A DNA stretch of 64,000 nt. Origin: Macrostomum lignano (taxonomy: Eukaryota). The stretch covers positions 1-64,000 of the forward strand of contig NIVC01000004.1 of the NCBI GenBank assembly GCA_002269645.1, in the 5' to 3' direction. Both the position numbers and the translations under genes were made by a program. How positions within the stretch are numbered: the stretch's first letter is position 1; each line of letters starts with the position of its first letter. The notes under the pieces are model-generated. The model had not been told where the DNA came from. It searched no databases and saw nothing but the letters and a program-made list of their open reading frames with translations. Shown in pieces: positions 1 to 64,000 of the stretch.

Positions 1-535
1 AGGAGAGAGATTGACGAGGGAGAGAGATTGACGAGGGAGAGAGATTGACAAGGGAGAGAGATTGACAAGGGAGAGAGATTGACGAGGGAGAGAGATTGAC
101 GAGGGAGAGAGATTGACGAGGGAGAGAGATTGACGAGGGAGAGAGATTGACGAGGGAGAGAGATTGACGAGGGAGAGAGATTGACAAGGGAGAGAGATTG
201 ACGAGGGAGAGAGATTGACGAAGGGAGAGAGATTGACAAGGGAGAGAGATTGACAAGGGAGAGAGATTGACGAGGGAGAGAGATTGACAAGGGAGAGAGA
301 TTGACAAGGGAGAGAGATTGACGAGGGAGAGAGAAAAGATTGACAAGGGAGAGAGATTGACAAGGGAGAGAGATTGACGAGGGAGAGAGATTGACAAGGG
401 AGAGAGATTGACAAGGGAGAGAGATTGACAAGGAGAGAGAATTGACGAGGGAGAGAGATTGACAAGGGAGAGAGATTGACGAGGGAGAGAGATTGACGAG
501 GGAAAGAGATTGATGAGGGGGAGAGACTGACGAGG
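1..535. repeat. 17-bp minisatellite (GAGGGAGAGAGATTGAC)n, about 31 units, runs off the window start
   Basis: Direct tandem repetition with GAG/AAG variants. Confidence 0.97.
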
Positions 536-623
536 CTATACGAGGATGTTGCACAGCAGAGATAGCGAAGCCGAGAAAGCATTGGTAAAAGAAGTTTGCC
601 ACAGTGGGAGGCGGTGGCGGCTG

Positions 624-3600
624 TCAGTCCTGCTGCACTTGAGACAGCGCCGGGATGAACATCCTGCCTGAGCACTTGAGCGTGAGCAGCACGGGCTGAG
701 TGGCGGCCTCCCAGTCCAGGTCGTCCAGCAGGCTGGGAAAGGGGTTGAGCCGCACCGGCTTCATCGGCAGGTGCATCAGCGGAGCGAAGCCACCCGCATG
801 ACCTGCTGGTAGGCGCGGCCCGGCTGGCAGGCGGCCGGCTGGCTCGAGTCAGTGGCCGCCGCGGCCACCAAAGTGCCGACGCCGCCGCCAACGCCGGCGC
901 CAAAGTCGCGTCTCCGCGCCGGCTGAACGTCGCCGTGTGACTCGCCGAGCCGCATCAGCGAAGTCCGCTGCGGCAGAGTCGCAGCACCAGGATGGTGTTC
1001 TTGCGGGCGGCTCCGCCTCCGCCTCGCCTGTGCCCGCCGCCCTGGCCGCGGCTGGCCGGCCAGCCCGCATGGAGGAGCGCTTCTTGGAGCGAAGGCGGGC
1101 GAGCTGCTGGCTGAGCTGCGTCTCGCAGAAATAGTTGACGGCCTCCATGTAGGTGCCGCTGTCTGCCAGCCGGCTGGGGTCGGGCGCCGTCTCGAAGGTC
1201 ACGGTCATCGGCTTGCCAGAGGCCGCAGCGGTGGCGGCCTGCGGCACGCGGCCTTGGAGCTGCTCGCCGCGAGCCAGGCGCTCCGCCGTCTGCCGGACGG
1301 CGGCCCGGAAATTCGCCAGCCAGCGCTCCAGCCAGTCCGAGATGGCGCGCCGCAGGTGCGGCCGGCGCTTGTCGGGTTCCGTGACGGACCAGACGTCCAC
1401 TGGTCCAGCTCGCGCTCCAGGCAATGGTGCTCGTCTCTGGGGCAGCCGAGGGGTGGATGATGTTTTTGGCTTCGAGTAATTCAGGTTCTGACTGATGGAT
1501 ATTGTGGCTTTACCTGAAGCTTGCCTGATGGATATTGTGGCTTTACCTGAAGCTTGCCTGAAGTGCATTACTGTATATAATGACTGCACATTGCCGTATT
1601 AATCTTGGCGGCAAGACATGTTTCAAGGCAGTTCATGTTTTTTGTTGCTACCGACTCACTTTCTGCCCAAAAAGTTGAGCGCCTCCATCACGAAGCTCTG
1701 CGTGAGCTCGTCGCCCTCGAAGTACCACAGCAGCAGCTCGGTGAGCAGCGGCTTGTCCGGCCCGCCCTGGTCAGCAGCGTCAGGCCGTGGCGCACGAAGT
1801 CGCGCTGCTCGGCCACGCCGCAGTCCGGCGGCAGCTCCAGCAGCTCCAGGACGATTCGTCGAGCCTCCTGCTGGCACTGCCGGCCCAGCGACTCCAGCGT
1901 CTGCAGCTGCTGCACCGCGCGGCACAAGGCGCTCCGCTCCGGCCAGCCGGCGCCCGGCAGCAGCCGCAGCAGCCGCCCAGCGAAGGTCGCGGGCGTCAGC
2001 GGATCAGGGAGGCTTCGCCGGCGCGGCTCCGGGAAGGCGGCGTCGAACCAGTCCTCGTCGGCGAACTGCGCCACGTAGTCTGGCAGCGGCGGAGGCGCCG
2101 CCGGCCCTTGCAGAGTCTGCGGGGAAATTCGATCGTAGCTGAGAGAGGCAGATGCGGTGAGGCTAACAGGTTGGACCTTCAATCTTCTAGTTCAAGCCTC
2201 TCGCTTTCTTGCAATCATTCATAACAATGTTTGAAGCTGTCGCAAAAAGGACATCGAGTACCCTGACTGACTCACCTGCTGCTGCTGGCCGCCAGTCAGC
2301 GCCGCCTCCGAGGCCTGTCGAGAGACGCTCGGCGGAGTCGCGGCCGCCGAAGCCGTCGCTGACGCCGCGGTGGGCGAAGCCGCCACAGCCGAGCGCCGCT
2401 GCTCGGACGGTCGCTTCTGCGGCGGCGGCGGCCGTTTCTTCGGCGACGCCTGCGACTGCGAGCTGCGGGACCGTGCCGCCGCTGCCAGCTCCTCCTGGGT
2501 CGCCCGCCGCGTTGGCCGGGTCGGCGGCCGGCGCGAGTCGCCCGACACGGTGGAGGCCTCCCGGGTTCGAGCCGCCTCCGCCTCCGCCTCCGCCTCAGCC
2601 GCCGCCACCGCCGCAGCCTCGGCTTCGGCTGCCTCCGCTGCGGCCTCCGTGGCCGCTTCGTCCATGGCCTGCTGCATTCGGCGCATGAAGTCCGACTGCT
2701 CCCGCTCCTTCTGCTCCTGCTCCTGCCGGAGGGAGGGTGGGGGTTCGAGCGCATTCGGGTGACTGAAAACGGAGGCTGCGGGGCAACTGGCTACTGGGTT
2801 GTTTCGCTTCTTTTTGGTGTATATTTCTTGGTCTATCATGACATTTATTTCTGTTGATCTTTCTCATCATCATCATGTACACTGTCTGCGTGTTGGGATG
2901 CCCTCATGACTGTAAGCTCCAGGTCAATTTGCGTGCACAAGCTCCAAATTAATGCGGTCGAGCGCGAAATCGAACCACCGATCTGCCCTGTCCCCTCTTG
3001 TCACTGTGCGTGCATATTGGTTGCTTTGTGTCCGTGTCCTCAAGAAACCTTTATCAGAGCATCTGTGATGCAGTCATGTCAATCATCGGCAGAGCCGACG
3101 CACCTGCTGCTCGCGCCGCTTCCTGTCAGCGTCCAGCTCGAACAGCAGCTCCCCAGCCTCCTCCTCATCCTCGTCATCCCCGCCGGCGCCGTCGCCGGAG
3201 TCCGCCCAGCTCTTCAGCAGCGCCTGCCGCTCGGCCTCGTCCTCAGAGCCGCGCTGTCGCAGGCCCTGCAGCTGCCGCAGCTGCTCCACGTTGAGGTCGG
3301 GCGGCCGCCAGCCGCGGGCGGAGGCCTGCGTTGCCGTCTTCTCGTGCTCAAGCAGCGCCTCCTGCGGCCACAGCAGCTTGGCCAGCACCGAGTTCGGCAC
3401 GCAGCCGCCGCGTGGGATCGGGGCGAGGCCCGCCTGCGGCCGGACGGCTGCATCCTGGGACGGGAAGAAGCCCGGACAGATGTCCGGCCTGTAGGCCTGC
3501 TTGGGCCTGGGCAGCTGCGGCGGCTCCAGCGCCGACTTCACCGCGGCGTCCAGATTCGCCTCCTTGGGGGGCGGCGGCAGCACCGGGTGGTCCGCGACCA

Positions 3601-6600
3601 GCGACAGAAATCTGCGGCGAGGGGCAGGGAGCTGGGAGAGTGAGGCACAGTCAGACTGTCAGACATTAGCGTGAACAGTGAACAGTGAACATTGAACATT
3701 GAACAGTGAACAGTGAACAGTGAACAGTGAATTTTCAGTGATGTGATAGCACCGCTCGCAAATTTTGCTCAACACTTCCTGTAAACAATCTCACCATTTG
3801 GGCAATTGAGAACTGAGACTGAAATAGTAGAATAGTAGCACAACTCAATTACAAAGAATCTGTTTCTCGGAAACCAATCGAAGCTACTAGATCGTAGTAG
3901 AGTAAGAAATTCGTTTCTTAGAAAGCTCGAAAGCAAAAATTCACTAGAGAGATAGAAACTTTCATATTTTTTCTGCTCAAAGCGTCAGCTTTTCATTGGA
4001 GCGGATCAAATGCTCATATTTTAACATGACAGCCTGTTTAAAAGCTTGACAATCCCCTGCTTGCAAAAGCACAGCTCTCTGCTCGCTACTCACTTGTTGA
4101 ACGCCTCTTCCTTGGTTGCCGGGGTGGCGGCCGGCCGCCTCTTCGGCTTGATGTCGCCGTCGCGCAGCATCCGCAGCTCGCGCTCCCGGCTGGCGATGGT
4201 GCCGAAGGCGGCCTCGCGAGCCAGCCTCTCCTCGACATCGTCAGGCTCCTCCTCCAGCGGATCCGGGTCGGCGAACGCATCGAAGCTGTGCGCCGGCCGG
4301 CAGGCGAGCAGCCGCTGCCTGTCCGGGAAGGGCAGCTCGGCCAGCAGCCGCGCGTCCATCTCGCCGCTGAGCGGCTCCGGTGCGGCCGGCTCGAAGTGCA
4401 TCATAGCCATCCGGCGGGTCTGCATCTTCGGCAGGTAGCGCCGGTGCTCGATGCCGTACAGGCTGGCGCCGATGCCCAGCAGCAGGTCGCCCGTGTCCGA
4501 GCAGAAGGCGACGCCCTGCGGCCGGGCGTGCAACTGGACGGCCTTCAGCAGCTGGTTGGCGCTGCTCCACACCCGCAGGGTGCCGTCTTGGCTGACCGTG
4601 GCGAACAGGCGGAGCTTCGGGCAGGCGGCGGCGCCGGTGAGCTTGTCCAGGTGGTCGTCCTCCGGGCTGTGGTCCTGCCGGCTCTTGTCCTCGAGGTCGT
4701 ACGTCACCACGCTGTACGTGGCGGACTGGGCGTCCTGCAATTGTGTAGCGATTCAGCATCAGCCATGTCAGCCACGGAGCAGCCGATGTTGCCTTTACTA
4801 TAAGTAGCCTATCAAACATTTGAGAACAGCTCTGACCACCCTGATCGCTGCTTGCACACACCTGGAAGCCGACCAGCAGCAGCGACCGCAGCGCGCTCAT
4901 GCACACCGGGTGTGCGCGCAGAAGAACTGCATGAGCGGCGCCAGCGCCTCGCGCACGAACGGGAACACCCGCCACACCCGGATGATGTTGTCCAGGCCGG
5001 CCGACACCACCTGGTCCTGGCTGGGGTTCGCCTCCAGCTCCAGCACGCCTTTGTTGCCGTGCCCGTCCACCGCGTAGTCCGGGCCCTGCTCTCCGTAGGT
5101 GCACAGGCTGCCGTCGGCGCGCCCGGCCACCAGAAGCGACTTGCTGGCGCCGCCGCCGGCCGCGTATTCGTACAGAGCCAGGCAGCGGCACTCGCAGCCG
5201 GGCCCGGGGCTTGGCCAGCTGCGCAGCAGGCGGGCCGGCCGGCTGTCCGGATCCCACTCGGCCAGGGAGCCGTCGGACATGGCGCAGTATAGCCGGTGCC
5301 GCTTCGGGTCCGTGCTGTAGGCGGATGCGGCCACCTGCGGTGGAGTAGTGGGGGGCGTTAGTCCTAGCTACACTTCAATTTTGGTTGCGGTTTTTGAAGG
5401 CCGATTTGTACTATCGCCGCTTGACTTATAAACAAAAGTGCCCTTAGCCCAGGGGCTAGCGCTAGCCCTGCAAGTTAAGCTGAGTTGGTCATGGTTAGTA
5501 AGCAGCCGAATTAGCAACTGTAGTGAGCAAGTGGTCACTTAATCGTTGCTGCAGTTCACTCCACAGTGTTAGGGTGGCAGCTCTGAGCTGCAGTTCACTC
5601 CGCAGTGATAGGGTGGCAGCTCTGAGCTGCAGTTCACTCCGCAGTGATAGGGTGGCAGCTCTATTGCAGCGGAACGGATGTATTTATCTTTTTTTGCGAT
5701 TTTCAGAATGCAGCAAGCCTAGCTTACACTGTCGCGACAGTCTACTGACAACAGTAGAAAGTGAAAAAATTTTTATTTCATTCAATTTGCACCAACCTGC
5801 GGCGCTTCTCCGGCAAGCACGGAGCCGCCGGCCAGAGCGGAGGACAGAATCGCCCCGGTGGCCGGCGAGACGACGTGCACGCTGGAGTCCTGGCAGGTCA
5901 CCAGCACCCTGGGCGGCTGGCCGGGCCTCGGTGGGCTGGCCTGGATGCGCAGCACCGGGGCGCACAGGCTGGCCCGGTGAGTGTAGATCTCCTGGACTCG
6001 CCAGGCGCGGACGGACCGAGCGCCAGACGTGTAGAAGGCGGCGGCGCCAACTGAGCGGCCAGACGGAGCGGCGTCTCGGCATCGGGGTCGGCGGCGGAGT
6101 CGAGGCGAACCTCGTCCACCTGAGGGGTGGATTAGCAGATCACTGTTTACTGTTCACACTGCTCACCGTTCACACTGTTCACTGTTCACTGTTCACACTG
6201 TTCACTGTTCACATTGTTCACTGTTCACACTGTTCACTGTTCACACTGTTCACTGTTCACACTGTTCACTGTTCACACTGTTCACTGTTCACACTGTTCA
6301 CTGTTCACACTGTTCACTGTTCACTGTTCACACTGTTCACTGTTCACACTGTTCACTGTTCACACTGTTCACTGTTCACACTGTTCACTGTTCACACTGT
6401 TCACTGTTCACACTGTTCACTGTTCACACTGTTCACTGTTCACACTGTTCACTGTTCACTGTTTACTGTTCACTGTTCACACTGTTCACTGTTCACACTG
6501 TTCACTGTTCACACTGTTCACTGTTCACACTGTTCACTGTTCACTGTTTACTGTTCACACTGCTCACTGTTCACACTGTTCACTGTTCACACTGTTCACT

Positions 6601-8405
6601 GTTCACTCTTCACACTGTTCACTGTTCACTCTTCACACTGTTCACTGTTCACTGTTCACACTGTTCACACTGCTCACTGGTCACACCGTTCACTGTTCAC
6701 TGTTCATACCGTTCACTGTTCACTGTTCACACCGTTCACTGTTCACTGTTCACTCTTCACACTGTTCACACTGTTCATGGGTCCCAGTCAATGACCTGTG
6801 TGGGTCACAGATCCCAGCTCATGAATCTCTTCCTTTGCACCGCCCCGAAGCGCACCTGATCCCGCAGCTCCAGGTGCCAGACCCGCACGCTGCGGTCCTC
6901 CGAGGCGGACAGCAGCATGGGGCCGGTGGGATAAAAGTGCAACGCGTTCACCGCGCCGTTGTGCCCGACGAAGACGCAGTGCACCCGGAAGGTGTCGGCC
7001 ACCCAGGCCTTGACGCTGCCGTCTTTGGCTCCGGTGCACAGCAGCTTCATCGGGTTGAAGAAGTGCACGGCGCTGATGGCGTCCGAGTGCAGGTCGCGGT
7101 GCACGGCCGCGCACTGGCCCTGCTGCAGCAGCAGCACATGGACGCTGCGGTCCATGGCGCAGAAGGCGCGCTGCCGCTTGGCCGCTGTGTCCTCCAGTGC
7201 CACCAGGCTGAAGCCGCGGTCAGCTGGCAGGCCGGCCTGCAGGCGCCGCCGAGGCAGGAGGTGCCGATTGCCGAAGCGGAACACCCAGCTGGTGATCTGG
7301 CCGGGCTCGAAGCTCAGCACCTCCTCCTTGTTGCCGTTGTAGAGCACCTGCGGATTGAATTTAAAGCAGAGGGGGCGCCAGCTACAGAGGGGATGCCAGC
7401 TACAGAGGGGTGCCAGCTACAGAGGGGTGCCAGCTACAGAGGGGTGCCAGCTACAGAGGGGCGCCAGCTACAGAGGGGCACCAGCTACAGAGGGGGTGCC
7501 AGCTACAGAGGGGTGCCAGCTACAGAGGGGCGCCAGCTACAGAGGGGCGCCAGCTACAGAGGGGTGCCAGCTACAGAGGGGTGCCAGCTACAGAGGGGTG
7601 CCAGCTACAGAGGGGCGCCAGCTACAGAGGGGTGCCAGCTACAGAGGGGTGCCAGCTACAGAGGGGTGCCAGCTACAGAGGAACGTATTCTTTGCATTAC
7701 TTATTTGCCTATTTAGCATTTTAAGATCGGTCCATGCAAGCAACATTTTCGGCTTTCTAAAGAATTCCTCGTTGGTGTTGTTAATCGGGGTGCCTAGCAG
7801 TGCTCGTTGGTGAAAACCAGTTCAAATAAAAAAAGATAAAATAAGCGAAAACAGTTTGTCTACTAACAGTAGTGCTAATAGGCAAGCAACCGCTATTGGG
7901 TTAAATTACAATAGAAAACATTCGGCTCTCAAACCTGAGTCAGCGGCGCCTCGGTGGTGGCTTCGGTCAGAACGGCGAACTCGCCGCTGAGGTTAATCAG
8001 CGTTCGGCCGCCCTCCGTCCAGCCGACGAACTGGCCGACGTGGCTGGCGTAGGCCAGCCGGGCGATCGGCTTGGGCGGCGCCACCACGTCGGCCAGGCGG
8101 CCCTCGGAGTCGTAGAAGCGGAGGAAGGCGCCGTCCAGCGTCAGCAGAGGATTCGGCAGCTGCGGCAGCAGCAGAAAGTCGGTGATTGGCTGGGCGTGGC
8201 TCAGGCTGCGGCCAGGCACGATGCCGTGGGACACGAACAAGTTCAGTGCGTCCTCCTTCATGATGTCGTCCGAGACGCTCTTGACGCAGTTGCGCAGCAC
8301 CCGCCAGCGGTATTCGACGGCCGACTCGCCATTGATCATGCGGGGCTTCTTGGGCCGATCGAGCAGGCTGTGCCGCTCCAGCAGGTCCTCCACCACGTGG
8401 CTCAT
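624..8405 (-). CDS. WDR97: WD40-repeat protein WDR97 (KIAA1875)-like, 9 exons, disrupted in this sequence by 1-nt frameshifts
   Basis: Exons with GT-AG borders: 8405-7935, 7347-6856, 6119-5797, 5334-4862, 4734-4094, 3611-3104, 2722-2276, 2116-1660, 1436-about 624. The exon2/3, 4/5 and 8/9 phases fit only after the indel corrections. WD repeats (LCTGAKDGSVKAW, LLSASEDRSVRVWHL, VVSAGLDNIIRVWRVFPF, LFATVSQDGTLRVW). Segments RVWRVFPF..EAL, SATYSVVTY, DHSPEDD..D..TG...CP.L.LFA and AFCSDTGDLLL resemble my recollection of vertebrate WDR97. The 3' end is ambiguous (in-frame TGA at 849-851). Confidence 0.8.
3671..3730. repeat. (GTGAACA)n heptamer array in WDR97 intron 5
   Basis: About 8-9 units. It is the reverse complement of the unit in the 6139-6777 array. 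Confidence 0.9.
5548..5663. repeat. 39-bp tandem repeat, about 3 units, WDR97 intron 3
   Basis: Unit GCTGCAGTTCACTCCGCAGTGATAGGGTGGCAGCTCTGA, starting at 5548, 5587 and 5626. Confidence 0.9.
6139..6777. repeat. TGTTCAC/TGTTCACAC composite microsatellite filling WDR97 intron 2
   Basis: Mixed 7- and 9-bp units. It produces the spurious ORFs 5523-6794 and 6214-7716. Confidence 0.97.
7368..7680. repeat. 17-bp minisatellite (GGGGTGCCAGCTACAGA)n, WDR97 intron 1
   Basis: About 18 tandem units, ending about 20 nt from the acceptor. Confidence 0.95.
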
Positions 8406-11400
8406 GGCGAGGCATGCATTAATTATATATTTATAAGATTTTCAAGAAATAATTTAATAATGTCACTCTACGAGTATAAATAAGAGAATCAGCTTAATAT
8501 ATCCATATACTAATGATAAAGCTTATTATATTTAGACAAGGCTTTTTTGTATTATTAAATCAAAGTTTTTCTGCTGGCGGCACATATAACGAAAATATTT
8601 ATAAATATGTAAGAAGAAAAAAGTTTCAGAAGTCATTTTTATATCAAACCTTTATTTTAAGTTTAATTGCTGTTCTATAATTTTTTTTATAAAATATAAA
8701 GGTTATATTTTAAATTCTGTGGTCATTCATGGTGACAGAAAAAAGGAGCTTTTAAAAAATATTTTGAATTTAAGAAGGAAGAAAAATATACCAGAAAGTC
8801 ACCAATTAAGCTAGTACTGTAGTTTTTTAATTGGAGCTAAAAAATAAAGAGTAGAGATTCACTGATGAGTTATGACCTGCTAATGACCAATGCAGAACCT
8901 GTGATCAACAGTAAAGTTCACAAAGTTGAAAAAAATTTAAAGGCAAATAATTGTGCAGCATTTGTAGCCAGCATGTTAAATACATACAAAACTGTCACAC
9001 TCTAGCAATGCTGGTAAATGTAAATAAGTAAATAGCAAATATGAGCGTAAGTAAGTTACATAATGGCTATTAGTATATATTGAAAATTCAATATATGCGA
9101 ATTACTGAGTGCGCATTATATAGAAGAGCTTAAAAATTGTTATGGCAAGCTATTCACACTCAAATAAACAATAAAAAAGCTTAAAAAGGGTATGAATTTA
9201 TAAAGAAGTGAATACTGCTAAACTATTTCACTATTTGCATCTAGATGATGTGATGTTTGACCTTTGTATATTTTAGGATCCAAGAATACTTCACTCCAAT
9301 TTTGAATACTAATTAAGACAAGATTCACCTGAAAAGCATTTCTGCACATATATACTAAACAAGCCTGTCTATGATGGACAATGACGGTTATTATTAGTAC
9401 TGCACAATATGTCCAGATCTTATTATTCTTTGGAGAAATTGAAATCAAACCATTTGCTTGGGTAGCAACGGCGCAAATGTCGTTAAAAACGAAGACATTC
9501 GTAGTGCAATACGCACTGGAAGTCCTACAAAAAGCCTTTTCTCTTGATATACGTCGATTGGTCTACTTGCGATACATGTACATGCAACTGTACGACATAT
9601 ACTATTTCGACGTACAGTAATTTAGCTCGTAAATCAATATATTACATGTACATTATATGTATAATGGTAATGCCCTCAATTCAAGCATTAGGAATGACGA
9701 GTGGTGGGCCGTGTCTGCAATTAGAAGTACAGTATTTCCGACGCAGTTCCATTTTCTAAATGTATCTCCCCTTGCATCCAGTAAATATATACAACGCACT
9801 AGCTAGTCCAAACATTCAGTGCAGTACAAGTCCATATAATACTATAAATAATGGACATCTAAAAACGATTGTTCGTAGAACTGCGCTACACCCGCGAGAA
9901 GTGCACTGGGGGCGGTTTTTGAACCAATAATTTCTAATTTATCGATAGATAGGGATTGTTTTTCGTTTTTCAACGCGAAATTCATAGTTTATGTCACTTT
10001 TTGGACTTGTTTTAAATAGGTTATACACAGCTCACAAAGTTACCAAATTATTTTTGATGAAATACGCTCCTGTTTCATAAGTGTATTTTCTATACACGGC
10101 TTTTTCTTGCGCAGACTGTTCACGACTAAATTTGTGTATCACACGTACTACTTCATGAGCGAATTATACCTTCATTTGGAATTCAGGTGCCTGATCGAAC
10201 ATTCAGCAAAATTTGCACGATTTTTCAAGTGCAGCGCGTCATTCTACTTCATTTCTCTGTGCACGTACAGCGGCCCCGTTCAACCAGTGCAGCTGCCGCA
10301 TACGCAATAAATGAACTATGCAAGACTTAAAATGGTTTTAGAATCCCACACCCACTGGGAAAGGGTACATCGAAACGACGTCGAAACGACATCAAGATAT
10401 CGAAATCATGTCGTTTTTAAAAAAATGAAAATGGGATCGAAAAAACTATTAATTATTGCATAATTGTCCCTTTTTTTAGCTTTTTTCGTATTTATTTGGC
10501 TTAAATTGGGTATTTTTTCCATGTCGTAAGTAAGTCGTTTTGTACGACATCGAAGTATTATGTCGTATCAATGTCGTAACGACATCATTTTTTGCTATTG
10601 AACCCATATCCAAAGCATGACGTACTGACATTGTCGAAACGACATGGGTTACACACGGCATCACAGTTCTCCGTTCCAGTTCAAAATCAAATTGCTATTT
10701 CACGTCATGCTTTAGTCAAGAAACTATTCTTAGCAGGCTGAGGAATTTTACTTGTTAGATCTGTATTAATTGTATTAGTTATGCAATTCTTGGATACTTC
10801 ATACATAGGCCTACAGACAGCTTGTAAGTACAGTTACAAGCCAATTCAGTTTACAGTAGATATGATCATGCTTCATGTACATGGTTCTATTAGTAAATTT
10901 TTCAAACATGTGCATGTCATCTTAAATCTAATTTCAAATCATGATCAAAAATCAAAGAATTGAAATCAATCTTTTTTATCCTTAATTAATTGGAATTTTA
11001 ATGATTCAGCTTATCAGTTTTGTCCATGCTGCTACAATTTAAATATAGACTAAAAATACTTATGCTATAACCAATATCTAATTTTAATAAATCAGCAAAT
11101 CTTTTTAAGTGCTATATTTAATTGGTTTTAAGACTAAGTAGACATACATAGGCCAGGCATAGGCCTAACCAAAGGGAGGGGGACACTGGGGACATGTGCC
11201 CCCTGCAGGGCAGGGCAATTTTTTTATTGCCTTTGTATTTTGCTTTTATTGCTAACATTGGAAATATATTTATGGCTCTCTCTCCCTTGACATGAATCCT
11301 GGCTATGTGCCTATAAGTAAGCCTATAATATTGATCTAAAAATATGCTTGGCAATTAGACATATATCTAGTATATTACAATGATAGTGCCATTATCCCAT

Positions 11401-11459
11401 GGTAAATTTGTGTATTATTATGCTTGCATATAGTGTAGCTGTGTCAAGCATATAATTTT

Positions 11460-11598
11460 CGAAGAGCTTGCGTGCACGGCAGCCGTTCATGTGGGCTCAG
11501 AATTGTGTGCATGGCGGCTATCTACCTAGTGCTTTATTTGCATGTATGCATACAATTCTGAGCTTATGTGAACGGCGGCCGTGCACGCAAGCTCTTTG
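11460..11598. mobile_element. 139-bp foldback MITE, Mutator (MULE)-type
   Basis: About 50-bp imperfect TIRs (CGAAGAGCTTGCGTGCACGGC...) and a perfect 9-bp TSD TATAATTTT (11451-11459, 11599-11607). Confidence 0.82.
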
Positions 11599-11684
11599 TA
11601 TAATTTTTGGTTTCAGAATTTTTTAGCATGTTATAGGCCTATACATAATTATATTGTAAGATTCAAAGTAAGATGTTGAATATA

Positions 11685-12990
11685 CGAGGGGCACTAGATG
11701 GGTTTTTAGCTGCGGTCAAACCGTTTATTCAAATTAGGCCATATTTTCTGAGCATATTGAATAAGAAGTTTTATCATGGTCCCCAAAGTTTCATGCACCT
11801 AATTGTCACCATTCTCTCACTGTCGCATTTTGTCTCAACAAGGTCTGTGACTCTTTCAGCACTGTAATGGAGCTCAATCGTGAACACTTTCGTGCCATGA
11901 TTTTCTACGATTTTAAGAGCGGCTTGACATTTCACCAGTGCCATGAGCGGCTGTCTGCTGCCTTTCCTAACCTTGCGCCATCCATCGCCACCGTCACCGC
12001 CTGGTTCCGGGAGTTCAAGCGTGGCCGAGACAGCTTGGAAGACGAAGGTCGAACCGGCCGACCTGTTTCAGTGACGACACCTGAAACTATCGACCGCGTG
12101 CGGCGCATGATTGAGGCTGATTGGCAAGTGACGTATCAAACGATTGAGGCATGTCTTGGAATCTCATCGCCGACAGTCGCTTCTATCCTTCGTGATCACC
12201 TCGCTGTCCGCAAGCTGACCAGTCGCTGGGTGCCGCATTTGCTCACCACCAAGCAGAAGCAGGCCCGCATGAGCTGGTGCCAGGAAATGCTGGACAGGTT
12301 TGGCGGAGGGACGTCGAAGTCTGTCACAGACATTGTCACATGTGACGAAACGTGGGTGTATTGCTACGAACCCGAGCGGAAATGCCAGTCGCGTGTGTGG
12401 GCTTTTGAAGATGAAGCCCCGCCGACCAAGGTTGTCAGGGGTCGGAGCACTGGCAAGCAAATGGTGGCAACTTTCTTCCGAAAGACTGGCCACATTGCGA
12501 CTGTAGCACTCGAGAGCCAGCGCACAGTGACTGCAGATTGGTACTGCACCGTCTGCCTGCCGCGTGTCATCAGCAGCCTTAAAGAGGCGCGGCCAAAGTG
12601 CGGTGTTCGAGGTCTCTGGCTGCACTAGGACAACGCCAGTGCGCACATGGCGAATCGAACTCGAGAGTTTCTACAGACGGTGGGCTTCCAGCAGCTCAGT
12701 CATCCACCATATTCACCTGACCTGGCACCGTGTGACTTTTTTTTATTTCCATTCATCAAGAATTCCATGCAAGGGTGCCGATTTTCCTCCGCCGAAGAGG
12801 CTGTTGATGCCTATAGATCGGCCGTTGAGGGGGTATCCCACTCAGAGTGGCGCCACTGCTTTGAAACTTGGTTTGAGCGGATGAGGCGGTGTATCCAAGC
12901 TGATGGAGAGTACTTTGAAAAGCTCTGAAAGTTTCATCTTTATAACTGTTACATGTTGACCGCAGCTAGAAACTTATCTAGTGCCCCTCG
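11685..12990 (+). mobile_element. Full-length Tc1/mariner element (mariner, DD34D), 1306 bp
   Basis: 35-bp TIRs CGAGGGGCACTAGAT... (32/35 identical), TA target duplication on both sides, internal transposase. Confidence 0.97.
11867..12928 (+). pseudogene. Mariner transposase, 353 codons with one premature TAG at 12626-12628
   Basis: HTH N-terminus, WVPHLL, CDETW, H*DNA, YSPDLAPCD. 34 residues lie between the 2nd and 3rd Asp. ORFs 11867-12628 and 12647-12928 are in the same frame. Confidence 0.95.
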
Positions 12991-13998
12991 TATTAAAGTA
13001 AAACCAAGATCTATCTTACAAAAAAAGTATTAGACTAGGGCCTATTATATATATCATCTTTTCAACTAATAGCATATTTATAATCTATTTCATAACCAAC
13101 AAAGTAGAGAAATAAAAAGAGATTTTATATATAGATATAAGAGTTGATTTATAATTTTAAATTTAGTATATTTTTGCAAGCTAGAAAATTTGTAAAATAG
13201 GCATTATTAAATATATGAACTGATCTACAACTATTTGTCTACTACTAAACTATTTGTTTGTTCTAATTAGATGGCCAATAGACTATTTGTTTGCAAGTGT
13301 TTAATAGTATGCCTAGATAATAATTGATAAATAAGATTGACTTATTGGGTTGGGACTTTATAATGATAATTACTAATTATTACCTAATTATAATTTATGC
13401 TATATAATATAATATACTATTCTTTTTTAAAATAAAAAGAGATTTTAATAGAAAAGATGCCTAAATAAAAGCTTGCACTTATTGAGTGCAAGCAACTAAT
13501 TATGTCTAATAGTTCAACTTCTTATTTAGACTTCTTGTATGATTTCAATGGTGAAAATATGCAACTATATTAATTTAATGATAGCTTTAAAAGAAAGAGC
13601 TTTTAGCCTCTTAGATTCCTCTTTCAACAACTTTTATTGTGATCTATTAAGTTTTTTATTAGGCTTATATTTAAATAATTATTTTTTTACATGAAGACAA
13701 AGTTAGATTATGAAAGTAAACTATATGACTCTAAATATTAAGCCTATAAACCAAATATAAATCTTGATTCTAGGTTTTATTTTCATAGAATTTGAGATTT
13801 TTCATGTCCAAGATTGGATTTAAAGTATATAACTTGGGGGCCATAATGTGATTTTAGGTTCTTTAAATGAAATAATATTATAGATAAAATTTCAAAGTAT
13901 AACATTATATCTTAGTTCAAAATTCTTGCTTATTTTGCAGTTGAAGACAATAAGTATAGTCAATATTATCAAACAAGCATTCAATAAATTATCTAACT

Positions 13999-14501
13999 AT
14001 GTCATCATCTGATCGGCGTCTTTCAAACTGGCATGCTAGGCAACATGTACTAGATCTTATAATAACAAGCACTGATACTAGTATTGTACCCAATTCTGGT
14101 ACTGATGGTGCTTCTGTTATCAACTTATCAGAAGAAGAAGATCCTACACTTTACCCAGGGCTTTCTGATAATGAGTGGGCTCCTGAAGAAGTGGACTCTG
14201 GGTCTGATCTGACATTGCCTGAAGAGTTACTTCTTTTCATGTTGCTATTTGGCATTGGGCGTCGTGCAATGGAATATTTGTTGCGCCTTTTAGTTCGATT
14301 TGGTATGGATGTTCCACTTTCTGTGGCAACTTTGAAGAAGCAATGTAGAAAGCCAAAATTTACCCATATTGCTATGCCTTCTGGTGACTTTGCCTACTGT
14401 GGAATTATGGATAATATATCTTACTGTCTCCAATCTGGACTGCTTTGTTTGAAGGAGGCTTATACAGAGATTAAAATATGCATCAATATTGATGGTGTAC
14501 C
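13999..14501 (+). pseudogene. N-terminal fragment of a CACTA/CMC-like transposase
   Basis: Pattern L.LFMLLFGIGRRAMEYLLRLL...P.SVATL...G.FAYCGI...IKICINIDGVP. After removing the hAT insertion it continues NIDGVPLHNY*, matching the NIDG(L/V)PL first catalytic Asp motif of animal CMC transposases as I know it. The rest is deleted. Confidence 0.7.
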
Positions 14502-15015
14502 CAGTGGTGTGATTCAGGCGCGAAAATGGCGCGAATGCGCGAATCCTGGGGGTCTGGCGCGAAATTTTGTGGAACCATGGGCGCGAAAATTGCATTCTTA
14601 TTTTCTGCTTTTTACACTTATTCTCTTGTCAGACAGTATGAAATACAAGAATGTCATAGCTTAGGAGATTAATCTAACAAACTGAGTTCAATCTCAGGCG
14701 TCAGCAGCAGAATGTGCAGAAGAAGAAACAGAAGAAGGCAGGGAAGCTAGCTGAGCTCGTCTTGAAGCGCAAGGCTGCTGAGCTGCTGTCAACGTCGTCA
14801 ATCACCAGCACGAGCAGTCGTCTGCCTGCAGACATCGCCAACAAGAAGTTCAGGGGGGACACGGCTGTGACTTAAGAGACATGCTAATTGGTAGCCAGAC
14901 GCATCTTCAAAAGTGTCATCAATTGACTTATTTGGCTGTCAGTAGAATATTATTGGCATGGCGCGAAAATTTTCAGTCGGCGCGAAATTTGGCAAACTTT
15001 CCAATCACACCACTG
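14502..15015. mobile_element. 514-bp non-autonomous hAT element
   Basis: Perfect 13-bp TIR CAGTGGTGTGATT, perfect 8-bp TSD GGTGTACC (14494-14501, 15016-15023), and GGCGCGAAA subterminal repeats at both ends. Confidence 0.92.
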
Positions 15016-15052
15016 GGTGTACCATTGCATAATTACTAATTTTGCATTTTAG

Positions 15053-15239
15053 GTACGTCACTTGCGACGCCTTGGAGGCTCGTCTTGTGACCGCAAGGTC
15101 ACAAGAATGCTTGACGCTCTATTAATGGCGGAATTCCAGACCATGTGCAATAGAACTGGTCGGGATTACCAAGTGAAGGGCCGACCTACCGGGGGCACAA
15201 AGGTCAGCATTATTGAATGCATCGAGCCGTTGATCATTG
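15053..15239 (+). pseudogene. Isolated exon resembling a DUF4806-like accessory protein of CMC transposons
   Basis: Branch TACTAAT + TTTTAG acceptor and G|GTGAGT donor. Peptide VRHLRRLGGSSCDRKVTRMLDALL...CNRTGR has the LGG..V.RML..L....N.TG pattern I associate with this family. Not verified by HMM. Confidence 0.45.
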
Positions 15240-15399
15240 GTGAGTAGTTAGCCTTTTATAGTCCCACTAATCTACTTTATGAATGATAATTTTTCACGTA
15301 TTACGATGTCGTTTTGGTAAAGTATACACTTTTACACGCAAATTTGAAAAGAGACATTTGGTAGGAAAAATGTCGTATATAGACAGTCCTTTTAAATAT

Positions 15400-17100
15400 C
15401 ACTCTACTTTTCAGACGCCATGTCAAGTACCCAAATGACAGACGCAGCCGTCGGGGCCCGCATTGGTCGATACCTGCGAGACGCGAATCAGCGACTGGGG
15501 AGGAGGATTGAAGTTGAACTGTGACAATGACAAAACAACACCTGTGCACTGCTTATTTCCCCTCATTGGATCTGGTCCAAAATCCTTTATAGAGTCAGAC
15601 CTACTTTACACGATAGCCGACAGGGAACCTATACACCCTCTGACCATTGCTCGCCATACCCAGGTACCACACTCCTCCAGGTGATGGATCCTCTTCAACC
15701 ACGAATCCCCATGCTCCCAAGTCCCAGCTATTGCAGTCGTCATGCCCGCATTACTTTCCAATGTGATTCTTTCCACTTAAAAGATCCGCCTGTTACTCCT
15801 GTTCTCAATATTAATATCCTGTCGATGCGGTCCCAGGGCTGGTCTGGCCACACCCAGGGGTGCCAGCACCGGATGCAGCTTAACGGATTGGCAGTCTTGG
15901 CAGCTGCTGGCAACCGACTCGATGTCAGCATCCATTCCTGGCCACCAGACGAAGGTTCTGGCGACACTTTTCATCCGAGTCATGCCGAAATGTTCCACGT
16001 GTAACTCGCGCAGAACTCCAGGTCGCAATGCTTCCGGAACCAGTACGCGAGTTCCCCATATCACGCAGCCGTCTTCCACGCTTAGCTCTAGTCGACGCCG
16101 TCAATGAAAACTCACCCGTCAGCTGACAGACCCGATCGTCGTGTGGGCTGTCGTCCTTCATCTGCAGGGGCAAGCGAGACAGGCCGTCTGCGTTGCTGTG
16201 CTGGGCAGTCTTGCGGAACTGGATGCTGTAGCTGTACCCTGACAGCAGCCGTGCGCATCTCTGAAGTCGCCGTGCTGCAGTCGGGGAGATGCCAACCTTC
16301 GGCCCGAAAATCGTCGTCAATGGCTGATGATCCGTAATAATCGTGAAGCTCGCGACTTTCTGATCCTTCAGCTGCCTGAGGCCTTCGTTGAAAACATCAA
16401 CGAACTCCTCTAGCATCTGTTCAAGAGGCCCGCTGTTCTGCGCCGGCGCCTGGCTGATCTGGTTGGCAAACAACTGAGTCCAGTTGAGTCGCACTTTTCC
16501 AGCCAATTGCGTCCTTGCAATGGGCAGGCTCCGGTCTGACTGGTGACCACCAGCGGCAGCTTATCATACCGTCTACCGTCGTAGTTGACCCTGACCTCGG
16601 CTGTTCCTTTGACTTGTATTGGCTCGCCCGTCCAGGTCCGGAGTCGCAGGCGTGTTGGTGTCAGCAGAGGTCGGCCGAGCTGCTTCCACACCGACTCCGG
16701 TACGAGGCTGACGCAGGCACCGGTGTCCAGCTACATGGTGAGGGGCTGGTCATTGACCAGCAGGCTTACGCTGATCTTCTTGGCCGATGCAGTGACTTGC
16801 GAAATCCAGTCTGTTGCTGCTTCCTCATCCTCTTCCGTTTGCATTGCGTGCGCTCTCTTCGTTTTCTGGTCCGTTCTCTGGCCTTCCGGCTTTCGTTGGA
16901 CTGGAGGCTTTCTTGGCTGAGCGGCAAACTTTCTGCAGGTGTCCAACTTTACCGCAGTTGTGGCACTTTCGAGTCCGGCGCTACCTGCTGGACTGAGCTG
17001 ACCTCTGAGCTCGATTTCCACTGCGCAGTTTCCGACTGCAATCTCCGCCGCGAGGGCAATTTTCTTGGCCGCATCCTAGGCTTACTAAACAAACTCCACC
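15400..17100 (-). mobile_element. Degenerate Gypsy/Ty3 LTR retrotransposon internal region with RT deleted
   Basis: Minus strand: Gag CCHC knuckle KCHNCGKVGHLQKVC (about 16925-16970); protease M*LDTGACVS; FNEGL..LK joined directly to the RNase H motif FTIITDHQPL...ADGLSRLP (junction about 16350); integrase Zn finger LHVEHFGMTRMKSVARTFVWWPGMDADIE...CQDCQ and WPDQPWDRI. No LTR pair identified. Confidence 0.92.
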
Positions 17101-20100
17101 CCTACCACGCGGCCCCACCCCATAAGTCATGACACACGTCATTGCACCACCTTGGTTAATTACCAATTAGAACTATGGGCTAGCTCTATAATACTACTTT
17201 AAGATTATTTAGATGTTTTCTCGTTGAGTTTTCGCTTTTTGCTGTTATCAAATTTGCTTTTTCTTCTTTTTCGAAGTTTTCCCCTTTTTGTGGTTCAATG
17301 TTTTCACAGTTTCTCTATAATGCTCGCTATAGCTCATTGAGCCCTCTAATCAAAATTTCAATTTTTATGCACTTAGTTTACTAATATCACTCTTATGTTA
17401 CTGTTACCAAAATACTTTATGGTTTTTTTACTTTTAGTTTACGGGTTACGAACTTTTCCTCTCCCCCCCTCTCTCTCTCTCTCTCAATCTATTCTTCTCT
17501 CTCTCTCTTTTTCGTCTATTTCTCTCTCCTTTTTTCTCTTTTTGCCATGGTCATGTTTATTTTGCCAGCAGAAAAAATAATACAAATTATACTTTTTCGT
17601 AATTAAATGTATCTTCTGCTGTTACCTTGTGTGCCATTATATTTAAATACTAAAAATGGTTTGTCTTACATACAACTCTTTACTCATTTCAATACTTGCA
17701 GAATAATTGAATTTACCGGTTTTTCTACAACTATAGCTATAGCGTACTGGCACAAAATGGTATGTCTGTATGATCTGTGTGATTCTGTGCGCTTGTCTAT
17801 CATTTTATACCGGAGCTCGAGTGAAGTTGAACCAATAGTACATTTACCATCTAGCAAAGAATCATTTTAAGCTATTCTACTTGTATATGATAGTTTTTTT
17901 ATGGCTTAGAAATTTTTAGCAGGACATTATCGATCAGCAGCAGATAGATTAAATTGCATTTTACGACACGCGAGGGCCGCGAAAACTACATGAAATTGAA
18001 TACGACATCAATACGACATTGCGACATACATACGATGTAAAAACGACGTACATACAATGTCGAAACGACATACATACGACGTCGAAACGATATAAACACG
18101 ATGTCGAAACGACGTAGTAGGGCGGGGAAAAACCACGACATCGCAAAACGACGTCGTTTCGACATCGTTTTTCCCAGTGGGTAGCGGACGAGCTCGTAAA
18201 ACCCCAAGCTATCCGGCTTCAAGTAGCTGATAGCAAATGCCACGCAATTTCATGCTTATTCTCTTTTTTATGCTCAGTTATACAGCAGTTTCCTGATCTT
18301 CAGTTTTCCTCTGATAGTGTCAAATGTTGAAAAGAATGCATGATATGGACCCGAGCTGCACGCTTTTACACAAGGCATGCAGATATCGATTTCGTAGAAA
18401 ATTCAATGGTAAATGGCAGTCCCTTCTGCTGGACAGCAACAGTTTTTGTACTTGATTTGGGAAGCAGGAAGGCAGAAAGAGCCAAGATTCCTCTATATAT
18501 TATCCACTTAGGCTGAGTGAGATGCAGAGAAAGGAATTTTCAATGATTCTACAACCATGCACTGCGTCATTTCTTTTAAAAATCCTGTTTCAGCAGTTCC
18601 TAAAACTCGCTGATAAAAAGAATGCATGCATAGTTACTGCATGCGCTGGAAACATCGAAGCTCTTGCACTCGACCATCAAGTGGCCAGTGAAGTAATCTT
18701 GGCCGAGTTCCAATTAAATTTGGTTTGAATTTCACGGTAGACTTGCAGCCGATAAAACTCGTATTCTATGCAAACTTTCCTGATTCGAAGATCGGAAAAT
18801 TCTACGCTTCGATAAAAAAGTTCGAATTAACTGTCAAGTGTTCCGGGAACTTTGACGGAAAACCAAGATGGTTGTTCCGCAGTGCGCTAAGCGCGGCCTG
18901 CTGTCGGGTGTAGAGTTTATTTTTGCCGTGGGCAACCACCCTGTAAGGCGCTTTATTAACTTGCATGTGCGTCATTACTGGCGGTTGCTGATGAAGACTA
19001 AACGAAGCAGTCGCTTCCCAATGCTCAGCGGGGATGCCAGACAGTCACAGATGGCCAGTGGTGGCGCCGTGTCGCCCGGAACTGTCGCGGGCCATCCGTT
19101 TGTCAGCCAAATTGGTTGTGACTTCGGCTCTACAGTTGCACTGGGCGGCTTGTGTAAACATCTGGAATGCTGCATCGCGGATGAACCGGTCTCGCAGACA
19201 GGCGCGATGATCTTCAACCATCAAAGTCTTCAGAGCGCGGCTCTGGCGACTGGCGGGACGAAGAAGCTGCTTTTTTTCTGGTCTACCCCTTCCGATTTCA
19301 TCCGTCTGTTTCCCACCGGGGCTGTCAAATGTCGGGTTCACTTGAAACCTGCAGCCGGAGGATCGGATGCGCAAGCCGCAGCTGAAGCACCGTGGCAAGG
19401 GGGCTCAGTGTGATCTGGGAGGTCTAGTAGCTCTCTGCCTTTCTCTCCCTTATCGAGATGGCCAAAAGCCAAGCACAGGAATTAAATGACCCCTTAAGAG
19501 ACTTTTCTGGACAGCGCGGAACACTTCTCTCTCTCTCTGAGAGAGGGGAGTCTTCGAAAGAAATTCAGAAGTGGTTTGAGGTCAGAGTGTGGTCCGGAAT
19601 TATCGAGCGGCTTAATCAAATCAGCGCATTGATCTCTGCTTCGCGCGCTCACCCCTAACGAAGGGCCTGGCAGCCACTTGTCTGACGGTCTCGGCAGGCG
19701 GTAGGCAGAAATTCGAGCAGGCGCAGTCCAGAGGCTCGGTGGGGCGGCCACCTGCTGGCTGCTGTTTGCAGCAGGCCTTGGAGTTTTCGGGCTGGGCAAG
19801 TTTTCTGTGGAATCCGCCCAACTGTACCCTCAAGGCCTCCGCTGCCAACATAATCTAAATCTAACGGCTGCCTGTGGGGAACTGCAGTGCGTTCGACCCG
19901 TTAACGTGAGATAATTAAACCCGATAATCAAACTTCGGTACGGAAATCGGCTGCCCTGATCTACCCTGCCGTTGGACCCTCGCTGGCAGCCAGGAATAAG
20001 ATATTAAGGACTCTGATGGCTTGGGAGCAGAACTGTAAAGACACGATGTTTGTATCTAATTTTTGCTGACAAATGCAAGTAAAGTGGATGCAGCGTTTCG

Positions 20101-21700
20101 AAGACAGCTGGGTCCAGTGGTCTGGCGTTCTGATGTGCCAGAGGCCCAGGCTCGATTCCAAATGCAGTCACATTAATTTGGGCTAAATCTGCTCGCAAAT
20201 TAACGGTCTTGAGGGCCAACCCCCCCAGGCACAGTGAAGTGCATAACGTGCATGCATAACGTGCATGTATAACGTGTAATAGACATGCATAACGATAAAA
20301 AAATAGGGCCACTGTTCACTCCTGTGTGAGTGTGTACCTGCGCATATGACTGCATACGTTTCCGTGCGCTTGTGTGCCTGCTCAGGGGAGTCGGCGGAAT
20401 GGGCAGTAATGCGTCTCACCGGTTATGTGACAATGTCGCTTAAAGTGCGCCAGGTTGCAGACAGCCTTTAATAAATAAAACTCGAAGACGGGTGGGGCCC
20501 CATCGAAGATGCTGCGCGTAGTGGGTCTCCCCGAACAGCAACTACGGAAACAAACTAAACGTGCATTGTCTGCAGCAGGCGCAGGCGCAGGGTGCAGATC
20601 GACAAGTGCGTTCGAGTACAGCTCTAGTACATCTAGTGGTGGATCAGCTGGGAATGACACGCATTGTTGCTAGCTGCTGACAGAAGTGTAGAAGCAAGAT
20701 GCGCACTTGTCGGGAAACTGTGAGCACCATCGGACACTTGGGATGCCAAAATATTTGCCAGGCCTGGCTTCCAGAGATTACTGGCTGCTCTTAGGATAAG
20801 GGAACCACTGGTTGGGAAATTCTACCTCATCAAACTGCTGGTTTTGGGCCAAGCTGGTGACCGTCGCTCTCAGAATTCCTCGGGTTTTTTCGCTCGTAAG
20901 TCCATTTGCACTGATTAAAAGCAATGCACTGTTGCACTGGAAATGTTTGTTCCCAGAGCCATCAAATGGGCTATCAAATCACACTACTGATGCATAAAGC
21001 GACGAGAAGTGATGTACAAACGGCCTGATCAGGCAAAAATTTACCCTTATTTGATGGCGGCGTGAACCGGGCCTAACGCTCCCTGCTTGAAATCGGCCGT
21101 AACTACGCTCGTACTTGAAAAATAAAACGACTCTGCAGGCCAGAATGACAGTTTTTGACTTTATACGAGTGTTTTAATGAAATCGTGACTCTGGAAGCCC
21201 CCACATCCCTCATTATGCTCGTTAACTCTCAACCAAACACGCACCAAGAAAAGGGAAATGCCGCCCATGAGTAGTAAGTACAGTTGGCGGGGTTACACAC
21301 AGCAGAGGGTTTGCAGACGTTCGAAAACCATCATGGGCCAATCCAAGGAATCCTTGAACTACGTATAGAACTGGATTCTAAATATAAGCATGGGGCCGCA
21401 TGTGTAGACCGGATTGGAAGCTTGGACAAAGCGGTGTCATTGGCTCCGGGTGTGCACTTGGGTTAGGGCTGTGCGCATGCTATAAATGTTACCAGAGGAA
21501 GCCGCACTGATAATGCTGGCAGACTTATGTAACTTAAAGGCTAATTATTTAGGATATAGAAATCTGCCCTTTGGCTTTCCTACTTATTTTGAACTGACCC
21601 AGTTGTTCAGTCCAGTCGCAAATTTGATTCGACAGCCACCGGGAATTCGAACTAGCCAAGCAAAGTTCAAACAAGACGACAGTCACTTCTTTGCCCAAGA

Positions 21701-24277
21701 ATGCAGCCAATCCCTCTGTTACTTGGCACCCTGGTTGCAGTTGCATTCGCTAGCAGTGACTGGAACTCAAATTTCGACGAGAGACTTATAACGCACACAA
21801 GAAACGACGCCGGTTACGCTCAACAGCCCGACGATGTGACAGTGCTGGTGCCACGACCCGGAGCTGGACGGTTCGTTGGATTCCTTACCGGGGTGTCGCA
21901 ATTTCCGAACGAAATGACGGGTGACCCGGCCAAGAATGTTTCCGCATTCCTGGGCATCCCGTACGCTGCCAAGCCAACTGGCAGGCTGCGCTTTCGTCTG
22001 CCACGGCCGGCCTACTTGGACTCCCGAGGACGCTGGCTAGCACGTCGCTATGGCAACGCGTGCCTACAGGGCGCCTATCGCTTTCGCATGGAGGCGCTCA
22101 ACCTCTCCTTGGACCAGTTCTCGGAAGATTGCCTGTACCTAAATTTGTTTGTATCTGGAAACGCAAGCGAAGCATCGCAGGCGAAACTACCTGTGCTACT
22201 GAATATCCACGGCGGAACTCTTCTCGTTGGTGGACCTCACGGCTACCCAGGCCAGGTGCTGGCCTCCAAGGGCATCGTCATGGCAACGCTCTCCTACCGG
22301 TTGAATATATTTGGCTTGATTTCGACTGGGACCTACTCAGCGCCTGGCAACCTCGCTCTGTGGGACCAGCGTGCGGCTCTCATGTGGATTCGCGATAGCG
22401 TTGAGTTCTTCGGTGGCGATCCAGGCCGAGTGACCCTGAGCGGGGAGAGCGCCGGCGGCTCGTCAGTCGGACTTCACATTGTGTCCAACGGTCGATTTCT
22501 GAACGGCGGCCGACCGCTGTTTCACCAGGCGGTGCTCATGAGCGGTGCCGACATCGCTAATTGGGCCGTGTCGAGACCTGTCATCGGTGACCACGAGGGC
22601 TCCATCGATTATATTGCTGGCTTTGTCGGCTGTTCCAGGTCTTCAGTAGCCGCCACAATGAGCTGCCTTGCCAGCGTATCCGCCTACGAGATTGACAAAT
22701 GGAGCTTAAAGCGCCGGGAGGATACCACTGAGCCTGAATGGCTCTGGGCTCCTGTAGTCGACGGTGTCCTCATCGGTGATATTCCGCTGGTGCTGCGAAA
22801 GAATGGCGATTTCATGAAACTGCCCATCATGGGAGGCTTTACCAGAGATGACACTGTGAGAAGCGACTTTATAGAGGAGGAAAGCGTTCGAAACATCCTC
22901 TTTGACGAACTCACGAAAAGGGGCACTAAAATGGTAAGACATTGGTTCTCTAGCTGATATTGGGTTCAGTACCAGCAGCTTTCCACTAGCTGACAGGCCG
23001 GCAAACTCCGGCCCGCTGGCCACATGCTGCCCACAGAGCCTCTCTACCCGGCCCGCTGGCCACATGCTGCCCACAAAGCCTCTCTACCCGGCCCGCTGGC
23101 CACATGCTGCCCACAAAGCCTCTCTACCCGGCCCGCTGGCCACATGCTGCCCACAAAGCCTCTCTACCCGGCCCGCTGGCCACATGCTGCCCACAAAGCC
23201 TCTCTACCCGGCCCTCGGGTCCTTTAAAAAATTCAAAAAAGCATCTGGCCCTCTCCATGATTGTCTCTCTTCTCAACTCCCTTTTCTCTAATCCCCTCTC
23301 TCTCTCATTTCCTCTTCTCTTTTTTCTCTCATCTCCTTTTCTTCGCTCCTCTCTCATCTCCTCCTTTTCTCTTCTCTACTCCTATCCTCTCCCTTCTCTC
23401 CTCTACCTCTCTCCACTCCTCTCTCATTTCCTCTCTCCTCTTGTTCTCTCTCTTCTCTCCTTTCCCCCTTCGATTTCATCCCTCCTCTCGTCTCCTCTTT
23501 TCTCCTTTATTCCTCGCCTCCCTTCCGGAGCCTTGAAGTAAAAAAGTTTGCCGACCTCTACACAAGCAGAAATTTGACGTCCCGCAGATTCCCGGCATAG
23601 AGGCCATAGTTGAAGAAGCCATCAAGGTTTACCTGCAAGGCAAGCGAAGCGCCAGCAGCCGGGCAGAGATGTTCCAGCTGATGAAGAATGTGACGCGAGA
23701 CTACGAAATGATCCAGCCGGTGTACCAGGCGCTGCGTTTCCACGCCAATCGGCAAGACTCTCGACAGCCCGTCTTCCTGTACGAATTCGGGTACGAAAAG
23801 CGGTTTCAGTGGCCGCCTGAAGTCAGGCACGGCGACGACTTGGACTACATTTTAGGAGTGCCGTTTGTCTCGTCCGACTGGTGGCAGCGCGTCAGCGGCG
23901 AGGCGGATCTCGACAAATTCAATAAGTTCAACACGACCGAGCAGCGGCGCCTGAGCGACTTCATGACGACGCTGTGGACAAACTTTGTGAAATTCGGCAA
24001 CCCGACGCCAACGCCGGTGCGTGGCTTCAAGTGGGATCGCTTGACGCCCCGCAGCAACTCGGACTCGCCCGTCCCTTGCGCCATTCTCAACTTGCCAGAG
24101 CTCACCAGCGTAACACCTGATTACAAGCGCAAGGAGATGCAGCTGTGGAAGAGGTTCTATGACCTTGAGCTGCAGTACGTGCTTCAGCTGAGCAGTGGAG
24201 AGTCGTCAGGCGCTACTTCCGCGGTCCTGCTGGCGATTGGGTCTGCAGCTGCCCTGCTGGCCAGACTGCTTGCCTGA
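21701..24277 (+). CDS. Type-B carboxylesterase/cholinesterase-family protein, about 640 aa, signal peptide and probable GPI anchor
   Basis: Exons 21701-22933 and 23588-24277 (phase 0, GT-AG). FLGIPYA, SEDCLYLN, HGG, GESAG nucleophile elbow, acid residue in GGFTRDD (Asp), HGDDL His, WTNFVKFGNP. Hydrophobic C-terminal tail with no cytoplasmic domain. Confidence 0.93.
23008..23214. repeat. 40-bp tandem repeat x5 in the esterase intron, followed by a CT-rich tract to about 23520
   Basis: Unit CCGGCCCGCTGGCCACATGCTGCCCACAAAGCCTCTCTAC. Confidence 0.95.
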
Positions 24278-25340
24278 GACAGCCGGCCAGAGGTCAGGCG
24301 AGCTGCACTGCAACTTCTATTGCGCAAAAGTTTCTATAGAAATGTTCAGTTCTGTGCATATCTGTGCTGCTCTGGTGCCTTGCACAATTATGATACTTCC
24401 TAGCGCAAATTTAGCAGCTTTTTCAATTTTTTATAGAAAAATATCCACCAAAAGGCTTAATATTTCCTCTTAGTCGAACTTTTATCCATGCAAATCCTCT
24501 GTATCATTTTTGCTCTCTTGTTTCTGCTGTAAGTCGTGTGTATTAAATATATTCATTTTGCTGCACTGGTGGGTTTTGGCAACAGGCATTCATCAGCAAG
24601 AATGTACAGATTTGTGCTTGGGAACTCGCAGCCGCAGTGTCTGGCAGCTCGCAATACAACCAAACAGAAAACAGACTGAAACACTTGCTCGTTGCAGCAG
24701 CACCGCGTTTTGGAGCGGCCTGTCGGAACGGTGCAAGGGCATCGAAATGCAGCATTGAGGTTCGACTCTGTGCCTTATTCTGTCAATGGGAAAATTTCAA
24801 TGCTGACGACGTGAAACTTGAGCCCCAAACTGGCTGTTCAATATGCCATCCAAGAATAAAATCGGGGGTAATAAAATTCATGCATATCGGGATTTAAAAA
24901 AACGCATAAATAAAATTATCCCACTGAGAAACAATAAAATCCAACCAGGTCGAACCCACGCAGGTATACATCAAACACGGAGTTCTATAAATGCAGGATC
25001 TAGGTCGTGTATCAAACTTTGGCGAACCGCAAGCTGTAGTTATGCGATCGTAAAACGACCCCCCGCGCGCAAGCGGAGATATTGAAGAAGACTTTATCTT
25101 GATTTGCAACTGGATCTGGTCAAGAAACTGAGTTAAAACTATTTCTTCCAGCACCATCAGGGGCAAAAATGAATGCTCCCAGCAAAACTCAACCAGGCTC
25201 GAATTGGGTCTAAGCGTCAAGTAATCAACACACGCTCCACACGCTACACACGATATCCGTGGGGAAGCAGCGCCAACCAGACCTCCACTGTCCCATAGAG
25301 CACAGAATAGCTAGAGAGTTGGCTAGTTTGCGAGACTACA

Positions 25341-25415
25341 ATCATGGGAGGCTGTACCAGAGATGACACTGTGAGAAGCGACTTTATAGAGGAGGAAAGC
25401 GTTCGAAGCATCCTC
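25341..25415 (+). other. 75-bp copy of esterase exon 1 sequence 22826-22900
   Basis: 73/75 identical, same orientation, unrelated flanks. Confidence 0.95.
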
Positions 25416-28107
25416 GCGGCAGTCTCAGACGATTGCAACAGATAGCCAGGTGTCAGTGCTGGCAACACGGATGGTCAGGTGTTAGTGCTGACGTCAGGAT
25501 ATAGCCAGACAGGTGCTGTAGTATCACTAGCTGCGTCCTGCCGAACTCGTTCCTTTTTCCGTACTTGGAAATAAACAACAGACAGCAAACTTCGCAGTAC
25601 AGGCGGATCAACGCGATTCACTGGCAGCAGGCTGGACTTCCTGAACATCTCGACTGCAAAGGTTCAAAGCAGAAAACCTGATGGCACAGTCTCATCAGGG
25701 AGGTCTAGCGACACTTGCAGCAATTGCGACTCGGTTCCGCCCCGAGCTCATGCTTTGGTACCCTGAGACAGCATTTGAAAAGCAGGTGCAGCAGCGGGTG
25801 CTTGGTCAGGTCGGGTGTTCTCACAAGATCTAAATCTAACATTTTAGATTAAAGGCAGGGGCTGTGTGCACACTACTGGCGCACTTCAAGTAACAATTGT
25901 CACACCAAATGAATGACTGCGTTTCGCCGCTTGCACATCAGAGCGCCGCACTAGACCACTAGGCTTACGCTCCCCTTGGACTGTCGGGATTTTTTGAATC
26001 GAAACTTTGTTGAAGAAGTGCCCAGAAAGGAAATCGGTCTGAATCATAAAGCGTCGTTATAGTCGAGAAGATTTATGCGGGCTTCTGACTGGCCAGCAGG
26101 GCAGCATGATGCGCGTGGTGTCTCCTGCGTAATAAAATTGCATGCAGATCTATACGAGCTTAAAAATGCAGTGGGGATCCGTGTGAAATATATTTTCAAC
26201 CGCTTAATTGTCCCTCCCAACTCTTTTTATTGCACCGGACCGACTGGAAACTGCGAGCAAGAAGAACAAACCATTTAGAATTATTAGGCATGGTTTAATC
26301 CAGCAGCTTATAGCGCGATCCAAGCATGCAGGCCAGACCAAAATACCCAGAGACATGCATGCACACATTAAAGCAGTATAATTTCAGTGGACGATCGACC
26401 ATTAAAACCGGGATTAAAATGTTTTTATTAGTTTGCTGTCCTGTCCGAAATCGAATTCTTCACGTCATGGACCTTTGTTCTGAATAACTACAATTAAATC
26501 ACGCACATATGGCTAGAAAACACATTCTAGCCAATTTAAGTGCTCCTTCCAATTCCTTCGCAATGCCCCGGTGATGGCAGCATTCAACAAAAATTGCAAA
26601 CAAAAAAAGAAGTCTTAACTAGATTTTTGGTTTAAATTTAATTTTCGAGCAGGATGCAGAACTTGCCATATAGAAGTTGCATATATAGCTTTTTCGAAGC
26701 AGATCCAATATCCAAAGCGAAAAAAATTCTGCAGGCGTTCAATTTTGTTTGACTTCATTCAGTTCAGAAAGTTTGTTTAAAATTTAAAAAGTTTGACAAA
26801 AATTATTGTCAGGACATTGAACTAGCAAATGGCGATTGGCATAATTTATTTATTTATTTTGTTTCATTTATTTGGCACGGCGGCACCACTAGCTCATATC
26901 AGCAGGAATATTCAAACATAATGTGAAATAATTCTTGCTTTTTCTGTTTCCCTTTGGTTAATACATTTAGGCAAAACTTCATATCATATGGATCAGTATG
27001 CATTAGAGTTTGATTTCTTGTTCAAAATCTAGGATTCTTTGCAATTGTATCATTGTATGCAAGGAAAACCTGTACACTTGCTTCAGAAAGTCTAAACTTG
27101 TGCAAAGATAGCAGCAAAGATATAGCATGTACCATCTATATATTCATTCATAAGCTACATATATCCTGAGAATAGCTGCATCGTCCTTCTAGAATCTAAG
27201 TACTATATGCATACATATGCTTAGACTAGGCCTAGCCTAGGCCTATGCCATAGTCAGGATCATGGCACAGGTACGCCGGAATAAGCAGTTGGTAAAAAAG
27301 TGGTACGCCGTGTACACCAAGATCGGAACCCAGTAGTATGCCGATGGACCAGGGGGAGGGGGGGTATGGGTAGTAGTGCATGTGAACAAAAGTTTCGATA
27401 ATAATCCATTAAATAATAACGGAAGTTTAAAATAATGTAAAAGTCAAACTTTCTCAAAAAGTCAAGTTTTCTTTTGTGTTGAAATTTCAATGACTTTAAC
27501 AAAAGAAAATTAGCACCAGAAAAAACATTTTTTCTTTCTTTTTCAGTTTTAAAAAAATTTAAAAAATAAATTTGATGCATCAGGATTCGGGATATTGTGG
27601 GTGGGCAGGCAGGGCCCCATACCCACAGTGGCGCAGCATATAATTGTGTGTCGTGGCACACCTTTGCACGCCATGGGATACTTTCTCTAAACCGTGATAC
27701 ACCATGTATGCCGAAATTGGTCCAAAATTTCCCTATGTACGCCAGAATTTTCCAAGTAAAATGCTATCTTCCTGACTATGGGGCCTATGGGCCTCAGCCC
27801 TTGGGCTTCCAGTCAATCTGGCAATAAGACAATTCAGCAATAGACAATCTAGTGACAAGTGATAACAGATGATCTGGAAATAGATTTTGAATTGTAGAAT
27901 TTATAGATTTAGATAGAGATAAAATATAATTTTATATATAGAGAGTTTATTTTACAAATGGTTCTTTAAATAGTATATTATGGCTATACCTCGGACAAAG
28001 TTTAAGGTATTACACCAAACATTTTTATATTGTAGAATATAATGTATTTATTTGATTATGTCACAGCGGTTATGCTTCCCTCTTTAGCTATCCCACTACT
28101 GGTACCA

Positions 28108-28305
28108 AGTTGTCAAAGGGCTGTTTTTTCTATCTCTATAAATGATTCCACAGCTGTCACTAAAGTTGTCAAGGGATAAACTTCTGTCTCTATAAATGAT
28201 TCCACAGCTGTCACTAAAGTTGTCAAGAGGTAAACTTCTGTCTCTATAAATGATTCCACAACTGTCACTAAAGCTGTCAAAGGGCTTATTCTTGTCTCTA
28301 TAAAT
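28108..28305. repeat. 54-bp tandem repeat, about 3.5 units
   Basis: Unit TCTCTATAAATGATTCCACAGCTGTCACTAAAGTTGTCAAGGGATAAACTTCTG, starting at 28133, 28187 and 28241. Confidence 0.9.
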
Positions 28306-31079
28306 GTTGGTAGCTGCCACCAAGACTATTCTAATAAATTATGGGTTTATTAATCTTAGAATAAGTCTTAGAATATTTCTTAGAATAGGTCTGAGTATTT
28401 AGTCTAAGTATTTAGTCTGAGTATTATTCTTAGAAAACTGTTAGCCTTAAAGATTTTATTCCTCTGTTATTCTGGTAGTGTTTCTGTTATTCTAGTAGTG
28501 TTCTATTATTCTGGTAGTATTCTACTTAATAATTTGGCCTGAGTGGTATTTTGGCTTACTGGTATATGTATTTCATGTACTTTGCAAGTCCTTGGGCATT
28601 ACCAAGATCAGAGGGTCACAGCCTCCAGTTATTCTTACACATATTATTTCAGATCTACTTCGCAATTTTTTACTACTCAATGTTGCTGCTTCTCAGTAGT
28701 AATGTATTGTATTTGCTTTGGTCTACTTTGCTCTTACTTAAAAAGAATTAACACAGGAAAACACTTCTTCAATTATATTTTCTCAGAACTCTTATTATTA
28801 GCTATCAACTGTTTTGTTAGTGAACTATGATGTGCAAAGTTGGTTCTTCCTCCGCCAAAAATGCTTCTATTTATATTAAAATTCTTATACATTTTTACAA
28901 AAATTCGTTAGTGTAAAATATTATAGAAAATACAAGTATTAAAACAAAATGTGTTTCTTAGTTTTGGCATAAATTTAAATTGCAATAAATGATAAAGTTA
29001 CTATTTTATAGAAAATCAGGAGGGGCCCTATACAATTATAAAACTAGGCCTAGGCTGCCTAGTAATAGTATGTAGCCCTTATTGAAAATAAAGAATGCAT
29101 CAATTTAATGTAGTTTCCTGTTTTTCAAAGCAAAATCATCATTAAGTTGTAAAATCTATTTCATCTTTTTATTTTTATTAGAAAAAAGAAAAAAAATTGT
29201 ACCAAAAAGTATTTATAATATAATTTAATGATTATGCCTATGGTTATAATTTTTTAAGCTTTTTTTTTCTTGTGCATTTTTTGAAACAATGTTTGAATGT
29301 ATTTTCTACTTTTGTTCATAGGCCTATTATTAATTATTGTTAATGGCATACATAGCATGTAGTTGGCAAACATGTATATAGTAGGCATGCAAACAAAAAA
29401 CTTCCAGGTATACATTCTGGCATGCATCCAACATGATCTAAAATATTTAGGTTGGGATAGAGGAATGAAAATTGGCAATTTTTGGGCAGTTGGTTTGTTG
29501 ATACCAAAATAAGGCAGCCTTAAAATTTTGAATTTCTATAAGCATTGAGTTCAAACAAATATTTCTAGAAATTGCACAGACAAATCCCAATGCCACAAAT
29601 TTTTTTTCCTATTTTACTCCAGCTACTAGGTCCACAATTCCGGGGGGGAGGGTAGTTGTTATTATAGGTAAGTGGTCTTTGTTAGGCATGGTCATTTGAA
29701 TTATGTCCTTTGATACTAAAATCAATATAAATCAAAATTCTCAATGGGTATGTTCTGGCACTATCTACTAGCAGAGCAGACACCAAGGAGCATTGATGCA
29801 TTCTCTTCCCTGCCAAGTTGCTTGATGGAACCCCTCTTTGAGGGCATTCTTCAGTCAGATGTAGGCTGGTATATGCCAGTGGTGGTTGCTGTGTAGGCGC
29901 AGTGTGTCAGCCTTGTTGAGGCAGAACTATGTTGCTGGGGTAGGTGAGGCCTTGGGGCTGGTCGCAGTGGAACTTGCGCTTGCTCCATTTGGTACAGGAT
30001 GGTCAGACATCATCTTGATGGCAATAACAAGCTAGGACAAATACCAAGTGGGCAAATAATGATTGAACAGGTATGAATAACAAGATAGCAAAAAGCCAAA
30101 TGGTAAATTATTAACTGTGGTGGCAGGAGAAACAAAGTTTAAAAAAGTTGACATAGTGAAATTAAATGCTTAAATACTCCTATGGCTGGCTAGATAAAAT
30201 ATGTCTAGCTAGACAAAATATGGCCACTGTCGCAAACACCCCCGCTGTGCACTCCAATTGAGGTTACGCCTGGAGATTGGGGTAGAGAAAAAGCAAGGTG
30301 CAATAAAATGATAAACCACAAGATATAGGTGTCTAGGGTTTAAGCTGCATACCAAATTAATTGAATGAGAGACTCCAATAGTCTCACATGAATGGGAGTT
30401 GCATCTGGAAAGAACTTTGCAAACATTTAGAATTAGACAAATGACTGTAAGGCAGCAATTTAGGGCTTCATATTAGATTTGTTGGATAGTATGATACTAA
30501 CCGAAATAATAGGCATGGGTTTCCATAAGGAGTTACACAAAAAAGGGAGAAAAAGACACTAGAAAAATTTTCCTAGGCTTGGGCTTGATTGTAACATAGA
30601 TTTGGGGAGCTATAATTCATCTCAGATGCCCCCACTGGGGACATAGCCTCGAACAAAGAGGACCTATAACCCAAGTGCAGCAGGACACTAAAATTAAATA
30701 GATCAGTTAGATGAGAAATTTACTTTCAGCTCATTAACTGAAGCTGAGAAGGTTTACAAATAATTCAGATTTGTGTAGTTCATGCAGCAAAAAGAGAGAG
30801 GAAAATGATACTTTTAGCACTTTGGACGTGTGTAGAGAAATTTTACAGTAAGGGGTTTCGCAAAACAGAAGGGATAATTCACACTGAGAGTTATTAAAAT
30901 GCATGCACATTCTTCTGTCTGCAAAAACACATCTTGGCTACAATAGAGTATATAATTAAGAATTTTTATAATTGAAAACAAAGCCAAGCTAAAAAACAGC
31001 CATGCAAAGTTGTAATCCAAGCCTGGCTTGAATTTCTCTTGCATGCTAGTGGCTTTCACTAACTTCAATTTATCGCATC

Positions 31080-32801
31080 ATGTCTGCCGATGTCGCCAGC
31101 TCCGAGGTGGCCGCGCCCGACCTCGACGCCGAGGCTTCTTCAACAGCAGCTGCTGCGGTGGCGGATTCGACAGCGGGTGATCAGCAGGCACCGACTCCTC
31201 CAGCAGCCAACGGCGCTGTTGATGTTGACGAAGGCGCATCGTCGGGCCCTGCCGATCATCCAGAGCCCGATAGCCGAGCTGCCGCCGCTGGCGAAGCCGG
31301 AGCCAGCGTTGAAGGCCTCGGCGGTGGCGGCGACGACGCTGAAAAGCCGGAGGACGCGGCCGACGAGGTGTCGGAGGCGCCAGCGCCGGCGCCGAATTCC
31401 TCAGGCGTGGCGGCGGGCCACAACAACGAGGAGGCGGACGAAGAGGAAGAGGAGGAGTCGGACGAGGACATCAACGTGATCATCAACAAGGCGGACACGG
31501 CCAACCCCAACACGGCCTTCAACCGGCAGCAGCAGCAGTCGGCCGCCGGCAAATCAAAGCGCGCCGGAGCTGCTGCTGGCGGCGGCGGCGGCGGCCAGCG
31601 AACGGCGGTCGATCTGGACAATCCGGGCAACATCGGCGGCGCGCCCACCATCGATTACAACGTGGCCAGCCTGCGCGAGGAGGAGAAGCCGTGGACCCGG
31701 CCTGGCGCTGACATTGCCGACTATTTCAACTACGGCTTCAACGAGGAGTCCTGGGTGGCCTACTGCGAGAAGCAGCGCCTGCTGCGGGCCCAGAACGGCG
31801 GCCGGCTGCCCTCGGTGATGACCGACCCGCTGCAGCCGTTCCGTCCGACACGCCGGGGCGGCGGTGGCGGTGCCGATTCGCATGGCCAGCAGTTGCAGCA
31901 GCAGCACGACAGGCATGAGCGGCAGCAGCACGACAGGCACGAGCGGCAGTCGGAGCGGCAGCACCAGCCGCAGCGGTCCGCCATCACTGTCATCGGGGCC
32001 ACGTCTGGCGATAATCGACGGCCCCGCCGCGACTCTCAGGGCCAGGACGGCGGCAACGTTCCCCGCATGATTCCCACTCTGGGTGGCGGTGGCGGCGGCG
32101 GCGGTGGCGCTCCGTTTCTTCAGCACCACCCGCCGCCGATGCAGCCGCACCTGCAGGGCCCAATGCAGCTGCCGCCGGCCGCTGCGGCCGCCTTCGGCTT
32201 CATTCCGCAGTCCTCGACTGCCCAATTCGTGCCAATGACGGCCGCCCCGCCGCCGCCTCAGCCGGGGTTTATGCCGGGCCCGGGCGTGCTGGCCTATCCA
32301 GGCATGCCGCCGCCGCAGGTGCCCTGGACTGCCGCGCCGCCACCGCAGATGCCGCCGCCACCCCCGGTGTCCGCGGCCAGCTACGCTGGAGAGGCTCTGC
32401 ATCAGCAGCAGCCAATGCAGCAGCAGCAGCAGATGATGGAGCAGAAGCCGGACCCACCAGCGGGACCAGCTGGCCACCTGGTCAGCCTCACCGGCAATGC
32501 GGGACAGCCGAGCGTTTCTGCCGCCTCCACTGCTGCCGCAGCTTCAGCCGGCTTGAGCGACGCTGCCCCCGCCCCCGCCGCCGCTTCAGCTTCGAGTTCG
32601 TCGCGCGAGCGTCGTCGCCGCCGCAGCAGGAGCCGCAGTCCGCCCGCCGAGTCGTCTTCGTCAAGCCGCAGCCGGAGCAGCCGCCAGCATCAGCAGCAGG
32701 AGGCCAGCAGCGGCGGCTCGCGCAGGCAGCAGCGCTCCCGTTCCCGTAGCGGCGAGCGGCGCCGTCGCGGCAGCCGCGAACGGGGGGAGCGCAGGAAGTG
32801 A
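31080..32801 (+). CDS. FIP1L1: Pre-mRNA 3'-end processing factor FIP1, 573 aa, intronless
   Basis: Acidic N-terminus, Fip1 motif [31 protein letters not shown], Pro-rich middle, RS/RE-rich tail. Confidence 0.95.
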
Positions 32802-33095
32802 ATTAATTTAAACGGGCTCGCATACTACTGGTAGTAGAAATTGTTGAAACTGAATGAATTTTGCAAGGCAAAGCCTTACTCAGCTATTTTAATAATTAAC
32901 ATTACTGTCTCCGGTCATACGACTGATGAAGCTGCTTAGCATTTGTCCTTTTTTGTCTGATCGCCCTTCCCCAATGTTCTAGTTTCCATTGGCGTTAGTC
33001 CGCTGTGTGCATGTAAATATACTTTAAAATGTGTTCGCTAATTGTTTTGTTGCACTGCTTCCGCTGTCCGGCTTTGTTAATGCTGATGTGACCAG

Positions 33096-33101
33096 AATAA
33101 A
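33096..33101 (+). promoter_or_regulatory. Probable FIP1 polyadenylation signal AATAAA followed by a U-rich tract
   Basis: First AATAAA after the FIP1 stop (295 nt downstream). T-rich sequence follows to about 33190. Confidence 0.6.
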
Positions 33102-33266
33102 TGACAACTTTGGAAACTGTTCGTATCTGCTGAAAATTTACTTTTTTGCTGATGTGTTTCTGCTTTCGTTATTTTATTTCCAATTTTCTTATGAAAGCTC
33201 TGGCAAACCGGCTCCGAAGTCTAAAATATGCGCTGCTAAGCAGGATTTCCGCACTCTGAATTGCAG

Positions 33267-33479
33267 GCCAACCAGGAGAAAAAGTCCGCTCCCGAGCGGC
33301 TGGTGGGCAAGCTGTCCTCAGCCCTGCCCGCCTTCACCGATCTGTTCGACGAAGAGACTTTCTACATTTTCTTCTTCTGCATTGTGATTGTATCGTTTGC
33401 TATCGCCTTTCTGGCTGCCCGGGTGTTCCGCATCAAACTGGTTGACGCGGACGAGGCCGAGCACAAGCACTCCAGCTGA
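33267..33479 (+). CDS. Small single-pass membrane protein (about 70 aa) with no genomic ATG, starting at a 3' splice acceptor
   Basis: TTGCAG|GCC AAC CAG... gives ANQEKKSAPERLVGKLSSALPAFTDLFDEETFYIFFFCIVIVSFAIAFLAARVFRIKLVD. The P.FTD.FDEETFY + TM pattern resembles a small conserved invertebrate protein I recall but cannot name. In-frame TAA at 33237-33239 upstream. Confidence 0.7.
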   Translation, partial: ANQEKKSAPERLVGKLSSALPAFTDLFDEETFYIFFFCIVIVSFAIAFLAARVFRIKLVDADEAEHKHSS

Positions 33480-33577
33480 TGCGGCTAGCCGATGGAACAT
33501 GGCGCTGCCAACAACTTAGCATCTCTTCCTCTAATTGCTGTGCAGCCACCCATCCGCCTTTGCCCCTTCCTACCCAT

Positions 33578-34262
33578 TGTACACCCACCCCTCCTCCGCC
33601 TCTGCCCCTAACCCTTGTACACCCACTCCTCCGCCTCTGCCCCTAACCCTTGTACACCCACCCCTCCTCCGCCTCTGCCCCTAACCCTTGTACACCCACC
33701 CCTCCTCCGCCTCTGCCCCTAACCCTTGTACACCCACCCCTCCTCCGCCTCTGTCCCTAACCCTTGTACACCCACCCCTCCTCCGCCTCTGCCCCTAACC
33801 CTTGTACACCCACCCCTCCTCCGCCTCTGTCCCTACCCCTTGTGCTCCCATCCCTCATCCGCCTCTGTCCCTACCCCTTGTGCTCCCACCCCTCCTCCGC
33901 CTCTGTCCCTACCCCTTGTGCTCCCATCCCTCCTCCGCCTCTGTCCCTACCCCTTGTGCTCCCACCCCTCCTCCGCCTCTGTCCCTACCCCTTGTGCTCC
34001 CACCCCTCCTCCGCCTCTGTCCCTACCCCTTGTGCTCCCACCCCTCCTCCGCCTCTGCCCCTAACCCTTGTACACCCACCCCTTCTCCGCCTCTGCCCCT
34101 AACCCTTGTACACCCACCCCTCCTCCGCCTCTCCGCCTCTGCCCCTAACCCTTTTACACACACTCCTCCTTCGCCTCTGTCCCTATCCCTTGTGCTCCCA
34201 CCCCTCCTCCGCCTCTGTCCCTATCCCTTGTGCTCCCACCCCTCCTCCTCTGCCCTACCCTT
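33578..34262. repeat. 38-bp C-rich minisatellite, about 17 units
   Basis: Unit TTGTACACCCACCCCTCCTCCGCCTCTGCCCCTAACCC and variants. Confidence 0.95.
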
Positions 34263-34910
34263 TGTGCGCCAACAACAACTTCACCTCCGCTCTCTTCACG
34301 TGTTCTACGAGTACTTTATAAATTACTTTTTGCCACCCTAATCAATTTAAACTTTCCTCATCATGTTTTTCCGACTAAAGTATTATTGTTCTGTAAGAGG
34401 TTAAGAATAAAAAAGTTCTACGTCGCCCCAGTGCTAAGTGGAAAAGGGACCTAGTCAGATCAGTCAGCTTGTGTCAGCTAGTCAGATGATTTTGTGCTTA
34501 AAACTTTTCTGATAACGAATCTTTTAGCCGTACATGTGAATCTGGAATTGAGAGTTTTTTCTGTCTATCAGGCTTCCTACTTCTCATGCTTTTTGCCCCA
34601 ACTCTGCCGTCTAGTCAATGAAGCACATTACTGCTCCTGCCTTATTTATTGTGAATCATAATAAATAGCTAATGCAACTATGCAAGGGACAAGTGTACTT
34701 CGATTCCGCCATATTAATGCAGCTTCAAGCTACAAATGTTTGTCTCTGAGTGATGCCTTCTCCATGTTTTAATGGATGAAACTAGTTAAAAAACCTCTGG
34801 GAATGAAATAATGAGAACTTATATTCGGCTTTAAAATGAAACAGATATCAGAGATCGAATTCGGTTGCAGCAAACAGAAGTGAAGCAAACTATAGGAGGC
34901 TTTCCTGGCT

Positions 34911-35191
34911 GGCAGGTGACATTGGGAGGGATAATTATGTGTGGATTCAGCTGTGTACAATTCAACTCTATGGCCAGGCCGCTGCAGAGCCGGTTGGGTG
35001 CGGGCAGGTGACATTGGGAGGGATAATTATCTGTGGATTCAGCTGTGTACAATTCAACTCTATGGCCAGGCCGCTGCAGAGCCAGTTGGGTGCGGGCAGG
35101 TGACATTGGGAGGGATAATTATCTGTGGATTCAGCTGTGTACAATTCAACTCTATGGCCAGGCCGCTGCAGAGCCAGTTGGGTGCGGGCAG
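34911..35191. repeat. 92-bp tandem repeat x3
   Basis: Units start at 34911, 35003 and 35095 (GGCAGGTGACATTGGGAGG...). Confidence 0.93.
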
Positions 35192-36501
35192 CCGTCAATG
35201 AACGCAGAGTTAAAAGGATGCTGAGCGCGGATGTTTGGCCGCCCATCTGAATGCTACACGCGTGCATAAATAATACAGCTAGCTCTGCACTCAATGCATT
35301 CCCATCATGGCGCGCTAGTTCTTGCCTGAGTGCCCCCAGCTTGCTGAATTATTCATGAGGAACGCGCGCCCTCCCTCCTGATGGATCCTCTTCTCTGAGC
35401 GCACTAGCGCGGGCTTGACAGGCCCGCTTAGAGTTGCATCGCTTTTTGTTCTGTTTCTTTTTTGCCCACAGCGGAAACGGCTGTGTTTGCTGGATGTCTT
35501 TGAAAGAGAATTAGGGAGAAACGTATAATGCAAAGAGATGGATTTGTGAGAGCTGGCCCTGCGGCAGTTCTTGCACTTCAACAGGCCGTTAGAGTAATCA
35601 CGAGACAAGTCACTTAGCGAGGCTCTGGTCCTGCACAGATGCCACCCACGCCTAAGCGGCACCTCGTGGCGTGATTTTGAATTCGTGTACGACTAAGGCA
35701 AAGCTTTGGATTTTGGGTTTGCGAGCGGATAGGCCGGGACAGTCCTTGATTCTCAAACTCAAAATGCATTTTAGCCTGCAGTGTCAGTGCACACAGCCTT
35801 TCCATGCGGTATGCAGCTGTTCCAATCTCCACCGAGCTCCAGGAATGCTGTTTGTACTGTGCAATAGTTGCGCGGATATTTAATAATATTGGCTCAGTTG
35901 CTCAACTAGACAATGTGGCAGTTAATTCAGTGCTTGGCAGAAGTGCACTTGGCCTAAGCTATTATATGCTTTAACAATATGCCTTAGTAGATTGACTGAA
36001 GGCGCACAGCAGATCAGTTCTGCTCCCGAATCGAGACGGATTAAACGCGGAGGCGCTCTCTAGCATGGGCTCTTTAATAAAGAAATTATTGCAGTTCAAC
36101 TGTGCTAAAATAGAATGCGGCGCACTCCTCTTGCCAAGTTCCAGTGGCTCTCCTTGCTGAGCTTTTTGCTTTCCAAGGCAGCCGGATCAATACAGCAGGA
36201 GCTGCAGTAGGGGGGGGGGGGCTGCCCAAGCACCGGCGAAACTCGAGCGGAATTTCTTCCCACCTCATTTTTTTTGCTTAGAAACCGGATCGAGCTTGTT
36301 TTTTGCCCAGTGCGAATTTTCCCAGCCCTGCGGATCCCAGCCAATCAGCGGGCGGGTCCCCGTCTCCTGGCAGTCCCGCAATAGGAAACGGGATATTCAT
36401 AACTGGCACTAAAAGTTCCCATCCGCTCCGCTGCCACAAACTGGCCTGCAGAGCGGACTCGACCCACAGGTGAGTCTGGGGCTTGGCAACCGCTTCTGGT
36501 G

Positions 36502-36701
36502 TGTACTTTTAAGAGAGTTCTAGTCACAGTTAGTGTTGATTAAGCTGCATGCAGCACTCTAGGGCCATTCTTGATTGCGGACACTTCATTTCGTAGAAAA
36601 ATGTACTTTTAAGAGAGTTCTAGTCACGGTTAGTGTTGATTAAGCTGCATGCAGCACTCTAGGGCCATTCTTGATTGCGGACACTTCATTACGTAGAAAA
36701 A
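36502..36701. repeat. 100-bp tandem duplication
   Basis: TGTACTTTTAAGAGAGTTCTAG... at 36502 and 36602, near identical. Confidence 0.93.
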
Positions 36702-37210
36702 TATGAAAGGCTGCCGATTTCCGAAATCAGCGAGACATAGTGACTGGCCAATTTAGATTGTTAGTCCTGAACTTGTGCAAGAAAAAAGTCTTGAATTCTG
36801 CTCAAGATCGTTGCAGCCTGCGGATGCCTTGTACAGTCGTGCAGTCCTGACCGGACTGGGCATTTCTGCCATCTCAGTTTTCCTCCCTATGCGGCTCAGA
36901 GCATCAATTAGTTTTATGAATTTCGGCGAGTCCGTTTCTGACTTCCAGTTGGTGGGGGGCTGTTGGTAATTGGAAAATCGATCGGCTGTCCCGCCTGCTC
37001 AGCTCCCTGCTGGCGCTGGGGTGACCCAGCAGCCCTCGTGTCTCTCCCAGCTTGTTGGGACTTTACTGACTGGCTGGCAGACACTGGCTTCTGTCTCACC
37101 CAACTCAGTTGGATGGATGATGCGACTTCGCTCTGTTTTCAAAGGCCGTTTGTTAACGCAATCGCTTGGCTTCCATCCACACCCACCCAGATTATCCTTG
37201 CTGCAGTCCA

Positions 37211-37413
37211 GACCGATTCTCTATCTGAATCAGTTCAGCTCAGAGTGCTCATAACTGACCGATTCTCTATCTGAATCAGTTCAGCTCAGAGTGCTCATAA
37301 CTGACCGATTCTCTATCTGAATCAGTTCAGCTCAGAGTGCTCATAACTGACTGATTCTCTATCTGAATCAGTTCAGCTCAGAGTGCTCATAACTGACCGA
37401 TTCTCTATCTGAA
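37211..37413. repeat. 46-bp tandem repeat, about 4.4 units, upstream of the calmodulin-like gene
   Basis: Unit GACCGATTCTCTATCTGAATCAGTTCAGCTCAGAGTGCTCATAACT. Confidence 0.93.
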
Positions 37414-37577
37414 CCGCTGGCCCTAGCACGCATGCACACGGGGGCATCGAACCCAGGTTTCTCTGGCGCCAGATCCGGAAGCGTTTCCGCTGAGCTGATT
37501 TGCCCCTTCCATTTGAACCGATTGCAGCAGCGAACTCGGAGTCAACCGGAATCTATTGCTTCCACTAAACTGTTGCC

Positions 37578-38904
37578 ATGGACACGAAGGGTGAATCGCA
37601 GGGTGGCGGGGCGGCCCGCTCCGATGACAGCCGCACGCCGGTCCGGCTGAACTCGGTGGCCCGGGAGGCGATCACCAGCCAGCTGACCGATGAGCAGATC
37701 GCCGAGTTCAAGGAGGCCTTCGGCCTCTTCGATCGGGACGGCAGCGGCTCCATCACCATCCGAGAGCTCGAGTCCATCATGCGGTCGCTGGGGCAGAATC
37801 CCTCCGAGCGGGAGCTCAAGGTTGGTCCGAAAAAAAGACGGTGATGTACAGCAGCTGAGAAATGGGAGGGATAGAGATGTACAGCAGCTGGGAAATGGGA
37901 GGGATGGAGATGCATGGCAGCTGGGAAATGGGAGGGATGAAGATGTACAGCAGCTGGGAAATGGGAAATGGGAGGGATGGAGATGGACGGCAGCTGGGAA
38001 ATGGGGGGGTGGAGATGCACGGCAGCTGGGAAATGGGAGGGATGGAGATGCACAGCAGCTGGGAAATGGGAGGGATAGAGATGTACAGCAGCTAAAAATG
38101 GGAGCGTTGAAGATGTGCAGCAGCCGGGGAGATGACAGTTGTCATAGAAGAATAGAGCAGCAAACATTTACAGCTTCAATGCAACAACTCAGATTAGACA
38201 CTGAGGGGTGAGGCTGAGCTATCAAGTGAAAACTCAAGAAACAAAAATCTGGAAATTCTAGAAGCATTCCAAGCCGATCCCAAAAGGCGCCCAGCAGGGT
38301 GCATGGGGCGCCAATTTGGATGTAAAAAGGACGGTCATTCGAGTGTCAGGGCGGTAATTTGAGTGCCAGGGCGCCAATTTGAGTGCCAGGGCGCCAACTC
38401 GAGTGTCAGGGCGCCAATTCGAGTGTCAGGGTGCCAATTCGAGTGCCAGGGCGCCAATTTGAGTGCCAGGGCGCCAATTTGAGTGCTAGGGCGCCAATTT
38501 GAGTGCTATGGCGCCAATTAGTGTCAGGGTACTGATTTGAGTGCTAAGGGAGAGTTCTCATACGGAGATCAAGCGCAACTCCCGTTGAATCACAGGACAT
38601 GGTGGAGGGCGTCGACATCGACGGCAACGGAGAGATCGACTTCCCCGAGTTCATGGCGATGATGGCGGAGAAAATCCAGGACACGAACTCCGAGCAGGAG
38701 ATCATAGCCGCCTTCCAGACATTCGACAGGGACTCGAACAGCTATCTTAGCCGTGAGGAGCTGCAGGACGTGCTCACCCGCTTCGGTGACAACAGCATGT
38801 CGGAGGCAGACGTTCGCGAGATGATCGCCGCCGCTGACAAGAATGGCGACGGCAAAATCCAGTACGAGGAGTTCGCGCACTTCATCGCCTCCGTTATTCG
38901 ATGA
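37578..38904 (+). CDS. Calmodulin-like protein, 183 aa, 4 EF-hands with an N-terminal extension
   Basis: Exons 37578-37820 and 38596-38904 (phase 0). [51 protein letters not shown] (loop Gly replaced by Ser), [13 protein letters not shown]. Too diverged to be canonical CaM. Confidence 0.95.
37843..38130. repeat. 33-bp minisatellite in the calmodulin-like intron
   Basis: Unit GATGTACAGCAGCTGGGAAATGGGAGGGATGGA and variants. Confidence 0.9.
38339..38530. repeat. 20-bp minisatellite in the calmodulin-like intron
   Basis: Unit GAGTGCCAGGGCGCCAATTT and variants. Confidence 0.9.
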
Positions 38905-41900
38905 AAACAGCAAAGGCAACATTTTTGAGAAGTTGAGAATGAAACCAAAAAGCCCGCCGTTTTAATAAACTCTCTCTCTCGAAAAATAAATTTCCAAATA
39001 TTTTGACTCGTAAAATTGCAGTTTCTGGGTTTTGGGTCCGTCAGTCATTGTCTAATTGTCTAGACTCTGTATATTAAACTTCTTGTCAGGGCTTATCCAC
39101 AGAAGAAGAAACAAACACGGGCTGTAAATCCCAGGACGGTGTTCAAATAGATAGTCTTTACTTATCGCGTTTCCTATCACTTACTGCCGCGCACCTCTGC
39201 TTTTATCTTGTGTTATTCAATCACCAAATGCTATTTTCAAAAATTTAGCGTACATATTCGCGTTTTTTTCAAGTATTGTGTATCGGCAGTATGTTATTTT
39301 AGTGGGTACGATTAACATATATTCTTTAATTGCACTAGAGTTGTTTAATTTTGTAGTCTAACTATGCTGGGATCATATATGTTTCTAACAGGTACATTTA
39401 ACAAGCAGGACAGGATGTGTGTGTTAATTTATAGCAGTAAAATATTATGATAATTGTTGTATGTTTGTTGGCAAAAATACAAGAGTACGTGGCATTATAA
39501 GCATTATAAGGATTCTTCCGCACAAATAAAACGTGTCCATTTGCTTTTCCATTTTCCAATGAACAGAAAAGGTCGTTGAACGTTAGGTTTATTTGCTATA
39601 GTCGTTCTACATGACAAAGCCAAAGTTTTACACAGTCTTTTGTCGTCTTTCATTAATCGGATTTTCTAACGAGAAATTTTTGTTTTTCTTATGTTTCCTC
39701 AGGAGAAAGTTGATCATGAGTTTATAAAATATAATGATGTATATATTAATCGAGAAAAATAATACAAACTAGGAATGAAAGATTATCGGACCAGTTCTTT
39801 ATTATCGACCGACTTGATTTTCGATTTCAAAATAGTGGTATTTTGGGTTATCAAAGATGACAACGAATTAACAAATATATTTGCACTAAAATTTTTGATA
39901 GCATCAAAATGATAGAAGTAGCGAGACAAAGCACTGAGCTTGTACTCTGATACCCCTAACTTCCAGAGCATAGAGATTATTGAAAATTCTGTGAAAAGTT
40001 CCTGACTGCTTTCTTAGAAAGCTGATAATTTATTTAAATCGCTTGAGTCAAAGGGTGGAGGTCTACGGAGTCCTGACTCTCTATCTCTATGCAGGAATTA
40101 GTACGAATTTCTAACTTATTGTATTGAGAAACTTTTTCTTAGCTTATCTCAAGTTATCTGTTTCTGTTATTTTTGATAAATAAAAATTAATGTGTTACTC
40201 TGACTGATGCAAAGTGTAGCGATGTATGTAGCCCGTGGCCCGTTATTTTTATATTCATTTTGGTCAAATAAAGTCTCATTTAGTTAGTTCTGCAGAAATT
40301 TCCTATTTTATAAATCATTTTCTATTTAAACAGATTAAAAAACTCTAGAATTCAAAGAGTCCTATTAAGAAAAGAACTAAAACTTAATGTGTCTATGTGT
40401 CTCTGTCTATATACAAATTTGTCCCTATTCCAATCCAATGGTATGGATATTATTGCAAACAGTGTCCCATAGTTTAGAACAAACTAACTATATTTAATTT
40501 AACTTTTCTTTGTATGAATGAGTATTCGTATTCTTTATTTTTGTCCTAATGCTAGTTTTTTTAAATTGAGTTATTATATTTATAAGGAATTTTATATGTG
40601 GCAAGGGTAAACATATTGTCTGTATTTTTGAGACTATAGTCAAAGCTCAAAGTCTAATTTCTAAAAGGATTATATTAACTATCTCATTTTCAATTTCATG
40701 CCATTCAAACACTTAGAATCAGTAGTTATAAAAAGTATTAGATTAAGGCAGTTGTTATTTGCCTAGTGACTAGATAAATAGTGATGTAATTATTTGTTTA
40801 GTTACTAGATAAAGAGCCATGTTGCACTATTCATCTAGTTAATACTAGGCCTAGACAAAAAAGCTTTTTGTGATTTGTCTAGTTAAACTGATAATACAAG
40901 TTAATTTTCATATATATATTATAGTGAATATTTCTGGACTTTAAAGATGTCTTACTCAAATATTGATTATTATGTTGTCATATTTCTAGTATATATCTTA
41001 CACTTATATCTTACCACATATATTAGTTTTTCACTGAAAATTTTTGGCAAGAGAATTTTTAATTAATCAAGTGTAGGCCTAATTGTGTACATATTTGCTT
41101 TGCTTATACTAGTATAATAGAAAATTAATCAGGATTTGAGAAAAGATCCTAAAAATCTAGAATATACATGACTTAACAAATAGACACTTTTGTTAGTAAT
41201 AGAAACAAATTTTAGTAACTTGTGTTATTTTTTTAGTACTAGAAAAATAACAATATAGCTTTTTGTCCCCTATCCAGAAGAATAACTATAAGTAGCTATT
41301 TGTCTGGTTGCCAAACAAAAAAAACTGCCTTGGATTAATATTAATATCTATAATGGGTTTTTTTTAAGGTTGGAAATCCAGTTGCCAGCTGGCCCTTGGG
41401 GCTCAAAATCTGATTGCCAATGGCTATTCTTGGTTGCCCATTGGCAACTAGCAAAATTCTTGTGGATAGATATTTCCAAAGCTATGTTTAAAAGCAGAAT
41501 TTTTTTCTTTTAACTCTACGATTGTTATCTATGCTAGAAAAAAATAAACTAACCATTGCATCATATTGATTAAGATTCATTATTATTATATTTACAAAAT
41601 CATTTTTTTTTAAATTAGCAATTGGCATGGAAATTGAAGTTGCCAGATTGACCTCTGACTAATGCCAAAATAGCCAGTTTCCAACAAGATTTTCAAGGGG
41701 CCAAAAAACCCTATATGGCTCAAAACCTACTATCTATGTATTTACTATGTTTTTCATTTGCTAATTTAATGTGTAGCAAACAAATTCTTTTTAATTGAAT
41801 ATGAATTTGGCTTATCTTGCCAAAGACCTCTTTTTAGATAATATAAATATACTATATTATAAAATGAAATATTTATAGACCCTTTGTCTTTGTGTTTAAA

Positions 41901-43074
41901 TGCTAGTTTTATCTAGAATATCTTTATTATTATTTATTATATATTTATTATATACTTATAATATACTTTATTATGTTATAAGTATGATCTATCTTTATTA
42001 ATAATAAAAATAACTTCTTTTTAGGCCTACTTTTAAACATTATATTTTAATTTTGTTTTTATTTGTATATATCAATATTCATTTAAAGTTTATTAATGTC
42101 TAGTTTTTGTTTTATCAGCATCTATAATTTTAAAATTAAACTTTGAAATTTAGATTATGCTTAATGCTAAAAAATTGTATATTATTTACTACTTGTTATT
42201 TTTTATTTTTTAGTTAAAATATGGATCAAACTATATATAAGTCTATTAAATGCCATTTTCATTTTTTAATTTTTAAAGTGTTACCTAAAAAAATTGTATA
42301 TGCTTATATATTATTCTAGGTTACCTTTTTAATATTATTTTCTTTTGTTTATATGCAAGTTAGGTTTTTATATTATATGTTTTAGCTTTAAATATAAGAT
42401 AAGATCGATCCTTATTTTTGTATCATTAATACTTACATTTTTAATAGAAGTACAAGTTTTTTTGAAACTTATCTTGTAGATATTATTATAAGTATGAAGC
42501 ATCTGTTATTCTAAAAGTAAAATGCAAATGAGAAACCAAGAAATTTGTTTGATAAAGATGGATAGCAAATGTAAATAATGTTGAATATAGTATTATTTTT
42601 ATTTCTTTGTTTTATTTCATTTCCTCAAAATACTAGTTTATGACTTATATGAACATTTTAGCCTCTTAAAAAAACTTCTATCATATAGGTTAAAAGCTAG
42701 TTAGTCAAGAAAGTATTTTCTTTTGGAATGAATCCCTATTTGTTGATTTTTATGCTTGGGCTAATGTTTATAAACTAAGTCAAGAAATTTTAAAACTCTA
42801 ATTAAAAAAAATCCTTTCAAAAGAAATAGTCCAGCTTTTTAAACAAACTTCTAAAGAAGTATAGCTCTCATAGTTTTGATTTATCCTTTCATTATTATTT
42901 GAGTAATAGTCCTTCTGTTATTTTTATATAGAATTTATATATGGTCGATTTGTTTGTATCCATTCAATATTTTTGTATTTGGACATGATATATCTAAGAT
43001 TTCCCCTCTTCACTAGTTTGCTTTTCCCATTTGGAACAATTGCAGCTCTCCCAGTATTACCCAGTGCAGCAACC

Positions 43075-46000
43075 ATGGGAAAGCCTGTGAGTTTTTATTT
43101 GGATTGAATATTTTGTTTCATCAAAGAAGCTATTTTTGAATAGGTTTGTTTATTACAAGCGTATAAACTTTTGAAATTGTCTTCAACCATGTACAGATCA
43201 ATGTCAAAGTCACTACTATGGATGCTGAGTTGGAGTTCTCCATTCAGTCCAACACTTCTGGCAAGCAGTTGTTTGATCAGGTAAGCCGGCTTCAGTATAA
43301 ACAGTTTAACTGTCAGTTGTGGGAAAAACTTTGCACTGTGTTCAAATGAAAAGTTCTGTCAACATCCAGACCAAAATTTAGAATAAATGTACATCTTCTG
43401 TGCTCAACCAGGTCGTGAAGACTATCGGCCTCAGAGAGATCTGGTACTTCGGCCTGAGGTACATCGACTCCAAAGGCTTTCCCACCTGGCTGAAACTCAA
43501 CAAGAAGGTCATGCAGCAGGACCTGCCCAAGGAGGCTCAGATGGTGTTCGAGTTTCGCGTCAAGTTTTATCCAGAGGACGCCTGCGAAGAACTGATCCAG
43601 GATGTCACCCAGCGCATGTTCTATCTGCAGGTCAAGGAGGCCATCCTTAATGGCGACGTCTTCTGCCCGCCTGAGACTGCCGTGCTGCTCGCCAGCACCG
43701 CCTGCCAGGTAAGTCTGGGGTAACTTGGAGTAGAGTGGGTACATCTGGGGTAGAGTGGGGGCCATCTTGGAGTAGATTTATTGGCATCGTGGAGTAGAGT
43801 AGGTACATCTTGGAGTAGAGTAGCGAGTGGGTACATCTGGGGTAGAGTGGGGGCTATCTTGGAGTAGATTTATTGGCATCGTGGAGTAGAGTAGGTACAT
43901 CTTGGAGTAGAGTGGGTACATCTGGGGTAGAGTGGGGGCCATCTGGGAGTAGATTTATTGACATCGTGGAGTAGAGTAGGTACATCTTGGAGTAGAGTGG
44001 GTACATCTGGGGTAGAGTGGGGGCCATCTTGGAGTAGATTTATTGGCATCGTGGAGTAGAGTAGGTACATCTTGGAGTAGAGTGGGTACATCTTGGAGTA
44101 GAGTGGGTACATCTTGGAATAGAGTGGGGTACATCGTGGAGTAGAGTAGGTACATCTTGGAATAGAGTGGGGTACATCGTGGAGTAGAGTAGGTACATCT
44201 TGGAGTAGAGTGGGTACATTTGGGGTAGAGTGGGGGCCATCTTGGAGTAGATTTATTGGCATCGTGGAGTAGAGTAGGTACATCTTGGAGTAGAGTGGGT
44301 ACATCTTGGAGTAGAGTGGGTACATCTTGGAGTAGAGTGGGTACATCTTGGAATAGAGTGGGGTACATCGTGGAGTAGAGTAGGTACATCTTGGAATAGA
44401 GTGGGGTACATCTTGGAGTAGAGTGGGTACATCTTGAAATAGTGGGGTACGTCTTGGAGTAGAGTGGGCGCCATCTTGGAGTAAAGTAGGGGCCATCTTG
44501 GAGTAGAGTGGGTACATCTTGGAGTAGAGTGGGAGCCATCTTGGAGTAGAGTGGGGACCATCTTGGAGTAGAGTGGGGGCCATCTTGGAGTAAAGTAGGG
44601 GCCATCTTGGAGTAGAGTGGGGGCCATCTTGGAGTAAAGTAGAGGCCATCTTGGAGTAGAGTCGGGGCCATCTTGGAGTAAAGTAGGGACCATCTTGGAG
44701 TAGAGTGGGTACATCTTGGAGTAGAGTGGGTATATCTTGGAATAGAGTGGGGTACATCATGGAGTAGAGTGGGTACATCTTGGAGTAGAGTGGGGGCCAT
44801 CTTGGAGTAGAGTGGGTACATCTTGAAATAGTGGGGTACGTCTTGGAGTAGAGTGGGCGCCATCTTGGAGTAAAGTAGGGGCCATCTTGGAGTAGAGTGG
44901 GTATATCTTGGAGTAGAGTGGGAGCCATCTTGGAGTAGAGTGGGGACCATCTTGGAGTAGAGTGGGGGCCATCTTGGAGTAAAGTAGGGGCCATCTTGGA
45001 GTAGAGTGGGGGCCATCTTGGAGTAAAGTAGAGGCCATCTTGGAGTAGAGTGGGGGCCATCTTGGAGTAAAGTAGGGACCATCTTGGAGTAGAGTGGGTA
45101 CATCGTGGAGTAGAGTGGGTACATCTTGGAGTAGAGTGGGGGCCATCTTGGAGTAGAGTGGGGGCCATCTTGGAGTAGAGTGGGGGCCATCTTGGAGTAG
45201 AGTGGGGGCCATCTTGAAGTAGAGTGGGGGCCATCTTGGAGTAAAGTAGGGGCCATCTTGGAGTAGAGTGGGGACCATCTTGGAGTAGAGTGGGGACCAT
45301 CTTGGAGTAGAGTGGGTGCATGCAGGTTCCCACTGAAAATAGGCGGTCTTCTCAACCCCCGGCCCGCTGCAGGTGAAGTTCGGAGACTACAACCCCGAGG
45401 TGCACACGGCCGGCTTCCTCAGCCGGGAGAAGACCTTCCCCATTCCCGTGCACGTGCTGGAGAAGCACAGCCTGACCAAGGGCGACTGGGAGGAGAAGAT
45501 CGTGAACTGGTACAAGGAGATGCGCGGCCGCATGAAGGAGGACGCCATGCTGGAGTACCTGAAGGTGGCGCAGGACCTGGAGATGTACGGCGTGAACTAC
45601 TTCGAGATCAAGAACAAGAAGGGCACCGACCTGTTCCTTGGCGTCGACGCTCTCGGGCTGAACATCTACGCCAAGGACGACAAGCTGACGCCCAAGATTG
45701 GCTTCCCCTGGTCGGAGATCCGCAACATCTCCTTCAACGACAAGAAGTTCGTCATCAAGCCCAACGACAGGAGAGCGCCGGTAAGTTGCAATGGCAAAGT
45801 AGCTGAAAGTTTGAGACAGGTGGGGTAGCTGAGGAGTTGGTAGTTAGGGATGGGGTAGCTGAGGAGTTGGTATTGGTAGCTAGATGTGGGTTAGCTGAGG
45901 AGTTGGTAGTTAGGGATGGGGTAGCTGAGGAGTTGGTAGTTAGGGATGGGGTAGCTGAGGAGTTGGTAGTTAGGGATGGGGTAGCTGAGGAGTTGGTAGT

Positions 46001-49000
46001 TAGGGATGGGGTAGCTGAGGAGTTGGTATTGGTAGCTAGATGTGGGTTAGCTGAGGAGTTGGTAGGTAGAGGTGGGGTAACTGAGTAGTTGGTAGGTAGA
46101 GATAGAGTAGCTGAGGAGTTGGTAGGTAGAGGTAGGGTAGCTGAGGAGTTGGTATTGGTAGTTAGAGGTGGGTAGCTATCGAGCTGCAGGTGAGATAGCT
46201 AATGAACTGCAGCTTAAGATAGCTAATGAACTGGAGGTGAGGTAGCTAATGAACTGCAGGTGAGGTAGCTAATGAACTGCAGGTGAGGTAGCTAATGAAC
46301 TGCAGGTGAGGTAGCTAATGAACTGCAGGTGAGGTAGCTAATGAACTGCAGGTGAGGTAGCTAATGAACTGCAGGTGAGGTAGCTAATGAACTGCAGGTG
46401 AGGTAGCTAATGAACTGCAGGTGAGGTAGCTAATGAACCAAAGTCAATGACTCGAACCCCCCGCCGGCAGGACTTTGTGTTCTTCGCATCCCGCCTGCGC
46501 ATCAACAAGCGCATCCTGGCGCTGTGCATGGGCAACCACGAGCTGTACATGCGCCGGCGGAAGCCCGACACCATCGAGGTGCAGCAGATGAAAGCCCAGG
46601 CCAAGGAGGACCGGGCCAACAAGCAGTTTGAAAAGTGAGCACTGGAAATGATTGAACAAAATGATAGCAACGCCCCTCTGCACTCCCCTCTCTCTGTCTC
46701 TCCTCATTCCTGACCTGGTGGGCGGTTAAGCAGTTGACGCACGCCAGGCGGTTCTCTTGTCTCGCCCAGTCAGTCAGTCAGGTCTGCCGTGACTTTTCAC
46801 CTTTTTATTGCTTGCCCCCCCCCTGCTTTTTGGTCCGGCTTCGTGTCGTAGAATTTTTTTCTGCGTTCTTTCTTCTTTTCTTTCTGTTTTCCTTCTTAAT
46901 TTCTGCCTTCTCTTGCGGGGCCTCGCCCTGGCAGGAGTTTGTCTCGCTTATCTGCCCCCCCCCCTGCTCGGCGCTGGGGCTTGCTGCGCACGGGCGGAGA
47001 GCTTTGATCGCCCGCCTGGGTTAGGCCTGCTGGCCTCAGTGCCTCTGCTTTCCCTGCTGCTACTGGCAATCTGCTCTCTCTGAATGAGCCGGCCCACCAG
47101 TACTGCCGGCCCGCATTTCGGACGTTTGCAAATTCGTAATGATTTCTCTCTGCCTTATTGTGCACCTGGCTCAGGTCCGTTGTTCGGTCACAGGCGGCAG
47201 ATACGGGACTCGGAGTGCCTGAGTGCAGGCTGGGGCCAAACAGTTGATAGGCAGGTTCGGCTGGGCTCAGATAAGCCGGCAGCTGCTCAACACGCCCCTC
47301 CACCCAGCGCAGATTCTGTTCGCCATTTTTTGCCAATCGCTGTTTCCATGCAACTAACTAAGGCGTTGCTCCTGCGCTGGCTGGCGGCGGCCTCGCAGGC
47401 GGCTGCGTGCCAATTGTACAAGCCAAGCCAGTAAAGTCGAACATTTTACAGCACTGTTTTTACAGTTTCTGTGCTGTTTTTTTACAGCCGGGAAACTGCG
47501 CAGTTCCGCAGCCACCGCCCCACATCTTATTTGTTTAGTCACAGAGGCTTTCTAGCCACTTTTTTGCCCCATTTGCTCGAGTTTTTGGAGGGTCAGGCCG
47601 CTAATTAAACATTTAAACAATCAAAGGCTATTGGAATTTGTGCAGGCTTTCTATTTTCAAGGCTAAAACTGCAAAAGCGATTCTCTTATTGTCTTGTTAG
47701 TCTTGAAGTTTGCCGACTCAAAGCCACCTGCAAAACTTGTTTTTTAGCGTGGAATTTTTCGAAAGTTTTCAGCCTACAATGGCTTGCTATTTCAACAATT
47801 CAACTAATTTTCGATATTAATATTCTCGATCGCCTACTGATATCGTGCAAACAGTAGCGCTGTTTGGATGTGATAACTATTGATTTTCGCGCATATTTAA
47901 AATAATTAAATAAGGGTCCGTCTCGAACGCGAGCGGGCGGCCCGCGAGGAGGCGGAAAGCCGTCGGCACGAGCTGGAGGACCGGCTGCGCGAGCTGGAGA
48001 AGGAGCAGGAGAGCTACGCCAGGGAGAGGGACGAGCAGACCCGCCGGCTGGCCGAGATGTCCCGCCAGATGGAGGAGATTCAGCGCCAACGCGACGAGAT
48101 CGAGGCGGCCAGGGAGCGCGCGGAGGAGATCCGGCAGCAGCTGGAGTCGCAGGTGCAGATGAGCGCGGAGGAGCGCGCCCGGCTAGTAGAGGAGAACGAG
48201 AAGGTCCAGGCCATGGTGGCAGCCAAGGAGGAGGAGGCCCAGCAGGCCACGGAGGAGCTGACCACCATGCGCTCGGAGCTGGAGACGGTGCGCAAGGACC
48301 TTGAGGACACCACGGGCCGCATGCAGGAGCTGTCCACACAGGCCGCCGCCGCCAACTCTGCCGCCGCTGCCGCCGCTTCAGCCGCCTCTGCCAGCGCCTC
48401 GGCACCTGCCGCCTCCGCCAGCGCCGTCCACGCGGCCCACCTGGACGAGATCGACGACGATGTGGCCGGTGAGCTGCTGGGCTGCTGATTAATGCTTTTG
48501 CATTGGCTTCAGCTACTCATGTTCAACAGTTTTTAATAGGCATTTTCTATTGTACTACTGTTAGTAGCTAATATGATAATCTGTTTGCTTTACTAAATTT
48601 ATTTTTATAGCCAAGTCTATTCCGGTTGTTGCTAAGCCGCTGGCCGATCGCTGCTCAGCCTGATGCGCATTTTTATGGTATTCATTGCCGAGCTGTCGGC
48701 TGCCCATCATAATTTGCTTTTTTGCTTCTTCTTAGCTGCAGGAGCGGAGGCTGGAATCCGGTTTCCTTACTATCTATGCAGACTGTTTGAACCGCACCCT
48801 GTGCACAGGAAACCCAAATGCACCCTAATTCCCTGTGCTACTCATAGTAGTTTCTCAAGCCAATATTTTATAATCCTGTTGCTTGCGGAATGCGTCATGG
48901 TGGACCCACGGTGCACATGAACTCTTGCTGTCTTCAGGCTCTCGTTCCAGGCTGTCTTCTGCTGCTGCTGCTGCTCGGGTTGGCGTGTCCAGGCTCAGTA

Positions 49001-50458
49001 ACTTTTGCATTGCTGCATACCTTGCTCACTCCGCAGCTCACCTGTGTGAGTGTGTCAGCTTGACTCACCTGTGTCAGTGTGTCAGCTGTGCCACTTGCCT
49101 CACCTGTGTCAGTGTGTCAGCTGTGCCACTTGCCTCACCTGTGTCTGTGTCAGCTGTGCCACTTGCCTCACCTGTGTCTGTGTCAGCTGTGCCACTTGCC
49201 TCACCTGTGTCTGTGTGTCAGCTGTTCCACTTGCCTCACCTGTGTCTGTGTCAGCTGTTCCACTTGCCTCACCTGTGTCAGTGTGTCAGCTGTGCCACTT
49301 GCCTCACCTGTGTCTGTGTCAGCTGTGCCACTTGCCTCACCTGTGTCAGTGTGTCAGCTGTGCCACTTACCTCCTGTGTCAGTGTGTCAGCTGTGCCACT
49401 TGCCTCACCTGTGTCAGTGTGTCAGCTCCTTCATTGGTGCAGTAGTGTATTTTTGTCAACTTAGGCAATTATCTAAAAAACATTTTAAAACAATTTTTGC
49501 AATTATTGTCTTTTTGGGTTTTTAGTTCCAAACTTTTTCCTTTTAAGCCTCACACCATACCTGATGAGACTATTTGCTGCACTTGGTGCTTCTGTTCTGT
49601 TTGTTCACCAATGCTTTTAAGTTTAGTCCTCTTGCACTTTACAGAACTGCCAACCTGGCCGTGCTGCCATCCCGCTGAGATGCCACCCCCTCCCTGCCAC
49701 CCCGCTGAGATGCCACCCCCTCCCTGCCATCCCGCTGAGATGCCACCCCGCTGAGATGCCACCCCGCTGAGATGCCACCCCCTCCCTGCCACCCCGCTGA
49801 GATGCCACCCCCTCCCTGCCATCCCGCTGAGATGCCACCCCGCTGAGATGCCACCCCGCTGAGATGCCACCCCGCTGAGATGCCACCCCGCTGAGATGCC
49901 ACCCCGCTGAGATGCCACCCCGCTGAGATGCCACCCCGCTGAGATGCCACCCCGCTGAGATGCCACCCCGCTGAGATGCCACCCCGCTGAGATGCCACCC
50001 CGCTGAGATGCCACCCCGCTGAGATGCCACCCCGCTGAGATGCCACCCCTTGTACTCGCGAGAATCAAAGCTCCCGAAACCCGCCCGCCGCCCCGCCTCA
50101 GACGAGAAGAATTACAGCTTCGACAGTCTCCGCAATGGCGAGCCGACGGTGGACCGGGAGGACATCCGCGGCGAGTACACCCAGGAGCAGAGCGTCAAGG
50201 CCAAGCTGGAAGAGATGCGCGATGAGCTGAACAACGCCAGGTAGGCTGTGGGGATTTGCAGTAGTGAGGAGGGTCCTGAGCATTCCTGACTTTCTCTTGC
50301 CCCTGTCTGCCGCTATTTGCAGGCGCGAGGAGAAAGTGCAGCCAATCGACAAGCTGCACGAGACCAACGTGCGCGAGGGCCGGTCCAAGTTCAAGACGCT
50401 GCAGAAAATCCGGCTGGGCAACACGAAGAAGCGCATTGACGAGTTCGAGTCCATGTGA
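43075..50458 (+). CDS. Moe: Ezrin/radixin/moesin (ERM) protein, about 597 aa, 8 coding exons, intact
   Basis: Exons 43075-43086, 43197-43280, 43412-43708, 45373-45780, 46471-46634, 47915-48468, 50102-50240, 50323-50458, all GT-AG with matching phases. [22 protein letters not shown] motifs ([66 protein letters not shown]), coiled coil, and C-terminal [23 protein letters not shown] with the regulatory Thr. Confidence 0.97.
43720..45318. repeat. About 21-bp minisatellite (CATCTTGGAGTAGAGTGGGGGC-type) with higher-order duplications, ERM intron 3
   Basis: Fills almost the whole intron. It produces the spurious minus-strand ORFs 43870-45355. Confidence 0.97.
45815..46170. repeat. 30-bp minisatellite, ERM intron 4
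   Basis: Unit GGTAGCTGAGGAGTTGGTAGTTAGGGATGG and variants. Confidence 0.93.
46190..46437 (+). repeat. 23-bp minisatellite GTGAGGTAGCTAATGAACTGCAG, ERM intron 4
   Basis: 8 perfect units at 46237-46420, 2 diverged units before and one partial unit after. Confidence 0.97.
49040..49428. repeat. 33/35-bp minisatellite, ERM intron 6
   Basis: Unit TGTCAGCTGTGCCACTTGCCTCACCTGTGTC(AG)TG. Confidence 0.93.
49655..50048. repeat. 16-bp minisatellite (GATGCCACCCCGCTGA)n, ERM intron 6
   Basis: About 20 units, plus 32-bp variants at the left end. Confidence 0.95.
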
Positions 50459-51384
50459 TTCGAGTTGGCAATATCAAACTATCTTCATGCTGTGCGTTTT
50501 CTCCGTTCAAGAGGAAGTATAAATAAAATTAAGTTTGCTCTGTTTTTTATTACTTATCGCTACTAACTCGTTCCTTTTGAAGCTGTGCGCTGGCTGGTTT
50601 CCGTATTACTGAGTACATTCCATCAGAAATTCCTCTCTCATAAGATCTGTTCAGACCAGTGTAAACCAGTTTTTTACCTGACATTTTTATGCAACATTAA
50701 AAACTTTACTAAATTAGTTTTTCAGCGTAGAGTAGAAGCCAGCTTGTTGTCTGATTGATTTTTGGCGACAATCAGCCAATTTATCCCTGATTGCACCTGC
50801 GAGCTGCTTTGCTGATTTTCTTTTATTCTTCTCTGCCACTTTTTACCGGGTTTCCATCGGAGGGCGAACGAAAAGCGCTCTGCTCTACTCACCGATTCTA
50901 CTGAGTAGTCTGTTTAGCATATACTTTCTAATTGTGTGCGTATTTTCACCAAGTAATTATCGATCTGCAACGAGTCCGCACGATTTGCTCACCCAGATTT
51001 TCCAGAGTACTCGTAGCTTTCATTGGCGCTGCCTCGATTTTATTGAGCATTAAATTTTTTTTTCACTTCATTCCTTCACTTCGCCTCAAATCAAAAAGTG
51101 CAACTTCGAAACATTTTTATTATTATTTCTGCTTATTCAAGTTTCTACACATTAATGCTTTCGCCAGCAAAATTCTGTGCAAAACTAAACAAATATATCT
51201 AAGCGGAAGTCTTGATTGCTGCGGTTTGTTTACTCCTCCGGCTCCGTGTGGATGGCTGCTTCCTTGACCACTGGCTAAAATACGATGCGGGAGCATGAGA
51301 TAAACATTTCCGGTGTGCCTTTGCTGTCTTAGCTGTTAATTTAACTCAGTGTCCGCAGTGTCTACCTGCTAGGTCTACACTCGG

Positions 51385-51625
51385 AGCAATTTGTGTCCCT
51401 GAGCAAGGCACTTAACTCTGCATTGCTTCAGTTCACCCAGCTGTAAAGTGGGTGCCAGCATTAGCTGGGGTAATTGAGGGTGTGTGGCGACCCCCCCCCC
51501 CCAGTCCTTGGACTCAACAGCCGGATCTGCCTTCAGACGCGCCGTGCAGTAGCTGCGGCTGAGCTGTCGGTTGCACATCTGGCCATTAGGGCAGGTGTAA
51601 TCAATTCTTATTAATATTATTATGT
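51385..51625 (+). mobile_element. 5'-truncated SINE copy
   Basis: Highly similar to 51990-52215 (TGTCCCTGAGCAAG.CACTTAA...CACCCAGCTGTAAA.TGGGTGCC...GCTGAGCTGTCGGTTGCACATCTG) with an (ATT)n-like tail. Confidence 0.85.
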
Positions 51626-51639
51626 AGTATCTAAATGCA

Positions 51640-51900
51640 CATTTATCCCCAGTATCTACCTACAGTGTCTATCTGCAGTATCTAGCTGCAGTGTCTATCT
51701 TCAGTATCGATCTACTTACAGTGTCTATCTGCAGTATCTACGTACAGTGTCTATCTGCAGTATCTACCTGTAGTGTCTATCTGCAGTATCTATCTGCAGT
51801 GTCTATCTTCAGTATCGATCTACTTACAGTGTCTATCTGCAGTATCTACTTACAGTGTCTATCTGCAGTATCTACCTGTAGTATCTATCTGCAGTATCTA
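51640..51900. repeat. Degenerate CAGTATCTA/CAGTGTCTATCTG minisatellite between the two SINEs
   Basis: Repeated 13-14-bp subunits with a higher-order period. Confidence 0.85.
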
Positions 51901-51911
51901 CGAGTATTATA

Positions 51912-52217
51912 GGGGGTTGCAGCCTAGTGGTTAGAGCCTTCGGACTCACGACTTGAAGGTGAAAGGTTCGATTCCCGATCCCACTGGAACACTTTTTGTC
52001 CCTGAGCAAGACACTTAAATCTACATTGCTTTAGTTCACCCAGCTGTAAAATGGGTGCCCGCATTAGCTGGGGTAATTGAGGGTTGTGGCGACCCCCCCC
52101 CAGTCCTCGAACTAAACAGCCGTACGCAACCTTCAGATGCGCCGCGCAATAGCTGCGGCTGAGCTGTCGGTTGCACATCTGCCCACTAGGGTAGGTGTAG
52201 TCAATTATTAATTATTT
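51912..52217 (+). mobile_element. Full-length tRNA-derived SINE with a CORE-like central domain
   Basis: tRNA-like head with box A (AGCCTAGTGGTTAGAG) and box B (GGTTCGATTCC); central TGTCCCTGAGCAAGACACTTAA...CTGTAAAATGGG resembling the CORE/MIR domain; AT-rich tail; second copy nearby. Confidence 0.85.
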
Positions 52218-52733
52218 CGACTATTAAAATTAAAAGCAGCTCATCCGGACAGCAGATATTGATAATTTGCACTGAGCTCAGGTCTAGTAATTTGCCTGTT
52301 TATTATCGTCTGACATCGCATTGGATAAAATAGAAAACGGTTGATTAATTATCTACTGTAATACGAGCTGAGTGCTGTGGAGCAGAGCATGCAGTTTATT
52401 AACTCGAGAATCGTACTCAATACACACACACGGCATAAACCAGGTGTGCAGGGAGCAAAAAGGCAGTTAAGCCAATGTACATGCACTTGCTGCGGCCTGC
52501 ACTTGTCTAAGTGAAACTGATTGCTATTAAACATGATTTTTGAAGGCCGGTTAATATTACTAGAAAGGGACTTTTGAGCGGAATAATTTCTACCAGCAAC
52601 TCATTATTTAACCTTTACAATTTTCATAAACCGGCCTTCTAAACTTTTATTAGCTACTGGTTTCTGTGCGTCCGATTTCAAAATTCTCGCTGCAGGCCAA
52701 TTAAAAAGCGTTAGGCAGCAAGTCGGAGGGTAA

Positions 52734-54699
52734 CTAGAACTCAATGGGGTCACTTGGCCCTCGGTACGGCGACCTTCTTTGTCTCCTGCACCTGCGGCTG
52801 CCAGTCGGTCGCAGCTCCTCTAGGCGGCTCTGCAAATCGTCTATGCGAACATCCTTGAGGTGCAGCAGGTGCTCCAGGCGCCGGATCTTGGCCTGCAGGA
52901 TCTCAACGGTCTCGTCCTTGGCGAGGCACTCCTGCACCTTCTCCTCGTAGGCGAGTCTGGTGACGTAGTCGGACTGGCCGATGTTCTGCAGGCTCTCCGA
53001 CTTGCGCGGCGGCTGCTGCGTTGGCGGCCATAGCCGGCGGCTTTCGGCGATCGGCTGGGCGACATCTTGCTGACGCCGGCGCCGCCGTGCCGCAGGCTGG
53101 CCTGATCCGCCTCCGGTGCGTCTGAAGCGTGGGCCGCCTGCCGTAGTGAATGTGATTTTGTTTGCTTCCGTGGAGAAACTGCTCAGGGTTTGAGACTGCT
53201 CAGGGTTTGAGACTTCTCAGGGTGTGAGACTGCTCAGGGTTGAGACTGCTCAGGGTTTGAGACTGCTCACTGAGACTGCTCAGGGTTTGAGACTGCTCAG
53301 GGTTGAGACTGCTCAGGGTTGAGACTGCTCACTTTGAGACTGCTCAGGGTTTGAGACTGCTCAGGGTTTGAGACTGCTCAGGGTTTGAGACTTCTCAGGG
53401 TTTGAGACTGCTCAGGGTTTGAGACTGCTCAGGGTTTGAGACTGCTCAGGGTTTGAGACTTCTCAGGGTTTGAGACTGCTCAGGGTTTGAGACTGCTCAC
53501 TGCATGTGCCAGGGTTTGAGACTGCTCAGGGTTTGAGACTGCTCAGGGTTTGAGACTGCTCAGGGTTTGAGACTGCTCAGGGTTTGAGACTGCTCAGGGT
53601 TTGAGACTGCTCAGGGTTTGAGACTGCTTACTGCATGTGCCAGGGTTTGAGACTGCTCAGGGTTTGAGACTGCTCAGGGTTTGAGACTGCTCAGGGTTTG
53701 AGACTGCTCAGGGTTTGAGACTGCTCAGGGTTTGAGACTGCTCAGGGTTTGAGACTGCTCAGGGTTTGAGACTGCTCAGGGTTTGAGACTGCTCAGGGTT
53801 TGAGACTGCTCAGGGTTTGAGACTGCTCAGGGTTTGAGACTGCTCAGGGTTTGAGACTGCTCAGGGTTTGAGACTGCTCAGGGTTTGAGACTGCTCAGGG
53901 TTTGAGACTGCTCAGGGTTTGAGACTGCTCAGGGTTTGAGACTGCTCAGGGTTTGAGACTGCTCAGGGTTTGAGACTGCTCAGGGTTTGAGACTGCTCAG
54001 GGTTTGAGACTGCTCAGGGTTTGAGACTGCTCAGGGTTTGAGACTGCTCAGGGTTTGAGACTGCTCAGGGTTTGAGACTAGAGACTGCTCAGGGTTTGAG
54101 ACTGCTCAGGGTTTGAGACTGCTCAGGGTTTGAGACTGCTCAGGGTTTGAGACTGCTCAGGGTTTGAGACTGCTCAAGACTGCTCAGGGTTTGAGACTGC
54201 TCAGGGTTTGAGACTCTCACTGCTCAGGGTTTGAGACTGCACTGTGACTGCTCAGGGTCTGCTCAGGGTCTGCTCACTGCTCAGGGTCTGCTCAGCTGCT
54301 CAGCTGCTCAGCTGCTCAGCTGCTCAGGGTTTGAAGCTGCTCAGAACTCGAGTGATGTCGCTACAAACTCTATTCACTTTCTCCTCATAAAGTGACCGTC
54401 CATCTTGGTCCGCATCGATGGATTGATGATGGAGTCGATCACATCGTTTGAAAGCTCGAAGTTGAGCTTCTTGAATGTCTTCCAATTAAGAAGCATCCAG
54501 TTCTTCTTCTTCTGCTCGGTGTTGTTGCACGGGTTGAAGTTGTGCAGGTCCACCAGCCGGGGAAATAGTGCTTCACCACCTCTGCCATCAGAACGCCGTC
54601 GCTGAAGTCGCGGGCGATGTTCTTCTTGGGCCGGGACAGCGGGATCTGGTCGATCCAGGCGTACAGGTCCTGCAGGACCTCGTCGTCAATCTCCGCCAT
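52734..54699 (-). CDS. SPEF1: Sperm flagellar protein 1 (SPEF1/CLAMP), 2 exons, frameshifted in this sequence
   Basis: Exon 1 54699-about 54378: CH domain DLYAWIDQIPLSRPKKNIARDFSDGVLMAEVVKHYFP[frameshift 54559-54562]LVDLHNFNPCNNTEQKKKNWMLLN. Exon 2 53137-52734: coiled coil EEKVQECLAKDETVEILQAKIRRLEHLLHLKDVRIDDL. The junction phase is ambiguous. Confidence 0.9.
53180..54345. repeat. 17-bp minisatellite (GGGTTTGAGACTGCTCA)n filling the SPEF1 intron
   Basis: Roughly 65 units, decaying at the right end. Confidence 0.97.
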
Positions 54700-57160
54700 G
54701 CCGGAGCTGTCGGCTGCGGGACGGCAGAAAAATTTCGTCATTTTTTGGGAAACTCATTTTTCTAGGAATTTAATTCTCTAAAGTGCATTAAGCTCTTAAT
54801 CGAATCGAATGTTCACAATTAAACCCAAGCGTTAGGCTAAAAAATCAAAGCATTAACTAGAAAGTCCGGAATGCAGTTCCATTCACTCACATTCATTATG
54901 TAGCTGCCTATTGCTTGGCTATGCAGGAGCTATATTTCGCACATTTGAGACCTCCTCCGTAGCCAAAAAAATTATTACCCCTGGACCGAGCAGGACACGT
55001 GAACTATTTATTTCCTATTGAAATCCTATATAATTATTACAGTTTTACAGGCTTTGAAAATAATATAATTTTTTATATAAAAATACAACTCAGATCGCAC
55101 TGTCCCAGTCTGCTGGTCTATAGGATTCAAATACGGCGGGAAACATATGTTGTGTAGACATTTTTTGTGAAATGGCCTAGAAGCGAATCAATACTGGTAT
55201 AGGCAGAGACAAATATAAAAAGTATTTTAATTAACTATTTCGAGAATAGTTTTAGACTTCAGTGAGCGTGCATACATGAAAAAACATGACAAATATTTGC
55301 CTAAAAATCTACCATATTAAAATAAGTTACTGTACTAAAGAGACAGTCATCAATTTTAATTTTTTTAAATGCAAACAAGCAATACGTTTTACTTGTTTTA
55401 GTCCATTGCACTTTAATTTTGCAGTTACTAGAACACATTCAATTATGATAAGAAGTTTTAAGTTTTAGGTTTTAGGCACAAAAACAACATCAGACATAGA
55501 CTTATGAGCATAAAAAGTAAAAGAATCAATGACAAAGAAATATTTCTAGAAAAATGGATCACGGTGACAGAGTTACCGAGACCAATTCCATATAGTAGCA
55601 GCAGTATTAACTAAAATTTCTCTCGGCCAGTAACAAAATTAATTTCAAGCATGTAACTCAAGAGTGACTATAGACACAATAAGGTTACAATAGGAAATGG
55701 TTAATTTGTATAAAAACTATGAAAAGAAAATAAACATATATAAGTTACCATAGTGAGCTCTAAAATATGCTAAAATGCGTCTTTAAAAGTTACTATTTTG
55801 TTTTTCTAAGTACACATATCTAAAATGGCGAAAATTTAGTTTGTGACTTTTAAGGAAATAAGTTCACAGACGACGCAGAACTTGCGAATTTATAAACCAC
55901 GACGTCATGGAGGCTTTTCATATTACCAATTTCAGAATCATAATCGGTTCGGATCTTCCAAGAAAAACAGCAGTATAACTATTTAATTCTGTTGAATGTT
56001 TGACTGCCTTAACAACCTCACTTAGCACAATTTTTTTACTTTCTTCTTGGCGATTGTCATTCAATAATAAAAACTTTATAGCACGTATCTCCCTCTAGTT
56101 ATGGAGACAAAAAGTTATACTTCACAAATTGGTTCTGGTTCTGGAACCAGAACAAGCAATATGAAAAGGCCCATGGACGTATTTACTATTTACTATTTAA
56201 TATTTTAGACTAAGATTTTGTAAACGCGTGTTCATAAATTTAGGTACCGTTTTTATTTTTATAGCTTACTCTGTTCACTAAACGCTATCCTCTATATTCT
56301 TTTCTCTAGCAAATCATGGAGATGAAGTAAAACGAAAGGTTAATTAAACATAGACTTTTATAACAATATAAGCTTAATATAAATTTATTCTGCTATTAAC
56401 GCCAAGACAAGTGTTTTGCTAATTAAAAATATATTTTTAATGTTAATCAACTTATCATGTCATTTTCTGAATTAAATTTCTACTTGCATTATTAATTTGC
56501 ATAAAAGCAAATAATGCAAAATTGTGCCAATGCCAATGTAATTCGCAAATACTAAATGTTTCATTTTCTCAAATTTATATACTTAACACTCATGGTCAAT
56601 CTCAAGCTTTTGGCTTCTATAGTGCTAACTTTTCTAGCATTTCCAACAATGGAAACTACTTATTAGGCTTCGTTTAATTTGGTAGAATAGGAATTAGGTG
56701 TGCCAGATTTTTTAATTATTTTAAAACTTGGTTTTCTTGTTTATTAGAATTGTTTATATATATACCTATTAAAAGTCAATTGCAATTCCAGTCTAGTATA
56801 ATTTGACTAACAAGTAATACACACAGTTTAAAAAGTGAATTTCAAATACCAAATAGTGACAAAGTCATTTCTACTATCTCTTATATGCTATAATAGTTAC
56901 AGTATGATCTAAAGTACTTTTGTTTGAGAAGTTATCATCTTATACTTGTATAAAAACATTGTATAGATATCTTTGATAATATAGCTAGCATATAAATTCA
57001 ATCTTTGACATAAACCCATTTTTACTGATAAACAAGATTTAATTCATATTTTCAAGAAAAAGTAGCTTATATCTCTTATTTTAATTTTACTAGGACAATT
57101 GAGAATAAAACCTAGCCCAATCCTAACTCTCTACACATAACCCAACTCTCTCTGCTATTC

Positions 57161-57412
57161 ATGTTGCCCCTATCAGAATCCGTGGCCTCCCTGCAGGCCA
57201 ACACCACCGCAGCTCTGGTCGCGGCCGCCCTGGTGGTTCTGTGCGCCATCTGCTCTGCCGGCTTCATGTGCTTCTGCCGGAAGCGCCTGCCGAGGAAGGG
57301 CAGCTACGAAACCAAGGAGGCCGAAGGCGCCGCAGTCACCGACAACGCCGATGAGGCCATCAGGCGGGGCCAGACTGGGCAGCCTGCGCTCAAGGAGGAG
57401 TTCTACATGTGA
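57161..57412 (+). CDS. TM + band-4.1-binding (4.1m) motif + PDZ-ligand tail, neurexin-IV/Caspr/glycophorin-C-like (83-aa ORF or terminal exon from 57177)
   Basis: GC-rich island in AT-rich DNA. ANTTAALVAAALVVLCAICSAGFMCFC (TM), RKGSYETKEAEGA..DNADEAI (4.1m-like), C-terminal EEFYM. Possible acceptor CCTATCAG| at 57176. Confidence 0.8.
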   Translation: MLPLSESVASLQANTTAALVAAALVVLCAICSAGFMCFCRKRLPRKGSYETKEAEGAAVTDNADEAIRRGQTGQPALKEEFYM

Positions 57413-57436
57413 TTCGCTGTGACTCATTTCGTCTAT

Positions 57437-57790
57437 CTAGATTGGATCTAGTTCTCATTTAGATTGGATCTAGTTCTCATTTAGATTGGATCTAGTTCTC
57501 ATTTAGATTGGATCTAGTTCTCATCTAGATTGGATCTAGTTCTCATTTAGATTGGATCTAGTTCTCATTTAGATTGGATCTAGTTCTCATTTAGATTGGA
57601 TCTAGTTCTCATTTAGATTGGATCTAGTTCTCATTTAGATTGGATCGAGTTCTCATTTAGATTGGATCTAGTTCTCATCTAGGTTAGATCTAGTTCTCAT
57701 CTAGGTTAGATCTAGTTCTCTCATCTAGGTTAGATCTAGTTCTCATCTAGGTTAGATCTAGTTCTCTCATCTAGATTAGATCTGGTTTGA
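57437..57790. repeat. 22-bp minisatellite (TAGATTGGATCTAGTTCTCATT)n
   Basis: About 15 units directly after the 4.1m ORF stop. Confidence 0.95.
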
Positions 57791-58365
57791 TCCAGAAGGT
57801 CTTCTATTCTAAATCTGGATTAAATCTTGTTCAGAATGAGATTAGAACAATTCTAGATCTATATCCGATCTATATTGTGTCCGCATGTGATGTACTTCTA
57901 AATGGAATCTACTTGTTATCTTATTGTAGTATTTGTAATTTTGTCCTGCTAAATTTCGCCCCCTGCCCTGTGCAAAGTATTCCTTCGCTTAACATTCCAT
58001 CCTTATTTAGCCATTTATACATTTTAGCATTATACAATAGGCGCAAGTGTACCGCACGTGACCCCAAAAGCTCCCTCACCGCCGCGTGTCTCTTGGCCAG
58101 CTTTAATCAGCGAGTTTTCCAAGACACGCACAATTACCTTTGTTTAACCTTTTTTCGATGGCTTTTCCATGGCTCGACTGCCGAGAGCTGTGAAATTTCT
58201 GTGGCAGACTCTGTCTCCGAAGCCGTCAAATTAAAATTTCTACTTCAAGGCCAATGAAACGCTTTACATGATTATTTGAATTATCAGGCTGCATATTCAA
58301 AATCTCAAAGCTGCTTGATTTTTTGTTCGCTCATTTCTACTCTCAGTAGTATTTCAAGATAGATT

Positions 58366-60685
58366 CTGTGAGAGTCATCAGCATTCTGTGAGAGAAACAT
58401 CAGCATTCTGTGTGAGAATCATCAGCATGCTGTGAGAATCATCAGCAGTGTGTGAGAATCATCAGCATGCTGTGAGAATCATCAGCATTCTGTGTGAGAA
58501 TCATCAGCATGCTGTGTGAGAATCATCAGCATTCTGTGTAAGAATCATCAGCATTCTGTGTGAGAATCATCAGCTTTCTGTGTGAGAATCATCAGCATTC
58601 TGTGTGAGAATCATCAGCATTCTGTGTGAGAATCATCAGCATTCTGTGAGAATCATCAGCATTCTGTGTGAGAATCATCAGCATGCTGTGAGAATCATCA
58701 GCATTCTGTGTGAGAATCATCAGCATGCTGTGAGAATCATCAGCATTCTGTGTGAGAATCATCAGCATGCTGTGAGAATTATCAGCATTCTGTGTGAGAA
58801 TCATCAGCATGCTGTGAGAATCATCAGCATTGTGTGAGAATCATCAGCATGTTGTGAGAATCATCAGCATTGTGTAGGAATCATCAGCATGCTGTGAGAA
58901 TCATCAGCATTCTGTGAGAGAAACATCAGCATTCTGTGTGAGAATCATCAGCATTGTGTGAGAATCATCAGCATTCTGTGTGAGAATCATCAGCATTCTG
59001 TGAGAATCATCAGCATTCTGTGTGAGAATCATCAGCATTCTGTGTGAGAATCATCAGCATTCTGTGAGAATCATCAGCATTCTGTGTGAGAATCATCAGC
59101 ATGCTGTGAGAATCATCAGCATTCTGTGTGAGAATCATCAGCATGCTGTGAGAATTATCAGCATTCTGTGTGAGAATCATCAGCATGCTGTGAGAATCAT
59201 CAGCATTGTGTGAGAATCATCAGCATGTTGTGAGAATCATCAGCATTCTGTGTGAGAATCATCAGCATTCTGTGTGAGAATCATCAGCATTCTGTGAGAA
59301 TCATCAGCATTCTGTGTGAGAATCATCAGCATGCTGTGAGAATCATCAGCATTCTGTGAGAGAAACATCAGCATTCTGTGTGAGAATCATCAGCATTGTG
59401 TGAGAATCATCAGCATTCTGTGTGAGAATCATCAGCATTCTGTGAGAATCATCAGCATGCAGTGAGAATCATCAGCATTCTGTGTGAGAATCATCAGCAT
59501 TCTGTGTGAGAATCATCAGCATTCTGTGTGAGAATCATCAGCATTCTGTGTGAGAATCATCAGCATTGTGTGAGAATCATCAGCATGCAGTGAGAATCAT
59601 CAGCATTCTGTGAGAATCATCAGCATTCTGTGAGAATCATCAGCATTCTGTGAGAATCATCAGCATTCTGTGTGAGAATTATCAGCATTCTGTGTGAGAA
59701 TCATCAGCATTCTGTGTGAGAATCATCAGCATTCTGTGAGAATCATCAGCATTATGTGAGAATCATCAGCATTCTGGGAGAATCATCAGCATTCTGTGAG
59801 AATCATCAGCATTCTGTGTGAGAATTATCAGCATTCTGTGTGAGAATTATCAGCATTCTGTGAGAATCATCAGCATTATGTGAGAATCATCAGCATTCTG
59901 GGAGAATCATCAGCATTCTGTGAGAATCATCAGCATTCTGGGAGAATTATCAGCATTCTGTGAGAATCATCAGCATTCTGAGAATCATCAGCATCAGAAT
60001 CAGCATTATGTGAGAATCATCAGCATTCTGGAGAATCATCAGCATTCTGTGAGAATCATCAGCATTCTGTGAGAATCAGCATTCAGCATTCTGTGAGAAT
60101 CATCAGCATTCTCAGCATTCTGGAGAATCATCAGCATTCTGTGAGAATCATCAGCATTCTGGGAGAATTATCAGCATTCTGTGAGAATCATCAGCATTCT
60201 GAGATAATCATCAGCATTATGTGAGAATCATCAGCATTCTGGGAGAATCATCAGCATTCTGTAAGAATCATCAGCATTCTGTGAGAATCATCAGCATTCT
60301 GTGAGAATCATCAGCATTCTGAGAATCATCAGCATTCTGTGAGAATCATCAGCATTCTGTGCATTCTGAGAATCATCAGCATTCTGGGCATTATGTGAGA
60401 ATCATCAGCATTCTGGGAGAATCATCAGCATTCTGTGAATCATCAGCAAGAATCATCAGCATTCTGTGCATTCTGTGAGAATCATCAGCATAGAATCATT
60501 TCTGTCATCAGCAGAGAATCATCAGCATTCTGTGAGAATGCATTCTGTGAGAATCATCAGCATTGTGTGTGAGAATCATCAGCATTCTGTGAGAATCATC
60601 AGCATTCTGTGAGAATCATCAGCATTGTGTGGGAATTATCAGCATTCTGTGAGAATCATCAGCATTCTGTGAGAATCATCAGCAT
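58366..60685. repeat. 20/22-bp satellite (GAGAATCATCAGCATTCTGT[GT])n, about 2.3 kb
   Basis: Roughly 105-110 units, increasingly irregular after about 59950. Confidence 0.98.
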
Positions 60686-61290
60686 TTTTGCAGCGCAAAT
60701 TCACAAGAAAAATTTTGCCTCCATTTCGGGTCGTGTGGCGTGGGTTTGGAGACTTCACGGAATCCTTTCCAGATGCTATACTAAGGATGTGCCTCGGTTA
60801 TTCCGAGGCGCTTGACTTGGCTTCACCCCAAGTCAAAGCTTGAGCTGTTCCCATCGCCCTATTGTGAGTTGAGAGCAGATGAAAGGATCGTAGTTGGGTG
60901 CCTTGACTCAAAAGCGAAAGAAAATTGACTCAAAATTTTTTTTCTTTCAAGTCAACTTTTGCTAACCAAACTTCTGCCGCCTCTTCTACAGAGCAGCGGC
61001 CTCAGCAGAGCCATTGTCTAACAAACTCTGGGTTGGAGCAGAGGCGCAGAGTTTTTCAGTGTAGGCAGGGTTGAAGGGCTGAGCGACACGCTTGGTAGAT
61101 TCTCCAAGGTTCAGCCAGTAGCTTAGCCTGGCCTAAGGAACTCAACAATGTCTGCACTGTATGGGAGCTGTCAGTCGCAGTGACTGCGGAGCAGCCATGC
61201 GCTGTCCTGCTGGATTCTCAGAGAATTCTGCTCCAGCTCTGTCGTCTGAAACAGCGCCCATCAAGGACAACTGAAACAGGGCGGGAGACT

Positions 61291-61822
61291 GTGTTTCTTA
61301 GAAACATCTTTCGCGTTAATCCAGCCTTGTGTTTCTTAGAAACATCTTTCGCGTTAATCCAGCCTTGTGTTTCTTAGAAACATCTTTCGCGTTAATCCAG
61401 CCTTGTGTTTCTTAGAAACATCTTTCGCGTAAATCCAGCCTTGTGTTTCTTAGAAACATCTTTCGCGTTAATCCAGCCTTGTGTTTCTTAGAAACATCTT
61501 TCGCGTTAATACAGCCTTGTGTTTCTTAGAAACATCTTTCGCGTTAATCCAGCCTTGTGTTTCTTAGAAACATCTTTCGCGTTAATCCAGCCTTGTGTTT
61601 CTTAGAAACATCTTTCGCGTTAATCCAGCCTTGTGTTTCTTAGAAACATCTTTCGCGTAAATCCAGCCTTGTGTTTCTTAGAAACATCTTTCGCGTTAAT
61701 CCAGCCTTGTGTTTCTTAGAAACATCTTTCGCGTTAATCCAGCCTTGTGTTTCTTAGAAACATCTTTCGCGTTAATCCAGCCTTGTGTTTCTTAGAAACA
61801 TCTTTCGCGTTAATCCAGCCTT
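61291..61822. repeat. 38-bp tandem repeat x14 with an internal palindrome
   Basis: Unit GTGTTTCTTAGAAACATCTTTCGCGTTAATCCAGCCTT. 532 bp is exactly 14 units. Confidence 0.97.
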
Positions 61823-62695
61823 CAAGGATTTTCTAAGAAACGAAGTTTTCCGTGCTTCAGAGACGTTAAATAACTGTCACGGAAATCAATAGTTGGCCAC
61901 CGTCCACTCACCAATTCGTGCCATCACGAAAGCGAGCGCACTCTTCAGAAAGTTTCTCCCAAAAGCCCGTAGAAAACTCTGTTGAGCAATTGCTAACTTC
62001 AGGCCACCAATAATTCCAGGAAATCATTTCTTTAGTAGTACTCTCGTTTGGCAGAGAGCTTAAAAATGCTAGTAGCAGAGGTCACCCGGACAGGTAAAAA
62101 GCCAAGAACCAAGGTTTCGGAATTAATCGCACAGCTCGCGGTGCAGATCGCCAAATCTCGTTGCTGTAGGACCCGTTGAAGTTTTTCCAAGCAGTCTGTC
62201 TGGATTTCACTGTGAGGCAGCGAGAAAACTGATGTTGATGACTAATTTCAATGTGAAAGACTGCTTTTCAGTGGGATGATATCCAGTTTTAACGCCTAGG
62301 ATGTGTCAACTTACATATACGAGCTTAGCTTAAAGCCAAGGAGTAGGCTGATCACCCTCACAAATTAAAAAAAACCCATGACTCATTGATGAATTGCTTG
62401 CCAAGATTAAATATTAGTGCGATCATTGAGACGTCAGATTCTTCTAAATATTTTAATATTTATTTTTTTTTAAACATGAAAACAGGTGATTAGATTTTAG
62501 GCTTGGGAAAACTTTAAAATTTTTCAATTTAAACCTTTGAGTTCTGAAAAGTATTTGATAACCACAGAAACAAACGGAGGTTTACAGTTTGGGAACAGCT
62601 CAATGAATCTTCATCCTAAATATCAATTCATATTGTGGCTTCTCAAGCCAAAGCCGCAATGCTGGGGGCTCCCGGAGCCAGTCTGCGATGCGTAC

Positions 62696-63415
62696 TCAGT
62701 CGAAGGGCGACACACACTCGCAGAGGCCGAAGCTGGCTGACGTCAGATCCGTCAGGCCGCCACTTCCGGACACGGCGGCGAGCTTGTCCTGTCCGCCGTT
62801 GTCATCTGGCTCACCGGAATGCCACAGGCTCGGGTCCACGGTGATGTTGCAGCCGACCCAGTGCCAGCCGCCTGCCGGCTCCGCGCTGCCGGGAGCCTGG
62901 AAGCCTCCGAGCCACAAATTGTTACCATCACGAAGCGACTCCACGTGGCTCATCTCTGAGCTGCTCGTCACGTCCGCCATGATCACCAGACCGCTCTCCG
63001 ACTCGCATGTCGATTTTATGACGTCCCACGAGCCGCTGATCACCTTGTACTTGACTCCGCAGAAGTCGTCTCCGTATCCGGACGGACACAGCAGTCCCGC
63101 CGACAGTCCCGGCTGCTGCCTCACGAACACCCGGCCTCGTCTCGAGCAGCCGCAGTCCCTCACAGACTTGCTGCACTTGTTGAACTCGAACAGCTGGCAC
63201 GGACCGTCGGACAGGCTGAAGGCCTGGCACTGCGGCCTCAGGCCACACAGGATGGCGCACTGCTCCTCAGACATCACGCCGTTGAGTGTCCTCACAAACG
63301 GACTGCTGATGCACAGGGAGCCGTTAATGGGCGCAAACTCGGTGCCGCACAGAGCAGCCGCCACAACCGCAGCTGTCAGCCCTAACATAGCGAGATGCAC
63401 AAACACGGGGCGCAT
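62696..63415 (-). CDS. Secreted PAN/Apple + C-type lectin domain protein, 239 aa, intronless
   Basis: GCCACCATG context, signal peptide, PAN-like SEEQCAILCGLRPQCQAFSLSDGPCQL, and CTLD with W....STC, LWLGG, GGWHW, LWHSGEPDDNGGQD and a terminal CEC. Confidence 0.88.
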   Translation of the reverse strand: MRPVFVHLAMLGLTAAVVAAALCGTEFAPINGSLCISSPFVRTLNGVMSEEQCAILCGLRPQCQAFSLSDGPCQLFEFNKCSKSVRDCGCSRRGRVFVRQQPGLSAGLLCPSGYGDDFCGVKYKVISGSWDVIKSTCESESGLVIMADVTSSSEMSHVESLRDGNNLWLGGFQAPGSAEPAGGWHWVGCNITVDPSLWHSGEPDDNGGQDKLAAVSGSGGLTDLTSASFGLCECVSPFD

Positions 63416-64000
63416 GGTGGCAGCTCTCTACTAGCCTGCTCTGAACGGAGCGGAAATCCTGGCTTGGGTTTTCCTGCTTCACCTGTTTTTTTCTCTTGGT
63501 TTTGCGCGGCACAGTTTGTTGTGACAACCGCCTGCATTTTATCATTGGCTGCCGCCGCTGTAATTGCCGATGAGATTCCCGCTGCCGGACAGTCTTCTTT
63601 TCCGCTAGGCTCTACTTCTGAGTAGTGCATAGAGATGTCTATGGACTCCTTATGCAATACATTACTAGGCTGAAATGCGAGTACGTTTCGTTGCTAGGAA
63701 TTCATTTGTTTCTACTCAGTGTGAGCTTCTCAAACGCTCAAGTTAGGAAGTTTCCCAGCTGCCGAAACTGATGCAGCATGCCTGCCATCTCACTGGCAGC
63801 TGTGTATCCTACGTGAGCTAAGCACATTCACTCAGCCCCGATGCCAGGATTTCACTTTCAAATGGTTGGGATGGAAACTGCGTGTTAGTGCTTCTGTCAA
63901 TAATTCAGAACGAGGCACCTGGGGTACCGAGTGCAGAAACACTTCTGTTACAAAGCAATCAAAAAGTGATGCGGGCATCAGAACAGCAGGATGGCGCCGT

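What the first reader, a model, noticed from the sequence alone, without database searches (positions are those of the whole stretch)
31080..33479. Operon-like FIP1 + AUG-less downstream ORF that may get its start codon from a spliced leader
Seen: a coding-looking 70-codon membrane-protein ORF begins 465 nt after the FIP1 stop on the same strand. It starts exactly at a TTGCAG acceptor in phase 0, has no in-frame ATG, and is closed upstream by TAA (33237). I see no ATG-plus-donor exon in the gap. The gap has AATAAA (33096), then a U-rich tract, then the acceptor about 165 nt later, which is the layout of SL-resolved operons. Established: flatworm spliced leaders end in AUG and can supply the initiator Met. 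Inference: SL-AUG + GCC AAC CAG gives MANQEKK..., i.e. a dicistronic unit whose upstream gene is itself a cleavage/polyadenylation factor.
Basis: partly seen in the sequence, partly recalled or inferred. Interest (0 to 1): 0.72.

Follow-up and report, generated by a model that had tools for sequence, protein, structure and literature searches.

The report
Start-codon-less microprotein gene behind FIP1

Summary
The window is Macrostomum lignano (Mlig_3_7, NIVC01000004.1). FIP1 (31080-32801) is a bona fide intronless Fip1-motif gene. The ORF 33267-33479 lies 465 nt downstream on the same strand.

- It starts directly after the only [T/C]TNCAG site in the gap (TTGCAG, 33261-33266).
- It is closed upstream by TAA (33237) and contains no Met codon at all.
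- It is a real gene: 68 homologues, the best from trematodes (E 7e-15, 56% identity). They form an unnamed family of single-pass membrane microproteins with the motif LPxFTDIFDEETFY.
- Homologues begin with Met 19-21 residues before the invariant Pro. The window ORF has 20, so only the Met is missing.
- No credible cis ATG-plus-donor exon exists.

The published M. lignano spliced leader ends in ATG, and the published trans-acceptor motif matches. Initiation from the leader's AUG is therefore the best explanation (about 0.65). Spacing fits the published operon criterion (under 1 kb), but no RNA data could be reached, so trans-splicing and co-transcription are inferred. FIP1 linkage is not conserved in five other species.

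Both phenomena are already documented, so this is a new member of a known kind, of modest interest.

The parts
31080..32801 (+). FIP1 (FIP1L1-type) coding sequence. It is a single exon of 573 codons plus TGA. The Fip1 motif is at residues 193-236 (31656-31787).
   Evidence: ORF. Pfam PF05182 at E 2.4e-20. The exact protein is annotated in GCA_002269645.1. The frame is closed upstream by TAG at 31047 (read).
32802..33130 (+). Presumed FIP1 3' UTR. It holds the only AATAAA of the gap, at 33096-33101. The cleavage site is inferred to lie about 15-30 nt after that signal.
   Evidence: The cleavage position is inferred, not observed.
33141..33190 (+). T-rich tract (62% T, 78% pyrimidine) between the poly(A) signal and the acceptor. 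It is a candidate downstream element for FIP1 cleavage and/or a U-rich element ahead of trans-splicing.
   Evidence: above the 99th percentile of 50-nt windows in the window. Any function is inferred.
33236..33266 (+). 3' splice-site region. It has a branch-like CTAAG (33236-33240, which overlaps the in-frame TAA), the pyrimidine-rich TTTCCGCACTCT, and the acceptor TTGCAG (33261-33266).
   Evidence: TTGCAG matches the published M. lignano trans-acceptor motif [T/C]TNCAG. Use of this site by the spliced leader is inferred.
33267..33479 (+). ATG-less coding exon of a conserved single-pass membrane microprotein: 70 codons plus TGA. The family motif LPAFTDLFDEETFYIFFF lies at 33324-33377. The uncharged transmembrane stretch T31-A51 lies at 33357-33419. 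The predicted product after leader addition is M-ANQEKKSAPER...
   Evidence: ORF; 68 homologues, best E 7e-15; alignment; all near-invariant residues kept; N-terminal length matches the family.
33480..34430 (+). Presumed 3' UTR of the small gene. It contains a 38-bp tandem array of 17.8 copies (33569-34248). The next AATAAA is at 34406-34411.
   Evidence: The UTR extent is inferred.

Best explanation
The 33267-33479 ORF is the single coding exon of a functional M. lignano gene for a conserved small single-pass membrane protein. The gene has no genomic initiator codon. I infer the following mechanism. The pre-mRNA is cut at the TTGCAG acceptor (33266|33267) by spliced-leader trans-splicing. The 35-nt leader (...TTATTGCATG) is joined directly to GCC AAC CAG. 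The leader's 3'-terminal AUG then becomes codon 1, in frame and with G at +4, giving MANQEKK... Expression of the protein therefore depends on trans-splicing.

The most likely source of the pre-mRNA is read-through from the FIP1 transcription unit, that is, a two-gene operon resolved by cleavage/polyadenylation after AATAAA 33096 and trans-splicing about 140-165 nt further on. This second step is less certain than the first.

Shown here: the sequence anatomy, the gene's reality and completeness, the absence of cis alternatives, and agreement with published M. lignano signals. Inferred: the trans-splicing event itself, translation from the leader's AUG, and co-transcription with FIP1.
For: 1. 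Organism and leader: the window is NIVC01000004.1 of Mlig_3_7. The M. lignano leader CGGTCTCTTACTGCGAAGACTCAATTTATTGCATG ends in ATG. 30% of its genes are trans-spliced, and the top acceptor motif is [T/C]TNCAG placed exactly at the junction.
2. TTGCAG is the only such motif in the 465-nt gap and ends exactly in phase 0. An in-phase site in the 9 open codons is expected about 3% of the time by chance.
3. The ORF is a real gene: 68 homologues at E<1e-3, with the best from the flatworms Trichobilharzia, Echinostoma and Clonorchis (56% identity, E 7e-15). Others come from a cestode, a bryozoan and Diptera. All near-invariant residues are kept.
4. Only the Met is missing. Homologues have 19-21 residues before the invariant Pro in 14 of 27 cases (mode 20). 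The window ORF has 20, or 21 with the leader's Met.
5. There is no Met codon anywhere in the ORF. The gap has only two phase-0 ATG...GT combinations, with donor matches of 2/8 and 4/8. There is no GT[AG]AG donor anywhere in FIP1 or the gap.
6. Codon bias starts at the acceptor: GC3 is 0.77 in the ORF against 0.44 in the nine codons upstream.
7. Precedent: more than 40 Schistosoma cDNAs and several Echinococcus cDNAs need the leader's AUG to match orthologue N-termini.
8. Operon layout: same strand; about 165 nt from AATAAA to the acceptor; a T-rich tract in between. The published intergenic mode in M. lignano operons is about 100 bp with a cut-off of 1 kb, and 18% of operons start with a non-trans-spliced gene. 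The gap is unique sequence, not a repeat.
Against: - No RNA evidence was reachable. The protein is absent from the 15-billion-protein collection in any form, including transcriptome-derived contigs. It is not annotated in the GenBank record. However, that annotation excluded transcripts overlapping repeats, and the presumed 3' UTR carries a 680-bp tandem array.
- In all other loci examined the ATG is genome-encoded. The ATG-less state is therefore derived, and could instead be a recent start-codon loss (ATG to TTG at 33261) in one copy of a neopolyploid genome.
- FIP1 linkage is not conserved.
- An independent promoter inside the FIP1 3' UTR cannot be excluded.
Confidence: 0.65

Rival explanations
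1. The mRNA is the same (leader's AUG plus the ORF), but there is no operon. The small gene has its own promoter within or just after the FIP1 3' UTR. It makes a short outron that trans-splicing removes, and FIP1 transcripts terminate independently.
For: About 60% of trans-spliced M. lignano genes are not in operons (abstract and Results of PMC8629364). Linkage to FIP1 is not conserved in other species. A/T-rich TATA-like strings occur in the gap, for example CTAAAATATG at about 33220.
Against: Only about 140-165 nt lie between the FIP1 poly(A) signal and the acceptor, which is near the mode of operon spacers. No promoter model for this species was available, so nothing positive supports a promoter here.
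Confidence: 0.22
2. This is a recently disabled copy. The TTG at 33261-33263 was an ATG (MQANQEKK...). It mutated in one of the duplicated copies of this neopolyploid genome, so the ORF is an intact-looking but untranslated pseudogene. The TTGCAG 'acceptor' is then a by-product of that mutation.
For: - The TTG is in frame two codons upstream. An ATG there would give 22 residues before the invariant Pro, still within the family range.
- All other family members examined have a genomic ATG.
- 79% of BUSCO genes are duplicated in M. lignano (PMC10468722), so redundancy would tolerate the loss.
- The gene is absent from the GenBank annotation and from the protein collection.
Against: - The site has a full 3' splice-site look: branch-like CTAAG at about -28, a pyrimidine-rich stretch, and the published consensus hexamer in exact phase.
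- There are no frameshifts or stops, and every near-invariant residue is retained.
- Codon bias begins at 33267, not at 33261. This rests on few codons.
- Trans-splicing affects 30% of genes, so the prior for an acceptor here is high.
Confidence: 0.08
3. A cis-spliced upstream micro-exon provides the ATG. The nearest candidate is ATGACT|GTAAGG at 30441-30446, which would give MT-ANQEKK... FIP1 would then lie inside a 2.8-kb first intron.
For: This is the nearest phase-0 ATG followed by a GT[AG]AG donor. The resulting N-terminal length would fit the family.
Against: Such two-codon ATG-plus-donor combinations occur about once per 5 kb here, which is chance level. The candidate sits in AT-rich sequence with several upstream ATGs and no coding signal. 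It also requires a whole same-strand gene nested in the intron.
Confidence: 0.03
4. Translation starts at a near-cognate codon (UUG 33261) on a conventionally capped, non-trans-spliced mRNA.
For: There is an in-frame TTG with G at -3. Non-AUG starts are documented in ribosome-profiling studies cited in PMC9851317.
Against: From general knowledge, UUG is a weak initiator, and +4 here is C. The hexamer is a consensus acceptor in a species whose leader supplies a perfect AUG. Out-of-frame upstream ATGs (33192, 33228) would precede the UUG on any transcript that starts further 5'.
Confidence: 0.02

Closest known systems
Flatworm mRNAs that use the spliced leader's 3'-terminal AUG as initiator Met (Cheng, Cohen, Ndegwa & Davis 2006, J Biol Chem 281:733; later called 'slORFs', PMC9851317)
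   Same: The leader ends in AUG and the acceptor sits at a codon boundary. The genomic ORF lacks its own AUG, and the orthologue N-terminus is matched only if the leader's AUG is used. This is the same argument used for Schistosoma and Echinococcus cDNAs.
   Different: This case is in a free-living macrostomorph rather than in Neodermata. It is inferred from genomic sequence only, with no leader-bearing cDNA. The papers on M. lignano and Macrostomum trans-splicing that I read do not report leader-AUG-dependent genes. They only note that the final ATG is likely part of the leader.
Spliced-leader-resolved operons of Macrostomum lignano (Ustyantsev & Berezikov 2021, PMC8629364; 'transcriptional units' of Wudarski et al. 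2017, PMC5730564)
   Same: Two same-strand genes lie under 1 kb apart. The downstream gene starts at a [T/C]TNCAG acceptor. The upstream gene may be non-trans-spliced, as in 18% of the published operons.
   Different: Published membership needs mapped leader-bearing reads at the downstream gene, which I could not check. The spacer of about 140-165 nt from the poly(A) signal is slightly longer than the roughly 100-bp mode.
C. elegans-type operons (SL2, U-rich Ur element between cleavage site and trans-splice site)
   Same: The layout is AAUAAA, then a U-rich tract, then the acceptor about 100-170 nt later. From memory, genes for mRNA 3'-end and processing factors are common in nematode operons.
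   Different: M. lignano has a single leader with no SL2-type specialisation. Nematode leaders do not end in AUG. No Ur-type element has been defined in flatworms.
Unnamed LPxFTDIFDEETFY single-pass membrane microprotein family (e.g. UniProt A0AA85KLL1 Trichobilharzia regenti 'Transmembrane protein', A0A183BGZ1 Echinostoma caproni, A0A8T1MJI2 Clonorchis sinensis, A0A7J7JJG6 Bugula neritina)
   Same: Length is 60-100 aa. A basic N-terminal segment is followed by the invariant P..F.D.FDE..FY motif leading into one transmembrane helix, then a basic flank and an acidic 'DAD/DAG' tail. Identity to the trematode proteins is 51-56%.
   Different: The M. lignano gene has no genomic ATG, whereas the others do. 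The family has no Pfam model, no solved structure and no known function.

Membership tests
Leader-AUG-initiated flatworm mRNA (Cheng et al. 2006 type) | The species has a spliced leader whose last three bases are AUG | tested here: met
   The window is M. lignano. The published leader ends ...TTGCATG, and the final ATG is noted as a likely part of the leader in Macrostomum.
Leader-AUG-initiated flatworm mRNA (Cheng et al. 2006 type) | A trans-splice acceptor lies directly 5' of the ORF, in phase with it | tested here: met
   TTGCAG at 33261-33266 matches [T/C]TNCAG. It is the only such site in the gap and is in phase 0. This shows the motif only, not its use.
Leader-AUG-initiated flatworm mRNA (Cheng et al. 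2006 type) | No genomic in-frame AUG is able to give the conserved N-terminus; orthologues are matched only with the leader's AUG | tested here: met
   The ORF has no Met. There is no credible cis ATG exon. The N-terminal length is 20 (+1), against a family mode of 20.
Leader-AUG-initiated flatworm mRNA (Cheng et al. 2006 type) | A leader-bearing transcript is observed at the site | not testable with these tools
   No M. lignano transcript data were reachable. Exact and homology look-ups were empty. Paper supplements had no entry.
Leader-AUG-initiated flatworm mRNA (Cheng et al. 2006 type) | Translation is shown to start at the leader's AUG | not testable with these tools
   This needs N-terminal proteomics, ribosome profiling or a reporter assay.
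M. lignano operon (Ustyantsev & Berezikov 2021 criteria) | Adjacent genes on the same strand with no opposite-strand gene between them | tested here: met
   FIP1 and the ORF are both on the + strand. The gap holds only short chance ORFs and no RNA genes.
M. lignano operon (Ustyantsev & Berezikov 2021 criteria) | Repeat-adjusted intergenic distance under 1 kb | tested here: met
   The distance is 465 nt from stop to acceptor, and about 165 nt from AATAAA to the acceptor. The gap is unique sequence.
M. lignano operon (Ustyantsev & Berezikov 2021 criteria) | The downstream gene carries mapped leader-bearing reads | not testable with these tools
   No read data were available.
M. lignano operon (Ustyantsev & Berezikov 2021 criteria) | A polycistronic precursor spans both genes | not testable with these tools
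   This needs RT-PCR, long-read cDNA or nascent RNA.
Fip1 / FIP1L1 (upstream gene) | Fip1 motif (PF05182) above the Pfam gathering score | tested here: met
   72.2 bits against a cut-off of 22.7, E 2.4e-20. The motif is flanked by an acidic N-terminal region, a Pro-rich middle and an Arg/Ser-rich tail.
LPxFTDIFDEETFY membrane microprotein family (unnamed) | Conserved P..F.D.FDE..FY motif immediately followed by one transmembrane helix, with total length about 60-100 aa | tested here: met
   P21, F23, D25, F27, D28, E29, F32 and Y33 are all present. The uncharged stretch is T31-A51. Length is 70 aa.

The most novel reading that the evidence does not exclude
In the Macrostomum lineage, a microprotein gene conserved across protostomes lost its ancestral genomic ATG. 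Its expression now depends entirely on the spliced leader's AUG. Because it sits as the downstream cistron behind FIP1, a cleavage/polyadenylation factor, its output would be coupled to how efficiently FIP1's own poly(A) site is processed. That would be a built-in read-out, or feedback, of 3'-end-processing activity. If the weak leader-like 13/14 match in front of the FIP1 ATG is real, FIP1 would additionally be an intronless retrocopy of a trans-spliced mRNA that inserted upstream and created the operon.
Probability: 0.1. Interest if true: 0.55.

Novelty: new member of a known kind. Interest (0 to 1): 0.3.

Why it matters
The mechanisms are already known. Leader-donated start codons were described in flatworms in 2006, and operons in M. 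lignano in 2017-2021. The value here is local.

1. It identifies an apparently unannotated, conserved microprotein gene. ATG-dependent gene callers miss it, and it is absent from the GenBank annotation of Mlig_3_7. More genes of this kind are probably missing from flatworm proteomes.
2. It gives a clean, experimentally tractable example, in the only flatworm with stable transgenesis, of a gene whose translation should depend entirely on trans-splicing. That makes it useful as a reporter for leader-AUG initiation outside the parasitic Neodermata.
3. It shows that the ATG-less state is derived, because relatives in trematodes, a cestode and a bryozoan keep a genomic ATG.

Tried and rejected
- Word-indexed protein searches with the small ORF, full FIP1 and the non-repetitive part of FIP1 gave nothing useful. 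There were no M. lignano paralogues, and low-complexity sequence swamped the FIP1 query.
- Exact look-ups of MANQEKK... and of the TTG-start version found no contig. FIP1 itself occurs on one contig only.
- I tried to reach the paralogous M. lignano locus through the neighbouring two-exon EF-hand protein. No paralogue or Macrostomum orthologue could therefore be compared.
- A scan of metagenome contigs for the first 23 nt of the ORF gave one hit. It is a chance match inside a GC-rich bacterial-looking gene.
- Supplement searches of three M. lignano papers for FIP1 or the scaffold were empty.
- Pfam, Rfam, tRNA and PDB-profile searches on the ORF, the window or the family returned no family, RNA or structure.
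- Rejected: the ORF as an alternative 3' exon of FIP1. There is no GT[AG]AG donor in FIP1. The only 6/8 donor-like site (GAA|GTGAAT, 32798) is in phase 2 and would read the wrong frame.
- Rejected: a cis ATG exon in the gap.
- Judged chance level: the 2-codon ATGACT|GTAAGG at 30441.
- Considered: a spliced-leader relic in front of FIP1. The local 13/14 match is the best leader hit in the window. The full-length alignment is unexceptional (score 8 against up to 11 at other ATGs; 145 of 5000 shuffles reach it). I left it as a side note.
Full report
**Source**

The FIP1 protein encoded at 31080-32801 is found, residue for residue, on one public contig: NIVC01000004.1 of assembly GCA_002269645.1. 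Its contig coordinates are the same as the window coordinates. [quoted passage not shown] The composition fits this source: GC-rich coding blocks (60-70%) sit in AT-rich spacer (33-39%).

**The observation**

- FIP1 is a single 573-codon ORF, closed upstream by TAG at 31047. It has a Fip1 motif at E 2.4e-20.
- Its TGA ends at 32801. The next coding-looking stretch on the same strand starts at 33267, 465 nt later, and runs 70 codons to TGA 33477-33479.
- The frame is closed upstream by TAA 33237-33239, and the peptide contains no Met at all.
- The hexamer TTGCAG (33261-33266) ends exactly at the codon boundary. It is the only [T/C]TNCAG in the gap.
- AATAAA at 33096 is the only canonical poly(A) signal in the gap.
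- Between the two lies a tract of 62% T (33141-33190), above the 99th percentile for the window.
- The gap is unique sequence and holds no Rfam family or tRNA.

**Is the ORF a gene?**

Yes. A full HMMER scan of 1.84 billion representative proteins gave 68 hits at E<1e-3, five of them below 1e-10.
- The best hits are 'uncharacterized' or 'transmembrane' proteins of the trematodes Trichobilharzia, Echinostoma and Clonorchis (56% identity, E 7e-15).
- Others come from the cestode Spirometra, the bryozoan Bugula, the midge Diamesa and unnamed sequencing-run assemblies.
- All are 60-100 aa. They share P..F.D.FDE..FY running into a single hydrophobic helix, followed by basic residues and an acidic tail.
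- The window peptide keeps every invariant and near-invariant residue.
- The family has no Pfam model and no solved relative, so its function is unknown.
- From the charge distribution (acidic before the helix, Arg/Lys after it) I infer an N-out/C-in signal-anchor topology. This is inference only.

**Is anything missing besides the Met?**

No. I counted residues before the invariant Pro in the alignment. The 27 homologues have a mode of 20, and 14 of them fall in 19-21. The window ORF has 20 without a Met and 21 with one added at the acceptor. The coding sequence therefore begins at, or within a residue or two of, 33267. Codon bias agrees: GC3 is 0.77 in the ORF against 0.44 in the nine open codons upstream, although that upstream sample is small.

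**Where could a start codon come from?**

1. *A cis exon in the gap.* Only two phase-0 ATG...GT combinations exist, with donor matches of 2/8 and 4/8 to AG|GTRAGT.
2. *Splicing from FIP1.* There is no GT[AG]AG anywhere in FIP1 or the gap. The single 6/8 site, at the FIP1 stop codon, is in the wrong phase.
3. *A far-upstream micro-exon.* The nearest phase-0 ATG followed by GT[AG]AG is a two-codon ATGACT|GTAAGG at 30441. It lies in AT-rich sequence with several upstream ATGs. Such sites occur about once per 5 kb here, and this one would require FIP1 to be nested in the intron.
4. *The in-frame TTG at 33261*, either as a near-cognate start or as a mutated ATG.
5. *The spliced leader.*

M. lignano has one 35-nt leader, CGGTCTCTTACTGCGAAGACTCAATTTATTGCATG. 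It is found on about 30% of genes, and the most enriched motif at trans-splice junctions is [T/C]TNCAG, positioned at the junction (PMC8629364). Joining that leader to 33267 gives ...UUGC AUG GCC AAC CAG, in frame with G at +4.

Flatworm leaders all end in AUG. That AUG has been shown to serve as initiator Met, and more than 40 Schistosoma cDNAs require it. In Echinococcus, 4 of 8 tabulated cDNAs need it to match orthologue N-termini (Cheng et al. 2006 as reported in PMC9851317 and PMC3510090). The argument used in those papers is exactly the one that applies here.

An in-phase consensus acceptor within the nine open codons is expected by chance about 3% of the time (frequency 0.0033 per nt). 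The site also has a branch-like CTAAG about 28 nt upstream and a pyrimidine-rich run. I therefore rank option 5 first, at about 0.65 for the operon version given as the best explanation. Adding the own-promoter variant, which makes the same mRNA, brings it to roughly 0.85.

**Operon or not?**

- The published M. lignano criterion is two same-strand neighbours, the second trans-spliced, under 1 kb apart after removing repeats. The spacer mode is about 100 bp, and 18% of operons begin with a non-trans-spliced gene.
- Here the spacer is about 140-165 nt from the poly(A) signal or cleavage region to the acceptor. It is unique sequence and contains a strong T-rich tract.
- This meets the spacing criterion and leaves little room for a promoter. 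The defining evidence, leader reads and a spanning precursor, could not be obtained.
- About 60% of trans-spliced genes in this species are not in operons, so a promoter overlapping the FIP1 3' UTR remains a real alternative (0.22).

**Comparison with relatives elsewhere**

I examined five homologue loci: T. szidati, Clonorchis, Spirometra, Bugula and an unidentified sequencing-run contig.
- None carries a Fip1 gene within the fetched flanks, which were up to 10 kb. This is judged from the called genes with Pfam marks and from a DYFNYGF codon-pattern search of the loci held at that time.
- Where I read the start, the ATG is genome-encoded.
- In Spirometra a TTGCAG lies 25 nt upstream of the ATG, so a leader AUG would be out of frame there.
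- The ATG-less state and the FIP1 neighbourhood are therefore lineage-specific. This keeps alive the rival that one copy in this neopolyploid genome recently lost its ATG (ATG to TTG). I rate that at 0.08, because it would have to create a consensus acceptor in exact phase by accident.
- I could not fetch the paralogous M. lignano copy or Macrostomum orthologues. That comparison is the best purely computational next step.

**Why the gene is missing from public protein sets**

The ORF has no entry in the 15-billion-protein collection or in the GenBank gene calls. Two ordinary reasons suffice. Gene callers need an ATG. The GenBank submission also dropped transcripts overlapping repeats, and the presumed 3' UTR contains a 38-bp tandem array of 17.8 copies. 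Absence is therefore weak evidence against expression.

**Verdict**

The leader-AUG reading is the best-supported explanation on sequence and comparative grounds, but remains an inference without RNA data. The operon reading is plausible and meets the published spacing rule, but is unproven. Both phenomena are already documented in flatworms, so this is a new member of a known kind. It has modest value for annotation and as an experimental handle.

Noticed in passing
window 31061-31082: The sequence directly before the FIP1 ATG, TCAATTTATCGCATCATG, matches the 3' end of the M. lignano spliced leader (TCAATTTATTGCATG) at 13 of 14 positions, in the same reading phase. It is the best local leader match in the whole window on either strand (score 23, next best 21). 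FIP1 is also intronless. The full-length alignment is unexceptional (145 of 5000 shuffles reach it). This may be an eroded leader relic of a retrocopied trans-spliced mRNA, or it may be chance.
   Followed up: partly
window 33569-34248: A 38-bp pyrimidine-rich tandem repeat (consensus CCTAACCCTTGTACACCCACCCCTCCTCCGCCTCTGTC), 17.8 copies at 91% identity, lies directly downstream of the small ORF and inside its presumed 3' UTR. It creates long spurious ORFs in several frames.
   Followed up: partly
window 37578-38904: A two-exon EF-hand (calmodulin-like) gene lies on the + strand: exon 1 at 37578-37820 (donor AAG|GTTGGT) and exon 2 at 38596-38904 (acceptor CACAG). A TTGCAG site at 37520-37525 lies 52 nt upstream of its ATG, which could be another trans-splice acceptor. 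Its intron holds 33-40-bp tandem repeats (37843-38000) and a further array of GGGCGCCAATT[TC]GAGTG[CT]CA-like units from about 38300.
   Followed up: partly
window 34911-35191, 36502-36702, 37211-37413: Three further tandem arrays (92 bp x3.1, 100 bp x2.0, 46 bp x4.4, all 98% identical) lie in the 3-kb spacer between the small gene and the EF-hand gene. This fits the published remark that repeats inflate intergenic distances in this genome.
   Followed up: no
window 21701-24277: A carboxylesterase-type gene (PF00135, 640 aa, at least two exons) lies on the + strand, upstream of the AT-rich spacer that precedes FIP1. ATG|GTAAGA at 22931-22936 is a likely donor.
   Followed up: no
L004 8139-8161 (JGI contig Ga0255092_1001192): The first 23 nt of the small ORF occur exactly in a GC-rich bacterial-looking coding region, with no further similarity. 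This shows that a 23-mer can match by chance in a collection of this size.
   Followed up: yes
L007 9970-10003 (Spirometra sp., CM118276.1): The cestode homologue has a TTGCAG site 25 nt upstream of its genomic ATG. If that site is trans-spliced, the leader's AUG would be out of frame and would open a short overlapping upstream ORF.
   Followed up: no
window 1-8000: This stretch has unusually high GC (56-63%), with many long overlapping ORFs on both strands. It probably holds large GC-rich coding exons. I did not examine it.
   Followed up: no
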